From: a bacterium
GTDB lineage: Bacteria; Vulcanimicrobiota; Xenobia; Xenobiales; Xenobiaceae
Reading direction: 5' to 3'
Assembly (NCBI GenBank): GCA_017458675.1
Contig: JAFTAM010000176.1
Coordinates: 2,282 to 66,281, forward strand
Length of the DNA: 64,000 nt
Part shown: positions 1 to 64,000 of the stretch, one piece after another
Position numbering within the stretch: position 1 is the stretch's first letter
Layout of the letters: every line of letters starts with the position of its first letter
Made by a program: the position numbers and the translations under genes
The notes under the pieces: generated by a model
Database searches by the model: none
Told to the model about the DNA's origin: nothing
What the model saw: only the letters and a program-made list of their open reading frames with translations

Positions 1-2667
1 TAAAGCTCGAACAGCCCTGGTCGCCTCCAGACCGTCCATCTCCGGCATGCGCATATCCATCAAAATTGCGTCGTAATAGCCCTCCGGATGAGAGCTGAAC
101 ATCTCGACGGCGATTCTGCCGTTCTCGGCATGCTCCATCTTTACTTCGCGCATTTCCAGAAGCATTTCCACAATCTCCGCATTTACGGAGACGTCCTCGG
201 CCAGGAGAACGCGCCGGCCCGTAAGATCAGCCTTCTTTTCTCCGTCCTTAGCCTTCGCATTAAAGTACTGTCTATAATTCTGCAGGAAGGAATTCGCCTG
301 CAGAGGTTTGGCCATAAAGCCGTCAATATCAGCTTTATCGGCCTTTTCAAAGACGTCTTCACTCTGGAAGGAGGTCAAAATAACTATAGCCGACTCGCTG
401 CCAATCAACTCTCTAAGCTGCTTGGAAAGCTCCAGTCCGTCGATATCGGGCATCTTCCAGTCTACCAGAATCAGACTGTAGGCCTCTCCGCGCGCCTGCC
501 TGAGCCGGACTTTTTCCAAAGCTTCTGTTCCTGAAAGCACGCTCTCCGAGCTTATGCCGACTTTTTCCAGCTCCAGGCGGGCGTATTCGCAGGCAACCGG
601 ATCGTCGTCAACTACCAAAACATTCTTTATCTCCGCGCCGGCGGCCCCGCTTTCCTCTTCAGCCTGCTCGGAATCGGCCAGGGTCAGGGTCAGCGTAAAT
701 TTGCTGCCCTCGCCTCTCTTGCTTTCGACCTTAATTTCGCCGTTCATCATGTCGATCATGGCCTTGGTTATCGACATGCCAAGTCCGGTGCTGCCGTACT
801 TGATCTTGCCGGATAACTTCTCCTGACTGAACGGCTCAAAGAGTTTAGGCAGATACTCCTCGCTCATGCCTATGCCCGTATCGGACATAACGAATCTGAA
901 TACCGATTTTCCCTCATACTGATTGACGCGCTCAACGCTGAAGCGGACCTCGCCGCCTTCGGGAGTAAACTTGACGGAGTTGCCCAGAATATTTATAAAA
1001 ATCTGCTTGAGCTTCATATCGTCGCCGACGTAGCGCTCGCCGGCCTCGCCAATCATCTCACAGCGCCAGACGAGTCCCTTCTCATGGCACTGTCCGCCGA
1101 TCATCACGCTGACCTGATCGATAAGGGCGGGCAGCGAAAAGACGCTGCTGCGCAGAACCATGCGCCCGGCTTCGATGCGGGACATATCCAGAATATCGTT
1201 GATGATCTTCAGCAGATGATCGGCGGAGGCGCCGATCTTCTCCAGATATTCCCTGGTTTTGGCAGAGATATCCGGATCGTTGAGAGCGATCTTGTCCAGG
1301 CCGATAATGGCGTTCATCGGAGTGCGTATTTCATGGCTCATATGAGACAGGAAAGCGGTTTTAGCCTTGCTGGCCCCTTCGGCCGCCGAAAGCGCGTTGC
1401 TGAGAGCCATACTGTGATGGAGCGTCCGGCGCGTATCCGCGTCGACGTCCGTGAAGCCCATGCCGACAGCGTGCACGACATGATCGTCTCTGTCTTCGGG
1501 ATGGCGGACGCCGGCCATACGCACCATTTCATAGGTCTCCTGGCCGCCGCGGTTGATCATGTAGCGATAAGTGATTATCCGCTCGTGTTCCAGGCCTTTT
1601 CTGACCGAACCGGGATCGACGAAGCGAAGAAAAGCCTCTCTGTATTTTTCTGCCACAAAATCCTGAGCATAGCGCTTCATCGTTTCCATATAGCGGAACT
1701 TCTCGCCGTGCTGCAGACCGTGACTTATCTGTGAATGGGGCTGGTAACAGACGCCTTCGTCCTTATCGAGGTCAATATAATAGACGCTGCGGTAATCGGA
1801 AGAGAGCGCCGTAATCATGCTGTTGGCCTGAGAGTGGAGCTTAACGGCATACTGATGCAGCCCCGCTCTGACCTGATGAATCCTCTTCCCCAGACCGTGC
1901 AGATTATCGGCGGCCTCATCGTCAAAAATAGTTTTCTTTGGGGAGTCGGGATTTATCTCCCGGGTAATTGCATCCACGTCTTTGGCGACGTCGGAGAGAT
2001 CGTCCATGATGTTCCTGAGCTTTTTCCGCATTTTGGCGGTAGCGGCAAAGAGCAGAAATACGCAGAGAAGGATCGTAATTACAGTATGCATTACGATAGC
2101 CTTGGTCTGCTTGGATATCTGGGCGTCGTACCAGTCGGCGTCAAAATCGACGGCGACTATGCTGGCCACCTTCCGGTTTGAGTCAAATACCGGACAGTAG
2201 GCGCTGTAAAACCTTCCCCAGCGATCAGTATAAGGCTCCTTGTTTACGGCGGCTTTACCCTGTCCGGCCTCATACAGTCCTTCGGTGGGAACGACCGTCT
2301 CTCCGAATAAAGCCGGGTCCTCAATATCTATCGTAAAAGTGAAATTGCCGCCGCCGTTGTCGCGGACACAGTAAATATATTTGAGTTCAATATTATCCTG
2401 GAATAACTTGAGCGAGTCGCTTAAAGCCTTAAATTGAGGAGTTTCCGTGTCTTTCACGGGCAGAGCGGCCAAATCGTCGCCGTTCAGCATTTTTGCCGCC
2501 GTTTTGGCTATATCCAGCATCCGCTCGCTGATGAGCGTCTTCATGGCGGTCCGCGAATTATTTATGAGAATAGCGCCCAGAAGCAGATTGGCGGCCAGGA
2601 GCAAAACAGAGATGACAACCGCCAGCTTTACCGTAAAACCTGTTTTATTTCCTTTTAGTGTACTCAT
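1..2667 (-). CDS. Hybrid sensor histidine kinase / response regulator (partial; C-terminus runs off the window start)
   Basis: Minus-strand translation from ATG at 2667 (GGAG RBS upstream). It gives an N-terminal TM segment, a periplasmic sensor region and a second TM. There is a HisKA H-box (SHMSHEIRTPMNAIIGL) and HATPase G-boxes (GTGLGMSITKAMIDMMNGEI). Two receiver domains follow (VLVVDDDPVACE...DWKMPDIDGLE; VLLAEDVSVNAEIV...DMRMPEMDGLEAT). The frame is still open at position 1. Plus-strand track ORFs 88-2181 are antisense artefacts. Confidence 0.85.
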   Translation of the reverse strand, partial: MSTLKGNKTGFTVKLAVVISVLLLAANLLLGAILINNSRTAMKTLISERMLDIAKTAAKMLNGDDLAALPVKDTETPQFKALSDSLKLFQDNIELKYIYCVRDNGGGNFTFTIDIEDPALFGETVVPTEGLYEAGQGKAAVNKEPYTDRWGRFYSAYCPVFDSNRKVASIVAVDFDADWYDAQISKQTKAIVMHTVITILLCVFLLFAATAKMRKKLRNIMDDLSDVAKDVDAITREINPDSPKKTIFDDEAADNLHGLGKRIHQVRAGLHQYAVKLHSQANSMITALSSDYRSVYYIDLDKDEGVCYQPHSQISHGLQHGEKFRYMETMKRYAQDFVAEKYREAFLRFVDPGSVRKGLEHERIITYRYMINRGGQETYEMVRMAGVRHPEDRDDHVVHAVGMGFTDVDADTRRTLHHSMALSNALSAAEGASKAKTAFLSHMSHEIRTPMNAIIGLDKIALNDPDISAKTREYLEKIGASADHLLKIINDILDMSRIEAGRMVLRSSVFSLPALIDQVSVMIGGQCHEKGLVWRCEMIGEAGERYVGDDMKLKQIFINILGNSVKFTPEGGEVRFSVERVNQYEGKSVFRFVMSDTGIGMSEEYLPKLFEPFSQEKLSGKIKYGSTGLGMSITKAMIDMMNGEIKVESKRGEGSKFTLTLTLADSEQAEEESGAAGAEIKNVLVVDDDPVACEYARLELEKVGISSESVLSGTEALEKVRLRQARGEAYSLILVDWKMPDIDGLELSKQLRELIGSESAIVILTSFQSEDVFEKADKADIDGFMAKPLQANSFLQNYRQYFNAKAKDGEKKADLTGRRVLLAEDVSVNAEIVEMLLEMREVKMEHAENGRIAVEMFSSHPEGYYDAILMDMRMPEMDGLEATRAVRAL

Positions 2668-3339
2668 CTGTCATCACTCCGCTTCTTATATCCGAATGCT
2701 TCCCGCCGGTTAGGCGCTCCTCCGATCCGCAGCGCGGTCCGTTTTGCATAACTTAATTTTTCCGCGCAGCGGCTGATATTCATTATGCAGAATTGTCAGC
2801 ATCATGGCCGATATAAAACTCTCTGCGCCGAAATCGGCGCCGCGCGTCAACTTTACGATAAATATTGAAAGATATACTCAGAGCCATTTTTTCGCAATCC
2901 TTTAAAAGTTCGGCAAATCTGCGCAAAACCTGTTAAAACCGATAATAAACTCCGCAGCCGGCCTCCCTGCCGCCCGCGTTCGGAAGCGATCCGTCCATGG
3001 GCGGAAGCGCAGGCCGGCCGAACCGTGCAAATCCGCCTTCCCGCCGCTCAGCGCCGCTTCGAACCGGGCCGAGCCTCAGACAATGGCGACTGCAGGCCGA
3101 CGACAGCCTTTATTTTTTGTATATTCAGCAAAACCTCAGAGCGGCTTGATATGTGAAATGCTCAGTTAAAGCGCATATATTTGCAGAATTATCAAACTCA
3201 TGTTCATAAAACGCTGCATTTCAAAAAAAAAAAAAATAAAATAGCAGAATAATGCCCATTATCAGCGGAAAATACTTGATTTTTCGGTATTTTAATGTAT
3301 ACTTATAAAGTCGTATTATTTTGTATCATAGATACTTCG

Positions 3340-3536
3340 CCGGCGGTGAAGCGACCGGCTCAGGATGACGCCAAACTTTGTCATTCTGAGCGGAAGGCGA
3401 AGAATCTATACCTTTTTACAATAAAGACCCTTCGACAAGCTCAGGGTGACATGAGAGACAGGCTCAGGGGCATAAAAAACCTTGGCCGGAGACATGTCTA
3501 AGCGCTCACACTTGTCATTGAGAGCGAAGAATCTAA
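3340..3536. repeat. Cluster of palindromic core units (GGCTCAGGATGACA / TGTCATTCTGAGCGNAGCGAAGAATCTAT) plus a 95-bp unit shared with 5190-5285
   Basis: Cores at 3379-3409 and 3513-3536. ACAATAAAGACCCTTCGACAAGCTCAGGGTGACATGAGAGACAGGCTC...GGCCGGAGACATGTCTAAGC recurs at 5196-5280. Confidence 0.8.
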
Positions 3537-3561
3537 ATTTTTAATATTCAGGAGGCAGGCA

Positions 3562-4950
3562 GTGCACACTAAAAAAAGCGCCAGAAAATTTGCTTTCATA
3601 TTTACTTTAGCCGTATCGCTCATTCTATTTTTAGGCGTCAACCTGACCGGCTGCGGAACCAGCGGTACGGTCGCTCCGGCCGTTTTGCCCACAGTTGAGC
3701 CTACGGTTGAGCCCACCGACGAACCTACGGTCGAACCCACCGAAGAACCTACTGACGAGCCCACGGTCGAACCCACCGAGGAACCGACCGACGAGCCCAC
3801 GGCCGAACCCACCGACGAGCCCACCGAGGAGCCCACGGCCGAACCCACCGACGAGCCCACCAGCGAACCCACCGACGAGCCCACGACCGAGCCTACGGCC
3901 GATCCCACCGACGAACCCACGGCCGATCCCACCGAAGAACCTTCCGCCGTTGAGGTATCCTTAAGCGCTTTCGAATACGATCAGCTCACCGGCGAAGTCA
4001 CTTTCAATTCCGATTCCACGCTGGCCAAGATGGGCTACACCGGCACGGCCGAGAAGGACGAAGACGAAAAGTGGGTGGCCCACATTTATCAGAGCGCGGC
4101 CGTGAGCGGCAAAACCGTCAGGGACGGCGAGGAAGCCGTAACCGATCTGGAAATCCCCGAAAACTTTGAGTACGACGGAACCGCCTACAGAATAACCTCA
4201 ATTGACGACGACGCTTTCTGCTTCTGCAAGGATTTAAAAACGGTCGCCATGCCCGCGAGCCTCACCGCCATCGGCGACAGATCTTTCTATCACTGCATGG
4301 CCTTAACCGCCATCGATATCCCCGAAGGCGTAACCTCTGTAGGCCAGGAGGCTTTTGAGGACTGCATCGCCGCCAAGTCGCTGACCCTTCCCTCTACTCT
4401 TACTTCCATAGGCCAGGCCGCTTTCAAGGCCTGCTACCTGATTCCCGCCGTAACCCTCCCCGAAGGCTTGACCGCCATCGAGCCCAGCACTTTCGAGACG
4501 TGCATAATGCTGGAAGAAGTTACGTTCCCCTCGACGGTCGCAATTATCGGCGAACGCGCCTTTTTCGGATGCAATCAGAAACTGGCCGCCGTTGATATTC
4601 CCAACGGCGTTGAAACTATCGGCGCCGAGGCTTTCCAAATGTGTTCGAAGCTGCAGATGGTCTCTATAGCCGGAACCGTAACTGAAATAGGCGAAAACGC
4701 CTTCATGTCAACCGGTTTAAAGATGCTCGTTCTTTCCGAAGGTATTGAGACTATAGGCGAGATGGCTTTCTACAACAACGACTTAACCGCCGTAGCCATT
4801 CCCTCTTCAGTCACCTCTATTGGCAAGAACGCATTGGCGATGAATTTTGATCTGGCGACAGTCACCTGGAAGGGGAACGAATATACCGACAACGCCGAAT
4901 TCAATCAAGCCCTCAAAGACGCCGGTATAGCCACCGACGACGTCTGGTAA
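3562..4950 (+). CDS. Surface lipoprotein with Pro/Thr-rich repeat linker and BspA-type leucine-rich repeats (LRR_5-like)
   Basis: GTG start 6 nt after GGAGG. Signal peptide with lipobox (NLTGCGTSG). The linker is (EPTD/EPTE/EPTA)n. There are repeated ~23-aa units of the form IPxGVTxIGxxAFxxCxxLxxVxxP, typical of BspA/TpLRR surface proteins. Confidence 0.7.
   Translation: MHTKKSARKFAFIFTLAVSLILFLGVNLTGCGTSGTVAPAVLPTVEPTVEPTDEPTVEPTEEPTDEPTVEPTEEPTDEPTAEPTDEPTEEPTAEPTDEPTSEPTDEPTTEPTADPTDEPTADPTEEPSAVEVSLSAFEYDQLTGEVTFNSDSTLAKMGYTGTAEKDEDEKWVAHIYQSAAVSGKTVRDGEEAVTDLEIPENFEYDGTAYRITSIDDDAFCFCKDLKTVAMPASLTAIGDRSFYHCMALTAIDIPEGVTSVGQEAFEDCIAAKSLTLPSTLTSIGQAAFKACYLIPAVTLPEGLTAIEPSTFETCIMLEEVTFPSTVAIIGERAFFGCNQKLAAVDIPNGVETIGAEAFQMCSKLQMVSIAGTVTEIGENAFMSTGLKMLVLSEGIETIGEMAFYNNDLTAVAIPSSVTSIGKNALAMNFDLATVTWKGNEYTDNAEFNQALKDAGIATDDVW
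3695..3930 (+). repeat. In-frame 12-nt period coding tandem repeat (EPT[DEA] units) inside the LRR lipoprotein gene
   Basis: About 20 consecutive gaNcccacNgaNgaNcc units read directly in the sequence. This explains the spurious antisense and alternate-frame ORFs 3498-3932(-) and 3695-3964(+). Confidence 0.8.
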
Positions 4951-5077
4951 TTATTGTCCGCCTTTTTTCATTACAGATCCTTCGCCGGAGGCTCAGGATG
5001 ACAGATATACCGGCTCAATATAACGCCAAACTTTGTCATTGAGAGCGAAGCGAAGAATCTATGCCTTTATAGACCAA

Positions 5078-5124
5078 CAGCCGCTTTTCTGCAGCTTCCA
5101 AGCTGCCGGGCGGCTGTTTTTTTT
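5078..5124 (+). terminator. Rho-independent terminator (first copy)
   Basis: CAGCCGC...GCAGCTTCCAAGCTGC...GCGGCTG followed by T8. About 130 nt after the 4950 stop. Confidence 0.7.
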
Positions 5125-5334
5125 GCCTCTTTCCGTGCAGCGAACAACGCCAAACCTTGTCATTCTGAGCGAAGCGAAGAATCTATACCTGTTTACAATA
5201 AAGACCCTTCGACAAGCTCAGGGTGACATGAGAGACAGGCTCCGGGTCATAAAATACTCTTGGCCGGAGACATGTCTAAGCACTAAGATTTGTCATTCTG
5301 AGCGAAGCGAAGAATCTATGCCTTTATAGACCAA

Positions 5335-5381
5335 CAGCCGCTTTTCTGCAGCTTCCAAGCTGCCGGACGGCTGTTTTTTTT
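5335..5381 (+). terminator. Rho-independent terminator (duplicated copy)
   Basis: Same hairpin with one substitution (GGGCGG to GGACGG), followed by T8. Confidence 0.65.
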
Positions 5382-5399
5382 GCCTCCCGCAGGCAAAAC

Positions 5400-5555
5400 A
5401 CGGACTTATCTTTGGCGCGAAAGCGGACGGACCGCCCCTAGGGTTGGGCTAGCCGCGCAGCCGAGCGCAAAAGAAAACCGGCGTAACGGAAACAAACCGA
5501 AATAATTGCCATTTAACTGACGATTGTCATACAGTTTTTGTGAGATATTCCCTTA
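5400..5555 (+). repeat. Partial/degenerate copy of the dispersed repeat (middle and 3' tail only)
   Basis: CGAGCGCAAAAGAAAACCGGCGTAACGGAAACAAACCG and AATAATTGCCATTTAACTGACGATTGTCATACAG parallel the ...GCGACAAAGAAAACCGGCATAACGAAAACA... and TTGCCTTAACTATATGACATTGG parts of copies A and C. It lies upstream of gene 5692. Confidence 0.5.
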
Positions 5556-5691
5556 ATTTTAGGGCGGCGGCCCCAATCCCAGGAAAGCTTTTGCCTATTT
5601 TTGCCGAAAACAGCACTTTCGGCCAAAAAATTTTACGATCTCACACTCCCCTGCGAAGAAAATTTTCAGCTATATGAAAGGAGAACGCTTA

Positions 5692-7152
5692 ATGAAGAAA
5701 ACAAAATCAGCCCGAAGGCTATGCAGCATTCTGTTTGCCTGGATGCTGACGCTGATTGCTGTATGCGCTTCAGCCTGCAGCCACAGCGGAGATATTTCCA
5801 CCCATCCTAGTTTGGATAAAGCTACCCTGAAGGTAACGATGGGGGAAGAAAAAGTTGAGGCCAGGAGCCTCGCTCCGGCAGACGCCGTCAAATACAGAAT
5901 TTATCTGTTTGACAAAGACGGCGCCCGCGTAGACGAGTTCAGTTTCGCAGCCGAAGGACAGACCAACAAGGAATTTAATTACGAATACACCGAAAACGGC
6001 GACAGCCGTGAAATGATTGTCAAGACCGGCGCTCTGACCGCCGAGTCCATGCGGGTCGCCTGCTATAACAGCGCCGGAAAATATATGGGCTCAGGCCTGG
6101 TCGGCGGCATGAAGCTGGAGGCTTACAAGTATTATTCCTTCGACAACACTTCCGAAAGAGACAACAGCTTTGATTATCTCTCCGCCGAAGACGAAGCTAT
6201 CGAGGGAGAGCTGTTCGTCACCGCCGAGCCTTCGGTAATAGCCGTGGGTGAAAAAGCCGAGCTCAAGGCCTTCTACACCAACCCCGACGGATTCACCGAA
6301 GACGTCACCGAGAATAACGCTCTCAAGCTGGAGACCGATTCGGAGAATATCGAATTGAACGGTCACCAAGTTACCGGCCTGGCCGACGGCGCGGCTATCG
6401 TCGCCGCCACTTTAACTTTAACCCCCAGCGTTCAGATGGCCTCCTCGGTAAACGTCACCGTCGGAGAGCGCGCGCCATCTTACAGCTTCCTGCGCAAGGT
6501 TGACGGCAAGTACACAGTAATCAATTCTCTGCTCTTGGACAGAAACGAGTCTCTGGAAGCTGAAATAGCTTACGGTTACATAGACGATAACGGCAATGCC
6601 GAGATCTTTGCCGGCAAATACGCCGCCAGAACCTATACGGGCGATGCTTCCAACGGTTTCCTGACAGTTTCCCCCGCCGACGTGAGTACTGAATCCTGCC
6701 TGGTAACGGCCGACCTCTCTAAAGAGCAGAACGGCGACTACGTCTACTTCGAGCCCGACGACTGTCCCGGCGTTATCTGCGCCAGCCTGCCGGTGGCCAT
6801 TGTCAACGGCGGAGGCAGCCGCGGCGCCGTAGAGCACTCATTCCTGGAGAAACTCGAAGACGGCAGCTATAAGCCCATCGACGCCCTTTTCTTCAGCCAG
6901 CAAGTCAAAACTAAAACCGTCGCTTACGGCGATATCGACGAAAACGGCGAGGTCAAGCTCTATAACGCCAAATTCGAGGCCAGAGATTGCTTCGAAGATC
7001 CCAACGGCTATATTACCGTAACTCCCTCGGGAAGCGAGACCAAGGAATGCACGGTGGTTATCGATACCGATAAACCCGCAAACTGCAATTACCTTTACTG
7101 CGAGCCCGATTATCCCCGCATAATCTGCGCCAGTCTGCCCGTTATCTACTAA
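5692..7152 (+). CDS. Lipoprotein with bacterial Ig-like (Big_2-type) domain and internal duplicated C-terminal modules
   Basis: AAAGGAGAA RBS before ATG 5692 (track start 5674 is 6 codons upstream). Signal/lipobox region LIAVCASAC. The central segment VTAEPSVIAVGEKAELKAFYT...VTGLADGAAIVAATLT resembles Big_2. There is a repeated motif YVYFEPDDCPGVICASLPV / YLYCEPDYPRIICASLPVIY. A terminator hairpin follows. Confidence 0.55.
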   Translation: MKKTKSARRLCSILFAWMLTLIAVCASACSHSGDISTHPSLDKATLKVTMGEEKVEARSLAPADAVKYRIYLFDKDGARVDEFSFAAEGQTNKEFNYEYTENGDSREMIVKTGALTAESMRVACYNSAGKYMGSGLVGGMKLEAYKYYSFDNTSERDNSFDYLSAEDEAIEGELFVTAEPSVIAVGEKAELKAFYTNPDGFTEDVTENNALKLETDSENIELNGHQVTGLADGAAIVAATLTLTPSVQMASSVNVTVGERAPSYSFLRKVDGKYTVINSLLLDRNESLEAEIAYGYIDDNGNAEIFAGKYAARTYTGDASNGFLTVSPADVSTESCLVTADLSKEQNGDYVYFEPDDCPGVICASLPVAIVNGGGSRGAVEHSFLEKLEDGSYKPIDALFFSQQVKTKTVAYGDIDENGEVKLYNAKFEARDCFEDPNGYITVTPSGSETKECTVVIDTDKPANCNYLYCEPDYPRIICASLPVIY

Positions 7153-7162
7153 TCAGCTCATC

Positions 7163-7195
7163 GACAGCCCGCCTCTTCCGCGGGCTGTCTTTTTC
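7163..7195 (+). terminator. Rho-independent terminator
   Basis: GACAGCCCGC-loop-GCGGGCTGTC followed by TTTTT, immediately after the 7152 stop. Confidence 0.7.
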
Positions 7196-7275
7196 AGCCG
7201 GGACGTTCAGTTTCAGCGAACGCCGGGCTTCAATCAATCATGCGGGCATTTCAGGCCCGGTTTTCAGGAGGAAAT

Positions 7276-8298
7276 ATGTCCAAAACCGCATCCGTTTATT
7301 ATGCAGCGGCTATGTCCTTAGCTTTGGCCGGAATGTGCTGCGCGCTGCCCGCGCAGGCCGACGGAGACGACGCGCCCCCGGCCGCGGCTCAGGAGACCCG
7401 GATCGAAGAGAACAACGAGAACGCAGAAGTTCAGGAAGAAAACGCCGAAAAGGAAGGCGAAGAAGCTGCGGCTCAGGCGCTGCCGGAAAATATTCAGATC
7501 GAATTCAAAAACGAAGGCGATTACGTAATTCAGCCCGACAGCATGGCCTACCACAATTTTACCACCTTCATTTACAACGATTTCGACTACTTCCTCAGGC
7601 GCGATCCCCGCATTGTCAAAGCCTGTCTGGGAACCGGCGACAATATCGATATGACCCAGAAGATGAACGAATACTTCGACAAAGAGGAAGAACTGACGGA
7701 AATCAGCGAAGTCATCTTCCAGCGCATCGTCGGCCTCGACAGAGGCTGGCCTGCCCGGATGCACTTCGAGGAGACCAGCGCTCAGCCCAATATCAGTCTT
7801 TTGGGCGTCAATCAGAACGTGCTCTATAAAATTGTCAATTTCTGGAGCGGCAGAGGCTTTGAAAATTACCGCGAAGAGTACATGCGCCCCTACCGCGAAG
7901 GCGAATTCCGCTTCACCGAAAAGTTCAGGGCCCAGGTCCGCGAGCGGAAAGGCAACGGCTTGAGAGGCTGGACCAAGAAAATGAGCCTGGCCGATCTGAG
8001 TATCTGCGCGGCTTCCACCCCTATCGCCATCTTTATGGATACTGACGAAAAGCGCATCCGCGAGCGCAACGCCTGGATGCCTACTCCGCTCGAAGACTTC
8101 ATGTACTACAGTTCCCGCCACAGCTTCCCCTACGTCGGCTTCCTCGATTACAGCCTGAAGTTCTTTGACGAAAACGGGAAAGAGCTCGATATCGCCGCCG
8201 GCGAGCGCATGCCGGCCAAAGGCGGAAAGATCATCTGCTCCTGGGACAAGCTTACCCTGTTTGAGCTCGACGATATCATTAAAGCCGACAGGAACTGA
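7276..8298 (+). CDS. Secreted hypothetical protein
   Basis: GGAGG RBS then ATG 7276 (MSKTASVYYAAAMSLALAGMCCALPAQA signal peptide). Acidic N-terminal region. No recognisable catalytic motifs. Terminator follows. Confidence 0.5.
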   Translation: MSKTASVYYAAAMSLALAGMCCALPAQADGDDAPPAAAQETRIEENNENAEVQEENAEKEGEEAAAQALPENIQIEFKNEGDYVIQPDSMAYHNFTTFIYNDFDYFLRRDPRIVKACLGTGDNIDMTQKMNEYFDKEEELTEISEVIFQRIVGLDRGWPARMHFEETSAQPNISLLGVNQNVLYKIVNFWSGRGFENYREEYMRPYREGEFRFTEKFRAQVRERKGNGLRGWTKKMSLADLSICAASTPIAIFMDTDEKRIRERNAWMPTPLEDFMYYSSRHSFPYVGFLDYSLKFFDENGKELDIAAGERMPAKGGKIICSWDKLTLFELDDIIKADRN

Positions 8299-8327
8299 CC
8301 TGCCGCATTCCGGCCTTTATAAGCTGA

Positions 8328-8366
8328 ACAGCCCCGCTGCCTGCCCGGCAGGGGGCTGTTTTATTT
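8328..8366 (+). terminator. Rho-independent terminator
   Basis: ACAGCCCCGCTGCC-loop-GGCAGGGGGCTGT then TTTTATTTG after the 8298 stop. Confidence 0.65.
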
Positions 8367-8411
8367 GTATCCCGATCCTCAGCAGTCTATGGACCGCCAA
8401 TATGAAAAGGA

Positions 8412-8530
8412 GAAAGATTCTTCGCTTCGCTCAGAATAACAGACGTTTACGTCCTTGGACAAGTTTATATCATACTAAACCGCATTTTATGTCATCCTTG
8501 AGCCGCGTTTTATGTCATCCTGAGCCGACA
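8412..8530. repeat. Core unit (8412-8443) plus two tandem GCATTTTATGTCATCCTGAGCCG units
   Basis: GAAAGATTCTTCGCTTCGCTCAGAATAACAG, then CGCATTTTATGTCATCCTTGAGCCG and CGTTTTATGTCATCCTGAGCCG. Confidence 0.75.
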
Positions 8531-8613
8531 GGCGAAGGATCTTTACCCCTCAGATTCTTTCCTCAGCAGGGTTCCTTAAAGCGTCAGCCGCCCGCGCGGC
8601 AAACGCCGTAAGC

Positions 8614-10248
8614 TCAGTCATTAGGAATAGGGGGAATGCTTCTTCTAACCGCAGACTGATTATCGGCGGCAGGCATCTCGGCGGTACGAAAAGCCGACCT
8701 GGGCTTCGGCGCCTCAGAAATCTCAGGCATATAATCAGCCTTGCCGTCAGCGCCCGACAATTTTGCGCTCCCTTCAGCCGCCGATCCGCCGTCGGTTTCC
8801 TTTAAGGGAAGCGAAAAATCGGGCTCAGGATGTACCGCCGCGCCTTCAGCTCCGCCCTCAGCCTCTGCGGCTTCCAAATCGGCCTTCGTGATTCTGCTTG
8901 TATCCGAAGCGGCGGCCTGAAGCTTATCATCCCGGCTTTCCGCCGCGGCCGAAATATCCGCCGAGGCGCCGCCTTTCTCCAAAACGGCACGCTCAGAAGC
9001 GCCTGCGCCGCCGTTTTCGTCAGAATCTCCGCACTCTTCGTCCTCGGCGGCCTCTTCACCGTCGGCGTATTCCCCGTCGTCGGCGTACTCTTCGTCGTCG
9101 GCGGCCTCTTCGTCCTCAGCGTGTTCTTCGTCCTCGGCGTACTCTTCGTCCTCGGCGTACTCCTCATCCTCGGCGTACTCTTCGTCCTCGGCGTACTCTT
9201 CGTCGTCGGCGGCCTCTTCGTCCTCAGCGTGTTCTTCGTCCTCGGCGTACTCTTCGTCCTCGGCGGCCTCTTCGTCCTCGGCGTACTCTTCGTCCTCGGC
9301 GTACTCTTCGTCCTCGGCGTATTCTTCGTCCTCGGCGGCCTCTTCGTCCTCGGAGGCCTCTTCGTCCTCGGCGTATTCTTCGTCCTCGGCGTACACTTCG
9401 TCCTCGGCGCACTCTTCGTCCTCGGCCTCTTCGTCGGCGGATGATTCTGGGGCGGCGTCCCTCTCATACCCTGGGAAAACAGGCTCGGGAGCGATACTGT
9501 GCGGCTCGCCATCCTCCGCTTCGCCTCTCTCGGCAGGCAAAACTGAAAGCGATTCCCGCAGCTCTCTTTCAACCGCAAGCGCCTCTTCGCTCAAAGTAAC
9601 CTGCTCCTGCAGATCGTTGACCTGATCGCGCAGAGACCAGATTTCCTCCTGATCGTCGGCATTTTTATCGGATAAAGCCTGACGCAGCGCCTCAAAATTG
9701 ACGCTGATTTCTTCCCAGCGTCCCCGCCAGTAGGCGGCCTCGTCCCTCTGACCGTCAAGCTCCTCGCGAAGCTCCTTAATTTCCGCCTGCAGCTCCTGAC
9801 AACGCTCCGTTAACTGACTGAGCCGCTCTTTATAAACGCCGTTTTCCGAAGAAAGAGCCGCAATTTTATCCGTCAGTCCGACAGAAATCTCCGCCGGAGG
9901 CAGCGCCGCATTTACAGGCTCGGGAGCGTTCAGCAGAGGTTCTGGACAGGGCTGCGCCTGGACCGCAGCTTCTGTCTCCGCAGAGCAGGACGCCTGAGCC
10001 TCACCGCCGGCAGGCAGAGGGCCGCTTAAAGCGGGCGTCTCCGCGCTGACTGAGCTTTCCCGGCGGCGGCGCTTGAGCATGAGCTTGGGAAGCTCGCTTT
10101 TATAAATTTCCCAATGCTTGCCGCGTCCGTCAATACAAATAATGCCCCGGATCTCTCCGGAATTTATGCGGCGGTAAATAGTAGGCAGGGAGACCCCCGT
10201 CAGTTCCACCGCCTCCTGAATAGATATGCGTTCACGCTCGCCGGCCAC
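8614..10248 (-). CDS. DNA-binding HTH (excisionase/MerR-like) protein with coiled-coil region and long polyacidic EDEEYA repeat tail
   Basis: GTG start with GAGGA RBS. The N-terminus ISIQEAVELTGVSLPTIYRRINSGEI is an HTH_17-like helix-turn-helix. A heptad-rich segment follows (LSQLTERCQELQAEIKELREELD...). Then about 20 copies of EDEE[YAH]A (Asp/Glu greater than 60 percent over ~130 aa). Confidence 0.65.
   Translation of the reverse strand: MAGERERISIQEAVELTGVSLPTIYRRINSGEIRGIICIDGRGKHWEIYKSELPKLMLKRRRRESSVSAETPALSGPLPAGGEAQASCSAETEAAVQAQPCPEPLLNAPEPVNAALPPAEISVGLTDKIAALSSENGVYKERLSQLTERCQELQAEIKELREELDGQRDEAAYWRGRWEEISVNFEALRQALSDKNADDQEEIWSLRDQVNDLQEQVTLSEEALAVERELRESLSVLPAERGEAEDGEPHSIAPEPVFPGYERDAAPESSADEEAEDEECAEDEVYAEDEEYAEDEEASEDEEAAEDEEYAEDEEYAEDEEYAEDEEAAEDEEYAEDEEHAEDEEAADDEEYAEDEEYAEDEEYAEDEEYAEDEEHAEDEEAADDEEYADDGEYADGEEAAEDEECGDSDENGGAGASERAVLEKGGASADISAAAESRDDKLQAAASDTSRITKADLEAAEAEGGAEGAAVHPEPDFSLPLKETDGGSAAEGSAKLSGADGKADYMPEISEAPKPRSAFRTAEMPAADNQSAVRRSIPPIPND
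9040..9420. repeat. 18-nt period tandem repeat (coding, minus-strand EDEEYA units)
   Basis: Direct reading shows ggcgtactcttcgtcctc-like units repeated about 20 times. This generates the Arg-rich and Val/Leu-rich artefact ORFs 8802-9578, 8830-9444, 8898-9599 and 9224-9412. Confidence 0.85.
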
Positions 10249-10376
10249 TGCAGTTAATCCTCACAACCGTAATTATTAAGTCGGAATTATATTTCAATTT
10301 GTTCCGCTTCCGTTATTCTATCAATTTAATTATCCTTTTACAACCTGGCTAAAGATAAATAAACAACTGACGAAAG

Positions 10377-11291
10377 CTACAGATTAACGGAAACGTCTCC
10401 CATAGTTATAATTCGTTCCGAAAAGGCGTGGCTGCCGTCCTCCCGCCATTCCGGAACCTGCAGCTGCAAAGCCCCGTTTTCGGCTATTCCCTTGGTAAAA
10501 CCGTACACGGTGTTCTGATCATTAAAGCAGAACTTTTTTCCGCTCTCCCAGAGCGCCATAATCTCCGCCAGTTCTTCGGAGCGGAACTCCATGCGTCCGG
10601 CCTCTCCGTCGCTTTCCGCCGCTTCAGGTCTGATATTTATCTTGATAAATTTGTCTCTGTGCAGGCAGCGCCCGTACCATTCCGAGGCCAGAGCGACAAA
10701 ACCGCGGGAGGAAAGCTCGGAGCAAATCCCATAAAGGCTCTCTCCTACCGCTGTAAATACCTCCTCCGGCTCCAGCAGCAGTCCTGCAGCTTCAGCAAAA
10801 GACGAAGCCAGAAGGCGCAGATTATCGTCCGCCTCTATCCTGCGAAGATTGAGACCGACGCCGACTATAACTCCCGACGGCCTGCCGCCCTCCGTCGCCA
10901 GTTCGCAGAGAATGCCGCCGACCTTACCGTCCTCAGCCCAAATGTCGTTGGGCCATTTCAGGCTCAAGGGAGAGACGTTCTCCGTTCCGCCGCGGAGCCT
11001 GTAAAGCCTGTCCATGGCCCTTATGACCGCCAGCCCCGCCGTCAGAGGCAGAACGCTGAGCTGCTCCGGCCTCAGCAGGCCGGCTTTAAGATCTATCCAA
11101 TAGCTGGCCGTCAGACCGCCTCGGCAGCTGTGCCAGGAGCGGCTTCCCCGCCCGCGTCCGGCCGTCTGAACTTCAGCCATCAGACTGTAGCCGGGAGAGA
11201 CGGACCCTGCGGCCGCCAGACGCTTTAAATAACTGTTGGTGGAATCCGTTTCCGCTACCGTATGGAAATGAGGTTTAACGTTATTATACAT
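10377..11291 (-). CDS. birA: Biotin--[acetyl-CoA-carboxylase] ligase, group I (no N-terminal HTH)
   Basis: AAGGA RBS. Has ETDSTN, QTAGRGRGSRSW (the BirA GRGRRGR biotin-binding loop) and KWPNDIW...GGILCE motifs. Begins directly at the catalytic domain. Divergent from the biotin-dependent decarboxylase operon. Confidence 0.8.
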   Translation of the reverse strand: MYNNVKPHFHTVAETDSTNSYLKRLAAAGSVSPGYSLMAEVQTAGRGRGSRSWHSCRGGLTASYWIDLKAGLLRPEQLSVLPLTAGLAVIRAMDRLYRLRGGTENVSPLSLKWPNDIWAEDGKVGGILCELATEGGRPSGVIVGVGLNLRRIEADDNLRLLASSFAEAAGLLLEPEEVFTAVGESLYGICSELSSRGFVALASEWYGRCLHRDKFIKINIRPEAAESDGEAGRMEFRSEELAEIMALWESGKKFCFNDQNTVYGFTKGIAENGALQLQVPEWREDGSHAFSERIITMGDVSVNL

Positions 11292-11472
11292 TTTAAAAAT
11301 CCTTATGCCTAAAAATAAACTGCAGTTATATACGTATGAAAAATCCTAAAATAATTCCCTTCCCTCCCCCGCGCTGCAGAGCAGGATTTCCTTATTACCC
11401 GGAAAATCCCTCACGGAATGTCTTTGAAAGGAAGCTGAACGGGAGAATTCTTCCGTTCACTTTTGTGTATTT

Positions 11473-11808
11473 ATGATTACTCAAGGTCTAATCATAACAG
11501 CCGTAGGCATGATCGGGGTGTTTTTATTCCTGATAGTTCTGGTATATGTCACTGACTATTCCAGCAAAATCATAGCAAAACACTTCCCGGACAAGCCCGC
11601 TCCGACGCCTGCCAAGAAGGCTGCGGCCCCGGCTAAGCCGGCTCCGGCGCCTGCCGTTCCAAAACCGGCTGCCAATATGGACAAAATTGCGGCCGTTATT
11701 GCCATCGCTCAGCGCGAGCTTCAGCTGCCGACCCCAACGGTAAGCGGAGATAAGGTGGCGGCGGTCATTGCCATCGCTCAGCGCGAGATGGGAATACCCG
11801 TCAAATAA
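11473..11808 (+). CDS. oadG: Oxaloacetate decarboxylase gamma subunit-like (single TM helix plus Ala/Pro-rich linker)
   Basis: N-terminal TM helix (LIITAVGMIGVFLFLIVLVYV). Ala/Pro-rich linker (PAPTPAKKAAAPAKPAPAPAVPKPA). C-terminal duplicated AAVIAIAQRE motif. Position upstream of oadA. Weak RBS. Confidence 0.55.
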   Translation: MITQGLIITAVGMIGVFLFLIVLVYVTDYSSKIIAKHFPDKPAPTPAKKAAAPAKPAPAPAVPKPAANMDKIAAVIAIAQRELQLPTPTVSGDKVAAVIAIAQREMGIPVK

Positions 11809-11868
11809 AAGGCTGTCCTCTGTTATTCTTCCGTATTTTTTTTGTAATGTAATCCCCAAGGAGCAGTT

Positions 11869-13779
11869 ATGGGTAAAAAAGTTATCGATTTCATGTGCAC
11901 CGCCTTCCGCGACGGTTTTCAGTCCTGTTACGGCGCGCGCGTTTTAAACCGAGATTTCCTTCCGGCTATGGAAGCCTGCAAGGACGCGGGTATTAAGTGG
12001 TTTGAGCACGGCGGCGGCGCCATCTTCCAGTCAAAAGTATTTTACTGCAACGAGAATCCTTTTGACGCCATGGACGAAATCCGCACGCGCATGGGTCCGG
12101 ACGTCAACCTGCAGACCTTGGCCCGAGGCGTAAACGTGGTCGGCTTAGTCAGCCAGAACAGCGAATTTATCAAAATGCACGCTCAGCTCTTCAAAAAGCA
12201 CGGCGTGACCACCATCCGCAACTTTGACGCTCTCAACGACGTCAACAACTTAATCTACAGCGGAAAATGCATCGTCGACGCCGGTCTGAAGCATCAGTGC
12301 ACCATAACTCTTATGGGTCTGCCTCCGGGGCTTTCCGGCGCTCACACTCCCGATTTCTACGAGGGCATACTCCGCAAAATTTTAGCGGCCGGAATTAAAT
12401 TCGACAGCCTCTGCTTCAAGGATGCCAGCGGCACCACCCCGCCCCGCATCGTCCACGAGACCGTCAAGCGCGCCCGCCAGATCTTAGGATCCGACGCTTA
12501 CATCGATTTCCACTCCCACTGCACGGCCGGCGGCGATATGACCTGCTACATGGCCGCCATTGAAGCCGGCGCCAACGCCGTAGACCTTTCTATCCAGCCC
12601 ATGTCCGGCGGCACCTCTCAGCCCGACGTTCTGACTATGTGGCACAACCTGCGCGACAGCGAATACACTCTGGATATCGACGTCAAGAAGATGCGCGAGG
12701 CCGAGGCCATCAGCCAGGAGTGCATGGAAAAATACATGCTGCCTCCCGAATCCCGCACCGTCATGCCCATCATCCCCTGGAGTCCCGTGCCCGGCGGCGC
12801 TCTGACCGCCAACACCCAGATGATGCGCGACAACAACGAGCTCCATCTCTTCCCCAAACTGGTCGACGCTATGAGCGAATGCGTGGCCAAGGGCGGCTTC
12901 GGAACCTCGGTTACGCCGGTCTCCCAGTTCTACATCCAGCAGGCCTACAGCAACGTCAAGAACGGTCCCTGGGCCAAAATTACCCAAGGCTACGGCAAGA
13001 TGGTGCTGGGCTACTTTGGACGCACTCCCCATAAGCCCGATCCGGAAATTCAGAAGCTGGCCTCCGAGCAGCTCAATCTTCCCATTACCGATAAGACCGT
13101 ACTGGAGATCAACGACGCCGACGAGAGCAAAAAGAGCGAAACCATTAAGAAGAAGCTCATCGAGAACTGCATTCCCGTCACCGACGAAAACCTCTTTATC
13201 GTCTCCGCCTGCGAAGAAAAGGGCATCTTCTTCCTCAAAGGCAAGGGCCACGTCAACGTGCGCTATAAGGAGACCGCCGCTCCCAAAGCCGCCGCTCCCG
13301 CTCCGGCTCCCGCGGCAGCTCCCGCCCCCGTCAGCATGGCGAAAGTTCCCAACAGCCTGCAGATCACCCTGGAAGGCGTACCCTACAACGTCACCGTCAA
13401 TAACGGCCGCGTCATAGTCAACGGCAAGGATTACGGATACACCGTAACCGCCTCCGGCGCTCCGGCTCCGGCCGCCGCTCCTGCGCCCGCCGCCGCGCCC
13501 GCTCCCGCCGCTGCTCCCGCGCCTGCTCCTGCAGCCGCGCCGGCAGCCGCTCCCGCCTCAGCCGGCGGTACGGCGGTCACCTCTCCCCTTCCCGGCACCG
13601 TGCTGCGCATCGTCGCTCCCGCCGGAACGGCCGTCAAGAACAATGAGACCATAATCATTGTGGAAGCCATGAAGATGGAAATGGAGATCAAATCCACCAA
13701 AGCCGGAACCGTCCGCTCCATCGAGGTCGAGCCCGGCGATCAGATCGCTGCCGAAGCCGTAGTAGCTTACATTGAGTGA
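11869..13779 (+). CDS. oadA: Oxaloacetate decarboxylase alpha subunit / pyruvate-carboxylase-subunit-B type carboxyltransferase with C-terminal biotinyl domain
   Basis: AAGGAG RBS. Has [15 protein letters not shown] (HxHxTxG), PGGALTAN and VTPVSQ motifs of the OadA/PycB carboxyltransferase TIM barrel. AAPAPAPAA linkers. Biotin attachment motif EAMKMEMEI near the C-terminus. Confidence 0.85.
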
Positions 13780-13786
13780 GGTAAAA

Positions 13787-15331
13787 ATGTCTGAACATAA
13801 ATCCGGCCGCTCTTATATGCGCAGCCTGTGGCTGAACCTGCTCTTCGGCTTGGTTTTGGCTTTTGCTTTTCAGACTCCGCTTTGGGCCGCTCCTTCGGAT
13901 AATCCCGAAGCTCCCCTAACTAATCAGGACGCCCGGCCGGCCGCTTCCGCTCAAGCAGATACGGACGGCTCCGTTTCGGCTCAATCCGAGCCGCGCAGGC
14001 CTTCGGCCCGGCCCTCCCGCCGCCACAGGCCCAGAAACATGAGCGGAGCGCCCTCTCAGGTGAGGCGCGGCGCCCGTCCCGAGCATCAGAGAAGAGACAG
14101 AAAGCAGCTGCACGACTCTCACCGCCGAGCCGAAAGAGATCACGCCGCTTCCACGGCCAAAGAGGTCGGCTCCTTCTCGGAAACGATGAGCGTACTGTGG
14201 AAATCGACCGGCCTTTCGGCCTTCTGCACGGGAGACGGCTACAAAAACCTGATTATGATCGGCGTCAGTCTGGTGCTTATCTATCTGGCCATAGCCAAGG
14301 GCTTTGAGCCTCTGCTGCTCCTGCCCATCGGCATAGGCGGCCTGCTCTCCAATATTCCCAACGCGGGAATCGCCGAAGAGGGCGGCTTCCTATACTACAT
14401 TTACGAGTTCGGCATCGACAAGGGCATCTTCCCTCTGCTGATCTTCATGGGCGTAGGCGCAATGACCGACTTCGGCCCCCTGATCGCCAACCCGCGGACC
14501 GCTCTGCTTGGCGGCGCCGCTCAGTTCGGCATCTTCTTCTCCCTGATAGGCGCTTTGGTGCTGTCTGAGTACATCCCCGGCATAAACTTCAACCTGCAGG
14601 ACGCCGCCAGCATCGGCATCATCGGCGGCGCCGACGGTCCCACGGCCATCTTCCTGACCAGCCGTCTATCCCCGCGCCTGCTGGGTTCCATAGCCGTGGC
14701 CGCCTACTCGTACATGGCTCTGGTTCCCATCATCCAGCCTCCCATCATGAAGGCCCTGACCACCGAAGAAGAGCGCAATATCGTCATGAAGCAGCTGCGC
14801 CCGGTCTCCAAGACCGAAAAGATCATCTTCCCCATTACGGTGATCTTGCTGTGCGCTCTGCTGCTGCCCTCGGCCGCTCCTCTGATCGGCTGCCTGATGT
14901 TCGGCAACCTGGCCCGCGAATGCGGCGCGGTCAACCGCCTCTCCGATACCATGCAGAACGCTCTGTGCAACATCGTCACCATTCTGCTGGGTACGACCGT
15001 AGGTTCCAAGCTGGCCGCCGACAAGTTCCTGACCCCCGAGACCCTAGGCATCCTGCTTCTGGGCCTGGTGGCCTTCTGCGTAGGCACCGCCGCGGGCGTG
15101 CTTCTGGCTAAGCTGATGAACAAGTTTACCAAAGACCCGATCAACCCGCTGATCGGTGCCGCCGGCGTTTCCGCCGTTCCCATGGCGGCCCGCGTGGTCA
15201 ACGGCGTGGGTCTGGAGACCAACCCCCGCAACTTCCTGCTCATGCACGCTATGGGCCCCAACGTCTCCGGCGTTATCGGCTCGGCCGTAGCGGCAGGTAT
15301 TCTGCTGGCCATGCTGGGCGGCGGCTTCTGA
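13787..15331 (+). CDS. oadB: Sodium-ion-translocating decarboxylase beta subunit (OadB/GcdB/MmdB family), with an unusual ~130-aa N-terminal extension
   Basis: The core from ~14186 (MSVLWKS...[28 protein letters not shown], ...[15 protein letters not shown]) matches beta-subunit signatures. The frame is open back to the ATG at 13787 (GAGG-type RBS, 8 nt after the oadA stop). That extension encodes a signal/TM-like helix plus a basic disordered stretch. The true start (13787 vs 14186) is uncertain. Confidence 0.75.
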
Positions 15332-15358
15332 CAGCCTGAGCTGCCCTAGAGTCAAAAA

Positions 15359-15393
15359 ATCCGCCCCGATAACTTTCGGGACGGATTTTTTTT
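15359..15393 (+). terminator. Rho-independent terminator (A-run before, T-run after; possibly bidirectional)
   Basis: ATCCGCCCCGA-loop-TCGGGACGGAT followed by TTTTTTTT, 28 nt after the oadB stop. Confidence 0.75.
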
Positions 15394-15494
15394 GCGGACG
15401 GTTCAAGCAGCCGTTACAGGCCTCTTGCCTGATGTTCCGGCTTTCTATTGCAATTACGCCGCCAGTTTGTCATGTTAAGTTAAGAATCTTAAAA

Positions 15495-15625
15495 ACAAAG
15501 ATCCTTCGCCTCACGGCTCAGGATGACAAAACGTCTGCCTTTGAAAACTCCGCTCGCCATTACGTCGCCGCTTTGTCATTCTGAACTTCCTGTCATTCTG
15601 AGCGCAGCGAAGAATCTATGTTCTT
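15495..15625. repeat. Core-unit cluster (GGCTCAGGATGACA; TGTCATTCTGAAC; TGTCATTCTGAGCGCAGCGAAGAATCTATG)
   Basis: Read directly at 15519-15535 and 15577-15620. Lies just after the oadB terminator. Confidence 0.8.
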
Positions 15626-15701
15626 CAGTGCTTGGGAGCGTTCTTCATCCAGACCTGAACCGAAAGCTCTGCTCAGCCGAACTATATATATTCAGCCAGC
15701 C

Positions 15702-16457
15702 TTACGGCCTATATTCAGGCTTCTGCAGCCCTTTCGCGCTCAAAACAACGCGCGCGGGTTTGTTCTTTATCCCCTCTGCGTTCAGGAATATCGACGAGAG
15801 CTTCGGCAGATACTCAGCGTAAGCTTTGGATTCGACGTACCTTTGATAGGCCGCCTCGTCTCGGAAAATTTCCATTGTGTAAATAATATTAGGCGCGCGG
15901 TGATCCGCCGTCACGAATATTCCCAGCACGCCTTCGTCGTCCCTAACTGCGCGGACGGCCTCTTCTTTGACAGCCTTCTGATACTCGGCCAACCGTTCGG
16001 GCCTTACCTCATAGCGATACATATAAACCGCGCTGCCCTCGCCTTCCGCCTTTTGTTCAAAAACGACAGCGTCGGCTTCAATAATCTCCAGATTTTTCAG
16101 CAGAGGCAGCCGCCTGGCGCGGTATTCCTGAAAAGCTTCGCTGGAACAGTGAATGCGATAAGCTTCAAAGCTTTCGTAGATTTCAAGCAAGCGCATAACG
16201 TCCGGGTTATCTTCTTCCACGCCGCTGTAGAGCGCGTAGGTTCCCGCTTCCTTCGCCGTCTGCGCGCCCACGGTCTGAGCGGCAATTTCCGCCATTTCCT
16301 GCATAGAACCCGGCGCCGACTCTATGACGGCCCAATGGACCATCGGCATATTTCCTTCCGGCGTGCGAATCGGCTGCGCCGTCGAGGCGCTCGCGCTGAT
16401 CATGATTGCGCCGCCCGCCAACAGCGCGGCCAGTTTTTTCGCAAGCTTTTTATTCAT
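15702..16457 (-). CDS. Secreted protein with two tandem ABM (antibiotic-biosynthesis-monooxygenase/Dabb-like) domains
   Basis: Signal peptide (KKLAALLAGGAIMISASASTAQ). Two ~95-aa repeats each carry the E.Y.S.EA...H..S...F pattern (LEIYESFEAYRIHCSSEAFQEY; MEIFRDEAAYQRYVESKAYAEY). Confidence 0.5.
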   Translation of the reverse strand: MNKKLAKKLAALLAGGAIMISASASTAQPIRTPEGNMPMVHWAVIESAPGSMQEMAEIAAQTVGAQTAKEAGTYALYSGVEEDNPDVMRLLEIYESFEAYRIHCSSEAFQEYRARRLPLLKNLEIIEADAVVFEQKAEGEGSAVYMYRYEVRPERLAEYQKAVKEEAVRAVRDDEGVLGIFVTADHRAPNIIYTMEIFRDEAAYQRYVESKAYAEYLPKLSSIFLNAEGIKNKPARVVLSAKGLQKPEYRP

Positions 16458-16487
16458 TGCAGCTCTCTCCCTTACGCCATAGCCTAG

Positions 16488-16678
16488 CCGATATCATAAA
16501 GTTAAGGCAAAATATTGCTAACAAAGGTACATTAGCTTGTTTTACCAATGTTTGTAAATGTTTCTCCTGTCATTCTGAGCGCAGCGAAGAATCTATCAAT
16601 TACGTTCTGCGTGTTTTCGTAATGCCGGTTTTTATTAAGCATGGATGCTTAACTTCGCTTTTGCTTAGCTTACCGACA
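16488..16678 (-). repeat. Dispersed intergenic repeat, copy E (shorter, internal deletion)
   Basis: Reverse complement of CTGTCGGTAAGCTAAGCAAAAGCGAAGTTAAGCATCC...GATAGATTCTTCGCTGCGCTCAGAATGACAGG...TTGCCTTAACTTTATGATATCGG. Ends 30 nt upstream of the minus-strand start of 15702-16457. Confidence 0.8.
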
Positions 16679-16698
16679 GAAACACTAAGCAATCGCAT

Positions 16699-17001
16699 TT
16701 ACTTTCCTTCATAATCAGAAAAGTTCCCAGCGATCTTTCCGGCCTTAAAAGCGCGGATCTCATAATCGGCCAGACCGCCCTCATAATAGACGTCCTCTTT
16801 GAGAATCTCCTCAACGGCTTCGCGGGTAGGCGCAGCGGTAATCATAATGCCGGCCGTCTCTTTATCGGTATAAGGCCCCACCAGCAGGAAATTCCCCTTC
16901 TCAAAATGGCGGGTAAACCATTCGATGTGCTTTTTAAAGAGCTCCTCGCCGCGGCCGGCGGGAATTTTCTCCGGTTTCAACGTCTGATTTATAATAAACA
17001 T
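16699..17001 (-). CDS. YciI-like family protein
   Basis: 100 aa. Has HIEWFTRHFEKGNFLLVGP...AAPTREAVEEILKEDVYYEGGLADYE, matching the YCII dimeric alpha/beta barrel signature. Confidence 0.6.
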   Translation of the reverse strand: MFIINQTLKPEKIPAGRGEELFKKHIEWFTRHFEKGNFLLVGPYTDKETAGIMITAAPTREAVEEILKEDVYYEGGLADYEIRAFKAGKIAGNFSDYEGK

Positions 17002-17097
17002 GCCGCTTTCTCTCCTTATTGCAGATGTTTGCAGCCGTCGGCATACAGAACTTACTTATTCCCGGTTCTGCGTCTTGCAGAATTCAAATATATCAGC

Positions 17098-17706
17098 TTA
17101 CCGCCCGCCGCTTTCAGCCCTGAAAGCTTTTTTCATTTCCAAGCCTGCCCGGAAGGCGTCTCCGGCCTTTTTGCCGATAGTCAGATACTGCCCCTGTTCT
17201 TCGTCATAGATGAGCGGATTGAGCTTATCCAGCAAAACGCGCGCTTTATCGTTCAAAATACTTTCATCGGCCAAAATCCGTTTCACCTGGCCGGTTAACT
17301 GCATATGCGAGCCGACGGTAACGTTATGAACCAGCTCGCATTCCAGCGACAGACGAAGCTCGTTGATAATCGGCGCATGAACAGTGCAGGCCTCGCTGAC
17401 CGTAAAACCGACGTTTTTCAGCTTGTCCGCGCTGTAGCCGGTCTCTGAGCCGAGGTAGTCGGCCTCGCTGACCTGATCTGCGCCGGGAAAGCCCAAAACG
17501 AACGCCTTGCTCTGCAAAATACTCTGCAGCGTTTTCCGCTTCTGTGTGGCGTTGATAGCAACGGTTACGCAAGGCGGAACATGGCTGCTGACCATGTAAA
17601 ACGCCAAAGTGCAGGCGTCGGCCTTTCCGCTGCCGTCATAGGCGGATACGATAACGGTCTCCGTAGGAGCGACCAAAGCCCTCAGCTTCAATTCTTCTTT
17701 TGCCAT
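17098..17706 (-). CDS. Flavin reductase-like (FMN-binding split-barrel) family protein
   Basis: Segment TETVIVSAYDGSGKADACTLAFYMVSSHVPPCVTVAIN is typical of the flavin reductase-like domain. Confidence 0.6.
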   Translation of the reverse strand: MAKEELKLRALVAPTETVIVSAYDGSGKADACTLAFYMVSSHVPPCVTVAINATQKRKTLQSILQSKAFVLGFPGADQVSEADYLGSETGYSADKLKNVGFTVSEACTVHAPIINELRLSLECELVHNVTVGSHMQLTGQVKRILADESILNDKARVLLDKLNPLIYDEEQGQYLTIGKKAGDAFRAGLEMKKAFRAESGGR

Positions 17707-17877
17707 AATAATCTCCCTGTACTCAGATTATAAACTTGCAGCAGCGTTCCGCTCCGCAGCTGCGCTTCGCTCACAAAGCTCGCTCCAGAGCAGAACAGGT
17801 ACGCCGTAAGCCTGTTTTTGCACAAAATATACTTGCGCTGATTCCTGCAGGCCTGACTAAACCGATACAGCAATTTT

Positions 17878-18636
17878 CTAACTGTTCGCCTCTATAATAT
17901 CCTTTAAGCTCACATGCTCGTTGCGGAAACGCAAAGAACCGGCTTCCTGCGGCAGATGAATGGCGTTGTGCGGACAGTTGTGCAGGCAGGCATAGCAGAC
18001 CTCGCACCGTTCGGAAAAGCGCACTTTGTCTGTCACAGTGATATTATCGGCCGGACAGACTTTGGCGCAGATTCCGCAGCGTATGCAGCTGCCGTTTACC
18101 AAATAATGCAAAGCCGTGTCTTTGCGCAGAAAGCGTTCAGCCAGCTGTTCTCTGTAGACGGCCATCTGCGCCCTGGTATTGTCCGTAATTTCAACTTCAA
18201 CGGTCTTTCGCGCCGCGATTTCACTGCAAAGGAGCGCCAGCTGGCCTTCAACGTCTTTTTCAGGCAGAGTATCTATCTGCTCCTGCATATCAAAATACGG
18301 AATAAAATTATCCACCATCTTGACAGCGCTGATATAGCTCAGCTTCAAGCCCGCACTCTCGGCGGCCAGCTTAACATGAGCAAAAGCCTCCCCGTATCCC
18401 ATTCCGTAGGTATAGACAAAAAAGAAATACTCGGCGCTGATGCGGGCTTTTCGCAAAAACTCCCGGACCATCATGGGCATTTCGCAATTATATACCGGAC
18501 AGACAATACCGACGGCCTCGTCTGCGATTTCAATTTTGTCCTGCCGCATCAGCTTAGGGACAGACAGCAGCGTACCGCCGATTCGCCTGGCCACATACAG
18601 ACAATTGCCGCTGCCGGTAAAATAACATACTGTCAT
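17878..18636 (-). CDS. EFR1-family ferredoxin (flavodoxin-like domain fused to 2x[4Fe-4S] ferredoxin)
   Basis: Start moved to the ATG at 18636 (GAGGA RBS). The track start 18702 abuts the upstream stop with no RBS. N-terminal flavodoxin-like MTVCYFTGSGNC. C-terminal CIRCGICAKVCP and CEVCYACLHNCP motifs. Confidence 0.7.
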   Translation of the reverse strand: MTVCYFTGSGNCLYVARRIGGTLLSVPKLMRQDKIEIADEAVGIVCPVYNCEMPMMVREFLRKARISAEYFFFVYTYGMGYGEAFAHVKLAAESAGLKLSYISAVKMVDNFIPYFDMQEQIDTLPEKDVEGQLALLCSEIAARKTVEVEITDNTRAQMAVYREQLAERFLRKDTALHYLVNGSCIRCGICAKVCPADNITVTDKVRFSERCEVCYACLHNCPHNAIHLPQEAGSLRFRNEHVSLKDIIEANS

Positions 18637-18702
18637 AAGATCCTCGCATAAGTAAAACTTTTTCTGAAATATCCCATCATTGGCAGGAAACGTCGACTGC
18701 AA

Positions 18703-19197
18703 TTATCCTTGCTGCAGCCTCTCTATAGCCTCCAGGGTGTCCCTGTGGCGCTCGCCTTTAAAATATTTGTCCAAAACCTGAGCGAAAATATTATCAGGCT
18801 CTCCGTCAATATACTCAAAGAGCGTCATGCATGAATGCAGCTTGGGTTCGTCATCATCGCCGAAAATGAAGTAGGCGGTCCTTTGAGGAGGTCCCTCCAA
18901 CTCCAAAAGCGCTTCGGTTATTTCCCGCAGACACTTGCCCAAATAAGGATCGGCCAAAAAGGCTTCGGCTTCGGCCAATCCCTTTAAACCGTAATACTTA
19001 TTGCGTTTGCTGTTCACCCACAGCCCCTTTAAAAGCGGAAAAATCCACCACATCCAACAGCTGTGTTTGAAGCCGCCTTTAATTTCCGCTAAAGAGCCTT
19101 TATAATAGACAAACTGACCTTCTCTATCCGGACAATCGCAATAACCCGTCTCAAAGACGCTTTTAAATCTGCTTAAATCAATTTTACCGTCAGTCAT
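18703..19197 (-). CDS. DUF1810-family protein
   Basis: Has FKHSCWMWWIFPLLKGL and GLAEAEAFLADPYLGKCL, which resemble the conserved HWMW[FI]FPQL core of DUF1810. Family membership is from memory of the motif. Confidence 0.5.
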   Translation of the reverse strand: MTDGKIDLSRFKSVFETGYCDCPDREGQFVYYKGSLAEIKGGFKHSCWMWWIFPLLKGLWVNSKRNKYYGLKGLAEAEAFLADPYLGKCLREITEALLELEGPPQRTAYFIFGDDDEPKLHSCMTLFEYIDGEPDNIFAQVLDKYFKGERHRDTLEAIERLQQG

Positions 19198-19224
19198 ACA
19201 AAACTGCCCCTTTCTGCCGAAACT

Positions 19225-20724
19225 TTAAATAAGCTTAGCGGTAAAGCCCCACATGTAGGAGTTTTCCAAACGTACTTTGACATACTGTCCGGTGATATCT
19301 TTATCGCTGTCCACGTGAATGAGCCAATGCTGGGCATTGCGGCCGGTATAGCGGCCCTCGTCCTTCTTGCTGGGGCCTTCGACCAGAATCTCCGTTTCCT
19401 GGCCCAGACGCTGCCGGTTCAGTTCCTCGGAAATTTCGTTCTGAACCTCTATAAGGCGATGGAGGCGATCCATGCGCACCGGCTCAGGAATGCGGTTGGG
19501 GAATTCGCTGCCGGGCGTGCCGGGCCGCTCGGAATAGGCGAACATAAAGGCCGAATCGAACTTAACCCTGCGCACCACGTCCAGGGTATGCTGAAATTCC
19601 TCTTCGGTTTCGTCGGCAAAACCGACAATAATATCGGTGGTGATGCAGAGGCCGGGAATGGCCTTGCGCATGCGCTCCGTCAAGGCGATAAACTCCTCGC
19701 CCGTATAGCGGCGGCGCATGATTTTCAGAATGCGATCGTCGCCGGACTGCAGGGGCAGATGGATATGGGGGCAGACGTTGGGATTGGCCGCCATGGCCGC
19801 TATGGTCTCTTCCGTAAAATAGGCCGGATGCGGAGAGGTAAAGCGCAGACGGAAAGAACCGACCTTCTCGGGAGTGAGTTCATTGAGAAGTTTGGCAAAG
19901 CCCTCCTGCAGATGCAGATCGCGGGCGTAATCGTTGACGTTCTGACCCAGCAGCATAATCTCCTTATAGCCTTTGCCGAGCAGGCGCTTAACCTCTCCCA
20001 CTACCGCCTTCATGGGACGGCTGTGCAGAGGTCCGCGCACGTGAGGCACGATGCAGTAGGTGCACCATTGGTTGCAGCCCACCGAAATCGGGATCATGGC
20101 CATGAAGTCGTTGTCCGGCTGAGCCAGCAGCTGCAGATGATTGCCCTTGCTGTCGGTCTTAATTAAGCTCTCGCTGAGCTCGCGCTTCTGACGGCGCATT
20201 TTCTGTTTGGCCTTAACCGATTTTTCCGCCTGAGCCTTGAGGTCCAGCCAAACCCGACGCTTAGCCATCACCTCGTCGACATATAAGGCCAGATTGCTCA
20301 CCTGATGAGTGCCCAGCACTATATCGATCTGGGGGAAGCGTTCGGCGATAGCCTCCTTGTCCTTCTGAGCCAGACAGCCGGCCACCACCAGGACAAAACG
20401 CTCGTTCTTCTCTTTGGCGTTCTTGAAATCGCCCATGCGCCCATAGACCTTCTGATCGGCGTTGTCGCGGATGCAGCAGGTATTGAAGACCACGATATCG
20501 GCCTTGTCTTCGCTTTCGGCCTGCACGCAGCCGCGCTCTTCCAGCAGGAAGCCGATAATTTCCGAATCGTAGACGTTCATCTGACAGCCGTAAGTCTGCA
20601 CATAGTAGCTGCGCGGCCAGAAATCCGTATTCGGTCCCGCTTTGACGCCCTCCGCAGTATTCGCAGGCGCGCCTAAATCTGAGTCCGCCAAAGCGTTATT
20701 GAGCATATTATCAGTCTTTTCCAT
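19225..20724 (-). CDS. miaB: tRNA-2-methylthio-N6-dimethylallyladenosine synthase (radical SAM methylthiotransferase with TRAM domain)
   Basis: MTTase N-domain YVQTYGCQMNVYDSE. Radical SAM CNQWCTYCIVP. C-terminal TRAM (GQYVKVRLENSYMWGFTAKLI). About 35-aa N-terminal extension, so the start is uncertain. Confidence 0.85.
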   Translation of the reverse strand: MEKTDNMLNNALADSDLGAPANTAEGVKAGPNTDFWPRSYYVQTYGCQMNVYDSEIIGFLLEERGCVQAESEDKADIVVFNTCCIRDNADQKVYGRMGDFKNAKEKNERFVLVVAGCLAQKDKEAIAERFPQIDIVLGTHQVSNLALYVDEVMAKRRVWLDLKAQAEKSVKAKQKMRRQKRELSESLIKTDSKGNHLQLLAQPDNDFMAMIPISVGCNQWCTYCIVPHVRGPLHSRPMKAVVGEVKRLLGKGYKEIMLLGQNVNDYARDLHLQEGFAKLLNELTPEKVGSFRLRFTSPHPAYFTEETIAAMAANPNVCPHIHLPLQSGDDRILKIMRRRYTGEEFIALTERMRKAIPGLCITTDIIVGFADETEEEFQHTLDVVRRVKFDSAFMFAYSERPGTPGSEFPNRIPEPVRMDRLHRLIEVQNEISEELNRQRLGQETEILVEGPSKKDEGRYTGRNAQHWLIHVDSDKDITGQYVKVRLENSYMWGFTAKLI

Positions 20725-20748
20725 CGTCTTTATTCCTATCTGAAGCCT

Positions 20749-22602
20749 TTATCTAGAACCGGAAAGGACCTCAAGGGCCTTTTTGAGCTGAATATCCTTG
20801 TCTTTTTTCCCCACATAGCGGGGTTCCATGGTCACCTTAACGTCGGGAGTGAGGCCCTCGTGATTGATGACCCGGCCGCTGGGAGAATAGAATCTGGCTA
20901 TGGTCATCTTCAGAGCCGAACCGTCGCTGAAGGGGAAAACCTGCTGAACCGAGCCCTTGCCGAAGCTGTGCTCGCCGACCAGAGCGGCCAGCTTATGATC
21001 GCGCAGGGCAGCCGCGGTAATTTCCGAAGCGCTGGCCGAATAGCGGTTGATCATAACCACCATGGGCAGTCCCAGCTGTCCTTCGCCTGCCGATTTAAGA
21101 TCGCTGCGCTGCTGATTGCGCCCCAGCGTATAGACAATCAAGCCGCCCTTAGGTATCATCTGACTGCCCACGTCTACCGCCGCCTGCACAAAACCGCCGC
21201 CGTTGTTGCGAAGGTCCAGAATAACGCCGACTGCGCCCTGCTGCTTGACCCGATCCAGCTCGGCCTTGAATTCCTGTCCGGTAGTCGCGCCGAACTGACG
21301 CATCTTGATATAGCCGATATTGCCGTACATCTTGGAGGTGCAGCTGACCACGTGAATAGTGGCTCTGGTAACGGTAACATTAAAGGGAGCGGCCACGCCG
21401 GAACGTCCTATCTTCAGAACGACCTTGCTGCCCACCTCGCCGCGGATCTTCTTGGTGGCGATATCCAGAGCCATATTTTTGGTGCTCTCGCCGTTGATGG
21501 CTAAAATTTTGTCTCCGGGCTCCAGACCGGCCTTGTAGGCTGGAGCGTCCTCCATGGGTTCAAAGACGGTTATCTGGTTGCCGTTGTCCTTATCGGCTTC
21601 AATTATAATGCCGATACCGCCGAAGCCTTTGGTCTGAACCTCCTCCTGCAGTGAAGCGTATTCTTTGGGAGTGAGCAGCACCGAGAAAGGATCGCCCAGA
21701 CCGGAGAGCATGCCGCAGATGCAGGAATAAGTTACCAGTTTTTCGTCAATTTTTGGAACGTAAATCTCTTTAATCTGCTTTAAAATGTTGGCCTTTTCAT
21801 CCAGCTTCTGCAGGGGCGCAGCCGAAAGTCCGGCCGCCTCCGCCAAACGGGAGACCTCTTTAATTACGCCTTTTTCCAATTCTTTATCGTTAACTTCGTC
21901 AACGTAAGAAGTCTTTATGGAGCGGTAAATATCGCGGAAGAGGTCGCTGTTGGGAGAAAAGCCCAGACTGGAAGGGTCTTTAAGCAAAGCCTTGTAATCG
22001 GCCGTCATGGCGAAGGCCGAAGAGCCCTTTTTATTCAGAGGCTCATTTTCGTTATAGGCCTCCTCTTTTTTGGGACTGCCCGAAGAAGCCGAAGCGGCGC
22101 CGCCATTGACTGCCGTTCCGCCGCCGGAGCCGCTCCCCGCCTTGGCGGAAGCGCCGCCGGCTTTGGCGGCGGGCTGCGCCTGCTTATGAGGCTGAGGATT
22201 AGCCTTGGGCTGCTGAGCGCCGCTTGCCTTCGCGTCCTCATCGTCGTCGGCGGCGACCCAGTTATCGGGGATATCGTCGTCATTATTTGAGGAAGAAGCC
22301 TTATGCAGAGGCTTGCCGTCCTTTTCAAAGACTATCTCTATGTCGCCGTTGTCATTGATCGAAGCGTCAATCTCATCGGGCGATTTGCCGGTCTCGGCCG
22401 CCACGATATCTCTGGCCGCCTCGGCCGCTTCCTCCAAGCCCAGAGAGCTGTCGACAACATTCTCGTTCTCGGATATATCGGCCCGGATCGCCGATTCTGC
22501 GGCGGTAGGCTCGGAGCCGTTGTCAGACCCGGTGCAGGCGCAGGCAAATAAGGCCAGGGAAATAACTGCAGCCTTAATTATATGTAAACTCTTTTTATTC
22601 AT
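20749..22602 (-). CDS. S41-family C-terminal processing peptidase (PDZ plus S41 domain) lipoprotein with long low-complexity N-terminal region
   Basis: Start set at MNKKSLHII (GGAG RBS); the track start is 8 codons upstream. Lipobox LFACACTGS. PDZ segment GIGIIIEADKDNGNQITVFEPMEDAPAYKAGLEPGDKILAING. S41 core LDLRNNGGGFVQAAVDVGS. Confidence 0.8.
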   Translation of the reverse strand: MNKKSLHIIKAAVISLALFACACTGSDNGSEPTAAESAIRADISENENVVDSSLGLEEAAEAARDIVAAETGKSPDEIDASINDNGDIEIVFEKDGKPLHKASSSNNDDDIPDNWVAADDDEDAKASGAQQPKANPQPHKQAQPAAKAGGASAKAGSGSGGGTAVNGGAASASSGSPKKEEAYNENEPLNKKGSSAFAMTADYKALLKDPSSLGFSPNSDLFRDIYRSIKTSYVDEVNDKELEKGVIKEVSRLAEAAGLSAAPLQKLDEKANILKQIKEIYVPKIDEKLVTYSCICGMLSGLGDPFSVLLTPKEYASLQEEVQTKGFGGIGIIIEADKDNGNQITVFEPMEDAPAYKAGLEPGDKILAINGESTKNMALDIATKKIRGEVGSKVVLKIGRSGVAAPFNVTVTRATIHVVSCTSKMYGNIGYIKMRQFGATTGQEFKAELDRVKQQGAVGVILDLRNNGGGFVQAAVDVGSQMIPKGGLIVYTLGRNQQRSDLKSAGEGQLGLPMVVMINRYSASASEITAAALRDHKLAALVGEHSFGKGSVQQVFPFSDGSALKMTIARFYSPSGRVINHEGLTPDVKVTMEPRYVGKKDKDIQLKKALEVLSGSR

Positions 22603-22654
22603 ACCGCTGAATTCTCCGCCCGGCAAGGGCCTCCTATAATTGCCGCCCCGCTTC

Positions 22655-22900
22655 TCAGCCGAAGGCGGGCATATCCACCAGACCTCCGCCCATACAGCCC
22701 AGGCAGAGCTTGCGTCCGCTGCCGCCGCAGACCTCGCAGGCAGGATCGCCTTTTTTTTCCCCGGGATTGTTCCCGCCCTGAGCGGGTTCAGCTTCCGCCT
22801 TCCGCTCCCCGGCGCTGCTGATATCCGGAGCGGCTTCCCGCGCGCATTCGCACTCGGTATAGCCGCGGCCCTGACAGAAAGAACATTTAACCGTAAGCAT
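22655..22900 (-). CDS. Small cysteine-rich protein with DnaJ-type CxxCxGxG zinc-finger-like motifs
   Basis: 81 aa, 10 Cys. Motifs CSFCQGRGYTECEC and CEVCGGSGRKLCLGC. Sits 12 nt downstream of the YVTN gene and co-oriented with the ctp-miaB run. Confidence 0.45.
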   Translation of the reverse strand: MLTVKCSFCQGRGYTECECAREAAPDISSAGERKAEAEPAQGGNNPGEKKGDPACEVCGGSGRKLCLGCMGGGLVDMPAFG

Positions 22901-22912
22901 AACTGCGCCGCC

Positions 22913-23896
22913 TCAGTATACCCAAGTAATGGCTCTGGGTCCCTTGCCTACCAGCAGACGGCCCAGCTGCGTTCCCTTGTCCATATCGATAACCGACATG
23001 TCTTCGGTATTGAAATTAGCCACATAGCACATCGAGCCGTCGGGAGAGAAGCAAATATCGCGGGGACCGACGCCCACGGCGGTTCGGAAGCGGAGGGTGG
23101 GACGGTCCAGGGGAAAGATAGTTACGTCGTTGGAGATCATGTTCAAAACGATAACCTGATTCTTGGCCGAAACGCCTACGGCTCCGGCGCCCGATCCCAC
23201 GGGGACCTTGCTCAGAAGACGCAGATCGTTGGTCTTATAAATGCCCACCTGATTTTCGTTGGGCAGAGATATCAAAATCCGTCCGTTGTCGGGAGTCAAA
23301 TCCATGCCGCCCAGCTTGGAGCCGACGCCGGTCTGCTTGACCACCTCCCAGGCAAAGAGATCGACAATAGTTATCAGGCCCGTCTCCTCATGGCCCACAA
23401 ACATTTTGGCGCCGTTTTTGGAGATGCGCATAAAGCTGGGTCCCAAGCCGTTCAGAGGCAGAGTGCGCACTACATTGAGAGAAGGCACATGCAGCTCCAC
23501 CAGAGAGCAGGTTTCTCCGTCCAGAACATAAAGGCGGCCGCCGTCGGGAGCAAAAGCCAGATCGAGGGGCTTAATGATCTGCGGGTCTTTGTGGGTGCTG
23601 CCGAAACGCATATTGTCGGTAGCGACTATGGCGATGCAGCCGTTTTTGGGCTGAGCGACGGCGATAAATTTATTGTCCGGCGAGGTCACCAGGCGCTCCG
23701 GATTCGAACCTACCGAAAAATTGCCGATGATGCGCACCGTACGGGCGTCGACAACCGTCATGGAGTCCCCCAAAAAGCAGGAAACCACTAAGCGCGGGGC
23801 GGTAAACTGCGCCTGAGCCGTTCTCTGCCAGCATAGACAAAGAGCCATAACCGCCGCTAAAGAGAATAAGCAGATTAAAAACTTTTTATATTTCAT
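22913..23896 (-). CDS. YVTN-family seven-bladed beta-propeller repeat protein, secreted
   Basis: Signal peptide. Repeated ~40-aa blades (RLYVLDGETCSLVELHVPS; MCYVANFNTEDMSVIDMDKGTQ). The antisense track ORF 22640-23791 is rejected. Confidence 0.65.
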   Translation of the reverse strand: MKYKKFLICLFSLAAVMALCLCWQRTAQAQFTAPRLVVSCFLGDSMTVVDARTVRIIGNFSVGSNPERLVTSPDNKFIAVAQPKNGCIAIVATDNMRFGSTHKDPQIIKPLDLAFAPDGGRLYVLDGETCSLVELHVPSLNVVRTLPLNGLGPSFMRISKNGAKMFVGHEETGLITIVDLFAWEVVKQTGVGSKLGGMDLTPDNGRILISLPNENQVGIYKTNDLRLLSKVPVGSGAGAVGVSAKNQVIVLNMISNDVTIFPLDRPTLRFRTAVGVGPRDICFSPDGSMCYVANFNTEDMSVIDMDKGTQLGRLLVGKGPRAITWVY

Positions 23897-24074
23897 AATT
23901 CATACCGTCTTTCCGTTCAAAAGGGAAATTTACAGATATTTGAAGCAAAATAATCTCCTCGGGTTTCCTGTAAATTTGCGGTTTATATGCGTTGATTCCT
24001 TTTATATGAGAGCCTCCCGGCGGAAAAACTTTCAGCTTTGCCGTCGCTGTCGGCAAGTTAAGCAAAAACATATC

Positions 24075-24225
24075 TTTTACATCAAAGATCCTTCTCACGA
24101 AGGCTCATTGACCGGCTCAAGATGACAAACACTCTGTCATTCTGAGCGGCAGCGAAGAATCTATATCTTTTACATCAAAGATCTTTCGCCGGACGCTCAT
24201 TGACCGGCTCAGGATGACATCGGCC
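24075..24225. repeat. Tandem pair of ~60-bp units each ending in GGCTCA[AG]GATGACA, with one full core (24135-24167)
   Basis: TACATCAAAGATCCTTCTCACGAAGGCTCATTGACCGGCTCAAGATGACA...TGTCATTCTGAGCGGCAGCGAAGAATCTAT...TACATCAAAGATCTTTCGCCGGACGCTCATTGACCGGCTCAGGATGACA. Confidence 0.8.
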
Positions 24226-24288
24226 CGGCAAAAAACACGCGGAGAGCAAGCTAAAGGTTACAGGCTGCAGGCAAAGAACTTAACGGCC

Positions 24289-25995
24289 ATGCAAATAAGA
24301 CCTCCGTTTCTTTTAACCGCCCTTCTGGCCGCCTTTGCCTCCGCGGCCTCGGCGCAGCCCAACGACGCCGAAACTTCTCAAGCGGCGCAGAGCGCAAAAT
24401 ACACCCCGCCTCAGGCGATCTGTCTGCCCCTGGACAGCCGCCCCTGCAACCGGCTCTTTCCCGCCCAAATGGCCAGAATCGGCGGAGGCGAGCTGCTCAT
24501 GCCGGATACGTTTTATCTGGGCAAAGCTTATACGCCGGGAAATACCGAAAAACTGGCCCAATGGCTCCTGGCGCAGCCGATAGCCTCCGACGCCATAATT
24601 TCCGCCGATATGCTGGCCTACGGAGGCCTGATCGCCTCCCGTACGGCAGAGACGAGCGAAGAACAGGCCCTGCAGAATTTGCAGGTTTTGCAGACGCTCT
24701 GCGACAAGGGACAGAAACTGGAGGTTTTAGTCACTCTGCCCAGACTTTCCCTGAGGACCTCCGATCGCCAGGCCCCTTATGAAGCGGCTTTGAAAAACTG
24801 GGCCACTTCGGGAAGCCTGGATAAGCTTCCCAACGTTCCCGAGGATATTTTTAACGAATACATGCAGGTCCGCCGCCGCAATTTTAACGTCGTCTGCCAT
24901 TTGATCGATCTTGCCGCTCAGGGAACGCTTCAAAAGCTGGTTATCGGCCTCGACGACTCGGCTCACAACAAGGGACTGCACATCGAAGAGCGCGCCCGTT
25001 TAAATAAATATATCGCCGAAAAAAAGGCCGCTTCCCGGGTTGTCTTCCTGAGCGGCGCCGACGAGCTGACCTGCTGCATGACCGCCGGCTGGCTGAGCCG
25101 AGTCAATAATTACAATCCCCGCCTGGAGCTGATCTATTCAGATCCGAAAGCCGCCGATACAATCCCTCTTCTGGAAAATTCCACCTTAAAAGAGACGGTC
25201 GAGATGCACATGGCCCTGAGCGGCGCCATTCCCGCCGAAGGCACGGGAACAGCCCTGTTTATCGAAACGCCCTCGGACAAACCCTACGCCGTGCCTGTTC
25301 AGGAAGGGACTGCGGAGACCAAGGCTCTGGCAGAAAATTTGCTCAAAAGGATAGAAACGCTCAAAAGCGTCCGCTCCGATCGCCCTTACGGAATCGCCGA
25401 CCTGCGCCTGGTCAACCGGGCCGAGCCGATCTTTGCCCAGACCGTCATAGATAAGCTGCCCATCTGGGAACTGAGCGCCTATTCGGCCTGGAATACCCCC
25501 TCGAACTCGCTGGGCACGGCTATCGCCCAGGCCTGCGTACAGCAGATAGGCATAGTCAGAGGAAGCGGCTGGGACGCTTATTCCCGACTGGAGAGCGAAA
25601 AGACCCAGCAAGCCTTCACCGTCGCCCGCCTCATCGACGATTACGCCTATCAGGCCGTGATCAGACAAGAGCTCAAACAGGACTACAACAATATTGACAT
25701 GCGCAGCGATCCTCTGCTCAACGCCGCCGGTCCCGCCGGTTTGAAGGCCCGCTCTCTGGCTATTCCCTGGGCTCAGAATCTGTGGCGGGACAAGCTGGAA
25801 AACAAGTCTTACTATTCGCGGATCGTCGCCGATTGCGTCTATTTTGACAGCATGCAGCTGGAAATCGTCCTGCCCTGGCCGCGCCTCTTTGAAATAGAGG
25901 AGCGCCTCAATCTGACCGTCCTGCCCTATAAGGACAAACCGTCAGCCGGACAGAAAGCCCCAAAAGCAGAGAACAAATTTGCAAAAGAATCTTGA
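24289..25995 (+). CDS. Secreted hypothetical protein (~569 aa)
   Basis: ATG 24289 gives signal peptide MQIRPPFLLTALLAAFASAASAQ. The track start 24214 lies inside the GGCTCAGGATGACA repeat unit and is rejected. No diagnostic motifs. Confidence 0.5.
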   Translation: MQIRPPFLLTALLAAFASAASAQPNDAETSQAAQSAKYTPPQAICLPLDSRPCNRLFPAQMARIGGGELLMPDTFYLGKAYTPGNTEKLAQWLLAQPIASDAIISADMLAYGGLIASRTAETSEEQALQNLQVLQTLCDKGQKLEVLVTLPRLSLRTSDRQAPYEAALKNWATSGSLDKLPNVPEDIFNEYMQVRRRNFNVVCHLIDLAAQGTLQKLVIGLDDSAHNKGLHIEERARLNKYIAEKKAASRVVFLSGADELTCCMTAGWLSRVNNYNPRLELIYSDPKAADTIPLLENSTLKETVEMHMALSGAIPAEGTGTALFIETPSDKPYAVPVQEGTAETKALAENLLKRIETLKSVRSDRPYGIADLRLVNRAEPIFAQTVIDKLPIWELSAYSAWNTPSNSLGTAIAQACVQQIGIVRGSGWDAYSRLESEKTQQAFTVARLIDDYAYQAVIRQELKQDYNNIDMRSDPLLNAAGPAGLKARSLAIPWAQNLWRDKLENKSYYSRIVADCVYFDSMQLEIVLPWPRLFEIEERLNLTVLPYKDKPSAGQKAPKAENKFAKES

Positions 25996-26061
25996 CACAG
26001 CCATAAACTATGGTACCTTAAAAGAACGCTGATTTCAGTTTATAAAACAGGAGTTGTTACA

Positions 26062-26724
26062 ATGAATAAAACATGGCGCGCGGCAGCCTTTGCATCTCTT
26101 TTAGCGTGTTTAATTGGAACAGCTGATATAGATATTGCGTTTGCCCAAAATAATTATCCTAAGGCTTCCCGCAAAAAACCTCGCCAGACGGTCACCGCTT
26201 CTCAAAGCGTTACCCAGGACGCTGCAGGTACTTCCGGCCAAAGTTCCGGATATGTTTCCGAAGAAGAGTTAGAGCGGATGCGCCAGCGACAGGCAGCCAA
26301 CGAAGCGTATAAAAAAAGCGCCATAAAATCAGCTCAGCAGGACACTGAATATGATCGCGAACGCGACAAGCTGCGCAATGATCTTGTAGATTTTGATCTG
26401 TCTTATTTGGACAGCAGGATAGAAGCTTCCAGGAATACTTTGCCCCGTCTGCGCAAGAACGTCTCCGATTTGGAGGATAGCTTGGGCGACGACTCTATAC
26501 GAAAACTGCAGAGAGAAGAATTGGCAGAACTCAGGGAGCTTTTGGAAGAGTATAACAACAATAAAATCGCTTACGCTTCCCAACCCAAAATTCAAGCCCA
26601 AATAATTTCCAAGTACAGAACCTTAGCCGATTTAAAGTGCAAATATGTGGAAGTCTACGAACAGGTTTTAGACAAACGCGGTATAAGCAATTACACTAAA
26701 GCGCGCTCTTTGCTTAAGTTCTGA
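26062..26724 (+). CDS. Secreted coiled-coil protein, paralog A (conserved AQNYPKASRKKP N-terminal motif)
   Basis: AGGAG RBS. Signal peptide. Charged, heptad-rich body. Paralogous to 27065-27748. Confidence 0.5.
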   Translation: MNKTWRAAAFASLLACLIGTADIDIAFAQNNYPKASRKKPRQTVTASQSVTQDAAGTSGQSSGYVSEEELERMRQRQAANEAYKKSAIKSAQQDTEYDRERDKLRNDLVDFDLSYLDSRIEASRNTLPRLRKNVSDLEDSLGDDSIRKLQREELAELRELLEEYNNNKIAYASQPKIQAQIISKYRTLADLKCKYVEVYEQVLDKRGISNYTKARSLLKF

Positions 26725-26778
26725 TTTTGTGTCATGCGGAGCCGATTTTTTACCGTTTTACAGGCGCCGATCCAATAT

Positions 26779-27032
26779 CGGTAAGTTAAGCAAAAACAGG
26801 CTTTAAGCAGACATTCCTAATAAAGGTTTTCTTTGACGCGTACGCGGAGATTCGAGCGTAAGCGAGCGCGGAGCGGTAGCGACAAAGAAAACCGGCATAA
26901 CGAAAACAAGTTAAACATGCTTGAAAGATTCTTCGCTGCGCTCAGAATGACAGAAGAAACATTTACAAGCCTAATGCAGAGATACTCTTGTACCATTTTT
27001 AGCAAGTTATTGCCTTAACTATATGACATTGG
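26779..27032 (+). repeat. Dispersed intergenic repeat, copy A (full length ~250 bp)
   Basis: CGGTAAGTTAAGCAAAAACAGGCTTTAAGCA...core TTGAAAGATTCTTCGCTGCGCTCAGAATGACAG (26923-26953)...3' tail TTGCCTTAACTATATGACATTGG, ending 33 nt before the ATG of 27065. Confidence 0.85.
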
Positions 27033-27064
27033 GTACCGATCAATGTTTTTTTCAGGAGGTTGTA

Positions 27065-27748
27065 ATGAATAAGCGGTTGCTGAGAGCGGCAATGTTTTTG
27101 GCCGCGGTTTGTTGTTGTTTGGCTTCGGACGGTTTTGATACCGCCCAGGCTCAGAATTATCCTAAGGCTTCCCGCAGAAAACCGAGCGCGGCTGCGAAAC
27201 CTGCTGTTCCTGCGGCAGCGACTTCTGTAAATACCTCTGATTCTTCCGACGCCGACCTCAGCGACGAAGAGCTGCAGAAGGCCAAAGAACGTCAGGCCGA
27301 GTATGAAAAGCTGCAAAAACAGGACGCCGAATTCAACAGCTGGAAGCAGCAAAATGAAATCAACAAAAAGAATCAGGCTAGGAAAGAATATAATAAGAGA
27401 GTATCCGATGATATTATAATGGAGAAGTATGCCGTCAACAGCTGGCAGGGATTGGCAGACAGCGGCTATGCCAAAATGATGACATCCGGGACAACCGAAA
27501 ATTTATTGCAAGAGCATAAGAGCCAATATAACGACATTAAGCGATTATTCGATAATTATCGAAAAGGTTTTGAGCCTCATTGGCTCTACCCGGATATACA
27601 GGCGTCCGACGCGGATCTAAAAACATACAGAGAACTTTTAAATAAGGAAATAAATATTAGAGTATCTATCGTACGGGCCTATGAACGCGAACTTAAAAAA
27701 CGCAATAATTATAATTTTAATCCCGTGGATAACCTCTTTAGCAAATAA
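27065..27748 (+). CDS. Secreted coiled-coil protein, paralog B
   Basis: GGAGG RBS before ATG 27065 (the track ORF starts 14 codons earlier). Same AQNYPKASRRKP motif after the signal peptide. Preceded by dispersed-repeat copy A. Confidence 0.5.
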   Translation: MNKRLLRAAMFLAAVCCCLASDGFDTAQAQNYPKASRRKPSAAAKPAVPAAATSVNTSDSSDADLSDEELQKAKERQAEYEKLQKQDAEFNSWKQQNEINKKNQARKEYNKRVSDDIIMEKYAVNSWQGLADSGYAKMMTSGTTENLLQEHKSQYNDIKRLFDNYRKGFEPHWLYPDIQASDADLKTYRELLNKEINIRVSIVRAYERELKKRNNYNFNPVDNLFSK

Positions 27749-27792
27749 TGAGCCTGATGTTTGTCAGCTCCTTCGCTGCGCTCATAAAGACA

Positions 27793-27855
27793 AAAAAAAG
27801 CGGCGCGCTGCTTTCCTCAAAAAAAACAGTACGCGCCGCCTCCCGTTTTCCCCGG
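27793..27855. terminator. Possible bidirectional terminator between convergent genes
   Basis: GCGGCGCGC (27800-27808) pairs perfectly with GCGCGCCGC (27832-27840), flanked by an A8 run and a T-rich stretch. The loop is long (23 nt), hence low confidence. Confidence 0.35.
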
Positions 27856-27884
27856 CTGACTCATCCCCAAATAAAGCCTGCTGT

Positions 27885-28217
27885 TCAGCAGCAATGATGC
27901 TGGAACATCAAATACGCTACAAAAACCTCGGCTGCAGAGCCCAGCACCGTGCTGATAAGCGCGCCCGCAGCCGCAGCTTTGGCGCGCTCCGGATTGCTCT
28001 TTCGATAGACAAACCATATTATAAAGCCGAAACATCCCAGCAAGAAGCCGAAAATTCTCCAAAACCAGAGGCTTTGCGGCAGGGCTGAGTTTTCCTCATC
28101 GCCTTCGAAACTGTAACTGTTTCCTGTCGGCTTCGCCATTTCCGCAGTACTGATGCCGCAGTCCGGGCAGCAGACCGCTCCGTCGTAAAGTTCTTTATGA
28201 CATTCGGGACAAATCAT
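27885..28217 (-). CDS. Zinc-ribbon domain membrane protein, paralog 1
   Basis: N-terminal MICPECHKELYDGAVCCPDCG (4-Cys ribbon). C-terminal two TM helices. Confidence 0.5.
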   Translation of the reverse strand: MICPECHKELYDGAVCCPDCGISTAEMAKPTGNSYSFEGDEENSALPQSLWFWRIFGFLLGCFGFIIWFVYRKSNPERAKAAAAGALISTVLGSAAEVFVAYLMFQHHCC

Positions 28218-28228
28218 AATAATAACCT

Positions 28229-28453
28229 TTATTCCGCCAGCTGAGATATTACATCCAAATGCATAATTACGAAAATCAGTACAAATACAAATACCATCGC
28301 CAACAAAATCCAGGGAACAATCGCCGTGATTTTCTTATGCTTCTCTCCTCCGGCAGAGCTGTCAATTCTATTCATATCGGCAGCGCTTATGCCGCATTCC
28401 GGGCAGCAGACCGCTCCGTCGTAAAGCTCCTTATGACACTGAGGGCAAATCAT
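28229..28453 (-). CDS. Zinc-ribbon domain membrane protein, paralog 2
   Basis: AAGGAG RBS. N-terminal MICPQCHKELYDGAVCCPECG is near-identical to paralog 1. Single C-terminal TM helix. Confidence 0.5.
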   Translation of the reverse strand: MICPQCHKELYDGAVCCPECGISAADMNRIDSSAGGEKHKKITAIVPWILLAMVFVFVLIFVIMHLDVISQLAE

Positions 28454-28529
28454 TTTTTTCTGCGCTCCTTAAAAAAAGCGGTCCAAGCCTTCTTTTCTGA
28501 AAGGCCTGAACCGCCGCAAGCTTAAGGCT

Positions 28530-29756
28530 CTATTTAACCTGGGTCCAGTCGGTTCCGTTAAGATTGGGATCGGAGTTAGGATTAAACAGGTTGGAATCGG
28601 TATTTATGACCTGTCCGTTGCTGTTTACCCAGGCATTATTGTAATTATTGTCTGTCTGAACAGTAGACGAAGGATCATAGGGATTAGCCACGTCGGTCTT
28701 CTCGGTAATGACTTCGTGCCAGCCCTGACGGACGCGATCCTGAGTAGCCGCCGTGCTTTGGTTTATCTGATTTTGAATATTATTTATATGATTATTCTTG
28801 TCCTGAATGATCTTATTCACGTTGCTCATATGATCAGCTGTCTGCTGATTAACCTGATTGTTGTACTGAACGCCATACTGGAAAAACTGATCGTGCTTTT
28901 TGCAGGAAGCCAGTATCTGCTGCAAAGATTTCGACTCCTGCTGCAGCAGCGAAGCCGGCGCCACAATTCCGTAGCTGGACTGATTGATAACGTCATGCAT
29001 CATCACCCGGCCGGCATTTCTCTCGGTGCACATCAGATAGCAAACCACCTCGGCCTTATAAGGCTGGCCGTTGCAGGTCATAGAAAACGTCACATGATAT
29101 TTCATAGGCATACAGTTAAGCTGAATGAGCGGACTGCTGCTCTGCTTCATCATCTGAATAACCTGACGATTTTCCGGAGTATCGTTGGGAGTCAGCTGCG
29201 AAGAAGTCACCTGAACGTTCTGCATGTTTAAGAACGGCTCCAGATCCTTGAGCAGCGAGAAGGCCAAAGCATTGTTCTGCAAAACCGGAGAATTTCTGAC
29301 CGGACCTATGCCTTGAGCGCTCATCGTGAAATTGTTGAAGGCGGCGCTTCCGGTCTGACGGTTGACAAACACGCTCTGCCAGGTTATGGGCTTCATTGAA
29401 AAGCGCAGAACCCGACCGGTACCCTGCCAGCCTGCCGGCAGAGAATAGGATTCAACCGGTAAATTGGTAACCTGATCTATCAGAGTGAACTGAGATGAAG
29501 CTGTCTGTGTACTCACCTGCTGCGCCTGACCTCCCATATTTCCGTTGTTTTCCGGCACATAAGCCTGCTGTCCGCCGGACATATTATTTGCGCTGCCCGC
29601 CTCTGCACCGCCGTCAGCCGGTTCGGTAACGGCGACATCCTCGCCGTCTTCGTCGCCGCCCAAATCGCTCAGCGCATCCAGAGTCTGCTGACTGCAGCCG
29701 AACAAACAGGAGCATAAAACTAAAGAAATAGCTAATTTTCCGTATTTTATCTGCAT
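28530..29756 (-). CDS. Lipoprotein with Gln/Asn-rich C-terminal region, function unknown
   Basis: Signal/lipobox LCSCLFGCSQ. The C-terminal third is N/Q-rich (NNHINNIQNQINQ...). Confidence 0.5.
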   Translation of the reverse strand: MQIKYGKLAISLVLCSCLFGCSQQTLDALSDLGGDEDGEDVAVTEPADGGAEAGSANNMSGGQQAYVPENNGNMGGQAQQVSTQTASSQFTLIDQVTNLPVESYSLPAGWQGTGRVLRFSMKPITWQSVFVNRQTGSAAFNNFTMSAQGIGPVRNSPVLQNNALAFSLLKDLEPFLNMQNVQVTSSQLTPNDTPENRQVIQMMKQSSSPLIQLNCMPMKYHVTFSMTCNGQPYKAEVVCYLMCTERNAGRVMMHDVINQSSYGIVAPASLLQQESKSLQQILASCKKHDQFFQYGVQYNNQVNQQTADHMSNVNKIIQDKNNHINNIQNQINQSTAATQDRVRQGWHEVITEKTDVANPYDPSSTVQTDNNYNNAWVNSNGQVINTDSNLFNPNSDPNLNGTDWTQVK

Positions 29757-29947
29757 ATTATCTCCCCGCGGACTTCCTCCGCCTCATGGCTGATTTTTTA
29801 TTAAGTTCAATATTGCTTGCCGAAAACTTCTTAAAATCAGAACCTTAGACGTCATTTTTTTCTTTTTTTCAGCCGGACGCACAAACTTTTCAAAACTGCG
29901 ATCAGAAAAGCCGACAGTGGAACAAAGCCCCGCTTACCGAGAGACGT

Positions 29948-30823
29948 CTAAACAAACCTCTCCCACTGCATATCCAGCTCTTCAAAAAAAGCCTTGCCGT
30001 CGCTTCCCAGCTTCTGAACAGCCAAAGCTTTAGCTTCATAAGAGACGGCAAGTTCCAGATCGTCGGCTAAACTGACCAGCTTTTTATTTAGTTCCAGCTG
30101 AGCCCGGCTGTCGGCAATGAGGTTGGCGAAGCGCTCGCCGGCCAGGCGGGGATTGGCCAAAAGCTTTTCCAGACTGCCGGCCGTCTTCAATATTTTAGCC
30201 GCCGTCTTAGGGCCGACGCCCTTTATGCCGATAATATTGTCGCAGGAATCGCCCTGCAGAGCCAGCCAGTCGCCGATAAGTTCCGGAGGAACCCCGTAAC
30301 GCTTTTCACAGGTCTCTTTATCGACATAATGCTCCATCTTATTAGCATGAGCGTCGGGAACAATAATGGCAATATCGCCCTCAAGAGCCGTCAGCTGCGC
30401 CAAATCCTTATCTTTGGAAATAACGCGAACCCGCCAGCCTTCTTCCTTCAGAATCCGGCGCGCAATGGAAGCGATCACGTCGTCGGCCTCATAACCGGGC
30501 TTATTGACGGTAACAAAGCCCATCTTTTCGCACATTTCAATAGCCTTGGGGATCTGCAGCTTCAGACTGGGATCGACCTCCGGCCGGTTGGCCTTATAAA
30601 TAGGCGACAGCTCCTTGCGAAAGGCAGGTTCCTCCGATTCAAAGGCGCAGACGCAGTACTGCATGGGCAGATTCTTGCGCATATGCGTCAGAGCCGAGGC
30701 CAGTCCGTATAAAGCGCCGGTGGGAAAACCGGAGCGGCTGTGCAGTTTGCTGTTTTCCAGGGCATAAAAGCTCTTAAATAACAGATACATTGTATCTACA
30801 ATATATAAAGTATCGGAAAGCAT
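29948..30823 (-). CDS. 5'-3' exonuclease (Pol I N-terminal-type, standalone; 53EXO plus H3TH)
   Basis: Has YIVDTMYLLFKSFYA, YEADDVIASIA, and the H3TH segment GIKGVGPKTAAKIL. Confidence 0.8.
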   Translation of the reverse strand: MLSDTLYIVDTMYLLFKSFYALENSKLHSRSGFPTGALYGLASALTHMRKNLPMQYCVCAFESEEPAFRKELSPIYKANRPEVDPSLKLQIPKAIEMCEKMGFVTVNKPGYEADDVIASIARRILKEEGWRVRVISKDKDLAQLTALEGDIAIIVPDAHANKMEHYVDKETCEKRYGVPPELIGDWLALQGDSCDNIIGIKGVGPKTAAKILKTAGSLEKLLANPRLAGERFANLIADSRAQLELNKKLVSLADDLELAVSYEAKALAVQKLGSDGKAFFEELDMQWERFV

Positions 30824-30895
30824 CTTTTTTCCTTATCTGCTGAAATTGTCTGCCGTCAAAGCGTCTGCCTCGGGCGGCGCGTTTTCCCATCCGGT

Positions 30896-31495
30896 TCAGG
30901 GCTGAGCTTTCTTTGCCCGGCCGAAAACCTGAGAAACGACGATCTCCTTTTCGCCGAAATCGAATAAATTATTGACCTCGCCTACAGACTGATAGCAGAC
31001 TACATTGCCTAAACCGACCGAAGCGCAGTAAAGAGCGGCGCTCTGATACATGGAACCGGCATGCATTCCGGCAAAGCGATCGCCTTTAGGAGCCGCATAA
31101 TAGAACATAAGCGGCGCTTCTTTAAAACGGCCCGCTCTGGCGTCGCCCTTCTTCTTCAGGATCAGGGTATTATTTTCGGGATCGTAAAGCCAAAGTCCGG
31201 AAGCGTCGGCAACATAAACGTCCATATTGCGCTTGTTCATCGCCGTCGGCACGGTGCGCTTCCCGTCTTTCCGGTTTACTCCGTAAGCGGCCCACAGCAG
31301 GTTGCTCAGTTCCTGCCGCGGCAGGGGATCGGGCAGAAAGTTCCGCTCGGTGTGTCTCTCGTTCAAAACCGTCATAATTCCCTGACCTCCGCTGCGCACA
31401 GGAGCGGGCAGGCTGACAACCGTATCGCCGGCGCTGCAGGCAGAAGCCATAAATGCAGTCATAGCCAGGGTCAGACACCAGTTTCTGAAATTCAT
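30896..31495 (-). CDS. Nitroreductase-family protein with signal peptide/lipobox
   Basis: Lipobox FMASACSAG. Core LNERHTERNFLPDPLPRQELSNLLWAAYG is typical of the nitroreductase fold. Confidence 0.55.
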   Translation of the reverse strand: MNFRNWCLTLAMTAFMASACSAGDTVVSLPAPVRSGGQGIMTVLNERHTERNFLPDPLPRQELSNLLWAAYGVNRKDGKRTVPTAMNKRNMDVYVADASGLWLYDPENNTLILKKKGDARAGRFKEAPLMFYYAAPKGDRFAGMHAGSMYQSAALYCASVGLGNVVCYQSVGEVNNLFDFGEKEIVVSQVFGRAKKAQP

Positions 31496-31543
31496 ATATC
31501 TTTAAACCTCCGCATTAAGGGAAGTTTTAAAGAAAACGGCATA

Positions 31544-32140
31544 CTAACCTTTTTTTGAGCTGAATTTTTTAAGTATGGGCTCAGTAATCTTCAGAACCTG
31601 CAGAGAGAGCAGACCGAACAAAACGCCTATGGCCGTTCTCGAGACAATTACAAAAAGCAGCACGGCCGCCAAAGACCAGCCGCCGGCCGGACCGAGCTGA
31701 GACAGCCGCCGGCAGACGGCGGAAAAATCGCCGCCCATAAATATAACTCCGTTGATCAGCCCGCATAAAAAAGCCAAAATCCCTGCCGCCGTTCCGGCGA
31801 GACACGTACTTTTACGGTTTATGCCGCCTGCGGAGAGAATCAAATCAATTGCCAGAGCTTCCAGAACAATACAGTAAAGAGCAAAGAGCTTAAAGCCGCC
31901 GGTTATGGCATAATTTACAAAGGCCGTGGCAAAACCGCACATTGTCACCGCTCCGAAGCGGCGCAGCCTGGAAAACAGCAGCACATAAACCAGAAGATTC
32001 AGTCCCACCATAACCGAGCCTTTTAAAGAAAAGCCGATCACATGCAGAAGATTTCCTACCGAAAGCTCCAAAACTGAATTGCAGGCGGTCAGCGCCGCAA
32101 TAAGAGTGATATCGCTCGCCGAATATCTCAGCTTTTTCAC
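31544..32140 (-). CDS. Polytopic small membrane protein (ECF-transporter S-component-like)
   Basis: 198 aa with 5-6 predicted hydrophobic helices. The assignment is by size and topology only. Confidence 0.35.
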   Translation of the reverse strand: MKKLRYSASDITLIAALTACNSVLELSVGNLLHVIGFSLKGSVMVGLNLLVYVLLFSRLRRFGAVTMCGFATAFVNYAITGGFKLFALYCIVLEALAIDLILSAGGINRKSTCLAGTAAGILAFLCGLINGVIFMGGDFSAVCRRLSQLGPAGGWSLAAVLLFVIVSRTAIGVLFGLLSLQVLKITEPILKKFSSKKG

Positions 32141-32158
32141 GCCATAAAAAGACCTAAC

Positions 32159-32524
32159 TTAAAGAATCTGCTCTTTGGGAACTGCCTCCAGCTCAATACA
32201 AAAATCCGCAAAGGCAGCCTGCGCCTCCCCGTTTACCCGGCGCAGGATCTTCTCGTAGGCCTCCAAAAACCGGCGGGCCTCCTTCGTGAGTTCCGAGCCG
32301 CCGTGCTGAGCGCCGCCGATAAATTTGTCCATCAGCTTAAAGCCCAGCATGCTTTCCAGCTTCTTTAAAATGTTATGAGCCTTGGCATAGGACATGCCCA
32401 TTTCCAAGGCTGCCTGGCGAATCGAGCCGAACTCCTCCACCTTTTTCAGCAAAGCATAGGGGCCGGGGCCCATAAACTTGTTGCCGTCCTTGTCGCGAAG
32501 CTGCACATTTACGCGTATATTCAT
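32159..32524 (-). CDS. ModE-N-terminal-like winged HTH regulator (short form)
   Basis: Start at ATG 32524 (GGAG RBS); the upstream part of the track ORF is rejected. Has GSIRQAALEMGMSYAKAHNILKKLESMLG, matching the ModE/LysR-type wHTH. Confidence 0.55.
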   Translation of the reverse strand: MNIRVNVQLRDKDGNKFMGPGPYALLKKVEEFGSIRQAALEMGMSYAKAHNILKKLESMLGFKLMDKFIGGAQHGGSELTKEARRFLEAYEKILRRVNGEAQAAFADFCIELEAVPKEQIL

Positions 32525-32781
32525 ATTTTTATATCTCCAAAAGAGCGTGATTCTTTTCTTTGTATAACGGGAAAAGCCTTCTGCCTGCCGCTCTGAGCGA
32601 AGCGGCAAGTCTTCACAGTATAAGCGTGAAAGGCGCTTAGCCGGAAGCTCAGGACGGCATAAAGCGATCATGCCGAGCGAAGCGAAAAACAGCGCCGCTC
32701 CTGCGCTCCGGCTCCTGCTCTGACGGCTCGGAACCGCAGACTTCGCCCGGAACAGAGGCTTCTTCTCCCGAGCTTTCTCAT

Positions 32782-34212
32782 TTACCAATCGGAGCTTCTG
32801 ATTTCTATATTGGGTTCGCTTACCGCTTTTTCAACTTCATCTCCGACGCTGTCGGGAACGTCTATCAAAACCGTAACCAGACGATCGAAGGTCTTTATCT
32901 GCGCCTTGTCCTTCAGAATATCCGCAGCCGCTTTTGAAAACTCCTGAGCGTCAAAATCGCTGTCCCAGACCGACGACCAAATCACAAAGCTTTCGCCCTC
33001 GGCAGGTTCGCTCTGCGCCTCGGCTTCGGCGTCCTTCTCCGAGCTCGGCGCCGCCGCTTCCCCGACGTTTCTGCGGTAAACCCGCCAAGTGTCGCCTCCC
33101 CAGCCTCGGCCTGCGGAAATCGCATTGTTCTCCGGCAGGAACTTTTCCGCCCAGGCCCTGATGACATACTCGCCGGCGCTGTCGTCGCCCAGGGAGACAT
33201 ACTCTCCGAAGGCCTCGGGCAGGCGGCTCATATCGACGACCTTGGGGGCGTCGACATTTTTGACGTACTTCAGGGGATGGAGAATATATTCGGTAGAGGC
33301 GGGAATCTGTCTGAATATCCTGTTGATTCCGGCCTGTCCCTGCTGGTCAGCCACGGTCTTGCGGAATTCCAGACCCTGCAGATAAGGCATGAGCGCCAGA
33401 GCGCGCACGATAAAAGGCGAATTTTTCAGCTGAGGATACTGATTTATGGCATTTTGAATCAAATTGGAGGAGCTGAAAATATAATCGGTCACCATGGAAG
33501 AATTTATTCCCATGGCAGAGCCGACATAATCGAACATAGCCGCCGTGGCGTCGCCCTCGGCCGCCGCCATGGCCGCCAGCTCCCGGTCAAGGTTGCCGTC
33601 GGCTTTCATAATGCTGTCGCCCAAATTAAAATTTTGATCCTGCAGAGCGTGACAGAGTTCATGAACTAAAAATATATCGCCTAAATTTATATTGAAATGA
33701 TCCAAAAGCTTGACGACGGTTTTATTTAGGCTGGGCTCCTCCAAAATATCGGTGACGACCAGAAGGACCTTTCCGACCGTATCGTAGAGTCCGCGCACCT
33801 GGTCGGAATAGAGCAGTTCGCTGCATTTGGCGAAGATCTGTTCCTTGTTCAAAAGCAGCAGATGATGGAAGAAATCGTCGCGTCTCTGTTCCGCGGCGGG
33901 ATTTCCGTATTTTTTATTGACGTCCTTAATATAGTCTCCAGCCTGTCGCAGAGTGCAGAAATTGCACTGAACGTCCTTGTTGAACTTCAGACCGCGCACT
34001 TTTTCCAAATCCTGCATTAAAACCGCAATGCGCCGGCGCTCTCCGGGATCGTTTCTGCCGGTACAGGTCACTCCGGCCTTGCGGACGCCCTGAGCGGATC
34101 CGTCGCCGGGGACAGGCTGAGCGCAGACCGAAGCTGAACCGACAAGGGAGAGGCCCAGAATCAGGCTGAGCCAAAAGTTTTTATCAAAAATTCCTGTTTT
34201 GCTTATATTCAT
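32782..34212 (-). CDS. Secreted protein with HExxH motif (putative zinc metallopeptidase)
   Basis: Signal peptide. Single HELCH zinc-binding-type motif. No further family assignment. Confidence 0.4.
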   Translation of the reverse strand: MNISKTGIFDKNFWLSLILGLSLVGSASVCAQPVPGDGSAQGVRKAGVTCTGRNDPGERRRIAVLMQDLEKVRGLKFNKDVQCNFCTLRQAGDYIKDVNKKYGNPAAEQRRDDFFHHLLLLNKEQIFAKCSELLYSDQVRGLYDTVGKVLLVVTDILEEPSLNKTVVKLLDHFNINLGDIFLVHELCHALQDQNFNLGDSIMKADGNLDRELAAMAAAEGDATAAMFDYVGSAMGINSSMVTDYIFSSSNLIQNAINQYPQLKNSPFIVRALALMPYLQGLEFRKTVADQQGQAGINRIFRQIPASTEYILHPLKYVKNVDAPKVVDMSRLPEAFGEYVSLGDDSAGEYVIRAWAEKFLPENNAISAGRGWGGDTWRVYRRNVGEAAAPSSEKDAEAEAQSEPAEGESFVIWSSVWDSDFDAQEFSKAAADILKDKAQIKTFDRLVTVLIDVPDSVGDEVEKAVSEPNIEIRSSDW

Positions 34213-34302
34213 ATATCCAACCTTAAACAGAAAGCAAATTTAAATTCCTCAAACATAAAGAGGCGGCTTCGCCGACGAAACCGCCTCTCAGACTGCAGCA
34301 GC

Positions 34303-35538
34303 CTACTTAATTTTGCTCAGGTCAAAATCGACCCGCACGGGGCGGTGATCGCTGGCCGCGCCTGCCTCCTGGGTATTGTAGACTCTGGCGCTTCCGGGCA
34401 CGACCGCCGGCTTAAGCCTGTTGTTTACAAAGATGTAATCCAAAGCCGATTTGTAGCGCTTGCTGAAGAACGACAGGCGGCGCTCCCTGGGCAAATGGCC
34501 CAGAACGTCGGTCAGGAAGGGACAGGTCGTAAGAGGCTTGAGGGCCTTGGAATCGGGCTCGTCGTTAAGATCGCCGCAGATAGCCACCGGCAGAGACTGC
34601 AGACCTTCGGCTATTTCCACCACTCTCTGAGCCTGCTGAAAACGCTTGGCGTCGCTTTCCTCGCCGCCCAGCTTACTCTTTAAATGATTGACCAAAAGCG
34701 TAAAGTTGCTGGTATGCTTGAAATGAACCTCCAGACAGTCGCGGGAAAAAGCGCCCCGGCTTCCGTTCGAGCCGAAGCGGTCCTTGGCATGGCTGACATA
34801 GTTCCTGATCGGAATCTTGGACATCACGCCCACGTTAATGCCGCGGATCTTGTCGTTGCCGGGATAAAAAACTATATAAGGATATCCGCTGCGTTCGGCC
34901 AGGTCTTCCAGACAGCCCTGCGTCTCAATTTCCTGAACGCCCACGATATCGGCGTTGATACCTTTAATTACGCCGCCGAGCCGGTTGAGCTTATCTCCGT
35001 ACTGGCGTTCGCTGAGCACCTCGTCCTTATAGTAATCGTCGTTGGTATCAAAGAAATTCTCCAGGTTCCAGGTCGCCATGCTGATTTTGGAGCGGTCAGA
35101 GACCTTCGTGCCTTCGGCGATATCGGTTCCCTTCCGATTGGACTTTCCGGAAGCCTTTTTATCGGCGGATTCAGCCTTCTTTTTGGAATGCTTTTTGCCT
35201 TTATCCGATTTACGTCCGGAATCGTTTTTCCGGTTGGCGGAATCTGAAGCGGCGCTCCCGTCTGCCTTATCGCCGGCGGCGGAAGTCTTTTCGGGGCTCT
35301 GCGCCTCCTCATACCCGTCGGCCTTTTCGCTGCCGGCGGAAGCCTCTTCGGATTCCTGCGCTTCCTCATGCTTTTCGGCCGGGTCGTTATTTTCAGCCCT
35401 GTCCTGGGCCGGGATTCTGTTTCCGGAATCTGCAGAGCCGTTCTCTCCGGGCTCGGTGCAGGCGCTCAGACACAGACCCGAAAACGCCATGGCCAGAAAA
35501 GTTCCCAAAACATATTTTTTTACAAAAGAGAACGACAT
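34303..35538 (-). CDS. Endonuclease/exonuclease/phosphatase (EEP) family lipoprotein with acidic then Lys-rich N-terminal linker
   Basis: Lipobox GLCLSACT. About 150-aa low-complexity linker. Catalytic domain ISMATWNLENFFD...IVGVQEIE...ICGDLND...SDHRPV. Confidence 0.7.
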   Translation of the reverse strand: MSFSFVKKYVLGTFLAMAFSGLCLSACTEPGENGSADSGNRIPAQDRAENNDPAEKHEEAQESEEASAGSEKADGYEEAQSPEKTSAAGDKADGSAASDSANRKNDSGRKSDKGKKHSKKKAESADKKASGKSNRKGTDIAEGTKVSDRSKISMATWNLENFFDTNDDYYKDEVLSERQYGDKLNRLGGVIKGINADIVGVQEIETQGCLEDLAERSGYPYIVFYPGNDKIRGINVGVMSKIPIRNYVSHAKDRFGSNGSRGAFSRDCLEVHFKHTSNFTLLVNHLKSKLGGEESDAKRFQQAQRVVEIAEGLQSLPVAICGDLNDEPDSKALKPLTTCPFLTDVLGHLPRERRLSFFSKRYKSALDYIFVNNRLKPAVVPGSARVYNTQEAGAASDHRPVRVDFDLSKIK

Positions 35539-35718
35539 AGTATAACCTCAGTAAATACAAGGTACAGCCTGGGCCTTTTTGCCGAAAAGCCGACAAAAAT
35601 CGGAACGGCGGCTGAAGACGGCGCGGGAGCTGCCGCGGCTTTGAAGCTGGCGCTCAGCGTCCCGTACGGCGGCTGAGCGGCTCGGTCTCCTCAGAAGCTG
35701 AAATCCGCGGAGAAAAGT

Positions 35719-36159
35719 CTATTTGGCAGGAGCGGGGGCCGCGGCTCCCTGAGCGGGCGCGCCGGCCTTCTGATTGGCGGCGCCGGCCGGAGCCTTGGTA
35801 TCGGCAGGCTTAGCGTCCTTTTGGGCCTGATTATTTGCCGCGGCTTTCTTGTCGGCAGAACCGACGTCTTTTTTATGGCGGTTCCTGCCCTTATTTGCTC
35901 TGCGGCTTCTATGCTTACGATTTAAAGACTTGGAGCCTCTCTTGCCGGCCCTTCTGCCCTTAACCCTCTTGCCTTTTTTAGACTTCTTGTGCTTGCCTGC
36001 CTTGCTCTTCTTCTGAGCCTTATCGCTTACTCCGGCCTTACTTCCGGAATCTGCGGAACCGCCCTCGCCGGACACGGTGCAGGCGCTCAGACAAAGACCG
36101 GAAACCGCCATGGCAAAGACGGCTCCCAAAAAATACTTTTTCAAAAACGATAACGACAT
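35719..36159 (-). CDS. Lys/Arg-rich lipoprotein; truncated paralog of the N-terminal part of the EEP lipoprotein
   Basis: Signal peptide MSLSFLKKYFLGAVFAMAVSGLCLSACT is near-identical to MSFSFVKKYVLGTFLAMAFSGLCLSACT of 34303-35538. The remainder is a K/R-rich tail. The upstream ~120 nt is also duplicated. Confidence 0.5.
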   Translation of the reverse strand: MSLSFLKKYFLGAVFAMAVSGLCLSACTVSGEGGSADSGSKAGVSDKAQKKSKAGKHKKSKKGKRVKGRRAGKRGSKSLNRKHRSRRANKGRNRHKKDVGSADKKAAANNQAQKDAKPADTKAPAGAANQKAGAPAQGAAAPAPAK

Positions 36160-36178
36160 GATATAACCTCAGATTAAA

Positions 36179-37030
36179 TTACAGTACGGAAGGGACCTTA
36201 TTTCCGAAAAGCTGATAAACATTGGAATGACGGCGGCTGAAGACGATATCGGCAAGCTCGATGGCTTCAAAGCTTCCGCTCACCATTCTGGCTTCCAGCT
36301 TGATTCCGCGCTGCTCCCCTATGCCGCACAGATTGTAGACGGCTAAAATTTCATTGGCTTCCTCAAGGCTGCCGGCGGCAAAAGTGCGTCTTTGCTCTAC
36401 AGGCTGCTGATATTCAGGCTTAACGACGCCGGCCAGAATCTCTTCGCTGCATTCCAGGCAGAGGCTTTTGCATACTTCCCTGAAGACGTCTTCCCAGCGG
36501 CTGATAATAATCGGACACTCTTCGGTAATTTCCCGGTTATGATCGGACTGATGGCAGGAATGGAAAACGGAATCATAGACGGCCTTTCCTTCCTCAGACA
36601 CCTTGCCGATAACGAAAAATTCGCAGAGCATAGTCGAAGAAATCAGCCACTGCCACTTCTGCTCGCGGGAAAATTCAGGATTGTATTCGCTGTCCTTGTG
36701 AGCGGTCAGCATCTGCAGTTCAAAGCCTGCTCCGGGCAGCTGAGCGGCGCAGCTCTCCAGCCTGCCGAACAGCAGTTCAAAGGTCGGCGACTCGCTGATT
36801 TCTCTGACGGGCGCTTTATAAATAAAGTCGCGCGTATCGGCGTTGATCCTGCAGTTTTCGCCGGCAAAAGCCTTTTTTAAGACAGCCAGCTGCGCGTCGT
36901 CCGCGTACTGCACAATCAGCTCATAGCTCCAAAAAGAGGAGTCGTTTTTTATTAAATCGATTTCATGCTCGATGCGATAGGCTTTCGCATAATAGCGTAT
37001 AAATTTAGAAAAAAGCTCAGGTAAAATCAT
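36179..37030 (-). CDS. Hypothetical cytoplasmic protein
   Basis: 283-aa ORF with coding-like composition and no recognised motifs. Confidence 0.4.
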   Translation of the reverse strand: MILPELFSKFIRYYAKAYRIEHEIDLIKNDSSFWSYELIVQYADDAQLAVLKKAFAGENCRINADTRDFIYKAPVREISESPTFELLFGRLESCAAQLPGAGFELQMLTAHKDSEYNPEFSREQKWQWLISSTMLCEFFVIGKVSEEGKAVYDSVFHSCHQSDHNREITEECPIIISRWEDVFREVCKSLCLECSEEILAGVVKPEYQQPVEQRRTFAAGSLEEANEILAVYNLCGIGEQRGIKLEARMVSGSFEAIELADIVFSRRHSNVYQLFGNKVPSVL

Positions 37031-37245
37031 AATCGGGCTTTATTCCACGCTTACGGTTTTATCCTGCTGAAAAAATGAGGCGATTGTCATTCCTCGCCCG
37101 TCTCGGACATATGCGCCCGGCAGTATGTTCCCGAACCGGATAAACGCCTGCCCCGCTCCGGCGGCACGACTGCAGCGTTCCCTCTCCGGCGGCGCTCCGA
37201 GCCGATAAAAATGAGTTTCCCAGCCTGCCGAAGAGCATATTTTAT

Positions 37246-37277
37246 TTGACATAAACGCTAAATTAAAGTAGTATAAA
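37246..37277 (+). promoter_or_regulatory. Candidate sigma-70-type promoter for the pfa locus
   Basis: TTGACA (37246-37251), 17-nt spacer, TAGTAT/TATAAA (37269-37277), about 70 nt upstream of pfaD ATG in an AT-rich leader. Confidence 0.4.
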
Positions 37278-37344
37278 TAGATTCATAATCGGCGGATTAT
37301 CTTCAGAATCCCATATTTATACAGAAGCAGAAAAGGAATAAAAT

Positions 37345-38994
37345 ATGCAGCCTTGCAGCCGCAATTATATAAACTGCCGTTTTTACGGCAATCAGGCTCC
37401 TTCAGCTCCTGAGCAGGCCCTGCGTCGGCTCAATAAGCCCGTATTCGCGGTCCTAAGCCGGGACGGAAGCTCCGCTGAGTTTTACAGCGGCGGCAGAATA
37501 GACTGCGAAGGCGCGGAAAGCGCTTCTGCGGAAGGACGCCCTCTTCTGGCGTTCGTTCCGCCTCTGAGAGCCGAGGATTGGGGAAACGCCGCTTTAAAAC
37601 GGGAATGCGGCATAAAATACGCCTGCCTGAGCGGTTCCATGGCCAACGGCATCGCCTCAGAGGCCTTAGTGGTCAATATGGCCAAAGCCGGCATGATGGG
37701 CTTTTTCGGCTCGGCCGGTTTAGGTCTCAGACAGGTGGAGGATCATATCGACTCCTTGAAAAAGCGTCTGCCCAGTCAGCCCTTCGGCTGCAATCTGATT
37801 TACAATCCCCACAATCAGCCGCTGGAGGCTCAGACCGCCGAACTTTTTATCAGAAAGGACGTCGCTTTTATCGAAGCCTCGGCTTATCTGACCCTCAATC
37901 CTTCGATTCTGCATTACCGCTACAGCGGCGTAAAGGAGCTGCCCGACGGCTCTCTGCATATTCCTCATAAAGTATTTGCAAAGGTTTCGCGCCCGGAAGT
38001 CGCCGCCAAGTTTCTGAGCCCGCCTCCTCCGGAAATGCTGCGCAAGCTGGTTGAGGAGGGAAAACTGACCTCTTCGGAAGCGGCTCTGGCTTCACGCATA
38101 CCTCCCGCCTATGCCTTGACCGCCGAGGCCGACTCGGGCGGCCATACCGACAACCGTCCGGCTCTGGCTCTGATCCCCGCGGTTATCAGTCTGCGCGACA
38201 GCCTGTGCCGAAAATACGGCTGGCATGTTTACGTTGGCGCCGCCGGAGGCGTATCTACTCCCGAATCGGCGGCGGCGATGTTCGCCATGGGCGCCGATTA
38301 CGTCATGACCGGCACGATAAACCAGGCCTGCCAGGAATCGGGCAGCAGCTCCGTAGTGCGGGAAATGCTCTCCAAGGCCACCGGCGCCGACGTCATGATG
38401 GCCCCGGCCGCCGATATGTTTGAAATGGGAGTAAACGTACAGGTGCTCAAATGGGGAACGATGTTCCCGATTCGGGCCCGCCGCCTCTATGAAATTTACC
38501 GCGCCTACGCCAGCTATGACGAGGTTCCCGACAGCATAAAGACCCAGATAGAGCGCGACATGCTGCGTCAGAGCTTCGATCGGGCCTGGGAAAGCACCAA
38601 GGCCTTCTTCCGGGAGCGCGATCCCCAGCAGATAGCCAAAGCCGACGGCAATCCAAAATATAAAATGGCCCTGGTCTTCCGTTCCTATCTCGGACAGGCC
38701 TCGCGCTGGGCCAACGCCGGAATACCCGACCGCAAGACCGACTATCAGATCTGGTGCGGCCCCTCCATCGGAAGTTTTAACCAATGGTGCAAAGGAACAT
38801 TCTTAGAAGACGTGAAGGAACGTCACGCCGATTTGGCCGCGCTCAATATTTTAGCCGGCGCCTGCGTAATTACCAGGGCCAATCTGCTGCGCAGCCAAGG
38901 CATAGAGCTTCCCGGCAGGCTCTGCAGCTTCAGTCCTCTGCCTTATAACGAGTTAGCGTCATTATTACAGGAGTCAGTCAGTGTCCGTCAATAA
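37345..38994 (+). CDS. pfaD: PfaD-family enoyl reductase (trans-acting ER of PUFA/secondary-lipid synthases)
   Basis: AAAGGAATAAAAT then ATG. Segment GSMANGIASEALVVNMAKAGMMGFFGSAGL is the nitronate-monooxygenase-like FMN TIM barrel characteristic of PfaD. 549 aa. Confidence 0.8.
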   Translation: MQPCSRNYINCRFYGNQAPSAPEQALRRLNKPVFAVLSRDGSSAEFYSGGRIDCEGAESASAEGRPLLAFVPPLRAEDWGNAALKRECGIKYACLSGSMANGIASEALVVNMAKAGMMGFFGSAGLGLRQVEDHIDSLKKRLPSQPFGCNLIYNPHNQPLEAQTAELFIRKDVAFIEASAYLTLNPSILHYRYSGVKELPDGSLHIPHKVFAKVSRPEVAAKFLSPPPPEMLRKLVEEGKLTSSEAALASRIPPAYALTAEADSGGHTDNRPALALIPAVISLRDSLCRKYGWHVYVGAAGGVSTPESAAAMFAMGADYVMTGTINQACQESGSSSVVREMLSKATGADVMMAPAADMFEMGVNVQVLKWGTMFPIRARRLYEIYRAYASYDEVPDSIKTQIERDMLRQSFDRAWESTKAFFRERDPQQIAKADGNPKYKMALVFRSYLGQASRWANAGIPDRKTDYQIWCGPSIGSFNQWCKGTFLEDVKERHADLAALNILAGACVITRANLLRSQGIELPGRLCSFSPLPYNELASLLQESVSVRQ

Positions 38995-41900
38995 GTCTGT
39001 CAAAACTAAAGATCAGCCCGAAAATATGCCCATAGCCATAATAGGTATGGGCTGTCTCTTCCCCAAAGCCGGAGACCGCCAAAGCTTCTGGCGGATTCTG
39101 CGCACAGGCGCCGACTGTATCGGTCCCGTGCCGGAGACCCACTGGTCGGTAAACGATCTTTACGACGGCGACCACTCCAGTCCCGACCGCTGCTACGCCA
39201 AAATGGGCGGCTTCCTCGAGCCTTATCCCTTCGATCCTACCGAATTCAATATTCCTCCCAACGTGTTGGAAGCCACCGACACCTCTCAGCTTCTGGGCCT
39301 GGTCGGCGCTAAAGCCGCCCTTGAAGACGCAGGCTACGGCCAGGAGGGCAAGGAGCTTCCCAAGGATCGCACCAGCGTTATTTTAGGCGTCACCGGCGCT
39401 TTGGAAATGGTCATTCCTCTGGGCGCACGCCTGGGCCATCCCCGCTGGCGCAAGGCCCTGGCTCAGGCCGGAATAGACAAAGAGACCTCCGAAAAGATCA
39501 TTGCCGATATCGCCGATTCATACGTATCCTGGCAGGAAAATTCTTTCCCCGGACTTTTGGGCAACGTGGTGGCCGGACGCATTGCCAACCGCCTCGATCT
39601 CCACGGCACCAACTGCGCCGTGGACGCCGCCTGCGCCAGCTCTTTAGCAGCCGTGCATCTGGCGGTTTCCGAACTGCAGGCGGGACAGGCCGACGTCTGC
39701 CTCACCGGCGGAACCGACACCTTCAACGATATTTTCATGTTTACTTGCTTCAGCAAGACTCCCGCCCTTTCCGACAGCGGACGCATCTCCCCCTTCTCGG
39801 AAAGCTGCGACGGCACTCTGCTGGGCGAGGGAATCGGCGTTCTGGTCTTAAAGCGTCTGGCCGACGCCGAGCGCGACAATGACAGAATCTATGCGGTTAT
39901 TAAAGGCATGGGAACCTCCTCCGACGGAAATTCCGGCGCCATTTACGCGCCCAGCGCGCCCGGCCAGGCTATGGCTCTGCGCCGCGCTTATGAGGAAAGC
40001 GCCGTCGATCCCAAAACCGTAGAGGTCGTCGAAGCTCACGGCACCGGCACTAAGGTCGGCGACGCCGTCGAATTCAAGGCGCTTAAGGAAGTTTATCTGG
40101 AAGCCGGAGCCGCTCCGCAGTCCTGCGCCCTGGGCACCGTCAAGTCGCAGATAGGCCATACCAAGGCCTCCGCCGGAGCCGCCAGCCTCTGCAAAGCGGC
40201 CTTCTCTCTCTTCCATAAGGTCATTCTGCCCACTCTGAATGTCAGCAGGCCCAACCCCAAGCTGGAAATAGAGGACAGTCCCTTCTACTTAAACACATCC
40301 GTCCGCCCCTGGATCTCCAATCCTCATCATCCCCGCCGCATCGGCGTATCCTCCTTCGGATTCGGCGGAGCGAATTACCATGCGGTTTTGGAGGAGCACA
40401 AGCCCGAGCGCCTCGCTCCCGCCTGGGACGGTTCCGTGCAGATCTGGCCCTTCTCCGCCGCCGACAAACAGAGTCTGATCGCTTCCGTGCGAAGCGCCGC
40501 CGCCTGCAAGCCCTATGAAAGCGCCTATCAGGCCTGCCTGCAGAGAGAGACTTTCGATCATAAAGCTCCCTGCCGCGCCGTCATTGTAACCGGTCCGGCC
40601 GATTACGCCGAAAAACTGGCCGCTCTGGCCGACGCTCTGGAAAACGGCAAGGAGCAGAGCAATGCGCTGCCCGAAGACGCCTATTACGGCGACGTCTCCT
40701 CCGAATTGGGCAAGGTGGCCTTCCTCTTCCCCGGTCAGGGCAGCCAATATGTGCGCATGGGCTCAGAGCTCTTCAGCGTCTTCCCCGAAGCTCTGCAGGT
40801 TCTGGAATGCGCCCAGCAGACCCTTAAGGGCAGCGGTCAGGCCCCGGCGGAATACATCTTCCCCAAGCCCCGCTTCACCGAAAATGAAGAGGAAGAAAAT
40901 ACCAAAGCCTTAACCGATACCAAGATTACTCAGCCCTCCCTGGGAGCCATGGAAAGCGCTATGGCCGCCGTACTGGAACGCTTTGAGGTCGTGCCTCAGG
41001 CTATGGCCGGCCACTCTTTCGGAGAACTGGTAGCTCTGCAGAGAGCTCAGGTTTATTCTCAGAAGGATCTCTTCTCGCTTTCCGCTCTGCGCGGCGCTTT
41101 AATGGCCGCAGGCGACGGAGGCAGAGGGGCCATGGCCGCAGTATCCGCTCCGTTGGCGGATATTGAAGCCATTGTCGCCGAAGTCGGCGGCGATCTGGTG
41201 CTGGCTAACCGCAATCACCCGACGCAGGGAGTTATTTCCGGCACAAAGGAAGCTCTGGCCAAAGCCGAAGAGCTCTGCAAGGCCAAAAAGATGACCGCCA
41301 AGCGCCTGCAGGTTTCGGCCGCCTTCCACAGCTCGCTCATGCGGAGCGCCCGCGATCCCTTCTTCAGCGCTCTGGAGCAGACGGAATTCAAAACGCCAGT
41401 TCTTCCGGTTTACGCCAATATGACCGGCAAGCTTTACGGAAGCGAAGCTGAAAAGAACCGGCAGACCCTGGCCGATCAGCTGGTAAGCTCCGTGCGCTTC
41501 ATCGACATTGTTGAGGATATGTATGCCGAAGGCTTCCGCACCTTCATCGAAGTCGGCCCCAAAACCGTTCTTACCGGCCTGGTCAAAAAGATTTTGGGGA
41601 AAAATCCCTGCAATCTGCTCTCAACCGACGGCCGCAAAGGCGGAGACGAACTGAAGAATATCGCTCTGACCCTGGCCCGGCTGGCCGCTTTAGGATACGC
41701 CGTCAAGCTGGCGGCCTGGGAAGAAAAGGTCGCCAAGCCCCGTCATAAGCGCATGGAAGTTCCCATCTGCGGCGCCAATTACCGCACGCCCGGCAAAAAA
41801 GCGCCCGCTCCCTGGAGCGATCCCCATGAACCTGCCGAAAACTATCAGCCCATAAAGTTCGTCAGCGACAATCCCCCGGTGATGCCGGCTCCCACTCCTA

Positions 41901-44900
41901 TAGAAAAGCTTGAAATAGTCGAACTTAACTCTCAAAATCAAGCGGCGGCTCCCGCCGAGCCTGCGGCAATCCGCAGTTCAGCGTCCAATTCCGCCGCTTA
42001 CAGTCCCGTCAAGGATAGTCCCGTGTCAAATACCGTTTTTAATTCCCAGCCTGCCGCCGCCGTCTCCCCTGCTGCGCCGATTCCCTCCGCCGGCAGTTCT
42101 TCCGTTCTGCTTGAGGCCTTCAAAACTATCCAGAGCGGCCTCAGCGCCATGCAGGTCCTGCAGGAGCAGACCGCGTCAGCCCACATGCGATTTCTGGAAA
42201 GCCAGGAGCAGATTCAGCGTTCGCTGCAGAGCATCATTTCCGCCCAGCAGGGCTTGGCCCAAGTCAGCCTGAAGCCTCAGGCTCTGCAGACGCTCCACGT
42301 CATGCCGGCCCTGCATATCCCGGCTCCCGCCGCCTTCAGCCAGCCGACCGCCGCCGTTCAGCCCGCCGCCCCGAAGATCGCCGCGCAGCCACAGCCGGAA
42401 ACGCTCTCTTTCTCTCCCATGGCAGGCTATTCAGCCAACGAACCGCTGCCTGTGCCGATATCTTCCCCTAAAAACGAAAGCAGAGATTCCGGGAACCAAA
42501 ACCTGCAGCTTCCCAAAGCCCCTCAGGAAAAGCCTCAGACCGACGCCGCCGTAGCCGTTCTTTCCGTAGTTTCGGAAATGACCGGCTATCCCGCCGATAT
42601 GCTGCGCCTGGATATGAATTTAGAAACAGACTTAGGCATTGATTCCATTAAGAGAGTGGAAATTCTCTCCGCCATTCAGCGCAGTCTGCCCCAGGCAAAA
42701 ACCATAGCTCCCGACGAAATCGGCTCGCTGCAGACCCTGCAGCAGATTATAGAGCGCTTAGGCGTCTCCTCAGCCGCCCCGCAGCCGAAAACGGCTCCCG
42801 CAGTTCCGGCAGTTCCTGCTTCTCCCGAGCCGAAAGCCGAACCCGCCGCCCGGCCTCAAGGCTCCGCCGAGAAGATCGTCATGAAGGTTGTGACCGAAAC
42901 TACGGGTTATCCTGAAGAAGCCGTCAATCTGGATATGGACCTGGAAAACGATTTAGGCGTCGATTCCATTAAGCGCGTGGAAATTTTAGCCGCCATCCAG
43001 AAGGCGCTGCCCGACGCAGCCCAGATCGCTCCCGACGAGCTCAGCTCTCTGCACACGCTGCGCCAGATATTGAATAAGCTGCAGCCCGAGAGCAAGGCTT
43101 CCCCGTTATCCGCGTCCGAAAGCAAAGAGACGGTTTCCCGTCCCTCCGCGCCCGAACAGAACCTGCAGTCAGGCTCCGTCGCCGAAACCATAATTTCAGT
43201 CATAGCCGAAATGACCGGCTATCCGGTTGAAACCTTAAATCCGGATCTGGATTTAGAAAACGATTTGGGCATTGACTCCATTAAGCGCGTGGAAATTTTA
43301 GCCGCCATTCAGAAAGCGCTGCCCAACGTCAAGGATATTGCTCCCAGCGAGCTCACCGATCTCCATACCATTAAGGATATCATCGCCCGCCTGAGCAGCG
43401 ATCCTCACGATCCTCAGGGTGGACCTTCTCCTTCCGATCCCGATAAGGATAAAAAAAAAGATCATAATTCAGGAATAGACAGAAAAAACAGCGGTCCGGA
43501 CCCGCATTCAGCCGCAGCCCTGGGGGGGGCTTTGTTCGGCTCCGAGCCGCCTTTGCTGCGCCGCCGCCTCCGTTATCTGCCTTCCCCCAGGCCCTCACAG
43601 TCCGCAGAAACTGCGAACCAGGGGCTTTATTTGATTTTAGGGGACAAAAATCTGGGACGCGCTCTCAAAAACGCCCTGACGCTTTCCGGAAAGCAGGCTG
43701 AATTCATTCCCGTCCAAAAAGTATCCGACCTCATGCTGCCGCAGAAATTTTCGGTTATAGCGGTAATGGAGCATACTGATATTAAACAGGAAGAAGACGT
43801 CTATAAAACTTTCAGGCAGTCCCAAAGGAGCTTAAAGGAGCTCTTCCGCAGCGTGCGAGCTGTTTGCCAGGCCTGCAATAAAAAGAAAATCCACCCCCAG
43901 AGCTTTACTACCGTAACTTGTCTCGACGGCGCCTTCGGAACAGAAAGGCCGGATTTCCAGCCGATTGAGGCCGGTCTGCACGGCCTGGCCAGAGTAATGG
44001 CCAACGAATATCCTCAGACCGTCTGCCGCGCCTTTGACGTCGATTCTCAGCTTCAAACTGCGGAAGCAGCCGCTCTCATTGCCGAAGAACTGAAGGTAAA
44101 GGGAAGCAATGAAGTAGGTTTAAGCGCCCAAACCAGACGCATAGCCGTTCTGCAGGAAGACAGGCTCAATTTAGAGCAGCCCAACCCCTCTCTGCCGGCC
44201 CGTCCCGTAATCATAGTCACCGGCGGAGCGCGCGGAGTTACCGCAGACTGCGCAAAGACGCTGGCAAAAGCCTGCCGGCCCCGCTTTATCCTGATCGGAC
44301 GCTCTCCCGTCCCCCGGAAAGAAGCGGCGGAAACCGCGCAGGCCTCGACCCCGCAGGCTTTGAAATCTCTGCTCTATACTCAAGCCAAAGCCAGGGGGCT
44401 CAGCCTCACTCCCAAAGACCTTGAAGCTACATGCCGGCAGATTCTGGCCAACCGCGAAGCGCTGCAGAATATCGCCGAACTGGAAGCGGCAGGCTCCGAG
44501 GCGCTGTATATATCTGCAGACGTTCAGGATTTTTCCCAGGTTAAAGAAGCTGTGAATCTGGCCAAAAAGCGCTTCGAACGCATCGACGGCGTAATCCACG
44601 GCGCAGGAGTGCTGGCCGACCGCTATATCGCCGACAAAACCGACGAGCAGTTCAACCGGGTTTTTGATACTAAAATCTGCGGACTTTACAACCTCTGCCA
44701 GGCTCTGAAGGACGAACCTCTTAAGTTCGTACTGACTTTCTCTTCGGTTTCGGCCCGCTTCGGACGTCCCGGCCAGTGCGATTACGCCATGGCCAACGAG
44801 GTCATGAACAAATTTACGCACTTCGCCTCCTTCCGCCATCCTCAGACCCGCTATACGGCCATGGGCTGGGGTCCCTGGGAAGGCGGCATGGTCGACGCCG

Positions 44901-45946
44901 CTCTGAAACGCGTCTTTGAAGAGCTCAAGGTCGAGGTTATCGCCCGCCCCAAAGGGACCCGCGCCTTAGCCGAAGAGGTCATTTTCGGCCGAGCCAGGGA
45001 CGCCGAGCTGATAATGGGCGAAGGTTTCGACGTACCCTCGGAGCCTCAGCCGAAAAGCTCCGACAACGCGCCGCGCGAAAGCTTTCGGCGCACTCTGAAC
45101 CTTCAGAATTACAGTTTTCTTCAGGATCACGTAATTAACGGCCGCCCGGTCATGCCTATCGCCCTCATGGTGGAACTGGCCGCCCAGGCCTGCCGCAGTT
45201 ATTTCCCCGAATACAAATTCTTAGGCTGCGACAAACTGCGGGTCCTCCACCCCATCGCTCTGCCCGCGGACAAGAACATCGCCGCTGAAAAGAGAGCTCA
45301 GGCAGAGAGCGACCTCTGCATAAGCGCGGACAAACTCATTAAAGAAGACAATCTTCTGCAGGCGGAACTGACCTTCTGGCACTCCGACGGAAGCGGCGAA
45401 AGGCGGAAATGCGTGGTCTGCACGGCCCTTTTAGGCAAAGAAAGACCTGATAATTCCAAGGTTGAATTCCCCCGGACTCAGACCGCCGCAGCCGCCGACA
45501 GCCGCCGCCACAATATAGAAGATATTTATAAAAACTATCTCTTCCACGGTCCCAGCTTAAAAGGCATAGACAATATTGAGCGCCACAGCCCGAACGATAT
45601 TGTTGTAAACGCAAGAAACTTGGGAGGTTTGCCGTTAAGCCAGCCTGACGGAGAAGCGCTCACCGATCCTCTGTTTTTAGACTGCGCTCTGCAGACGGGC
45701 CTTATATTCAGCGGTCTGGAGCAGGGAAGCTGCTCGCTGCCTATGTACTGCGGCCGATACCGCCAGTATGTCGATAAATTCCCCGCCAGCGCCAAAATAG
45801 CTCTGGTAGCCAGCGACAGCAACCCTCAGCAGCTCAGGGGCGATATTTACATCGAACATGACGGCGACATTTTAGCGCATCTGGGCGACGTTCACTGGAC
45901 CGTAAGTCCCGGCTTGGCCGAATCCTTCCGCCGAAACCGCTTATAA
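38981..45946 (+). CDS. pfaA: PfaA-like multidomain polyketide/fatty-acid synthase: KS-AT-ACPx3-KR-DH
   Basis: GTG start overlapping the pfaD end (AGGAG RBS). KS motifs DAACASSLAAVHL, EAHGTGTKVGD, KSQIGHTKAS. AT motif GHSFGE. Three ACP repeats (LGIDSIKRVEILSAIQ, LGVDSIKRVEILAAIQ, LGIDSIKRVEILAAIQ at ~nt 42640, 42955, 43270). KR motif IIVTGGARGVT. PKS-type DH motif LQDHVINGRPVMP. Confidence 0.9.
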   Translation: MSVNKSVKTKDQPENMPIAIIGMGCLFPKAGDRQSFWRILRTGADCIGPVPETHWSVNDLYDGDHSSPDRCYAKMGGFLEPYPFDPTEFNIPPNVLEATDTSQLLGLVGAKAALEDAGYGQEGKELPKDRTSVILGVTGALEMVIPLGARLGHPRWRKALAQAGIDKETSEKIIADIADSYVSWQENSFPGLLGNVVAGRIANRLDLHGTNCAVDAACASSLAAVHLAVSELQAGQADVCLTGGTDTFNDIFMFTCFSKTPALSDSGRISPFSESCDGTLLGEGIGVLVLKRLADAERDNDRIYAVIKGMGTSSDGNSGAIYAPSAPGQAMALRRAYEESAVDPKTVEVVEAHGTGTKVGDAVEFKALKEVYLEAGAAPQSCALGTVKSQIGHTKASAGAASLCKAAFSLFHKVILPTLNVSRPNPKLEIEDSPFYLNTSVRPWISNPHHPRRIGVSSFGFGGANYHAVLEEHKPERLAPAWDGSVQIWPFSAADKQSLIASVRSAAACKPYESAYQACLQRETFDHKAPCRAVIVTGPADYAEKLAALADALENGKEQSNALPEDAYYGDVSSELGKVAFLFPGQGSQYVRMGSELFSVFPEALQVLECAQQTLKGSGQAPAEYIFPKPRFTENEEEENTKALTDTKITQPSLGAMESAMAAVLERFEVVPQAMAGHSFGELVALQRAQVYSQKDLFSLSALRGALMAAGDGGRGAMAAVSAPLADIEAIVAEVGGDLVLANRNHPTQGVISGTKEALAKAEELCKAKKMTAKRLQVSAAFHSSLMRSARDPFFSALEQTEFKTPVLPVYANMTGKLYGSEAEKNRQTLADQLVSSVRFIDIVEDMYAEGFRTFIEVGPKTVLTGLVKKILGKNPCNLLSTDGRKGGDELKNIALTLARLAALGYAVKLAAWEEKVAKPRHKRMEVPICGANYRTPGKKAPAPWSDPHEPAENYQPIKFVSDNPPVMPAPTPIEKLEIVELNSQNQAAAPAEPAAIRSSASNSAAYSPVKDSPVSNTVFNSQPAAAVSPAAPIPSAGSSSVLLEAFKTIQSGLSAMQVLQEQTASAHMRFLESQEQIQRSLQSIISAQQGLAQVSLKPQALQTLHVMPALHIPAPAAFSQPTAAVQPAAPKIAAQPQPETLSFSPMAGYSANEPLPVPISSPKNESRDSGNQNLQLPKAPQEKPQTDAAVAVLSVVSEMTGYPADMLRLDMNLETDLGIDSIKRVEILSAIQRSLPQAKTIAPDEIGSLQTLQQIIERLGVSSAAPQPKTAPAVPAVPASPEPKAEPAARPQGSAEKIVMKVVTETTGYPEEAVNLDMDLENDLGVDSIKRVEILAAIQKALPDAAQIAPDELSSLHTLRQILNKLQPESKASPLSASESKETVSRPSAPEQNLQSGSVAETIISVIAEMTGYPVETLNPDLDLENDLGIDSIKRVEILAAIQKALPNVKDIAPSELTDLHTIKDIIARLSSDPHDPQGGPSPSDPDKDKKKDHNSGIDRKNSGPDPHSAAALGGALFGSEPPLLRRRLRYLPSPRPSQSAETANQGLYLILGDKNLGRALKNALTLSGKQAEFIPVQKVSDLMLPQKFSVIAVMEHTDIKQEEDVYKTFRQSQRSLKELFRSVRAVCQACNKKKIHPQSFTTVTCLDGAFGTERPDFQPIEAGLHGLARVMANEYPQTVCRAFDVDSQLQTAEAAALIAEELKVKGSNEVGLSAQTRRIAVLQEDRLNLEQPNPSLPARPVIIVTGGARGVTADCAKTLAKACRPRFILIGRSPVPRKEAAETAQASTPQALKSLLYTQAKARGLSLTPKDLEATCRQILANREALQNIAELEAAGSEALYISADVQDFSQVKEAVNLAKKRFERIDGVIHGAGVLADRYIADKTDEQFNRVFDTKICGLYNLCQALKDEPLKFVLTFSSVSARFGRPGQCDYAMANEVMNKFTHFASFRHPQTRYTAMGWGPWEGGMVDAALKRVFEELKVEVIARPKGTRALAEEVIFGRARDAELIMGEGFDVPSEPQPKSSDNAPRESFRRTLNLQNYSFLQDHVINGRPVMPIALMVELAAQACRSYFPEYKFLGCDKLRVLHPIALPADKNIAAEKRAQAESDLCISADKLIKEDNLLQAELTFWHSDGSGERRKCVVCTALLGKERPDNSKVEFPRTQTAAAADSRRHNIEDIYKNYLFHGPSLKGIDNIERHSPNDIVVNARNLGGLPLSQPDGEALTDPLFLDCALQTGLIFSGLEQGSCSLPMYCGRYRQYVDKFPASAKIALVASDSNPQQLRGDIYIEHDGDILAHLGDVHWTVSPGLAESFRRNRL

Positions 45947-46051
45947 CCGATACCACCCTGTTTTAAGGCTCGGAGCTTAAGCCGCAGCTGCTGTCCGAGC
46001 CGTTTTCTGTTTTACAGAATAATTCAAAATAATTAAACGGACCATCAGAAC

Positions 46052-49000
46052 ATGTCAGATAATCACTGCGATATAGCTATAGTCGGAATGGGACTGCACT
46101 TTCCCGGCGCGGACAGTCCCGAACAGTATTGGAAAGCTCTGCAGAGAGGCGAAGATCTCGCCCGCCCCATGGATGAAAAGAGACGCAAGGTTTCCCTAAA
46201 CGGCCTGATCAGTCCACAGACCAAAGCCGACGCTATGCGCTGCGACAGGGGATATTTTTTAAACGCTCTGCCCACGCCTCAGCAGCTTGATCTTCCCGAG
46301 GGAACAGACCCTCTTTTTGTTTTGGCATTAAGTACGGCGGAGCAGGCCTTAAAGGACGCCGGCAAGCTGCCGTCGGAACAGACCGGCGTCATTATGGCCT
46401 CCATCGCCCTGCCCACCGATACCACCTCGGCCCTGAGCGAAAGCACGCTGGGACGCAGCTTTGCCGAGAGCCTGCAGGCCAAGCTGCCGCCGGATAAAGC
46501 CTCGGCCGTCTCACCCGCCGAACTGCTGCCCTGCGAATATACTTTCCTCAGCAGCGTCTCCGACAGCAGCGAACAGGTTAAAGCTCTGAACAATTACCCG
46601 GTCGGACTTCCGGCTCAGCTGATCGCCTCCCGTTTCAGCCTGGGACTGGGAGCTTACACTTTAGACGCGGCCTGCGCCTCCTCGCTGGTAGCTATCGAGC
46701 TGGCCTGCCGGGAACTGCGCAGCGGGCGCGCCGAGGCCATGTTGGCCGGCGGCCTCTCCCGCCCCGACTGCCTCTACACTCAAATGGGCTTTTCCGCCCT
46801 CCACGCCCTCTCGCCCAGCGGCGCATGCTCTCCTTTTGACAAAAAAGCCGACGGACTTATGGTCGGCGAAGGCTGCGGTCTGGTCGTTCTGAAACGCCTG
46901 AAAGACGCCGAACGCAGCGGCGACAAAATTTACGGAGTCATTAAAGGAACAGGTCTTTCCAACGACATCGAAGGCAGTCTGGTGGCCCCGGCCAACGAGG
47001 GGCAGATCCGCTGCCTCCGGGACGCCTATCAAATCTGCGGCCTGAAGCCCTGGGATATAGACTTTATCGAATGCCACGGAACCGGCACACCGGTAGGCGA
47101 CAGCATTGAGTTCAAAAGCCTGCAGACTCTCTGGGAAGGAGCTCCCGAAAGCAGCCGCTGCCAGCTCCGCTCCGTCAAATCCATGCTGGGCCATTTATTG
47201 ACCGCCGCCGGTTCCGCCGGCTTAATCAGAGTGCTCTTAAACCTGCAGAAGGGGCAGATCACGCCGCAGGTCAACTTCAATGAAGCGGGCATACCTCTGA
47301 AAGAGAGCCATTTTGAAATATCCAATCAGTCCGTATCCTGGCCGAAAAAGGCCGAGGCTCCCCGCCGGGCCGCCGTCAGCGGCTTCGGCTTCGGCGGCAT
47401 CAACGCCCATTTAATTATCGAAGAATATCTGCCTCAGACAGCCTGCGAAGTCAACAGCGCGGCAGACGCACGGGCAACCGCTTCCTCCGCGCCCGCCTCT
47501 GCAGAAGAATCTGAAAACGGCGAAGAAGCGGCCGCCATTATCGGAATGGCCTGCCGCTTAGGCCAAATCGGCAGCATTCGCGAACTGGCCGGCGCTTTGT
47601 TGGACGGAAATTTTGAAAATGCAAAAATTTCGCCGGAGCCGTCCGCTCAGACATGCGAAAAATCCCGTCAGGGCGGCGCTTTCCTGAACAAGGTCGACAT
47701 ACCTATAGGGCGCTTCCGCATCCCTCCCGCCGATCTGCCCTCCATTCTGCCTCAGCAGTCCCTGCTTTTAAATACGGCCGCCGAGGCTATGCTCGACGCC
47801 GGTCAGCCCCTGCGCCTGCAGCGCGAGAGAGCCGCTGCGGTTATCGGCATAAATCTCGACTTAAATTCCACAAATTTCAATCTGCGCTGGCTGTTAAAAG
47901 ACAAAGCTGAAATCTGGGCGCAGAATTTAGGCTTAGACGAAAATGAAGCCAAGAGATGGCAGGAGGCCCTCAAGGATGAAATCTCCGAGCCCCTGGATGC
48001 GGTAAAAACTATCGGCGCTTTAGGCAGCATCGCAGCCAGCCGCGCCGCCCGCGAATTCCGTTTCGGCGGATGCTCTTTTACGGTGTCTTCCCAGGAGCTG
48101 TCCGGCTTTGACGCGCTGCAGATAGGCGCAGAGGCTCTGCTGAACCGCCGTCAGGATTTAATATTAGTCGGCTCAATAGACCTTCAGGGAGATCCGCGCC
48201 TGGCCTCCTGCCGCTTAAAAGACGAACCCATGCCCGAAAAATACGGAGAAGGGTCCTGCTGCCTGGTTTTAAAGAGGTACAGCGACGCCGTAAAGGACGG
48301 AGACCACATTTATGCGCTCATTAAAGGCTTGGCCAAAGCTGGCGCGGCCGCCCCGGAGAAAGACTCCTATACCGCTTTGGAAACGGCTTTGCGGCAGGCC
48401 TGTGAATACTCAGGAACACCGGCCGAAGACATTGCCTATCTGGAAACGGTCAACGGGCAATATCTCAGTCAGGGTCCCCAGAGCGCCTGTCAGACCCTGC
48501 GCCGCGTCTTGGACAGAGGGACCAAACCTCTGAGCGCGGGCAGCATTGAGGATTACGTCGGCCATAACGGCGCAAATTCCTTTACAGCCTCCCTGATCAA
48601 AACCGCCTTATGTCTCGACCAGGAGCTCTGGCCCGCCTCCAGACATTTTGACAGACTCTGCGGAGACGCAAACGATTGGCGCGGCAGTCGCTTTACCGTA
48701 CAGAAAACTTCATCTTTCTGGTTCAGAAACCGAGCTGAGGGGCCGCGGCGGGCCTTAGTCTGCGGGCGAGCCTACCCCGGTCAGTATGCCGCCGCCGTCT
48801 TAGAAGAACATTTTTCCGACGCTTACAGACCTCTGGCCGCTCCGCAGCTGCAGATCGGGATCTGGCCCTTCTTCGGCGAAAACGCCCAGGCGATAACCGC
48901 CAAACTGTCGGCGGTCCTGGAAAAAACTAAAGAGCTGCAGTCCCTGTCTGCGTCGGCTTCAGAGCAAAGCCGCCTGCTCCGGAACTTATGCCTGGATAAT

Positions 49001-52000
49001 TACCGCAGGGAAAAGGAAGAAGGAGCATCCCGCCTGTGTCTGGCCATAGCCAGCGACAGAAAAAACTCCGCTCCCCTCGCGGAATTCCAAAAACAGCTGG
49101 AAACAGCTCTGCAACATCTGCAGACCTCGCCCGAACAGGAACTGCGCCAGAATTCAATATTCTACAGCGCCGAGCCGCTGGCAAAATCCGGAAAAACAGC
49201 CTTTGTCTATCCCGGTTCAGGCGCAAATTTCTTAGGTTTGGGGCGCGAATTCGCTCTCAATTTCCTGCCTCTCATGCATCGCTTCGACCGCGAAAATCTG
49301 TATATGGCCGGCGAATTTGCCGCTAAATACAATCAGCCTCTGCGCCTGGACTGGTCTGAAGGCTGGCAGCAGAGAGCCGTACAGGAGCTGCAGGCCGACA
49401 CTCATCATATGATGTCCAGCCAGGTGAGCTTCGCCATGCTGACCACTGATATCGCGCGCTCTCTGGGTATAGAGCCGAACTGCGCCATAGGCTACAGCCT
49501 GGGCGAATCCTCGGCCCTCTTCTCTCTGCGGGCCTGGCCGGACCGCGATAAGATGTATCTGCGCATGGAGGGCTCCGATCTCTTCCGGGAGAAACTTTCC
49601 GGCAAATGCACGGCCGCCCGTCAGGCCTGGCACATTCCCGAAAACGCTCCCTTCAGTTGGAGCGCCGCCCTCTTGCCCGTACCGGCCGATAAGGTTAAAG
49701 AGGCGCTCAAGAATGTTAAAAACGCGCGTCTGCTGATTATCAATACCGACAAAGAGTGCGTAGTCGGCGGAACTCCCGAAGGCATTGACGAACTTTGCGC
49801 TCTGCTGCATACCAAAGCCATTAAAGTCAGCGGCGTAGATACCGTACACTGCGACTGTCTGGAGCCTGCGGCTGAAGAATATTGGCATATGCACCATCTG
49901 CCCTGCCAGCCTCTGCCCGGGGTTGAGTTCTACAGCGGCTGCAAAAACTGCGCATATCCTCTTACTTCAGAAAATATCGCCGACTCAATCGTCTCCCACG
50001 GACGGTACGGTTTTGATTATACAAAAACCATTCGCCGCGCCTGGGAGGACGGGGCCCGCATATTCCTTGAGATGGGACCGGGCTCTTCCTGCGCCCGCAT
50101 GATCCGCAGTATACTGCGCGGCAAACCACATTTTGCCATTAGCCTGAGCGGACGCGGCCAATCGGAGATGTTCTCCCTGGCCCAGTTCCTGGCAGGCGTT
50201 CTGAGCCAGGGGCTCCGTCCCGATCTCAGCCCGTTCTTCCCCTCGCTGCAGGCTGAAAAAGCAGAAAAGACGACGCCCACCCTGACCGTCCCGCTGAGCC
50301 GCCGTCCCTGCGATCCTCCGCTTCCCGCTTTTCCGAAAGCTTTATTCTCTGAAGGCACAAATACCGCTATGACCCAGAAAATTAAAACCGATTTGACGCT
50401 CGAATCCGAAACTGTCCCTGTCGAAACCGCAAAACCGGCCGAAGGCAGGACGCTCACAGAAATAACTGCGCTCAGCGCTGCCGAGGCAGCTTCAGTTCCG
50501 GACGCTCCGAAATGCGTCTGCGCCGATCCTCTGCAGAGTCTGCTTATGCAGCTGGCCCGAAATTCAAATTCAGCCCACCGGAAATGGCTTGAATTTGTCG
50601 GACAAAGCGCTAAAGTCTGGGAAAACCTTCTGGTCGGTCAAAGCAGCCTTATCTCCCAGGCCGCCGCCGGCAATCCGCAGCTGTTCAGGGAGCCGCTGAC
50701 AGTTGAAAAACCGTCGGAAGCCGCGCCTGTCTTATCCCCGGCGGCCCAATTTGCGCCTCATTCAGAAGATAAAGACCAAACTCACAAAGAGCACGGCTAC
50801 ACTCATAAGCTGCACGGCATCGAAACTACCGCCGACGGAGGCTATATCTGCGGCTTTAAGCCCAGCCTGGCCCCGCCCGATCAAAAGGTATTTTTAAACC
50901 GTCGGCAGTGTCTTGAATTTGCTACCGGCAAAATCGGCGACGTCTTGGGCGAACAGTTTGCTCCCATAGACAGCTATGCCGCCCGAGTGCGCCTTCCTGC
51001 CGAACCCTTGATGCTGGTAGACCGCATCGTTTCCATTGAAGGCGAACCTCTCAGCTTAGGCGCCGGACGCATAATTACCGAGCACGACGTCGTCCCCGAT
51101 ATGTGGTATCTCGACGGAAACCGCGCCCCGGTCTTTATTTCCGTGGAAGCCGGCCAGGCCGACCTGTTCCTGTGCAGCTGGCTGGGCATAGACTTCCAGG
51201 CCAAGGGCGACAGAGTATACCGGCTTTTGGACGCCAACGTCAAATTCCACCGCGGCCTGCCTCAGCCCAGCGAAACCGTACGCTACGATATCCGCATCAA
51301 GCGCTTTATCAACCAGGGAGAGACCTGGCTCTTCTTCTTTGAATACGAAGGAACTATCAACGGCGAGACCTTCCTGACCATGCGCGATGGCTGCGCCGGC
51401 TTCTTTACTCAGGAGGAGATCCGCAATAACGGCGGCCTGGTCATGACCGAAGCCAGCCTGCGCCCTCAAAAAGGCAAAAAAGGTCCGGAAGTCCAGGAAC
51501 TGACTCCTCTGAGCGCTTCCAGCTACACGCTGGAACAGGTCGAGGCTCTGCGCCGCGGCGATCTCGAGGGCTGCTTCGGCGCCGCCTTCGCCGGTCTGAA
51601 TCTGAAGAAGCCCGTAAGCCTGCCCGCCGGTCTGCTGCGCCTGATCCACCGCATCCCCGAATGCGACCCCTTCGGAGGACGCTGGGGCCTGGGCAAGGTG
51701 GTGGCCGAAGCCGACGTCCATCCCGAAGACTGGTATCTGACCTGCCACTTCATAGACGACATGGTCATGCCGGGAACCCTGATGTACGAATGCTGCGCTC
51801 ACGCTCTGCGCTTCCTATTAACCCGCTTTGGCTGGGTAGGCGAACAGGATAAAATTGCCTATGAACCGGTTCTGGGCGTCACCGCCGTACTCAAATGCCG
51901 CGGCCCGGTTCTGCAGACCACCAAGACCGTGCGCTACCAGGTTGAGATTAAGGAAATGGGCTACAACCCGGCGCCTTACGTCATTGCCGACGCTATCATG

Positions 52001-53380
52001 TACGCCGACAACAAGCGCATAGTGGGCTTTGAAAACGTTTCCATGCAGCTGACCGGCACAACCGGCGAAGAGCTGGAAAAGCTCTGGGCTGAGCGCAGCG
52101 CTTCTTCCCAAAACGCAGCTATTGAGCCGGGAAGCGCCTGCACTGACGACTGCGGCGACCCCAGAGCCGCCAATCCCGGCGATCTCAGCCATGCCGACGG
52201 CCGTTTAGGTCTGCTGCCCGCTTATAAAAATGTTACCATGAACGGCGATCCTCTCAAGGAAGCCATATTTACCGAGGAAAACTTCCGCCAATTTTCCGTA
52301 GGTCAGCCCAGTCTGGCCTTCGGCAAGGCTTTCAGGCCCTTCGACTCCCGATTTATAGCCCGCCTGCCGGGAGTGCCCTATCAGTTCGTAAACCGCATCG
52401 TGAGCGCCGATCATCCCTTCTTGGAGACCAAAGCCGGCGGCTGGGTAGAAGCGCAGTACGACGTACCGGCCAACGCCTGGTATTTTAAGGCCAACAAGAC
52501 CGGAGCCATGCCCTTCTGCGTAATAAATGAAATCGCGCTGCAGGTCTGCGGCTGGGTCTCCAGCTATGCCGGTTCTTCCCGCCACAGCTCGGATCCCTTA
52601 TATTACCGAAATTTGGGCGGAACCTCCGTGCTGCGCAGGGAAATTACTCCTCAAACCGGACGCATAACCATTAAGGTGCGCATGACTAAATCCTCGGAAG
52701 CAGGCGGACTGATCATTCAATCCTTTGATATGAAAATCGAGCAGAAGGGTGAAGTTATATATGAAGGCACGACCACCTTCGGCTTCTTCACTAAGCAGGC
52801 CCTTGCCGATCAGGTAGGCATCCGCGGCTGGAAGAGCAGAATTTGGCTGCCCGAGCAGGAAAATACGCCCGAAAGTCTGCCGATACAGCATCCCTTAAGC
52901 CCCTATGACGAAAATCTCGAGCAAAGCGGCAGCCTGGAACTTCCCGCCAAGGCTCTGCTGATGCTGGACAGCTTCGCCTGGTATCCTCAGGGCGGAAGCA
53001 AGGGACTGGGTGCGGCGGTAGGACGCAAAAAGATCGATCCCAAGGAATGGTTCTTCACCGCCCACTTCTTCCAGGATCCGGTCATGCCCGGCTCCTTAGG
53101 CTTAGAAGCCTTCCTGCAGGTACTTAAGGCAGCCGCCTTAAAACTGTGGCCCCACTTGCAGAAGACCCATCGCTTCAGCGCTATAACCGCCGGTTCTCCT
53201 CATACCTGGCTCTACCGGGGACAGGTTACCCGCGCCAATTCCTTTACAACCGCAAGAGCTGAGATAACCGAAATCCATGACGGTCCCGAGCCGTATCTGA
53301 AGGCCCGAGGCTTCCTGCAGGCCGATGATTTAACTATTTACGAGCTTCAGGATTTCGGCATAGCTCTGCTGAAAAGCTGA
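46052..53380 (+). CDS. pfaC: PfaC-like protein with integrated acyltransferase: KS-CLF-AT-DH(FabA-like)x2
   Basis: KS motifs LDAACASSLVAIEL, ECHGTGTPVGD, KSMLGHLLTA. A second KS-like domain lacks the active Cys (chain-length factor). AT motif AIGYSLGESSALFSL (~nt 49490). Two FabA-type hotdog pairs with CHFIDDMVMPG (~nt 51740) and AHFFQDPVMPG (~nt 53060). Ends ~110 aa after the last DH. Confidence 0.9.
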   Translation: MSDNHCDIAIVGMGLHFPGADSPEQYWKALQRGEDLARPMDEKRRKVSLNGLISPQTKADAMRCDRGYFLNALPTPQQLDLPEGTDPLFVLALSTAEQALKDAGKLPSEQTGVIMASIALPTDTTSALSESTLGRSFAESLQAKLPPDKASAVSPAELLPCEYTFLSSVSDSSEQVKALNNYPVGLPAQLIASRFSLGLGAYTLDAACASSLVAIELACRELRSGRAEAMLAGGLSRPDCLYTQMGFSALHALSPSGACSPFDKKADGLMVGEGCGLVVLKRLKDAERSGDKIYGVIKGTGLSNDIEGSLVAPANEGQIRCLRDAYQICGLKPWDIDFIECHGTGTPVGDSIEFKSLQTLWEGAPESSRCQLRSVKSMLGHLLTAAGSAGLIRVLLNLQKGQITPQVNFNEAGIPLKESHFEISNQSVSWPKKAEAPRRAAVSGFGFGGINAHLIIEEYLPQTACEVNSAADARATASSAPASAEESENGEEAAAIIGMACRLGQIGSIRELAGALLDGNFENAKISPEPSAQTCEKSRQGGAFLNKVDIPIGRFRIPPADLPSILPQQSLLLNTAAEAMLDAGQPLRLQRERAAAVIGINLDLNSTNFNLRWLLKDKAEIWAQNLGLDENEAKRWQEALKDEISEPLDAVKTIGALGSIAASRAAREFRFGGCSFTVSSQELSGFDALQIGAEALLNRRQDLILVGSIDLQGDPRLASCRLKDEPMPEKYGEGSCCLVLKRYSDAVKDGDHIYALIKGLAKAGAAAPEKDSYTALETALRQACEYSGTPAEDIAYLETVNGQYLSQGPQSACQTLRRVLDRGTKPLSAGSIEDYVGHNGANSFTASLIKTALCLDQELWPASRHFDRLCGDANDWRGSRFTVQKTSSFWFRNRAEGPRRALVCGRAYPGQYAAAVLEEHFSDAYRPLAAPQLQIGIWPFFGENAQAITAKLSAVLEKTKELQSLSASASEQSRLLRNLCLDNYRREKEEGASRLCLAIASDRKNSAPLAEFQKQLETALQHLQTSPEQELRQNSIFYSAEPLAKSGKTAFVYPGSGANFLGLGREFALNFLPLMHRFDRENLYMAGEFAAKYNQPLRLDWSEGWQQRAVQELQADTHHMMSSQVSFAMLTTDIARSLGIEPNCAIGYSLGESSALFSLRAWPDRDKMYLRMEGSDLFREKLSGKCTAARQAWHIPENAPFSWSAALLPVPADKVKEALKNVKNARLLIINTDKECVVGGTPEGIDELCALLHTKAIKVSGVDTVHCDCLEPAAEEYWHMHHLPCQPLPGVEFYSGCKNCAYPLTSENIADSIVSHGRYGFDYTKTIRRAWEDGARIFLEMGPGSSCARMIRSILRGKPHFAISLSGRGQSEMFSLAQFLAGVLSQGLRPDLSPFFPSLQAEKAEKTTPTLTVPLSRRPCDPPLPAFPKALFSEGTNTAMTQKIKTDLTLESETVPVETAKPAEGRTLTEITALSAAEAASVPDAPKCVCADPLQSLLMQLARNSNSAHRKWLEFVGQSAKVWENLLVGQSSLISQAAAGNPQLFREPLTVEKPSEAAPVLSPAAQFAPHSEDKDQTHKEHGYTHKLHGIETTADGGYICGFKPSLAPPDQKVFLNRRQCLEFATGKIGDVLGEQFAPIDSYAARVRLPAEPLMLVDRIVSIEGEPLSLGAGRIITEHDVVPDMWYLDGNRAPVFISVEAGQADLFLCSWLGIDFQAKGDRVYRLLDANVKFHRGLPQPSETVRYDIRIKRFINQGETWLFFFEYEGTINGETFLTMRDGCAGFFTQEEIRNNGGLVMTEASLRPQKGKKGPEVQELTPLSASSYTLEQVEALRRGDLEGCFGAAFAGLNLKKPVSLPAGLLRLIHRIPECDPFGGRWGLGKVVAEADVHPEDWYLTCHFIDDMVMPGTLMYECCAHALRFLLTRFGWVGEQDKIAYEPVLGVTAVLKCRGPVLQTTKTVRYQVEIKEMGYNPAPYVIADAIMYADNKRIVGFENVSMQLTGTTGEELEKLWAERSASSQNAAIEPGSACTDDCGDPRAANPGDLSHADGRLGLLPAYKNVTMNGDPLKEAIFTEENFRQFSVGQPSLAFGKAFRPFDSRFIARLPGVPYQFVNRIVSADHPFLETKAGGWVEAQYDVPANAWYFKANKTGAMPFCVINEIALQVCGWVSSYAGSSRHSSDPLYYRNLGGTSVLRREITPQTGRITIKVRMTKSSEAGGLIIQSFDMKIEQKGEVIYEGTTTFGFFTKQALADQVGIRGWKSRIWLPEQENTPESLPIQHPLSPYDENLEQSGSLELPAKALLMLDSFAWYPQGGSKGLGAAVGRKKIDPKEWFFTAHFFQDPVMPGSLGLEAFLQVLKAAALKLWPHLQKTHRFSAITAGSPHTWLYRGQVTRANSFTTARAEITEIHDGPEPYLKARGFLQADDLTIYELQDFGIALLKS

Positions 53381-53489
53381 ATTTGTTAAAATTTATTAAA
53401 TAATTGATTCAGAGTTTACATTTTTACAACACATAGACAGCGACATAATGCTATTATTAAAATGAAATATTTTATCGGAGGATAACAAG

Positions 53490-54374
53490 ATGTTTACTCC
53501 CGGTGTACCTTTCGGTCCCAACCCCTTCGGGGGTCCGTTAGGCATGGGCATGGGCGTAATAGGTCCTGCCGCTGTGCTGGCCCAGAGTTCGGCCATGACC
53601 GGAGCGGCAACCTTAGCCTATACCGTCGGCGCATTCAACACCGATATGCTGGGCGCCGCAATCTGCGCAGAAGCGCTGGGCGGTCCTCAGTTTGAATACG
53701 CCATGGGCGGTTATGCCGGCTCTATAGCCGGACAGGGAATCGGCGGTCTTTTAGGCATAGGCCTCGGTTCATATTTCGGCGGTCCGATGGGTATAATCGG
53801 CGGCGGAATGCTCGGCTCGATCTTAGGCGGAGGTATCGGCGGCGATTTGGCCAGAGATCTCTTTACTCCGGTTCCTTTCCCGCAGGACTCTTTCCCGCAG
53901 GACTCCTTCCCGCCCGGATCCTTCCCTCCGGGGTCTGTCCCGCCCGGGTCTTATCCGCATTACGGCAGCGGCCCGGTTTACACTCCAACTCCAACCCCTT
54001 CTCCCAGCACGGATACGGATAACACAAAAAAGGATAACGATTATCCTTATACTCCGCCCCCGCCGCCAGACTTTTACGGTCCCGGCCGCTTTGGCCACCA
54101 TCGCCGCCATCCCGGCGGTCCCTTCGGTCCGCGTCCGTTCCCCGGCGGTCCCTGGGGTCCCCGTCCCGGCGGACCTTACGGTCCCAGATATCCCGGCGGC
54201 TACGGCCCTCGTCCCTATCCGGGGACTAATCCCAGCACAAATCCGGGTTCTTATATTCCGCGTCCTCCTGTTCCTCCCGTGCCTCCGCGCCATAGCCGCG
54301 GTCCCGGCGGACCGGGCGGCCCCGACGGTCCTGACGGCCACGGTCCCAGACGCAGACGCGAGCTGCATTTCTAA
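53490..54374 (+). CDS. Glycine-zipper / Pro-Gly-rich small protein, paralog 1
   Basis: GGAGGATAACAAG RBS-leader. N-terminus MFTPGVPFGPNPFGGPLGMGMG. Gly-zipper hydrophobic segment GIGGLLGIGLGSYFGGPMGIIGGGMLGSILGGGIGG. C-terminal PGGPxGPRP repeats. Confidence 0.55.
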   Translation: MFTPGVPFGPNPFGGPLGMGMGVIGPAAVLAQSSAMTGAATLAYTVGAFNTDMLGAAICAEALGGPQFEYAMGGYAGSIAGQGIGGLLGIGLGSYFGGPMGIIGGGMLGSILGGGIGGDLARDLFTPVPFPQDSFPQDSFPPGSFPPGSVPPGSYPHYGSGPVYTPTPTPSPSTDTDNTKKDNDYPYTPPPPPDFYGPGRFGHHRRHPGGPFGPRPFPGGPWGPRPGGPYGPRYPGGYGPRPYPGTNPSTNPGSYIPRPPVPPVPPRHSRGPGGPGGPDGPDGHGPRRRRELHF

Positions 54375-54592
54375 GCCTTCTGATTTTAAACAAAGCAGGC
54401 TGAATTTCAGCCGCAAGTGTTTTTCTAAAAAAGCATCTTTATTCGCATAGGCAGAACGCCCTTAAAAAGCCGTATGCCCTGGATATGTGATAAATAGAAA
54501 GAATATTCAGTCCGACGCGCATATCTTTACGGCTGCTGCAGTAAGGAGCCTATCTGCCTCGGATAGAAAGATTATCTACGGAGGATAACAAA

Positions 54593-55372
54593 ATGTTTAT
54601 TCCCGGTGCACCTTTTGGTCCCAATCCGTTCGGCGGTCCGTTCGGCATGGGCATGGGTATGATGGGTCCTGGCCCGCTCATGGGCGCAGGAACCGCTTTA
54701 GCCGGAGCCGCTACCCTGGCTTACGGCGTAGGCGCTCTTAACACCGCTATGCTGGGCGCCACTCTCGGCGGCGGAATGATGGGCTGCCCCCAGATGTCCA
54801 ATGGCATGGGCGGCTTTGCAGGTTCTGTCGTCGGTCAGGGAATCGGCGGACTCTTAGGCATGGGCTTAGGCTCTTCTATCGGCGGCCCTATGGGAATGGT
54901 CGGCGGCGGAATGCTCGGCTCGATCTTAGGCGGAGGTATCGGCGCCAAGATCGGTAATGACATGCAGCAGGCCAGACAGGCTTATCAGCAGCCTCCACAG
55001 CCCGGCCCCGAACCCGGCCCGGTCAGAAGCGATGAAGCTTCCAGTACCGTAGGCGACGCTCTTAAAGGCGCGGCTATCGGAGGCGCAATCGGTTTAGGCG
55101 CCGCTGCCATAGCCAACTCAGCCAGCGCCAGCTTCTTCCCGCCTCCTCCTCCGCCTCCCGGCGGTCCCTTCGGCGGTCCTTTCGGTCCCGGTCCCCGACC
55201 CGGCGGCCCCTTCGGCGGTCCCTTCGGTCCCGGTCCCCGACCCGGCGGCCCCTTCGGCGGTCCCGGTCCCCGTCCCGGCGGTCCCTTCGGCGGTCCCCAT
55301 CCTCACCACGGTCCTCATCCCGGCGGTCCCTTCGGCCCCGGTCCTCACCGCGGTCCCGGTTTTCCATTTTAA
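54593..55372 (+). CDS. Glycine-zipper / Pro-Gly-rich small protein, paralog 2
   Basis: Identical GGAGGATAACAAA leader. N-terminus MFIPGAPFGPNPFGGPFGMGMG. Same Gly-zipper block. C-terminal (GGPFGGPFGPGPRP)n. Terminator follows. Confidence 0.55.
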   Translation: MFIPGAPFGPNPFGGPFGMGMGMMGPGPLMGAGTALAGAATLAYGVGALNTAMLGATLGGGMMGCPQMSNGMGGFAGSVVGQGIGGLLGMGLGSSIGGPMGMVGGGMLGSILGGGIGAKIGNDMQQARQAYQQPPQPGPEPGPVRSDEASSTVGDALKGAAIGGAIGLGAAAIANSASASFFPPPPPPPGGPFGGPFGPGPRPGGPFGGPFGPGPRPGGPFGGPGPRPGGPFGGPHPHHGPHPGGPFGPGPHRGPGFPF

Positions 55373-55394
55373 TAAATAGCTTTTGAACGTACAA

Positions 55395-55430
55395 GCGGCT
55401 TCTGCAGATTCGCAGAAAGCCGTTTTTTTA
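55395..55430 (+). terminator. Rho-independent terminator
   Basis: CGGCTTCTGC-loop-GCAGAAAGCCG followed by TTTTTTTATT, 20 nt after the 55372 stop. Confidence 0.65.
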
Positions 55431-55545
55431 TTGTTATTTGGCTAAACGCAGCGCCTCTCGGAGCCGGCCGGCTTACTGGCCTTAAACTTTATTTAATGAA
55501 GCTCGGGGGCGCGCCGAAGCAAAGAAGCAACGCCTATCGTCAATG

Positions 55546-55770
55546 TCGGTAAGCTAAACAAAAACTAGCTTTAAGCAGGCATGCTTAACAGAGGATTTGC
55601 CCTGCACAAAAGCGAGCGTCCGAGCCGAAGGCGCCGCGAAGCGAAATACAAATCAAAGCCGGCTCAGCGAAAACATACAGAACATGTTTGAAAGATTCTT
55701 CGCAGCGCTCTCAATGACAGAGTAAACGATTAAGAGTATAATTGTTCGCCTTATAAATACCGACCTGAGT
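55546..55770 (+). repeat. Dispersed intergenic repeat, copy B (more diverged)
   Basis: TCGGTAAGCTAAACAAAAACTAGCTTTAAGCAGG...GAAAGATTCTTCGCAGCGCTCTCAATGACAG...TTCGCCTTATAAATAC. Forms the left flank of the AT-rich island. Confidence 0.75.
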
Positions 55771-56926
55771 ACTTATACATGTCAGTTGAGGACAATAATT
55801 CTGTTCTATAATACAATAAATACAGAAATACTGTACAATAATTCAGCCGGTTTGCATTGCTGTAAGTATTATTGCACACAAAAAAATGAGGCTGGCAGCA
55901 ATCGGCACAGCCTCATATTACTCAAAATACATATTCAAATGCCGAAAATATTCAGAGTCCCTCCCGCTGCAGCATTTTGAATACATATTCTTAAAATTCC
56001 GTCAGATATCGCAGTCAACAAAATGAAGCTTATTATACTGCAATTCCAAGGTAAGGTCGTCATCTCTGATAATGCATAAGCTCTGTTTTCCCCGTATTAT
56101 GAGCTATGCACAGCAGAGACTACAAAAACGGTATTTCTGAAATATCTTCAGCATAATAACATACTCTTCCCCTAAGAGAGACAATAAAAGTATTATTGCC
56201 ATTATTTGCTGAAGAATTAGAAAAGAAACTCAGCCCGCCGCCATTATTGTTCTGCAATAATGCCCAGAAATAACTGATTGGAACAGATAATGACATAAAA
56301 GATACAGCATTTATTGCTAAACTGACAATAAAAACGGTTAAGGTATGACCTTCTTTTCAACACTAATTGATATCATCTCCATTTCGGATATGACTCATTG
56401 TTTGTTTTCATTCCTTTTCACTAAACTGACCTGTGAAATACTGTCAGCAATATTTCACCTATGACAGCTGCGTTTAATTATCCCCCACGACAGCTGGTCA
56501 CGTTGTCACAAAATCGGCCTTAAGAATGAAAACCCGTCTCAGAATTCGATAAAGCATCCCTATAGACAATCACAAATGATACTGATAATACAATAAAGAT
56601 AAACTCGTCAGGTAAAACTAATCTGTCGCGAACAATAATACACTCAGAACATCAAATAAGCCTTGCAATAACCTGTCAATACGCCTGATAACGACATTAT
56701 GACAATATAATGCTTCCATCTTCCCCACCCTCTTACTGGTCTGGACATCAATTAATTGCTGTCCTTTTGTAGTATTATAATACCACAGCAGACAATAATA
56801 ATCAACACCTATTTATATTATTGTATAACATTTTTGGTACTTTCTTCAGACCATGATCGAAGCGTGATAACATAATACTGACGCAGCTCCGCTATTTTAA
56901 ACCTGCCAGATAAAAGATACTCACTG
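55771..56926. other. AT-rich (about one-third GC) gene-less island flanked by direct copies of the dispersed repeat
   Basis: Sampled lines give ~30-35 percent GC against a ~58 percent background. No ORF of 60 aa or more except the weak 55786-55980. Contains hairpins and dyads (55886-55916; GTGAAATA-n9-TATTTCAC at 56436-56460; duplicated GACAGCTG at 56464-56498). Confidence 0.6.
55879..55916 (-). terminator. Orphan rho-independent terminator (minus strand) inside the AT-rich island
   Basis: Minus-strand reading shows ATGAGGCTG-loop13-CAGCCTCAT followed by TTTTTTT. No ORF of 60 aa or more on the minus strand upstream of it (55920-56900). Confidence 0.5.
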
Positions 56927-57179
56927 CCGGTAAGTTAAGAAAAACAGGCTTTAAGCATACACGCTTAATAAAGGTTTTCTTTGACGCGTACGCGGAGATT
57001 CGAGCACAGCTTCGCGCGGAGCGGCAGCGACAAAGAAAACCGGCATAACGAAAACATGCAGAACATGATTGAAAGATTCTTCGCTGCGCTCTCAATGATA
57101 AGGGAAACACTCTTAAGCATATACAGACAAGCTTTTATGCCATTTTCGGCAAAATCTTGCCTTAACTATATAACATTGG
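56927..57179 (+). repeat. Dispersed intergenic repeat, copy C
   Basis: CCGGTAAGTTAAGAAAAACAGGCTTTAAGCATAC...GAAAGATTCTTCGCTGCGCTCTCAATGATAAG...CTTGCCTTAACTATATAACATTGG. Forms the right flank of the island, ~115 nt upstream of the HAD gene start. Confidence 0.85.
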
Positions 57180-57292
57180 TCTTATGCGGCAAGTTATTTT
57201 TAGCCAAGCTAACATTTTCATCAGTTAAGTTTTCCATAAATACCGGATATGTAGTAAAATACATATCCATTTAAACGGAGCGGAAAAAAACA

Positions 57293-57955
57293 ATGAAGTC
57301 TTTTACAACCTGCATATTTGATATGGACGGAGTTCTGTTAGATTCAGAGCCCTTCTGGCGTCAGGCCCAGATGCGGATTTTCGCTGAAGTCGGTCTGAAT
57401 TTAAACGAAGAAGACTGCCGGCAGACAACTGGGATCCGCATTGACGAACTGGTAAGATTCAGATACGGCCAACAGCCTTGGACCGGCCCTTCCTGCGCTG
57501 AGGTTTCGGCACAAATCCAAAATACGGTAGGCCTGCTAATTTCACAGCACGGAAGAACCCTGCCGGGCGTCAGAGAAGCTGTTAATTTTATGCGATCCCA
57601 AGGGCTGAGACTGGCGCTGGCCTCTTCTTCCTCGCTGCAGCTCATTGACATCACCCTTAAGACCTTAGGACTTCAAAATTGCTTTGAGCTCATCCATTCA
57701 GCCGAAAACGAACCCTTAGGCAAGCCGCATCCGGCCGTCTTTCTGCATACGGCTGAAAAGCTGGGCGAAAAGCCGGTAAGCTGTCTGGTAATCGAAGATT
57801 CCTTAAATGGAGTAATAGCCGCCAAAGCTGCTCAAATGACCTGCGTTGTCGTTCCCGACCGTGCCGATAACGATAACCCTAAATTCATAATCGCCGATCT
57901 GACTCTGAAGAATCTGACGGAGCTGCCAGCGCGCTGGCCCGACATAGTAAAGTAA
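57293..57955 (+). CDS. HAD-superfamily sugar-phosphate phosphatase (beta-PGM/YniC-like subfamily)
   Basis: Motif I FDMDGVLLDSEP. Motif III GKPHPAVF. Motif IV EDSLNGVIAAKAA. Confidence 0.8.
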   Translation: MKSFTTCIFDMDGVLLDSEPFWRQAQMRIFAEVGLNLNEEDCRQTTGIRIDELVRFRYGQQPWTGPSCAEVSAQIQNTVGLLISQHGRTLPGVREAVNFMRSQGLRLALASSSSLQLIDITLKTLGLQNCFELIHSAENEPLGKPHPAVFLHTAEKLGEKPVSCLVIEDSLNGVIAAKAAQMTCVVVPDRADNDNPKFIIADLTLKNLTELPARWPDIVK

Positions 57956-57957
57956 GA

Positions 57958-58167
57958 TTATGCTTAGCAAATAATTGGGCTTTGCCTCATCATCCTGAGC
58001 GCAGCGAAGAATCTTTCAGCATGTTTTACATGTTTTCGCTGTGTCGGTTTTCTTTTGCACTTCGCTCCGCGCTCGCCGTAACCGGAGCTCGGACGCTCGC
58101 TTCAGAGCAAAACAAAACCTGTGTATAACATGTCTGCTTAAAGCCTGCTTTTGCTTAACTTACCGAC
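57958..58167 (-). repeat. Dispersed intergenic repeat, copy D (inverted orientation, between convergent genes)
   Basis: Reverse complement of GGTACTGTCGGTAAGTTAAGCAAAAGCAGGCTTTAAGCAGACATG...GAAAGATTCTTCGCTGCGCTCAGGATGATGAGG. Confidence 0.8.
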
Positions 58168-58190
58168 AGTACCGCGCCCGCCGTCCGTAT

Positions 58191-59576
58191 TTACTCCCTC
58201 TCTGAAATACAGAAGGGCGCCCAGGAGCTAAGAATCAAAATACAGGCCGTCGGGATTATTCCCCAATAGAAACTGGAACTTTTGCCGCCCAGAAAGGCAA
58301 AGACCGCAAAGCCCAACAGGAAGCCGCCTAAAACCAAGCTCAAACCTTTGGGCAGATATTTTAAGGAAAGCAGAGACAGAACAAATAAAACCGGTCCCAC
58401 AATCGCCCAGCAGGCATAGAAGGGCTCGGCGTACTGCAGCATAGTCAGCAGAAACTGCCAGCCGCCGCTGCCGGAATCGGGATCGAACAAACCGCATGGC
58501 AGGAGCTCCGGCAGGCAGCTGAATACGGTGAAAAGGTGAACTGCCAGGAAAGTCAGGCCTATAGCCAAGGGCAAACACGTCCAGCCTTTTTTCTCCCATT
58601 TTTCCGCATAAGCCGCTGCAGGCAGCAGCAGAGCCGGCAAAAGCATGAATTCTCTGGTTATCGCAGCCATTATAAGGCAAAGAGAAGCTCCCAGGCTATG
58701 TCGGCGCACAATAAAGGGCAGGCTGAAGATCACGAAAAACATAGCCCAGTATTCGGTCATAAGCATCAGCCAGGAGGAAACCCCATAAAAGAAAAGCGGG
58801 CCTATAGCCGCGGCGGCCGCATAGGCCGGCAGAGAGCCGATAATGGCTTCTCCGGCCCGCCAGACGCTGTACATAGCCAGAGCTGAAAAGATCAGAAATA
58901 AGTAGGTAACTCCCATTCCCCAGCCCCAGGTGCAGTACTTCCAAAGCATAAAACAGGAGGGCAGACGGTAACCGAAAGCAAAGGGCGGCGCTATTCCGAC
59001 ATTGCCGCTCAGCAGACAGTTCTCAGCTATTGCCGAATAGACAGACTGCCCTTCGCAGACCCTGTAATACATCTGTCTGTATAAAGAGCCGTCATTGCCG
59101 ACCGGCCGCCTGCCTGAATCGATCTGCATAGCCGCGGAAAAACCGGGATTCAGGCAGAGGCTCTGCAGAGCCAGCAAAAGGGCCGTCGCTCCCAAAACTC
59201 CCAGCGCAAAGCGGCGCTCTTTAAACAGCGGTTTTTCTCCCCATAGGCTCCATAAAAGACCGGCCGCCAATGCAGCCAAAGTGAGGCTGAGCGTATGAGC
59301 ATCCAAAAAACCGTTTGTCAAACCGGCGGTAACCGCATCCCGGCCCAGCAGCAGAGAAGTAAAATCGCTCCTGACCAGCAGAAAGGCGCACAGAGCATTG
59401 ATCAGAGCGGCTTTCAAAGGTTTATGCCGGGTTTCAGGCATCAAGGAGTACAAAAACCAAGCGCATATGAAAGGTACCAGCCACACCGCAGGCTGCCACA
59501 CCGAAGCGCTCAAGGCGCACCAAAGCAGCAGCGTCCCTAGTGTTGAACCTAAAAATTTTAGACTTTCCGAGCTCAT
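58191..59576 (-). CDS. Polytopic integral membrane protein (possible GT-C-type glycosyltransferase)
   Basis: 461 aa with more than 10 hydrophobic helices. The family call is tentative. Confidence 0.4.
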   Translation of the reverse strand: MSSESLKFLGSTLGTLLLWCALSASVWQPAVWLVPFICAWFLYSLMPETRHKPLKAALINALCAFLLVRSDFTSLLLGRDAVTAGLTNGFLDAHTLSLTLAALAAGLLWSLWGEKPLFKERRFALGVLGATALLLALQSLCLNPGFSAAMQIDSGRRPVGNDGSLYRQMYYRVCEGQSVYSAIAENCLLSGNVGIAPPFAFGYRLPSCFMLWKYCTWGWGMGVTYLFLIFSALAMYSVWRAGEAIIGSLPAYAAAAAIGPLFFYGVSSWLMLMTEYWAMFFVIFSLPFIVRRHSLGASLCLIMAAITREFMLLPALLLPAAAYAEKWEKKGWTCLPLAIGLTFLAVHLFTVFSCLPELLPCGLFDPDSGSGGWQFLLTMLQYAEPFYACWAIVGPVLFVLSLLSLKYLPKGLSLVLGGFLLGFAVFAFLGGKSSSFYWGIIPTACILILSSWAPFCISERE

Positions 59577-59589
59577 TTCGCATCAGCCA

Positions 59590-60279
59590 TTAAACCGATC
59601 TGTGCACTTCTAAACCGTTGACGCACATAGCCGGCTGAGGACGGCAGGGACAGATATATTCGCAGGCCCCGCAGCCCATACAGCGCTCGGGATCGACTAC
59701 AATCTGCACCTTTTTGGGATCGCTCTCCAAAGGGACTGCGCTTATGGCGCCGTTGGGACAGATCTTCTGGCAGGCCTTGCAGGAGGCTCCGCGGCTGTTC
59801 AGGCAAATCTGACCGTTCCATTCCGCCAAGCCCACCTGCAGAGCCGTCTTGCGGGAAGCGCTCAGGGGCTGAATGGCCCCGGCGGGACACACCTGCGAGC
59901 ATTTTACGCATTCGGGACGACAGTAGCCGTTTTCAAAAGACATGGCCGGCTGTTCTAAATTTAAAAGTCCGTATTTAGCGTCTATTACCTTATGTGAAGC
60001 CTTTACGTTCAGAACTCGGTTGGGACAGCTGCTCACACAGAGCTGACAGCCGACGCAGCGCCGGTGAAAGTTAGCCAGACTCTGCGCGCCGAAGGGAACT
60101 ATATAGCATTTTCTTTCCGGATTGACTCTGGCCGGCCGGCCGCTCGCCTTCTTCTCCTCAGCCAAAGCCTCGCCGCTTATGCCCGCCGCCAGCAGAGAGC
60201 CTACAACCGTACCCAGGAAGCCGCGCCTGCTGCAGCCGCTTTCGTGTTCACTGTATGAGCTTTTTTCTTTATTGTCCAT
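59590..60279 (-). CDS. NapG/MauM-like periplasmic ferredoxin with Tat signal and four [4Fe-4S] motifs
   Basis: Tat motif SRRGFLGTVVGSLLAAG. Cluster motifs CVGCQLCVSSCP, CRPECVKCSQVCP, CKACQKICP, CMGCGACEYICP. Confidence 0.7.
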   Translation of the reverse strand: MDNKEKSSYSEHESGCSRRGFLGTVVGSLLAAGISGEALAEEKKASGRPARVNPERKCYIVPFGAQSLANFHRRCVGCQLCVSSCPNRVLNVKASHKVIDAKYGLLNLEQPAMSFENGYCRPECVKCSQVCPAGAIQPLSASRKTALQVGLAEWNGQICLNSRGASCKACQKICPNGAISAVPLESDPKKVQIVVDPERCMGCGACEYICPCRPQPAMCVNGLEVHRSV

Positions 60280-60304
60280 AGTTTCTTCTCCCCTCTGCAG
60301 CGAG

Positions 60305-61153
60305 CTATTGCTCCTCAGCTTCGGCAGCGGCTCTGCCGGACCTTGCCGCCAGGCCTATAGCCTTTTTAGGACATGCCTCCAGGCAGTTGAAGCATTTTAC
60401 GCACGAAGCGTTATTTACCGAAAAATTAGGAACGTCGATACAGCTTACCTTACATCCCCTGGCGCAGGAACCGCATTTAATACATTTTTCTTTGTCGATG
60501 GCTATAACCTTATAAGACTTAGCCGCGAAAAATCCCAGAAAAGTTCCTACCGGGCAGACTTTCCTGCACCAGAAGCGCTTTTGCCATAAGGCCGCCGCCA
60601 GCGCAAAGAGGCCGATAATTAAAGCCGCCGCCGTCGATAAAAGGCTCTGCGAAGCATATTTAACCGGAACCAGGCCAAGACTCTCGCCCAGCCAGGAGAC
60701 CAGCAGATTATTGATAAATGCGGCGGCAGGGTTAAATATATCATTCATCAGACGTCCAAATATAGCGTAGGGAGAAAGCAGCGAAAAGATGATATTTATT
60801 CCCAGCGCCAGAGAAGCTATGTAGAAAATCAATATGACTAAACGCAGCCGGCAGCCGGAATCGTCATATTTGCCGTCAAAGCTGCGCCGTTTTTTCGGAA
60901 CCAGACGAGCGGCCAAATCCTGCAGAATGCCCAAAGGACAGACAAAAGAGCAGTAAACGCGCCCCAGCAGAAAAGTTATGATTAGCCATATTAAGGCTGC
61001 AAAGCTCAAAGCCAGCACAGACTCGGTAAACTGGATCCCGGGCAGCCAGCTCAGCCATTTCACCGCCCAGCCGCTGTTGGCAAAATTGGCAAATAAACAT
61101 ACAAAGCCCAGCAGCACCACAACAGCCGATGCTATTCTCAATTTTTTCAGCAT
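60305..61153 (-). CDS. NapH/MauN-family membrane-bound ferredoxin-type (quinol dehydrogenase) subunit
   Basis: Four TM helices. Two CxxCP motifs (RVYCSFVCPLG, RFWCRKVCPVG). Two C-terminal ferredoxin motifs (CIKCGSCARGC, CVKCFNCLEACP). Confidence 0.7.
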   Translation of the reverse strand: MLKKLRIASAVVVLLGFVCLFANFANSGWAVKWLSWLPGIQFTESVLALSFAALIWLIITFLLGRVYCSFVCPLGILQDLAARLVPKKRRSFDGKYDDSGCRLRLVILIFYIASLALGINIIFSLLSPYAIFGRLMNDIFNPAAAFINNLLVSWLGESLGLVPVKYASQSLLSTAAALIIGLFALAAALWQKRFWCRKVCPVGTFLGFFAAKSYKVIAIDKEKCIKCGSCARGCKVSCIDVPNFSVNNASCVKCFNCLEACPKKAIGLAARSGRAAAEAEEQ

Positions 61154-61194
61154 ACTGCACTAACCTCCGCCTTCTGAGAACCGACATCCGCGCC

Positions 61195-62592
61195 TCAGCT
61201 GCGGCTGCGTCTGATATTCTCGGTAAAATGCTGAATATTTTCCAGCTCGGAAGGGATATTGATATTCTGCGGACACTTGCGCAGACAGGCGCCGCAGCCT
61301 ATGCAGCGATCCGCCTGGGCCGACGGATCGAAACTGCGCTCATAGCCGCCCAGATACTCATTCCTGGCTTTTACATAATTGGGATCGAACGAGCTCTGCG
61401 GCATTTCCGCTTCCACCACGCATTTGTTGTAATGCCTGAACAGTCCGGGGATGTCAACTCCGAAAGGACAGGGCATACAGTACTCGCAGCCGGTGCAGGG
61501 TATGCGCTTGGCCTTGTCGCTCACTCCCAGAGCCCGCTGCAGAGTCTTGTGCTCACCGTCTGACAAGGGTTCAAAAGGCGCAAAGGTTTGCAGATTATCC
61601 TCCAGATGCTCTATGTAAGTCATCCCGCTCAGAGTCGTCAGAACGTTGGGCAGAGAGCCGCAGAAGCGGAAGGCCCAGGAGGCCACGCTGCGCTGAGGCG
61701 CCGCTTCCTTGAGAATGGCGTTGCCGCCGCCCGGCAGACTGGCCAATGCGCCGCCCAAAAGCGGCTCCATGATCGTAACCTGAATATTGCGGGCGGCCAG
61801 CTTATCGTACATGCCCTTGGCCGTCACCGGATGCTTGGCGTCATTATTGGCCGGTCCCAGCTCCCAGTCGTGATAATTGAGCTGAATCTGCACAAAGTCC
61901 CAGTCAACGGGCAGCGAGAGCATATAGTCAAAGAGCTCGGAATTGCCGTGGAACGACCAGCCCAGGCACCTTATGCGTCCCTGCTTTTTCTGCTCCAGCA
62001 AATAATCCAGCACGCCGTATTCTTCATAGACCCGTCTATATTTTTCCATATTATTGACGTTGTGCAGCAGATAATAGTCAATATAATCGGTCTGCAGATT
62101 GGCCAGCTGTTCTTCAAAGATGCGCTTGGCATGATCCAGGCTTTCGACTATGCGTCCCGGCATTTTGGTAGCCAGATAAAAGCTTTTGCGAGGATATTTC
62201 TTCAAGGCCCGGCCCACAAAGGCTTCGGATTTGCCGCCGTGATAGACGTAGGCGGTATCGTAATAGTTTACGCCGCCGGCATAGGCCGTATCGATCAGGC
62301 GCTGTCCCATCTCCTCGTCAATCTCGCCCGCCTTGGCGCCGTTAGTAAGAGTAGGGAAACGCATACAGCCGTAACCCAGCAAAGAGACTTTATCCTGATT
62401 GCGCTTATTGAGGCGGTAGGCCATCTCACCCAGCTTTTTGCGTATCAAGGCCGCTTTTTCAGCCGTATTTAAAGCCTCTGCCGCCTTATCGGAACTGCAG
62501 CCGGCAAACAGGGAAGCGCCGGCCAAAGCCGCTCCTCCGCCCAGCCATTCCAGAAACTGGCGTTTGCTGATTTTATTTTCAGAGCCGTCCAT
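61195..62592 (-). CDS. Aldo/keto reductase fused to C-terminal 2x[4Fe-4S] ferredoxin domain, with Tat-type signal and lipobox
   Basis: KRQFLEWLGGGAALAGASLFAGCSS (twin-basic KR variant plus L-F-A-G-C lipobox). AKR core YYDTAYVYHGGKSE. C-terminus CTGCEYCMPCP and CIGCGACLRKCP. Confidence 0.75.
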   Translation of the reverse strand: MDGSENKISKRQFLEWLGGGAALAGASLFAGCSSDKAAEALNTAEKAALIRKKLGEMAYRLNKRNQDKVSLLGYGCMRFPTLTNGAKAGEIDEEMGQRLIDTAYAGGVNYYDTAYVYHGGKSEAFVGRALKKYPRKSFYLATKMPGRIVESLDHAKRIFEEQLANLQTDYIDYYLLHNVNNMEKYRRVYEEYGVLDYLLEQKKQGRIRCLGWSFHGNSELFDYMLSLPVDWDFVQIQLNYHDWELGPANNDAKHPVTAKGMYDKLAARNIQVTIMEPLLGGALASLPGGGNAILKEAAPQRSVASWAFRFCGSLPNVLTTLSGMTYIEHLEDNLQTFAPFEPLSDGEHKTLQRALGVSDKAKRIPCTGCEYCMPCPFGVDIPGLFRHYNKCVVEAEMPQSSFDPNYVKARNEYLGGYERSFDPSAQADRCIGCGACLRKCPQNINIPSELENIQHFTENIRRSRS

Positions 62593-62780
62593 TCTCGCCT
62601 CCCTTTAATCTGCAGTTTACAAAAACAGCCTCCTCAATCTGTGATTATAATAATGCCAGCAGAATAAGGAGACTGTCGCAACAAAATATAAAATATAGAT
62701 ACCTTGAATTTACGTCATTACCTGCCGATAAATACAGAATAATTCGCTATTGTTCACAATAACATTGATATTATGCTAGC

Positions 62781-63977
62781 TTAACTGTTTTCCGTAGGAG
62801 GCTCAACGGCCATATAGTCCTTAGCCATTCTCTGCAGATACTCTTTAGTCAAACTGTTGATGCGCTCAAAGTCTGGACCGGCCAGAACCATGCCGACATG
62901 GTGGTCCTTGTGCATGCGCCAATAGACCTCAGGATCGTTATACGCGGAAGTATCGGGTTCGGCCTGACGGGCCAGACTCACCAGCAGGGAGGCGCTGTCA
63001 TGCCGCCTCTTAGGAACCTTGTACTCCTCTCCCCTGACATAGGCGACTTCCAGCTTGGCCCATTCTTTCCACATATTCAGGCCGGTGGCCGCCTCGACCA
63101 TCATATCTATTCTGGCGCCGCCCACTCGCGCCGCAATTTCCAGGAAATAGATCTGTCCGTCTTTTACCGAGCGTATAAATTCAGCATGGGTTACGCCGCG
63201 CTGAATCTTCATGGCTTTAACTACTCTTTTGTTCATTTCCGCCACTTCAGGCTCTTCTTCATAGCCTTCGGGCAGAGTCTGCGTACAGAAGACGCCGCCG
63301 AAATTCCAGATATCAAAGGGCGGCTTTACATAGCGCGAAACGTTGGTAAAGACGATCTTGTGGTTCCAGACAATAGAATCGACATGATAGACGCTGCCGG
63401 GGATATACTCCTCCAAAAGGCGGTGGCTCTGCTCGTCTCCGAGCTTATCAACGGTATCCCAGAACTCCTGAGGATTGGAAATCTTCTTAATGCCTATCGA
63501 ACCGGCCTCAGAGCGAGGTTTCAGGAACCAGGGCGCCGGAACTTCAGCCATAAATTCTCTGATTCTGTCATAATTCAGAACATGGACAAAGCGAGGGCAC
63601 AGAATATTCTCTTCGCGAGCCTGAACCCTCATGGCCAGCTTATCGCGGAAGTAGCGGGCAGTCGTGTCGCCCATGCCGTGAATGCGCAGATGCTCGCGGA
63701 TGAAGGCGGCCATTTCCACGTCAAAATCGTCCATGGGAACGATCAGATCAAAGACCAAAGTCCTGGCCAAATAGGAAACGGCGTTCAGGACCTCGTTCCT
63801 ATCGGTAAATTCCGGGATATAGAAGGTGTCGTCAATACAATCGCGGGCCCAGGGTTCGTCCTTAAGGCTCAGCTTAGTCAATAAATAAATTTTGCAGCCC
63901 AGTCTATGGCATTCTTCCAAAAACAAATTGCCTTTAAAATAACTGGCGACGACTAAAACTGAAATCGGCTTATCCAA
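62781..63977 (-). CDS. ATP-grasp domain protein (carboxylate-amine ligase-like)
   Basis: Segments WFLKPRSEAGSIGIKKISNPQEF and EEYIPGSVYHVDSIVWNHKIVF resemble ATP-grasp B and C subdomain motifs. Low certainty. Confidence 0.45.
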   Translation of the reverse strand: MDKPISVLVVASYFKGNLFLEECHRLGCKIYLLTKLSLKDEPWARDCIDDTFYIPEFTDRNEVLNAVSYLARTLVFDLIVPMDDFDVEMAAFIREHLRIHGMGDTTARYFRDKLAMRVQAREENILCPRFVHVLNYDRIREFMAEVPAPWFLKPRSEAGSIGIKKISNPQEFWDTVDKLGDEQSHRLLEEYIPGSVYHVDSIVWNHKIVFTNVSRYVKPPFDIWNFGGVFCTQTLPEGYEEEPEVAEMNKRVVKAMKIQRGVTHAEFIRSVKDGQIYFLEIAARVGGARIDMMVEAATGLNMWKEWAKLEVAYVRGEEYKVPKRRHDSASLLVSLARQAEPDTSAYNDPEVYWRMHKDHHVGMVLAGPDFERINSLTKEYLQRMAKDYMAVEPPTENS

Positions 63978-64000
63978 AATCTTATTGCTCCTGTATAATT

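Follow-up and report, generated by a model that had tools for sequence, protein, structure and literature searches.

The published layout nearest to the locus studied here is Type I, catalogued by Shulse and Allen in 2011, which in Geobacter bemidjiensis consists of pfaD, A, B, C, oleABCD and pfaE (PMC3098273; PMC4882568). Type I is found in Geobacter, Desulfuromonas, Pelobacter and Gemmata and 'most often' has a phosphopantetheinyl transferase (PPTase) nearby; Types J and K resemble it closely, Type J having 3 ACPs (PMC3098273). The myxobacterial Type L (Pfa1-3; Aetherobacter, Sorangium) comprises three genes with the enoyl reductase (ER) gene first. Its Pfa3 ends in an AGPAT domain that is said to occur only in this type, and Aetherobacter, with its acyltransferase (AT) inside Pfa3, has the PPTase at a separate locus (PMC4882568). 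The marine PfaABCDE systems (Types A/B; Shewanella EPA, Moritella DHA) have a separate PfaB with an N-terminal pseudo-KS, pfaD last, pfaE usually adjacent, 4-6 ACPs and often an orf6 thioesterase upstream (PMC3098273, PMC4882568).

The window, by which we mean the whole 64-kb stretch of DNA that was analysed, carries three co-directional ORFs on the forward strand, at 37345-38994 (pfaD), 38981-45946 (pfa2) and 46052-53380 (pfa3). As judged from the sequence, their order is that of Type I (pfaD-pfaA-pfaBC), and the oleABCD linkage of Type I is missing. The locus and Type I share the fused pfaBC (KS-CLF-AT-DH2), the lack of an AGPAT, a low ACP count and obligate-anaerobe hosts, but the window has neither adjoining ole genes nor a pfaE, and it has a divergent ~280-aa gene of its own. 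With Type L, the locus shares the leading ER gene, the three-gene organisation and, as in Aetherobacter, the AT inside Pfa3; unlike in Type L, this Pfa3 has no AGPAT, and Type L hosts live aerobically in soil rather than as anaerobes in the gut. The catalytic domains of the locus are those of the marine systems, from which the closest solved PfaD and PfaB structures come and whose PfaB signature the AT bears, whereas gene order, free-standing PfaB, ACP number and adjoining genes set those systems apart.

The initial annotation had likened the layout to myxobacterial rather than gammaproteobacterial clusters, which is right as to the ER-first order and the embedded AT, but the nearest published layout is Type I, not Type L. 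The organisation, which it called non-canonical, is so only when set against Shewanella-type pfaABCDE. Since Type I was catalogued in 2011, the architecture is widespread (at least 119 homologues) and an unlinked PPTase was already documented, the implied unusualness was overstated. The locus is an ordinary member of the known Pfa family, with a catalogued layout that is common in anaerobes. We put at roughly 70% the probability that the three genes form an intact operon for a Pfa-type ('secondary lipid') synthase that works iteratively and without oxygen, in a gut-associated bacterium that is uncultured and most probably belongs to class Xenobia.

Domain content and catalytic residues

The gene structure, domain order, catalytic residues, conservation and synteny of the pfa operon were observed directly. 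The pfaD ORF (549 aa) overlaps by 14 nt with pfa2 (2321 aa, GTG start), and pfa3 (2442 aa) follows after a 105-nt gap, a tight spacing consistent with one operon. A sigma-70-like promoter candidate (TTGACA-17-TAGTAT, 37246..37274, forward strand), which by pattern match alone fits 10/12 positions in a consensus scan, lies ~70 nt 5' of pfaD. The ORF list, Pfam and NCBIfam bear out the initial annotation of three genes with a complete Pfa-type domain set, ER first, and all the motifs it quoted were found in the translations: DAACASS (both KS), GHSFGE, three G[IV]DSIKRVEIL repeats, VTGGARGVT, LQDHVINGRPVMP, GYSLGE, CHFIDDMVMPG and AHFFQDPVMPG. The ORFs are unbroken over the ~16 kb of pfa1-pfa2-pfa3, and every catalytic residue is retained.

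The first gene, pfaD/pfa1, encodes a trans-acting PfaD-family enoyl reductase in which residues 75-512 (nt 37567-38880) make up the conserved domain. The protein scored 571.9 bits against TIGR02814 (pfaD_fam, cut-off 449) in the NCBIfam scan and had Pfam matches to NMO and FabD_helical_ins; its best solved relatives in a PDB search were the PfaD structures 6lkc and 4yx6 (E ~1e-146). The second, pfaA/pfa2, encodes a KS-MAT-ACPx3-KR-DH protein that reached 1421 bits against TIGR02813 (omega_3_PfaA, cut-off 1010; NCBIfam scan). Pfam placed the KS at residues 17-421 (nt 39029-40243), Acyl_transf_1, the MAT, at 581-873 (nt 40721-41599), three tandem PP-binding domains at nt 42548-43405, the KR at 1744-1967 (nt 44210-44881) and PKS_DH_N at 2032-2103, beside which the C-terminal half of the PKS-type DH (nt 45074-45913) matches PS-DH. 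The KS active site comprises the DAACASS Cys at 218, HGTGT at 353 and GHT, and the MAT carries PGQGSQ at 584, GHSFGE at 677, Arg at Ser+25 and AAFH. Serines within GxDSI at 1219, 1326 and 1430 agree with the three ACPs originally counted, and GGARGV at 1748 and HVINGRPVMP at 2050 mark the KR and the DH. The scores lie far beyond chance and, for PfaD and PfaA, far above the curated cut-offs.

The third gene, pfa3, is a pfaBC fusion whose product has the architecture KS-CLF-AT-DH'-DH-DH'-DH (Pfam, NCBIfam and PDB). The KS (residues 7-409, nt 46070-47278, by Pfam) has Cys208, His342 and His381, and residues 7-738 had as best PDB match 6riw_A (molecule name 'ORF10', E 1e-95), presumably the KS-CLF didomain of Moritella PfaC. 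The second KS-like region, the CLF (nt ~47528-48811), aligns to residues 522-857 of 6riw_A and has Gln681 at the Cys position. The PfaB-type AT (residues 1044-1357, nt 49181-50122) is indeed integrated between the CLF and the FabA-type DHs, as had been proposed, in one uninterrupted ORF; no frameshift was found, and at least 119 homologues have the same continuous architecture. The AT carries GYSLGE at 1147, with Tyr1148-Ser1149, and His1266 in VDTVH; there is no Arg at +25 (Gly at Ser+25), and PGSGA replaces PGQxQ. It scored 82.5 bits against pfaB_fam in the NCBIfam scan, under the curated cut-off of 144; this model presumably covers the N-terminal KS' domain of PfaB as well, and Pfa3 lacks the KS' half that free-standing PfaB has. 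The best PDB match of the AT was PfaBs in 9ry8 (E 8e-24), and its residues fit the published criteria for PfaB, namely GYSxG with Tyr, the xAxH His and the absence of both the Arg and the Gln of PGQxQ (PMC12895367).

Domain HMMs supported the annotated order KS-CLF-AT-DH-DH and paired the DHs with pseudo-DHs, giving four FabA-like hot-dog domains: a first pseudo-DH at residues 1648-1775 (nt 50993-51376), DH1 at 1857-1992 (nt 51620-52027; His1899), a second pseudo-DH at 2109-2239 (nt 52376-52768) and DH2 at 2297-2432 (nt 52940-53347; His2338). Only 10 residues separate the end of the last of these (2432 of 2442) from the stop, which leaves no room for an AGPAT; together with the lack of a PlsC match in Pfam and NCBIfam, this confirms that Pfa3 has no such C-terminal domain.

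Relatives and neighbouring genes

At least 119 full-length public proteins have the Pfa3 architecture, none with a C-terminal extension; in each of the 119, no more than 116 aa follow the DH2 His. The catalytic residues of KS, AT and DH1, His1899 included, are conserved in 119/119, the AT Tyr and His2338 of DH2 each in 118/119, and the CLF position is variable. The closest named relatives belong to Candidatus Bruticola (57% identity, syntenic flanks), which is gut-associated and placed in class Xenobia of the Vulcanimicrobiota/Eremiobacterota; to our knowledge, this class has no cultured member. A distance tree of Pfa3 homologues put the window in a clade of its own (~18 sequences) together with Ca. 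Bruticola, and the identity of Pfa3 to proteins from Planctomycetota, Desulfobacterales and Armatimonadota is only ~36-42%. The order pfaD, pfaA, pfaBC recurs in Verrucomicrobia LW23 (L004) and in Gemmataceae (L010, L011). A 604-aa ORF of another locus (L003), considered as a displaced PfaD, proved unrelated. The GC3 of the pfa genes (0.65-0.66) lies inside the range of the window, which, with the operon and flank synteny shared with Ca. Bruticola, points to a resident, maintained system and leaves recent horizontal transfer unsupported. A tRNA scan and an Rfam scan of the window returned nothing.

Divergent from pfaD, on the reverse strand at 36179..37030, lies a gene for a conserved 283-aa protein, which synteny only assigns to the system. 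In all informative contexts a gene of ~280 aa lies 5' of pfaD in divergent orientation, and it is restricted to this clade. Its product has invariant His, Cys, Asn and Arg residues and a confidently predicted structure with no convincing PDB fold match; we regard the gene as a possible accessory or regulatory component specific to the clade. An orf6-like hot-dog thioesterase was ruled out for the nearby 146-aa ORF (35719-36159) because its product is lipobox-bearing, Lys/Arg-rich and of low complexity. Directly 3' of pfa3, on the forward strand, lie two paralogous genes (53490-54374 and 54593-55372) for Gly/Pro-rich proteins whose central part resembles a glycine zipper; a Pfam scan found no family for them. 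One copy of this gene is present at the same position in Ca. Bruticola L071 and L072 (42-46% identity), and in L074 no such gene was called downstream, the next gene encoding 828 aa. By position and similarity, the paralogues appear to be conserved neighbours of the synthase.

When 42 window ORFs (the three Pfa and 39 flanking ones) were run against Pfam, and the three Pfa proteins also against NCBIfam, the 64-kb window yielded no match to a PlsC acyltransferase, an ACPS/PPTase, a thioesterase or an Ole-type family. In line with the initial annotation, a six-frame regex for the Sfp motif W/F-x-x-KE-[SA]-x-x-K and phmmer/jackhmmer searches with the PPTase of a related locus (L007, 3466-4308) likewise found no Sfp-type PPTase in the window, and the L007 enzyme was the only one in the related loci searched in this way. 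A pfaE immediately beyond the window had been contemplated; on the right side, none was found in the ~4.4 kb covered by a metagenome contig (L069) that carries the right-end genes of the window with identical protein sequences. The 10 kb flanking the syntenic Ca. Bruticola clusters on each side likewise contained no PPTase.

Predicted route and product

The activity of the synthase, the identity of its product, the way in which this is released and the origin of the phosphopantetheine arms are inferred. Since no PPTase was found in the window, in the ~4.4 kb to its right or beside the syntenic clusters, activation of the Pfa2 ACPs is assumed, and a PPTase encoded elsewhere in the genome would convert the three of them to the holo form. 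The Pfa2 MAT would load malonyl groups, as its malonyl-specific motifs (PGQGSQ, GHSFGE, Arg +25, AAFH) suggest, and the chain would be extended by the Pfa2 KS and the KS-CLF didomain of Pfa3. Each beta-keto group would be reduced by the Pfa2 KR, and dehydration may fall to the PKS-type DH of Pfa2 or to the two FabA-type DH pairs of Pfa3. The FabA-type domains would isomerise trans-2 to cis-3 in selected cycles, thereby keeping cis double bonds, and free-standing PfaD would carry out enoyl reduction in the remaining ones. The embedded PfaB-type AT, in which a Tyr adjoins the catalytic Ser, a Ser-His dyad is present and the malonyl-binding Arg is missing, probably handles the long-chain acyl product and may transfer or release the finished chain. 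As neither AGPAT nor Ole genes lie nearby, the product would be handed to unlinked lipid-assembly enzymes. A long polyunsaturated acyl chain is the most likely product; domain content leaves chain length and double-bond number unfixed. No product is known for any cluster of the exact type without ole. Types I and K were listed under 'uncharacterized products' by Shulse and Allen (PMC3098273).

Besides becoming free PUFA for phospholipid, such a chain has other likely fates, as oleAB(CD) very often follows related synthases. The synthase could instead feed a medium- or long-chain polyunsaturated acyl precursor (e.g. 16:4n-3) to an unlinked OleABCD, with a very-long-chain polyolefin such as hentriacontanonaene (C31:9) as the end product, in the way proposed for Geobacter Type I; G. 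bemidjiensis, where pfa, ole and pfaE genes stand in tandem, makes C31:9 (PMC4882568; PMC3098273). Among the related loci, oleA and oleB follow a pfaC-like gene in ~50 of 66, and in Gemmataceae oleA-D homologues come directly after the pfa genes (L010; L011 is also ole-linked). However, neither the 64-kb window nor the sequence up to 10 kb from the syntenic clusters L071, L072 and L074 yielded an OleA-D homologue. Most ole-linked loci carry a different, shorter (~1400 aa) KS-CLF-DH protein, and, of the long GYSxGE-AT loci with downstream sequence, only L006 has adjoining ole genes. We thus regard a polyolefin product as unlikely here, and the missing ole genes, present after many related synthases, would seem to be a clade-specific trait.

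Distinctly less likely is a product that is not polyunsaturated, i.e. a saturated, monounsaturated or hydroxylated long acyl chain for a specialised envelope lipid. Pfa-like synthases also build heterocyst glycolipid and phenolic-lipid chains (PMC3098273), and most pfa-carrying anaerobes are without a report of PUFA (PMC4882568). The low count of three ACPs would suit such a product, whereas the two FabA-type DH pairs, the PKS-type DH, the trans ER and the PfaB-type AT, with their active-site histidines intact, argue for polyunsaturation. We know of no heterocyst-glycolipid or ars-type system with the arrangement of double FabA-DH and PfaB-AT. That the locus is a silent or decaying remnant which has lost its PPTase and off-loading partners is highly improbable: PPTase, thioesterase, AGPAT and ole genes were all missing from the window, but its ORFs and catalytic residues are intact, the same operon and neighbours are retained in relatives at 57-59% identity, and an unlinked PPTase is normal in Moritella marina (documented for strain MP-1) and in myxobacteria (Aetherobacter), with E. 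coli EntD able to replace PfaE (PMC4882568). PPTase linkage to pfa genes is not obligatory (PMC4882568).

Implications for host-associated Xenobia

The current understanding of the Pfa enzyme family is unchanged by a locus whose architecture, catalogued in 2011, is abundant in public data; what is extended is the range of Pfa-type synthases, to host-associated Xenobia. Bacterial PUFA synthesis is usually tied to cold, high-pressure marine settings. As a speculation that we hold to be rather unlikely, gut Xenobia may use a self-contained Pfa synthase that lacks both ole and AGPAT to make PUFA lipids de novo in the warm anoxic gut, with the ~280-aa partner as a new factor in release, transfer or regulation. 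The lack of both ole and AGPAT makes the locus a clean case for product exit with a PfaB-type AT alone, and the conserved unknown-fold gene beside pfaD is a concrete candidate for a missing partner. If a long-chain PUFA or a related polyene is made in ruminant or primate guts, this would be an unrecognised microbial lipid source in an anoxic, warm habitat.

Domain content and catalytic residues of the synthase

The three synthase genes lie on one strand, and the ORF table is identical to the coordinates first assigned to them: pfaD (37345-38994), encoding Pfa1 (549 aa); the Pfa2 gene (38981-45946; 2321 aa, GTG start), which overlaps the Pfa1 ORF by 14 nt; and the Pfa3 gene (46052-53380; 2442 aa), which follows after a gap of 105 nt. 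Curated models leave no doubt that Pfa1 belongs to the PfaD family (TIGR02814; 571.9 bits, cut-off 449) and that Pfa2 is a PfaA protein (TIGR02813; 1421 bits, cut-off 1010). The catalytic domains proposed in the initial annotation were backed by Pfam and NCBIfam models, and all the short motifs it quoted were found in the proteins. Pfa2 comprises a KS, an acyltransferase, three PP-binding stretches, a KR and a PKS-type dehydratase (Pfam), while Pfa3 contains two KS-like regions and four FabA-like stretches (Pfam), with a PfaB-like acyltransferase at residues 1044-1357 (NCBIfam). Rescanning of Pfa3 cut into pieces placed the hot-dog domains as pseudo-DH (1648-1775), DH (1857-1992), pseudo-DH (2109-2239) and DH (2297-2432).

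The nearest solved structures are components of PUFA synthases. The ER matched the PfaD structures 6lkc and 4yx6 (E about 1e-146), the Pfa3 KS and second KS-like region matched 6riw (molecule name 'ORF10'; 1e-95), which we take to be the KS-CLF didomain of Moritella marina PfaC, and the embedded AT matched the Shewanella PfaB structure 9ry8 (8e-24). The Pfa3 KS has a Cys-His-His triad (208, 342 and 381). The CLF carries Gln681 at the Cys position (window about 48092-48094), which is occupied by Glu in 72, Asp in 24 and Gln in 12 of 119 Pfa3 homologues. Gln at this position is likewise found in KSQ loading domains and in the chain-length factors of type II PKSs, and a role of Gln681 in decarboxylative priming is possible. 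The Pfa2 acyltransferase displays a malonyl-specific signature (PGQGSQ, GHSFGE, Arg at Ser+25, AAFH). The Pfa3 AT carries the signature of PfaB-type long-chain acyltransferases set out by a 2026 structural study (PMC12895367), namely Tyr for His before the catalytic Ser (GYSLGE), a Ser-His dyad (with His1266), and loss of both the Arg (Gly instead) and the glutamine of PGQxQ (PGSGA).

In a MAFFT alignment of the 119 full-length Pfa3 homologues (2274-2544 aa), the catalytic residues of KS, AT and DH1 are invariant, the AT Tyr and the DH2 His are each kept in 118, and at most 116 aa extend beyond the last DH histidine. This conservation excludes a frameshift artefact that would make the AT a separate ORF, confirming the AT as an integral part of the third megasynthase. 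Loss of an AGPAT from Pfa3 is ruled out as well, since none of the homologues has a longer tail.

A long-catalogued cluster type with presumably unlinked partners

Shulse and Allen sorted pfa-like clusters into Types A-T (PMC3098273). In Type I (Geobacter, Desulfuromonas, Pelobacter, Gemmata), a type linked with obligate anaerobes, pfaB and pfaC are fused; Type K resembles it, and Type J, 'pfaD followed by pfaA [KS-MAT-ACP3-KR]', is regarded as a partial Type I. In Type L, found in myxobacteria and others, pfaD is 5'-most and there is an extra C-terminal acyltransferase (PMC3098273), the AGPAT domain being restricted to this type (PMC4882568). By these descriptions, the window cluster has the pfaD-pfaA-pfaBC core of Type I/K and is not a truncated myxobacterial cluster. 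The proposed likeness to myxobacteria holds for the leading pfaD, as in Type L. The three-gene order is shared with Verrucomicrobia LW23 and with two Gemmataceae loci where, unlike in the window, oleABCD homologues follow directly.

Of 8000 candidates scored in a homology search with Pfa3, 6749 reached E<=1e-20. The best 120 belong to Planctomycetota, Desulfobacterales/Thermodesulfobacteriota, Armatimonadota and other groups, and 119 of them are full-length (2274-2544 aa). The Pfa3 architecture is common. While the descriptive interpretation of the locus was supported overall and the observation itself confirmed, its supposedly unusual organization was not: the cluster type is widespread, and a PPTase encoded at a separate locus is nothing unusual, pfaE being unlinked in Moritella marina MP-1 and Aetherobacter (PMC4882568).

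Pfam scans of Pfa1, Pfa2 and Pfa3 and of 39 ORFs flanking them were negative for ACPS/PPTase, PlsC-type acyltransferase, thioesterase and Ole-type families. In the window, a six-frame scan found no Sfp motif, and phmmer/jackhmmer searches with the Sfp-type PPTase adjoining a related cluster (L007) found no PPTase. A metagenome contig (L069) that carries the right-end genes of the window with identical protein sequences continues for about 4.4 kb, where the sole further products are an M3 peptidase and an unknown protein of 755 aa. The reported lack of a PPTase extends to these 4.4 kb, and that of an AGPAT agrees with both the family scan and the short homologue tails.

Relatives and genomic surroundings

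Pfa3 is recorded as 'hypothetical protein IJT93_11570 [bacterium]', encoded by a contig of 79,027 nt. Its closest named relatives are from Candidatus Bruticola (57% identity, full length), of the class Candidatus Xenobia, phylum Vulcanimicrobiota, formerly Eremiobacterota (NCBI taxonomy), followed by a goat-rumen MAG (48%). Synteny in and around the operon is shared by a Ca. Bruticola genome (L071) and a second relative (L072, a contig from a sequencing run; Pfa3 59% identical). In the common order, an opposite-strand unknown gene of about 280 aa precedes pfaD, pfaA and pfaBC, and these are followed by genes for a Gly/Pro-rich protein, a HAD hydrolase, Fe-S proteins (L071), an ATP-grasp protein and lastly an M3 peptidase. 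In a Pfa3 distance tree the window falls with these relatives in a clade of about 18 sequences, and GC3 values of 0.65-0.66 put the pfa genes within the range of other window genes (0.54-0.77). Many Fe-S proteins are encoded elsewhere in the window. Two further features, at 3562-4950 and 11869-15331 (+ strand), fit a host-associated anaerobe: a leucine-rich-repeat protein of the BspA type, with PT repeats, and a Na+-translocating oxaloacetate decarboxylase (alpha and beta subunits). Synteny, tree, GC3 and gene content together point to an operon resident in such an organism.

The divergent gene upstream of pfaD (36179-37030, - strand; 283 aa) adjoins it in all five informative contexts (window/L067, L071, L072, L073 and L074), even where the relative's Pfa3 is just 42% identical. 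The protein has no sequence match in Pfam, NCBIfam or PDB and only 13 representatives among 1.84 billion proteins. An AlphaFold2 model from a 12-sequence alignment is confident (pLDDT 91.8, pTM 0.88), and the invariant residues include H22 as well as H157, C159, N165 and R166 within the motif FHSC[HY]Q..NR. Its conserved adjacency makes the gene a candidate partner of the synthase. Next to it, a 146-aa predicted lipoprotein (35719-36159, - strand), with no family match, carries an LSAC lipobox in its signal peptide, after which comes an extremely Lys/Arg-rich low-complexity tail.

Downstream, pfa3 is adjoined by two tandem paralogous Gly/Pro-rich proteins (53490-54374 and 54593-55372, + strand) that match no Pfam family; they share the N-terminus MF[TI]PG[VA]PFGPNPFGGP, a centre resembling a glycine zipper (GGLLG.GLG...GGGMLGSILGGGIG) and a tail rich in Pro and Gly, and Ca. 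Bruticola keeps a single copy directly 3' of pfa3. The following AT-rich 1.9 kb (55373-57292; GC about 0.42) contains no ORF of at least 100 aa, no tRNA and no Rfam match. Within it, a sequence of about 170 nt is directly repeated (55557-55727 and 56937-57108; 79-85% identical, 1381 nt apart). This stretch may be a deletion or rearrangement scar, as an EamA transporter gene occupies the corresponding position in both L071 and L072.

Predicted activity and product

The best-supported reading of the sequence is a working Pfa-type synthase, predicted to make a long-chain polyunsaturated acyl chain. An unlinked PPTase would activate it in trans, the chain would be assembled on the three tandem ACPs, with cis double bonds kept by the FabA-type dehydratase/isomerases and PfaD reducing in the remaining cycles, and the embedded PfaB-type AT would handle the finished chain.

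Alternatively, the product may be delivered to an unlinked Ole pathway to yield a polyolefin, as proposed for Geobacter; in Geobacter bemidjiensis the order is pfaD, A, B, C, oleA-D, pfaE (PMC4882568). oleA and oleB, often with oleC, lie directly 3' of the pfaC-like gene in about 50 of 66 related genome loci, most of them encoding a different, shorter KS-CLF-DH protein of about 1400 aa. Among the long GYSxGE-AT loci with downstream sequence at hand, only L006 is ole-adjacent, and no ole genes adjoin the synthase in the window, L071, L072 or L074. A large group of related clusters in Desulfobacteraceae and relatives (L015-L065) has a pfaC-like protein of about 1400 aa followed directly by oleA-oleB(-oleC). 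Scanned for motifs, these proteins showed a single KS and a single FabA-type DH motif but none for an AT, and they seem to form a separate, ole-dedicated subfamily. A further alternative is that the synthase makes a non-polyunsaturated secondary lipid. That the cluster is a silent remnant is strongly argued against by 16 kb of intact ORFs, conserved catalytic residues and conserved synteny.

The locus is an addition, from a poorly known gut lineage, to a long-catalogued and widespread cluster type. Two clade-particular traits stand out, the 283-aa gene upstream of pfaD and the absence of ole linkage, and the combination of a clade-specific unknown gene with a synthase lacking ole and AGPAT partners gives the locus modest value for follow-up.

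What the first reader, a model, noticed from the sequence alone, without database searches (positions are those of the whole stretch)
53490..55372. Tandem glycine-zipper / Pro-Gly-repeat paralogs immediately downstream of the lipid synthase
Two adjacent genes, 53490-54374 and 54593-55372, share an identical ribosome-binding leader (GGAGGATAACAARATG). They also share a near-identical N-terminus (MF[TI]PG[VA]PFGPNPFGGP[LF]GMGMG) and a glycine-zipper hydrophobic block (GIGGLLG[IM]GLGS...GGPMG[IM][IV]GGGMLGSILGGGIG). This block is reminiscent of glycine-zipper 2TM / SlyB-like membrane segments. Their C-termini diverge: one carries GPRP/GGPxGPRP repeats, the other perfect tandem GGPFGGPFGPGPRP units. 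There is no terminator between the pfaC-like stop (53380) and the first paralog. The first clear terminator is after the second paralog (55395-55430). So they may be co-transcribed with the megasynthase. Their composition (Gly+Pro greater than 45 percent) is unlike standard enzymes. Possible roles are a membrane-embedded or structural partner, or a lipid-body/secretion-associated protein family. I do not recognise it as a described family.
Basis: seen in the sequence. Interest (0 to 1): 0.62.

Follow-up and report, generated by a model that had tools for sequence, protein, structure and literature searches.

The report
Orphan glycine-zipper protein pair beside pfa genes
Two neighbouring genes in an uncultured herbivore-gut bacterium encode real, conserved proteins of a tiny undescribed family, built from a very regular membrane-type "glycine zipper" hairpin and a floppy proline-rich tail, but nothing beyond adjacency ties them to the lipid megasynthase next door.

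Summary
ORFs 53490-54374 (A, 294 aa) and 54593-55372 (B, 259 aa) are paralogs, 65% identical over residues 1-123. Both have GGAGGATAACAA leaders. No terminator follows the pfaC-like stop, and a canonical one follows B. Both genes are under purifying selection (dN/dS 0.09-0.16, like pfaC at 0.14).

The core is an unbroken run of 12-13 glycines at exact i+4 spacing, which no shuffle of the N-domain reached (0 of 50,000). AlphaFold2 models it as a helix-GGP-helix hairpin. The tails are disordered, net basic, and vary by in-frame repeats.

Curated Pfam, NCBIfam, PADLOC and PDB-sequence searches gave no accepted match. The only Pfam signals were sub-threshold glycine-zipper hits.

Searches of 1.8-5.8 billion proteins found one full-length relative (a B ortholog) and three 98-130 aa relatives. 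The short relatives are not next to pfa genes. Forty-two pfaC-related loci from other phyla lack the family.

A conserved promoter-like element sits just upstream of A.

My best reading is a new, lineage-restricted (Vulcanimicrobiota, class Xenobia) family of self-associating, membrane-embedded glycine-zipper hairpin proteins. They would work like SlyB/YfgH or Mic10 but are not members of those families. A dedicated role with the Pfa synthase is unsupported but not excluded.

The parts
46052..53380 (+). pfaC/pfaBC-like megasynthase gene (KS-CLF-...-FabA x4) immediately upstream. This is context only. It forms a cluster with the pfaD-like gene at 37345-38994 and the pfaA-like gene at 38981-45946.
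   Evidence: Pfam domains. NCBI names the first gene PfaD family, MBQ7503320.1.
53381..53489 (+). pfaC-A spacer. It is AT-rich and unstructured, has no terminator, and is 84.6% identical to relatives, against 62-70% at third codon positions of the flanking genes. It is probably a regulatory region or 5'UTR for A.
53449..53457 (+). TGCTATTAT, an extended -10-like element about 34 nt before the ATG of A. It is conserved in L001 and L002 and, as TGCTATCAT, in the distant homolog L003.
   Evidence: An overlapping TAGACA-18-TAAAAT site was found by the scan. The function is inferred, not shown.
53477..53481 (+). GGAGG ribosome-binding site of A, with an 8-nt spacer.
53490..54374 (+). Paralog A, 294 aa. 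It has an MFTPGVPFG N-terminus, an N-domain (aa 1-117) with no Lys, Arg or His and only three acidic residues, and a Pro/Gly/Arg/His/aromatic tail that ends in RRRRELHF.
   Evidence: (dN/dS 0.12 for the N-domain, 0.155 for the tail).
53706..53840 (+). Glycine-zipper core of A (aa 73-117). It consists of 12 glycines at exact i+4 spacing, forming tetrads of the type G-x-hydrophobic-hydrophobic. A GGP turn at aa 97-99 splits it into a helical hairpin.
   Evidence: (H68-96 and H99-125, pLDDT 69-82).
53841..54371 (+). Tail of A, predicted disordered. It contains FP(Q/P)(D/G)S repeats, a TPTPTPSPS linker, PPPPP, and GGPxGPRP units. It is net basic (17 K+R against 12 D+E, with 7 His).
   Evidence: L001 and L002 differ by one 9-aa unit.
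54375..54592 (+). A-B spacer. It is not conserved apart from the ribosome-binding site. It carries hairpins without a U-tract, which could attenuate or stabilise the transcript.
54580..54584 (+). GGAGG ribosome-binding site of B.
54593..55372 (+). Paralog B, 259 aa. It has the same N-domain with no charged residue in aa 1-117, then a polar linker, an extra Gly/Ala-zipper helix and a PG-repeat tail that ends in GFPF.
   Evidence: (dN/dS 0.09).
54809..54955 (+). Glycine-zipper core of B (aa 73-121), with 13 glycines in i+4 register.
   Evidence: H69-97 and H99-131, pLDDT 74-82; Gly-zipper_Omp E = 0.0036, sub-threshold.
55058..55117 (+). Fourth helix specific to B-type proteins, ALKGAAIGGAIGLGAAAIAN (aa 156-175). 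It is conserved in P0001 and in L003.
   Evidence: H151-177, low confidence.
55157..55264 (+). A 42-bp tandem repeat, 2.6 copies at 96% identity, encoding PGGPFGGPFGPGPR. This region is absent from the 196-aa ortholog.
55393..55429 (+). Intrinsic terminator after B. An equivalent terminator follows B in L001.

Best explanation
A and B are two real, probably well-translated paralogs of a very small, previously undescribed protein family. The family is so far seen only in uncultured bacteria. Two of the lineages can be placed in the phylum Vulcanimicrobiota (Eremiobacterota). The window itself most likely belongs to the gut-associated class Xenobia.

**Architecture**
- A conserved N-terminus, MFxPGx(P/G)FG.
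- A domain of about 117 aa that is almost free of charged residues. Its core is 12-13 GxxxG tetrads in perfect register, split by a GGP turn into an alpha-helical hairpin.
- In A and B, a long, disordered, net-basic tail rich in Pro, Gly, Arg, His and aromatic residues. The tail grows and shrinks by in-frame tandem repeats.
- A C-terminal aromatic residue.

**Proposed mechanism (inferred, not shown)**
The hairpins embed in a membrane, most simply the cytoplasmic membrane, because there is no signal peptide and the tails are basic. They pack through their glycine faces into homo-oligomers or A-B hetero-oligomers. The oligomers would organise or stabilise a patch of membrane, or form a pore or ring. 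The flexible tails would stay at the membrane surface as spacers or binding arms.

This is the working principle of the glycine-zipper hairpin lipoproteins SlyB, YfgH and OsmB, and of mitochondrial Mic10. A and B are not members of those families.

**Relation to the pfa genes**
Transcription probably starts at a dedicated promoter about 35 nt upstream of A and ends at the terminator after B. Read-through from pfaC is possible. The position next to the pfa-like cluster is most likely a lineage-specific accident of gene order, not evidence of a shared function.
For: **Real genes**
- dN/dS against orthologs in L001 is 0.12 for the A N-domain, 0.09 for the B N-domain and 0.155 for the A tail. pfaC gives 0.14.
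- Both genes have a perfect GGAGG at 8 nt, conserved in the orthologs and in L003.

**Zipper**
- Twelve to fourteen glycines lie in i+4 register in A, B and L003. No shuffle of the N-domain reached 12 (0 of 50,000).
- AlphaFold2 gives a helix-turn-helix with pLDDT of about 70-82 in both proteins, while the rest is below 55.
- The isolated cores align end to end with Pfam Gly-zipper_Omp, Glycine zipper 2TM and YMGG at sub-threshold scores.
- The SlyB hairpin (7ojf_A) appears among the non-significant Foldseek hits: 47 columns, rmsd 3.0, E = 5.1.

**Membrane-like chemistry**
- Residues 1-117 hold 0 charged residues in B and 3 in A. The short relatives have 0-2 charged residues in about 100 aa.
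- Every tail has more K+R than D+E, plus His.

**Literature on how such hairpins work**
- SlyB and YfgH: transmembrane GxxxG hairpins that oligomerise around lipid (10.64898/2025.12.22.696046).
- Mic10 oligomerisation (PMC4431669).

**Own promoter**
- The pfaC-A spacer is 84.6% identical, against 62-70% at third codon positions. TGCTATYAT is conserved even in L003.

**Not a general pfa partner**.
Against: - No localisation, oligomerisation or expression data exist.
- The hydrophobicity of the zipper helices is modest (19-residue Kyte-Doolittle window of about 1.0-1.3). Classical predictors might therefore not call them transmembrane. From my own knowledge, not tested here, the same is true of SlyB-type zippers.
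- There is no signal peptide or lipobox, so the insertion route is unknown.
- The AlphaFold2 models are weak overall (mean pLDDT 54, six-sequence alignment).
- All similarity to known zipper families is below curated thresholds and could be convergent composition.
- The TPTPTPSPS linker in A is more typical of extracytoplasmic proteins, which conflicts with a cytoplasmic tail.
- Tight adjacency to pfaC with no terminator, conserved in three related genomes, leaves a functional link open.
Confidence: 0.35

Rival explanations
1. A and B are self-assembling low-complexity proteins that are not membrane-embedded. The Gly/Met/Phe-rich N-domain and the tail with Arg/Tyr/Phe 'stickers' and Gly/Pro 'spacers' would drive amyloid-like, hydrogel, condensate or elastomer-type assembly. 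The result would be, for example, an intracellular inclusion or matrix, or an envelope or extracellular structural material.
For: - The whole sequence is compositionally extreme: Gly+Pro is 42-48%, and 12-22 aromatic residues are scattered through the tails.
- The tails have no predicted structure.
- Repeat number varies between close relatives.
- Glycine zippers also drive insoluble, SDS-stable aggregates in CdzC and in amyloids (PMC5380434).
- The hydrophobicity of the helices is below the classical transmembrane threshold.
Against: - The exact 12-13-unit i+4 register with hydrophobic residues at positions 3 and 4 of each tetrad, and the conserved GGP turn, point to a defined helical hairpin rather than a generic low-complexity region.
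- The almost complete lack of charge over about 117 residues would make a cytosolic protein very insoluble.
- The N-domain is under strong purifying selection (dN/dS 0.09-0.12).
Confidence: 0.2
2. A and B are a two-component glycine-zipper toxin or bacteriocin, like Cdz or class IIb systems. The two paralogous zipper peptides would act together to permeabilise the membranes of competitors.
For: - Tandem paralogous glycine-zipper proteins match the layout of cdzC and cdzD (PMC5380434).
- Glycine zippers are common in membrane-depolarising toxins such as TelE, Tse4, LXG-T2 and Tde1 (PMC12955049).
- A GG pair lies at aa 14-15 after a conserved N-terminus.
- The short relatives (98-117 aa) fall in the Cdz-like size range.
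Against: - No ABC/type I secretion genes, C39 peptidase or small immunity-like membrane protein were identified among the ORFs of at least 120 aa scanned across the 64-kb window, or in the fetched flanks of the short relatives.
- A and B are 259-294 aa with long Pro-rich tails, whereas Cdz-like proteins are 60-151 aa with a short polar C-terminus.
- The N-terminus does not resemble a double-glycine or RTX-type leader.
- No hit in plasmids, phage contigs or PADLOC.
Confidence: 0.12
3. A and B are dedicated partners of the Pfa-like synthase. They would be co-transcribed with it and would either anchor the megasynthase to the membrane, or coat or organise the very-long-chain lipid or hydrocarbon product in a lipid nanodomain or lipid body, in an oleosin-like or SlyB-like way.
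For: - A follows the pfaC stop after only 109 nt, on the same strand, with no terminator. The first strong terminator comes after B.
- The order pfaA-pfaC-A-B is conserved in L001 and L002.
- The long hairpin domain, almost free of charged residues, is oleosin-like in principle.
- In related pfa clusters the same position holds product-processing genes, an OleA-like thiolase and a hydrolase (PMC3098273).
Against: - The synteny is known only among close relatives (pfaC 84% identical over the C-terminal 500 aa).
- All three short distant relatives lie away from any pfa gene.
- None of the 42 pfaC-related loci encodes the family.
- A has a conserved promoter-like element of its own, which is also present upstream of the L003 homolog.
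- There are no co-expression data.
Confidence: 0.1
4. The ORFs are not genes. They would be chance open frames in GC-rich repetitive DNA.
For: - Long antisense ORFs also run through the region (53823-54416 on the minus strand, 197 aa).
- There is no family annotation.
Against: - dN/dS of 0.09-0.16 in the stated frame.
- Strong conserved ribosome-binding sites.
- Indels between relatives are in frame.
- Protein-level homologs at 45-60% identity exist in unrelated contigs.
- NCBI accession numbering leaves four protein accessions between PfaD and HxpB, which would fit pfaA, pfaC, A and B if the numbers are sequential (inferred).
Confidence: 0.02

Closest known systems
Glycine zipper 2TM hairpin lipoproteins (SlyB, YfgH, OsmB, YiaD; Pfam PF05433 Rick_17kDa_Anti and PF13488 Gly-zipper_Omp)
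   Same: - Two consecutive (GxxxG)n helices are joined by a short turn.
- Sub-threshold alignments cover the whole Pfam profiles end to end.
- AlphaFold2 gives a helix-turn-helix.
- The expected behaviour is the same: oligomerisation through the Gly faces within a membrane (10.64898/2025.12.22.696046).
   Different: - Scores are below the gathering thresholds (17.6 against 25 bits; 12.4 against 24.2 bits).
- There is no lipoprotein signal peptide or lipobox.
- The zipper is about twice as long and strictly periodic (12-13 tetrads).
- There is an extra conserved N-terminal MFxPG...PFGG segment and a small-residue helix at aa 27-55.
- The long Pro-rich tail replaces a periplasmic beta domain.
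- A PDB sequence-profile search did not retrieve SlyB.
CdzC/CdzD two-protein glycine-zipper bacteriocin of Caulobacter (PMC5380434) and class IIb bacteriocins
   Same: - Two adjacent paralogous genes encode proteins rich in Gly and small hydrophobic residues, with extended GxxxG zippers.
- Aggregation-prone chemistry.
   Different: - No type I secretion or immunity genes nearby.
- No recognisable leader peptide.
- A and B are 2-3 times longer, with Pro-rich repeat tails.
- No detectable sequence homology was found. The Cdz sequences themselves were not available for comparison here.
Mic10 (MICOS) and other small glycine-rich hairpin membrane shapers
   Same: A small hairpin of two glycine-rich helices whose oligomerisation organises or bends a membrane (PMC4431669). 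This is a functional analogy only.
   Different: Mic10 is a eukaryotic mitochondrial protein. There is no sequence or fold match, and Mic10 motifs are much shorter.
Oleosins and lipid-droplet hairpin proteins
   Same: A long hairpin almost free of charged residues with a central Pro-containing turn, flanked by polar regions, next to lipid-synthesis genes.
   Different: There is no sequence similarity. The hairpin is glycine-zipper based rather than built on Leu/Ile/Val with a proline knot. No evidence exists that this organism makes lipid bodies. This resemblance comes from general knowledge and was not tested.

Membership tests
Pfam PF05433 Glycine zipper 2TM (SlyB-type) and PF13488 Gly-zipper_Omp | Profile match at or above the curated gathering score. 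| tested here: not met
   Full-length A and B gave no hit at E <= 10. Isolated cores gave PF13488 at 17.6 bits (cut-off 25) and PF05433 at 7-12.4 bits (cut-off 24.2).
Pfam PF05433 Glycine zipper 2TM (SlyB-type) and PF13488 Gly-zipper_Omp | Two GxxxG-repeat alpha-helices joined by a short turn. | tested here: met
   G73-G93 and G101-G117/121 lie in i+4 register around G97-G98-P99. AlphaFold2 gives H68/69-96/97 and H99-125/131 at pLDDT of about 70-82.
SlyB, YfgH and OsmB outer-membrane lipoproteins | N-terminal lipoprotein signal peptide with a lipobox cysteine. | tested here: not met
   The sequences start MFTPGVPFGPNPFGGP and MFIPGAPFGPNPFGGP. There is no basic n-region, no hydrophobic h-region and no L-x-x-C lipobox. 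This was read directly.
SlyB, YfgH and OsmB outer-membrane lipoproteins | Ring-shaped oligomers that enclose lipid or outer-membrane proteins. | not testable with these tools
   Only single-chain structure prediction was available.
Cdz-like two-protein bacteriocins (criteria in PMC5380434) | [quoted passage not shown] | tested here: not met
   A is 294 aa and B is 259 aa, with Pro/Gly tails of 142-177 aa. The short relatives (98-117 aa) fit the length range but end in GYGLF or GYGFF.
Cdz-like two-protein bacteriocins (criteria in PMC5380434) | [quoted passage not shown] | tested here: inconclusive
   A GG pair lies at aa 14-15, but the preceding MFxPGxPFGPNPF is unlike known double-glycine or RTX leaders. 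No cleavage predictor was available.
Cdz-like two-protein bacteriocins (criteria in PMC5380434) | Adjacent type I secretion genes (ABC transporter plus membrane fusion protein) and an immunity gene. | tested here: not met
   No such domains appeared among the ORFs of at least 120 aa scanned across the 64-kb window or in the fetched flanks of the relatives.
Accessory component of Pfa / PUFA-synthase-like clusters | Conserved co-occurrence with pfa genes across lineages. | tested here: not met
   None of the 42 pfaC-related loci from 185,579 species genomes encodes the domain. The distant family members lie away from pfa genes. The linkage is seen only in close relatives L001 and L002 and in contigs of the same species, L004 and L005.
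Pfam PF04226 Transglycosylase-associated (GlsB/YeaQ/YmgE) | Profile match at or above the gathering score. | tested here: not met
   Scores were 7.8-9.1 bits against a cut-off of 25.3.

The most novel reading that the evidence does not exclude
A and B form a hetero-oligomeric glycine-zipper scaffold that evolved in gut Xenobia to handle the product of the adjacent Pfa-like synthase. It would enclose or stabilise a membrane nanodomain or lipid body rich in very-long-chain polyunsaturated lipid or olefin, or tether the megasynthase to it. The basic Pro-rich tails would act as adjustable spacers. This would be a bacterial oleosin-like or SlyB-like organiser at the cytoplasmic membrane, dedicated to a secondary lipid.
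Probability: 0.1. Interest if true: 0.75.

Novelty: new variant of a known kind. Interest (0 to 1): 0.4.

Why it matters
If the reading is right, this is a new, phylum-restricted family built on the most regular glycine zipper I could find in the data: 12-14 GxxxG tetrads in register. It occurs in a phylum, Vulcanimicrobiota, that has a single cultured representative and almost no characterised envelope proteins.

Glycine-zipper hairpins are emerging as membrane-domain organisers (SlyB, YfgH) and as pore-forming toxins. A version without a signal peptide, fused to a repeat-variable proline-rich tail, would extend that repertoire.

The practical value for pfa biology is mainly negative. The pair should not be annotated as part of the PUFA-synthase-like cluster on present evidence.

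Tried and rejected
**Family libraries**
- Pfam, NCBIfam and PADLOC scans of the full proteins returned nothing. PHROGs gave only weak matches to the glycine-rich segments of tape-measure proteins (best E = 0.00027).

**Structure databases**
- PDB sequence searches with the family profile and with both proteins found nothing below E = 1.
- Foldseek of the B model against the PDB gave nothing significant (best E = 2.4). The model is too weak outside the hairpin for fold searches to mean much.

**Protein database searches**
- The word-index protein search returned only the B ortholog. It did not even return the query's own protein, although that protein is on record in the contig index. Sensitivity for this low-complexity family is therefore imperfect.
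- The exhaustive HMMER search also listed hits that were compositional or repeat artefacts. I rejected P0002, P0003, P0006 and P0007 by inspection.

**Genome and contig scans**
- A pattern scan of the GTDB species genomes for the family found none. The patterns were exact to PFGPNPFG and GP[LF]GMGMG, so diverged members could be missed.
- Viral contigs and plasmids gave no hits.

**Reaching pfa genes in a relative**
- I tried to reach pfa genes in Ca. Bruticola by synteny from MiaB. Gene order is not conserved beyond the S41 peptidase-MiaB pair, so I abandoned this.

**Upstream context of L003**
- Only 141 nt of AT-rich DNA are available upstream of the L003 homolog, so pfa linkage there cannot be judged.

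**Sorting signals**
- I considered C-terminal sorting signals because of RRRRELHF. I rejected this because no hydrophobic segment precedes the Arg cluster.

**Not attempted**
- I did not search with the tail of A alone.
Full report
**1. What is in the sequence**

ORF A (53490-54374, 294 aa) and ORF B (54593-55372, 259 aa) lie on the + strand. They directly follow a 2442-aa pfaC-like gene that ends at 53380. Upstream of that gene are a pfaD-like enoyl reductase (37345-38994) and a pfaA-like KS-AT-ACP-KR-DH protein (38981-45946).

The two proteins are 65% identical over the first 123 residues and 51% overall. The leaders are cGGAGGATAACAA(G/A)ATG in both.

B carries a 42-bp tandem repeat, 2.6 copies at 96% identity, which encodes PGGPFGGPFGPGPR. 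A carries GGP[FWY]GPRP units and FP(Q/P)(D/G)S units.

**2. They are genes**

A relative of B (P0001, 196 aa) lies on two metagenome contigs, L001 and L002. Both carry the same order pfaA-pfaC-A-B.

Against L001, dN/dS is 0.12 for the A N-domain, 0.09 for the B N-domain and 0.155 for the A tail. The pfaC gene gives 0.14. Indels between relatives are in frame. The A orthologs of L001 and L002 differ by exactly one 9-aa YPGGPYGxR unit.

The window's PfaD and HxpB proteins are NCBI accessions MBQ7503320.1 and MBQ7503325.1 of a MAG labelled only "bacterium". Four accessions lie between them, which would fit pfaA, pfaC, A and B if the numbers are sequential. This is inferred from the numbering.

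**3. Organism**

The window's MiaB is most similar to proteins from Candidatus Bruticola (68%), Vulcanimicrobiota MAGs (51-55%) and Candidatus Xenobia (47%). Bruticola belongs to the class Xenobia of the phylum Vulcanimicrobiota, also called Eremiobacterota. The same proteins occur in a metagenome assembly named XIEF21-1_SAMN15829943_METAG. I take this to be a ruminant gastrointestinal data set, from my own knowledge of that naming and not from a tool result.

The placement rests on one gene and is therefore moderate in confidence. The only cultured member of the phylum is a diderm with an outer membrane (PMC9758169).

**4. Anatomy of the proteins**

Residues 1-117 hold no charged residue in B and three acidic ones in A.

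From G73 onward every fourth residue is glycine. The chain is 12 long in A (G73...G117), 13 long in B and 14 long in the L003 homolog. The tetrads have the form G-x-hydrophobic-hydrophobic. A chain of 12 was reached by 0 of 50,000 shuffles of the N-domain and by 1 of 50,000 shuffles of the core. The centre of the run is G97-G98-P99.

AlphaFold2 with a six-sequence alignment gives weak models overall (mean pLDDT 54). In both proteins it places a helix, a turn and a helix at 68/69-96/97 and 99-125/131, with pLDDT of about 70-82. A preceding helix (aa 27-55) has a small-residue (Ala/Gly/Thr) i+4 stripe. B-type proteins add a fourth Gly/Ala-zipper helix (aa 156-175), which is conserved in P0001 and L003.

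The tails have no predicted structure. They are net basic and rich in His, Pro and aromatic residues.

Two small features are conserved across all seven family members. The N-terminus is MFxPGx(P/G)FG, and the last residue is aromatic (Phe six times, Trp once). I have no explanation for either.

**5. Comparison with known families**

- Full-length scans of Pfam, NCBIfam and PADLOC returned nothing. PHROGs gave only weak matches to the glycine-rich segments of tape-measure proteins (best E = 0.00027).
- When only the cores were scanned, Pfam Gly-zipper_Omp aligned over its whole length (E = 0.0036, 17.6 bits, cut-off 25). Glycine zipper 2TM (E = 0.16), YMGG and Transgly_assoc followed.
- PDB sequence searches found nothing.
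- Foldseek found nothing significant. The SlyB hairpin appeared at rank 3 with E = 5.1.

The motif class is therefore known. Membership in any curated family is not met, and the lipoprotein signal that defines the SlyB group is absent.

**6. Distribution**

An exhaustive HMMER search of 1.84 billion cluster representatives listed seven proteins. Only three are real relatives:
- P0001.
- P0004 (105 aa).
- P0005 (98 aa, labelled Candidatus Eremiobacterota).

An alignment search added P0014, called as 130 aa but probably 117 aa from its internal MFMPG start. A metagenome scan added L003, a 285-aa B-type protein with the same ACGGAGG leader.

The short proteins consist of the N-terminal motif, the zipper hairpin and a C-terminal Phe. 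They hold 0-2 charged residues. Their neighbours are unrelated to lipid synthesis and include mfd, GGDEF proteins, an M28 peptidase, ppx and a GT4 glycosyltransferase.

A scan of 185,579 species genomes with the C-terminus of pfaC returned 42 loci, mostly Desulfobacterales but also Elusimicrobia, Ca. Uabimicrobium and others, at 45% identity or less. None encodes the family. In many of them the first gene after pfaC is a ~346-aa FabH/thiolase-like gene, followed in several by an alpha/beta hydrolase. This fits the link between pfa and olefin (ole) genes proposed for Type I clusters (PMC3098273).

Caveat: database sensitivity for this low-complexity family is imperfect. The first word-index search did not return the query's own protein, and the genome scan used exact peptide patterns.

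**7. Transcription signals**

- The 109-nt pfaC-A spacer has no terminator and no stable fold (z = +0.74).
- That spacer is 84.6% identical to L001 and L002. Third codon positions of the flanking genes are 62-70% identical. The A-B spacer is 58% identical over the part that aligns, and 119 of its columns are gaps.
- Within the pfaC-A spacer, TGCTATTAT (53449-53457) resembles an extended -10 element. It recurs at the same distance from the ATG in the distant L003 gene.
- Hairpins without U-tracts follow A. Canonical terminators follow B in both the window and L001 (z about -4).

The simplest reading is an A-B transcript with its own promoter. Read-through from pfaC is possible but not required.

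**8. Interpretation**

The evidence shows a new, rare, lineage-restricted family with a glycine-zipper hairpin core. How it works is inferred from what such hairpins do elsewhere. They sit in membranes and pack through their glycine faces into oligomers that organise lipid (SlyB, YfgH: 10.64898/2025.12.22.696046), bend membranes (Mic10: PMC4431669) or form pores in toxins (PMC12955049, PMC5380434).

I favour a resident membrane oligomer, possibly an A-B hetero-oligomer, with basic tails on the cytoplasmic side (confidence 0.35). The rivals are:
- A non-membrane self-assembling material (0.2).
- A Cdz-like two-component toxin (0.12). This is weakened by the absence of secretion and immunity genes and by the long tails.
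- A dedicated Pfa-product organiser (0.1).
- Spurious ORFs (0.02).

**9. Verdict**

I rate it a new variant of a known kind, of moderate interest.

Noticed in passing
window 55430-57290 (repeat copies at 55557-55727 and 56937-57108): A 1.9-kb AT-rich stretch (39% GC, against 54% for the window) follows B and has no ORF longer than 64 aa. It holds two copies of a ~170-nt direct repeat, 79-85% identical and 1381 nt apart, flanking about 1.2 kb. There is no Rfam match. The 40-nt core occurs nowhere else in the window, and among the fetched loci only in contigs of the same species (L004, L005).
   Followed up: partly
L001 and L002, contig ends: Both related contigs end about 550 nt downstream of B. 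This suggests an assembly break at the same AT-rich or repetitive region.
   Followed up: no
L013-L051, immediately downstream of pfaC (for example L014 12201-14133): In many pfaC-related clusters from Desulfobacterales, Elusimicrobia, Ca. Uabimicrobium and Riflebacteria, pfaC is followed by a ~346-aa FabH/thiolase-like (OleA-like) gene, and in several of these by a ~295-aa alpha/beta hydrolase. The window lacks these two genes at that position and has A and B instead.
   Followed up: partly
window 46052-53380 (motif at about 49490): The pfaC-like protein contains a GYSLGE acyltransferase-type motif at aa 1147, between the KS/CLF domains and the FabA domains. It may therefore be a pfaBC fusion, with pfaD placed first in the cluster. 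Pfam did not call an AT domain at E <= 1e-5.
   Followed up: no
all family members, both protein termini: The N-terminus MFxPGx(P/G)FG is conserved in all seven proteins, and the last residue is aromatic (Phe six times, Trp once), even though the tails are otherwise unrelated. The reason is unexplained.
   Followed up: partly
L007/L008 (P0004): NCBI labels the contig that carries P0004 as Candidatus Nitrosotenuis, an archaeon. Its neighbours (mfd/TRCF, GGDEF, T2SSE) are bacterial, and its synteny matches the P0014 contigs. It is probably a mis-binned contig.
   Followed up: no
window 53381-53448: The conserved part of the pfaC-A spacer contains TTATTAAATAA, with 5-nt inverted arms, and a tandem TTTACA...TTTACA. 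These may be a regulator binding site.
   Followed up: no
window 3562-4950 (+) and 3498-3932 (-): A repeat-rich surface protein similar to a leucine-rich-repeat adhesin or Gli349. Its antisense frame gives a Gly-rich ORF that weakly hit the zipper profile. I judged this hit to be spurious.
   Followed up: no

Follow-up and report, generated by a model that had tools for sequence, protein, structure and literature searches.

Large non-coding RNAs (ncRNAs) are rare in bacteria, and RNase P, OLE, GOLLD and ROOL have proved elaborate in both structure and function. It was mostly as GC-rich islands of AT-rich genomes that the OLE, GOLLD, ROOL and raiA-motif classes came to light. The search for GC-rich islands has been described as an approach to large ncRNA classes (PMC6429828, PMC8632094). 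The locus examined here lies in a 64-kb stretch of DNA (64,000 nucleotides; the window) and is probably a stand-alone gene whose product, predicted to be expressed, is a large structured ncRNA, AU-rich and of an undescribed orphan family. Like OLE, GOLLD, ROOL and raiA-motif RNA, the island is a long, stand-alone, intergenic unit without ORFs that has conserved sequence blocks, a predicted multi-helix fold built around a junction core, and its own (here predicted) promoter and intrinsic terminator. It differs from them in matching no Rfam model up to E 10, in the window or in relatives, in being AU-rich within a moderately GC-rich genome, in its occurrence in three related lineages only, and in having no adjacent tRNA or prophage genes.

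The island (55775-56921, 1147 nt) is the longest low-GC stretch of the window, at 35.8% GC with every 200-nt window at 0.34-0.38; the whole window has 53.8% GC and the 10 kb of coding DNA upstream 55-59%. The preliminary description of this DNA was thus right to place the AT-rich gap at roughly one-third GC, whereas its figure of about 58% for the window falls in the range of the upstream coding DNA. Its repeat coordinates agree with nhmmer boundaries to ~5 nt, and only one frame does reach 60 aa, as it had said: the longest ORFs within the island are 64 aa (55786-55980, plus strand, TTG start) and 58 aa (56120-56296, minus strand). The minus strand is rich in T and G, and no paralogue of the island occurs within the window. 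The region 52503-58107 was recovered at 99.98% identity in two further metagenome assemblies and diverged homologues are present in other samples, so the low-GC stretch is not the assembly chimera that had been raised as a possibility. Features of the locus are collected in Table 1.

Table 1. Coordinates of the island's features and of the dispersed repeat (window positions; L005, L033 and L035 are loci of related lineages)
Feature	Positions	Strand	Evidence and remarks
MITE copy D	16487-16747	-	nhmmer; full copy
MITE copy A	26773-27034	+	nhmmer; full copy
MITE copy B	55541-55774	+	nhmmer E=1e-61; 3' end degenerate; absent from orthologous L005 spacer
Small hairpin TACAG-N5-CTGTA and TGTACAAT motif	55815-55842	-	conserved block just beyond terminator
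Intrinsic terminator (predicted)	55880-55914	-	stem GAGGCUG/CAGCCUC (55914-55888), U7 (55886-55880)
3' part of putative RNA	55915-56230	-	weakly constrained; ~45-70% window vs L005; 85.8% L005 vs L035
5' core of putative RNA, ~540 nt	56231-56770	-	strongly constrained; 80-97% blocks window vs L005; 90.4% L005 vs L033
Empty MITE target site	56231-56240		CAGCCCGCCG; junctions of L033, L035 vs L005, window
Invariant 22-mer	56273-56294	-	ACTGATTGGAACAGATAATGAC on plus strand; identical in three lineages
Multi-helix core domain, 160 nt (predicted)	56385-56545	-	11-bp closing helix (56537-56524 with 56414-56404)
SD-like segment	56717-56732	-	GAGGGUGGGGAAG then AUG; G-rich, conserved in three lineages
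5' hairpin/near-palindrome	56743-56764	-	GGACAGCAAUUAAUUGAUGUCC; ~6-27 nt past predicted start; invariant window vs L005
Sigma-70-type promoter (predicted)	56777-56805	-	consensus scan; -35 TTGATT (56805-56800), 17-nt spacer, extended -10 TGgTATTAT
A/T-rich, UP-element-like tract	56806-56850	-	upstream of -35; conserved in three lineages; holds 56817-56836
MITE copy C	56922-57183	+	nhmmer E=6e-78; full length; spacer island-hxpB; absent from L005, L033
MITE copy E	57954-58171	-	nhmmer; 3'-truncated; between hxpB and 461-aa membrane-protein gene

Our comparison covers three related uncultured lineages (that of the window, L005 and L033/L035), two of them mutually close, with synteny around the island conserved among related lineages; the third was reached via neighbour-protein searches, through a cluster member only. 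Examining orthologous loci, as the preliminary description had proposed, revealed the island in both L005 and L033/L035. Between the window and L005 it is 74.8% identical over 769 nt, against 52% at 4-fold sites of the adjacent hxpB, with 80-90% in the core, 97% in the promoter block, and interspersed variable blocks at 40-50%; conservation of 80-90% is continuous over >300 nt. In the closer pair, L005 and L033/L035, identity is 90.4% in the 5' part and 85.8% in the 3' part; 4-fold sites there are at 81% and the island-hxpB spacer at 70%. Conservation drops past ~56850 in both comparisons. Both independent comparisons thus show slower evolution in the island than at synonymous sites, and this gene-less stretch of ~1 kb is, judging from these identities, kept under selection in three related uncultured lineages rather than decaying.

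Promoter and terminator motifs on one strand, the minus strand, delimit the conserved stretch. The extended -10 element ends at 56777, predicting a start near 56770, and the promoter, identical in the three lineages except for two spacer bases in L033, sits in the island's most conserved block (97%, window versus L005). The minus-strand terminator that had been reported earlier was located at 55888-55914 and is followed by U7; its fold scores -16.8 kcal/mol (z -2.7), and conservation across the three lineages (window, L005 and L035) covers the stem and U-run, with a variable loop. The sole plus-strand terminator candidate scores -4.9 kcal/mol (z -0.7), and inspection by eye of the consensus scan and alignments found no conserved plus-strand promoter. 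We also considered a plus-strand, RNAIII-like RNA with C-rich seed motifs, which is disfavoured by the lack of a conserved promoter, the weak terminator, and lower SCI and energies.

The island also has a conserved folding potential. Its consensus fold energy lies well below that of column shuffles (z -7.9 on the minus strand and -6.4 on the plus strand). In the 5' core, the three-sequence consensus fold comprises 143 pairs, with 96.7% of cells paired; two-sided changes affect 14 of these pairs, where shuffles give 5.4±1.8 and slid controls 0-5. On a fold made without L033, 16 of the 51 L033-specific substitutions fall in paired columns (47% of columns are paired), and the substitutions leave 6 pairs broken where 14.8 would be expected (P ~0.001). 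Both signals could in part reflect local rate heterogeneity or the derivation of the fold from the same sequences, and compensatory pairs compared with refolded, shuffled two-sequence alignments are not above chance (z 0.5). A single-sequence test gave a weak signal. In the predicted 160-nt core domain, the closing helix and a 4-bp helix enclose two hairpins. The first has as its arms the two GACAGCTG boxes (56463-56470 and 56489-56496), already recognized as a duplication in the preliminary description, and a conserved GGGGGA loop; the second, of 11 bp, includes the 8-bp stem GTGAAATA/TATTTCAC, which had been correctly identified at coordinates ~3 nt away from its position at 56433-56458. This domain has SCI 0.99 and z -5.8 on the minus strand, against 0.81 and -4.2 on the plus strand. 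Among its 39 pairs, two show compensatory changes, four show one-sided changes that, on the minus strand alone, remain G-U compatible, and one terminal pair is broken in three sequences; its single-sequence MFE is -42.4 kcal/mol (z -3.5). The invariant 22-mer at 56273-56294 is predicted to pair over a long range with 56717-56732 in helix 2, whose 11 pairs are all invariant and so show no covariation, and in L033 a G-C pair of the 5' hairpin has become A-U by changes on both sides. Many of the predicted stems are AU-only and weak.

Palindromes and folds of this kind could instead belong to DNA. The island might be a conserved DNA element with palindromes that proteins bind, such as an extended region for regulation or for binding of nucleoid proteins, or a non-autonomous cassette, now a relic, bounded by short terminal inverted repeats. 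The most conserved block does hold the perfect or near-perfect palindromes GGACAtCAATTAATTGcTGTCC and GTATTATAATAC, single-sequence fold z-scores are alike on the two strands (-3.5 and -3.6), as expected for DNA palindromes, and ACAATAA occurs 7 times against 0.4 expected. A 20-nt imperfect inverted repeat, moreover, bounds the conserved stretch at both ends, outside the promoter-terminator unit; its left arm at 55815-55842 and its partner at 56817-56836 are 80% complementary. However, the length of the well-conserved sequence far exceeds that of operator sites, one-sided changes preserve G-U pairing on the minus strand only, consensus energy and SCI likewise favour that strand, and the canonical promoter and terminator lie on one strand. 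Neither the window nor the fetched loci gave evidence of mobility. An origin of replication was rejected: no TTATCCACA-like DnaA box (<=1 mismatch) occurs in 55775-56921, and GC skew is negative across the window without a switch, which also speaks against a DNA element more broadly. We regard a DNA-level explanation as unlikely.

A structured transcript might also be an mRNA that encodes at least one very small protein and whose long untranslated tail is structured. The main candidate is an ORF of 18-33 codons behind the strong Shine-Dalgarno-like GGGUGGGGAAG-AUG at 56732-56717; the motif and the AUG are kept in 3/3 lineages, L005 and L033 share the same UAA end, and a C-terminal RIDRLL is conserved. 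Yet the length of the ORF behind GAGGGUGGGGAAG differs, at 33 aa in the window against 18 aa in both L005 and L033, its middle third is unconserved, and substitutions counted by hand on the alignments are spread evenly over codon positions (6/5/5), a pattern that shows no sign of protein-level constraint. The consensus fold engages the G-rich segment in pairing with the invariant distal 22-mer, and the ORF would account for <10% of the conserved sequence. Elsewhere in the island no coding signal appears. Mismatches lack 3-nt periodicity in every ungapped block (all p>0.3), whereas hxpB is 85/85/52% identical across codon positions (window versus L005); 1-2-nt indels interrupt the conserved blocks, and a conserved-sORF scan of the same pair found no other ORF of >=10 aa intact in both lineages. 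Pfam searches with the island's ORFs returned nothing credible. A small-protein mRNA is thus quite improbable.

In more distant, Ca. Bruticola-like relatives, an eamA transporter gene of similar length and the same orientation occupies exactly the island's position, which raises the question of whether the island is a decaying remnant, be it a pseudogene derived from eamA or from some AT-rich foreign gene, or inert DNA gained by horizontal transfer. Foreign or decaying DNA is typically low in GC, and the T- and G-rich minus strand resembles the sense strand of membrane-protein genes. We nonetheless consider this reading highly improbable, because both comparisons show the island changing more slowly than synonymous sites, with the neutral-looking blocks inside it as an internal control. 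The Bruticola EamA protein found no island match in the window by tblastn (E up to 10), nor did relatives' eamA by blastn, there is no Pfam signal, and plasmid and phage collections hold nothing that matches. An eamA gene, any other protein-coding gene and a recent pseudogene were accordingly rejected for want of an ORF, codon periodicity or protein-family similarity; close relatives likewise have no ORF here and the distant eamA is dissimilar, unlike the frameshifted conserved gene that the preliminary description had envisaged. Its suggestion of a decayed foreign insert survives in part: foreign origin is plausible given the AT-richness and the occupied eamA slot, but the sequence is not decaying.

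Database searches placed the island in no known family. Rfam 15 at gathering thresholds gave no hits in the whole window, and permissive searches returned chance-level matches only, both in 55300-58300 (E 0.7-5; 20-25 bits against thresholds of 47-100) and in L005 and L034, so the covariance-model scan proposed earlier matched no family. No tRNA or tmRNA genes were found. A covariance model of the core matched only the window and L005 among the fetched loci, a set that did not include L033-L036, and scanning genome contigs for HxpB recovered only unrelated, distant HADs. Viral scans yielded none, or 8 chance matches in NTTADNN tail-fibre-type coding repeats; two metagenome scans yielded none and then 8 chance matches in AT-rich contigs with no similarity beyond; and distant blastn against plasmid and phage collections returned nothing. 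Across these viral, metagenome, plasmid and phage searches, no island homologue was found outside the three-lineage clade, and neither this locus nor any ncRNA of Xenobia turned up in our literature search.

The ncRNA reading, which the preliminary description had listed among its options, draws support from the signs of selection, the lack of coding signal, the promoter and terminator motifs and the conserved predicted folds. We infer minus-strand transcription, the RNA ends and the function of the island as follows. The locus would have been acquired, or would have arisen, in the common ancestor of the three lineages, which are Xenobia-like with Ca. Bruticola as the nearest named relative, and would have taken the slot and orientation of the eamA gene of more distant relatives. 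The A/T-rich tract and the sigma-70-type promoter (56805-56777) would drive transcription of the minus strand from a start near 56770; the transcript, ending at the canonical intrinsic terminator (55914-55880), would form a hairpin at its 5' end, a domain closed by long-range pairing and the 160-nt multi-helix core (56545-56385). Promoter and terminator would delimit an RNA of ~0.9 kb, of which the 5' core, ~0.55 kb, is constrained.

Six conserved GGGGA-like G-runs are spread along this AU-rich RNA. At least one of these G-rich motifs, which are set in an AU-rich scaffold, lies in a hairpin loop. The most likely mode of action would be that of a trans-acting scaffold or sequestering RNA for protein or C/U-rich RNA partners. 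Repeated short motifs are also a feature of CsrB and RsmZ (GGA loops) and of S. aureus RNAIII and RsaE (C-rich loops), but the island has only ~6 motifs in ~900 nt, with loop placement for one, and the likeness is a resemblance from general knowledge that assigns no partner protein to the RNA. Whether the island represents a new class of large (0.55-0.9 kb) structured ncRNA, AU-rich in a GC-richer genome, so far restricted to gut-associated Xenobia-like bacteria (Vulcanimicrobiota), having displaced a transporter gene, held under purifying selection and equipped with G-rich motifs suggestive of partner sequestering or scaffolding, is in our judgement an evenly balanced proposition.

Several observations weigh against an ncRNA. 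First, a MITE of 260 nt interrupts the unit midway in one lineage: the RNA may tolerate the insert, function may depend on the 5' 540 nt alone, or the gene may have died in that lineage. Second, three lineages, two of them close, are too few for statistical covariation. Third, in a genome of 54% GC one would not usually expect a structured RNA to be AT-rich. Finally, there is no Rfam match and no homologue outside the clade. To our knowledge, the phylum has a single cultured representative. If the reading is correct, a new large ncRNA from so sparsely cultured a phylum would be a useful entry point, and AT-rich, ORF-less islands in GC-richer genomes may, instead of being junk or silenced foreign DNA, include RNA genes under selection, which screens of the usual kind for GC-rich intergenic regions would overlook.

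The repeats that bracket the island belong to a family of ~260 nt that is plentiful in this genome, with five copies per 64 kb, each intergenic, so that finding two of them in the longest intergenic region is unremarkable. The family has 18-nt terminal inverted repeats (TIRs; CAnTGTCnGTAAGTTAAG and CTTAACTTTATGACATTG). The island of L033/L035 contains a copy flanked on both sides by the 10-bp target-site duplication (TSD) CAGCCTGCCG, at a site that is empty in L005 and the window; a repeat with its own TIRs and TSD within the island is an independently inserting MITE, identified by TIRs together with a TSD read from filled and empty sites. Copy A has a TSD matching at 8/10 positions. In length, non-coding nature, ~18-nt TIRs, 10-bp TSD, many dispersed intergenic copies and polymorphic occupancy across lineages, the repeat resembles described MITEs; it differs in that no parent IS was found and in a core motif that is also free-standing. 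No repeat separates hxpB from the 461-aa membrane-protein gene in L005 and L033, where the two genes adjoin or overlap. Judged from such site comparisons, the flanking repeats are independent, later MITE insertions and not part of the island. The proposal that a same-orientation pair of repeats captured the AT-rich segment and moved it as cargo, put forward in the preliminary description as a composite insertion, repeat-mediated capture or MITE-flanked cargo, is barely credible: B and C do border low-GC DNA directly in the same orientation, as in a composite transposon, and the repeat is truly mobile, having TIRs and a TSD, but L005 and L033/L035 hold the supposed cargo at orthologous sites without B, C or E, the copy in L033/L035 sits within the island with its own TSD, B and C are neither autonomous nor sister copies (62% identical, against 82% for C and A, 30 kb apart), the B-island-C unit has no outer target duplication (its flanks CGCCTATCGT and GTCTTATGCG mismatch), and no second copy of the island was found in the window or by the covariance-model search of fetched loci. 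The locus is thus a worked example of how bracketing repeats alone do not define a composite element, and its filled and empty sites give clear evidence of a MITE family active in these uncultured bacteria. The free-standing motif of the MITE core, TGTCATTCTGAGCGnAGCGAAGAATCT, is ~30 nt long and stands alone many times in the window.

The AT-rich tract at 55775-56921, here called the island, is probably, though far from certainly, a stand-alone gene encoding a large structured non-coding RNA, AU-rich and of an undescribed family, with expression predicted from sequence. A non-coding RNA was one of the options offered in the preliminary description, and it is now the best-supported one. The island has a GC content of 35.8%, with each 200-nt window within it at 0.34-0.38, and is the longest low-GC tract across the 64 kb; coding DNA upstream has 55-59%, and the window averages 53.8% rather than the roughly 58% first estimated. 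The reported scarcity of reading frames was confirmed (longest ORF, 64 aa), and the terminator, hairpin and duplicated boxes were all found within about 3 nt of the positions first described. Because two other metagenome assemblies hold 52503-58107 at 99.98% identity, the island is not an assembly chimera.

A full set of minus-strand transcription signals, forming a predicted unit, is found in the conserved stretch (about 55808-56850). The promoter lies within the island's most conserved block and is identical in three lineages (the window's; L005, a relative; and a third, represented by L033/L034 and L035/L036, two contig ends from the same samples), except for two spacer bases in L033. Across these lineages the terminator keeps its stem and varies in its loop. 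The sole plus-strand terminator candidate has an AU-only stem (-4.9 kcal/mol) and is no better than shuffles, and no conserved plus-strand promoter was seen at the island. The predicted RNA, ~890 nt long, would contain 28.5% A, 34.6% U, 22.3% G and 14.6% C. Six GGGGA-like G-runs on the RNA strand are conserved within this AU-rich scaffold; by prediction, one occupies a hairpin loop and another pairs with a distal 22-mer that is invariant. This arrangement hints that the RNA acts as a scaffold or by sequestration. Beyond the promoter-terminator unit, at both ends of the conserved island, lie the 20-nt arms of an imperfect inverted repeat (core TGTACAAT, 80% complementary); they may match by chance or be what remains of the ends of an ancient cassette.

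Features of the island, its surroundings and the repeats of the window
Feature	Position	Strand	Remarks
A/T-rich tract	56850-56806	-	upstream of predicted promoter
Predicted promoter	56805-56777	-	-35 TTGATT, 17-nt spacer, extended -10 TGgTATTAT
Conserved G-runs	56732-56721, 56488-56481, 56242-56231, 56176-56166, 56094-56086, 55967-55957	-	
Best-defined domain	56545-56385	-	160 nt; 11-bp closing helix and 4-bp helix around two hairpins
GACAGCTG boxes	56463-56470, 56489-56496		together form one domain hairpin, conserved GGGGGA loop
Hairpin first described	56433-56458		second domain hairpin; 11 bp on minus strand via U-G pair
Terminator	55914-55880	-	canonical; GC-rich 7-10-bp stem, -16.8 kcal/mol, then U7
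Inverted-repeat arms	55823-55842, 56817-56836		
Repeat copy A	26773-27034	+	
Repeat copy B	55541-55774	+	left flank of island
Repeat copy C	56922-57183	+	right flank of island
Repeat copy D	16487-16747	-	
Repeat copy E	57954-58171	-	
Repeat ends at third-lineage contig breaks	L033 1-29; L035 11113-11141		
~30-nt motif sites	3376-3409, 5031-5062, 5155-5186, 5290-5319, 8412-8451, 15588-15619, 24087-24164, 27757-27799		
Pfa-type synthase genes	38981-45946, 46052-53380	+	giant, multidomain; 2321 and 2442 aa
Gly/Pro-rich orphan genes	53490-54374, 54593-55372	+	paralogous
hxpB (HxpB-type HAD phosphatase)	57293-57955		right neighbour of island
Polytopic membrane-protein gene	58191-59576	-	461 aa
Tandem repeats	8940-9526		period 9/18 nt; in ORF 8614-10248 (-)
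Tandem repeats	3643-3966		period 12 nt; in ORF 3562-4950 (+)
Direct duplication	28137-28217, 28373-28453		81 nt; 85% identity, 236 nt apart

The folding potential of the island is conserved. Folded singly, both strands beat shuffles with z about -3.5, as expected because the stems are DNA palindromes, and this symmetry would also fit an element conserved as DNA instead of RNA. We consider that alternative unlikely, since the comparative measures favour the minus strand: the consensus fold of the window and L005 reaches z -7.9 against column shuffles (-145 kcal/mol) on the minus strand versus -6.4 (-98 kcal/mol) on the plus, and in sliding windows through the core the structure-conservation index is higher on the minus strand (0.99 versus 0.81 at 56391-56538; 0.69 versus 0.37 at 56194-56340). 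The single-sequence minimum-free-energy test was weakly positive. Among the 39 pairs of the 160-nt domain of the proposed RNA, compared across three sequences, two show two-sided changes (U-A to C-G), four change on one side, each still pairing only as a minus-strand G-U, and one, a terminal pair, is broken. In an independent test, the fold from the window and L005 alone was scored with L033-specific substitutions: 16 of 51 fall in paired columns, though 47% of columns are paired, and 6 pairs are broken versus 14.8 expected (P about 0.001); a G-C pair of the 5' hairpin becomes A-U in L033, both sides having changed. In the 5' 540 nt of the three-sequence fold, 96.7% of cells are paired, with 14 two-sided changes versus 5.4±1.8 in shuffles and 0-5 in slid controls, figures to be read, like those of the other structure tests, in the light of just three sequences, folds derived from the same data and local differences in substitution rate. 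Against refolded shuffled two-sequence alignments, compensatory pairs are no more numerous than expected by chance (z 0.5), and we regard the covariation as suggestive.

Between the window and L005, identity is 74.8% over 56087-56835, a level that the flanking coding genes also show in their nucleotide sequences, and the terminator region aligns too. It reaches 80-90% over 56220-56530 and 70-97% over 56640-56835, and is 40-50% in the variable blocks 56532-56640 and 55960-56160, which provide an internal neutral control; in hxpB, codon positions 1, 2 and 3 are 85, 85 and 52% identical, and 4-fold sites 52%. Between L005 and L033/L035, the island is 90.4% identical in its 5' part and 85.8% in its 3' part, 4-fold sites 81% and the island-hxpB spacer 70%. 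All 13 ungapped island blocks lack a 3-nt periodicity of mismatches, conserved blocks contain 1-2-nt indels, no island ORF of at least 10 aa is intact in both the window and L005, and none has a credible Pfam match. Judged by these comparisons, the island is under purifying selection yet not coding, and the possibility of a conserved gene merely frameshifted here finds no support in this pattern. A strong SD-like GGGUGGGGAAG-AUG does open a short ORF, as an mRNA for a tiny protein would require, but this frame runs for 33 codons in the window and for 18 in L005 and the third lineage, and shows no protein-level constraint, leaving that reading improbable. A decaying remnant is more doubtful still, given how far the conserved blocks exceed the 52% of 4-fold sites.

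The flanking repeat, ~260 nt long, has five full copies in 64 kb, every one intergenic, and its occupancy of sites varies among related lineages. Both third-lineage contigs end within a copy that interrupts the island at the site corresponding to window 56231-56240. Set against L005 and the window, where the site is empty, the filled site of L033/L035 reveals terminal inverted repeats of ~18 nt (CAnTGTCnGTAAGTTAAG and CTTAACTTTATGACATTG) and a 10-bp target-site duplication (CAGCCTGCCG); the repeat is thus a MITE that inserts independently of the island. Copy A retains 8/10 of its duplication, C and A are 82% identical, and no parent transposase was seen. Copies B and C do bracket the island in the same orientation, as first described, but a composite mobile insertion is very improbable, because L005 carries the island with no trace of B, C or E, and B and C are only 62% identical with no duplication flanking the B-island-C unit. 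Copies C and E are missing from the third lineage as well, and with five copies per 64 kb the composite geometry is coincidental. Both the weaker conservation of 55915-56230 and the MITE found in one lineage point to the 5' ~540 nt as the functional part of the proposed RNA. Every MITE copy has at its core a ~30-nt motif, TGTCATTCTGAGCG(A/C)AGCGAAGAATCT, that is also found by itself; its occurrences, at least 12 over the two strands, are in intergenic DNA or close to it. It resembles a REP-like or mini-MITE element, and motifs of this kind are widespread among other phyla.

Among named bacteria, Ca. Bruticola spp. (Vulcanimicrobiota, class Xenobia; 58-60% amino-acid identity) are the closest relatives, and synteny with them extends >15 kb around the site: a Pfa-like PKS, a Gly/Pro-rich orphan protein, a variable slot, hxpB, then ferredoxin-type genes, ATP-grasp and peptidase M3. 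Two Bruticola-like lineages have a minus-strand eamA transporter gene (309 aa) in the slot, of which tblastn and blastn found no trace in the island, and two closer lineages have the island in its place. The HxpB of L005 is 74% identical to the window's at the amino-acid level and 93% to that of the third lineage. The non-coding RNA locus would have been inherited vertically at one site within a small clade made up of uncultured Xenobia-like bacteria, the island having replaced eamA there. Its known distribution is narrow (three lineages), and it is a candidate addition to the few orphan large non-coding RNAs of bacteria. Selection and gene-like signals are decently supported, structure thinly. 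Rfam, searched permissively as well, gave no match in the window or relatives, and plasmid and phage collections none to the island; viral and JGI metagenome scans gave chance hits at most. Neither the window nor the loci searched with a core covariance model yielded a paralogue or second copy of the island. A replication origin was rejected, as the island has neither DnaA boxes nor a skew switch.

Several neighbouring genes merit mention. The Pfa-type genes, whose products are polyketide or polyunsaturated fatty-acid synthases, are conserved in Ca. Bruticola-like relatives. The orphan genes directly after them encode proteins without a Pfam domain that have GGPFGP-type repeats and a hydrophobic, Gly-rich N-terminal half; there is one copy per locus in Ca. 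Bruticola-like lineages and two in island-bearing ones. The 461-aa membrane protein, also without a Pfam domain, has just 5 relatives among 5.8 billion proteins. In the three island-bearing lineages, and only there, its gene separates hxpB from the ferredoxin genes; homologues at 44% identity occur elsewhere with no island adjoining; that it might be functionally tied to the island RNA, in the manner of OLE and OapA, is pure speculation. Elsewhere in the window, two ORFs with long in-frame tandem repeats probably encode repetitive low-complexity proteins, and the reverse strand of the 81-nt duplication contains, by eye, Cys-rich zinc-ribbon-like peptide starts, possibly of tandem small paralogues.
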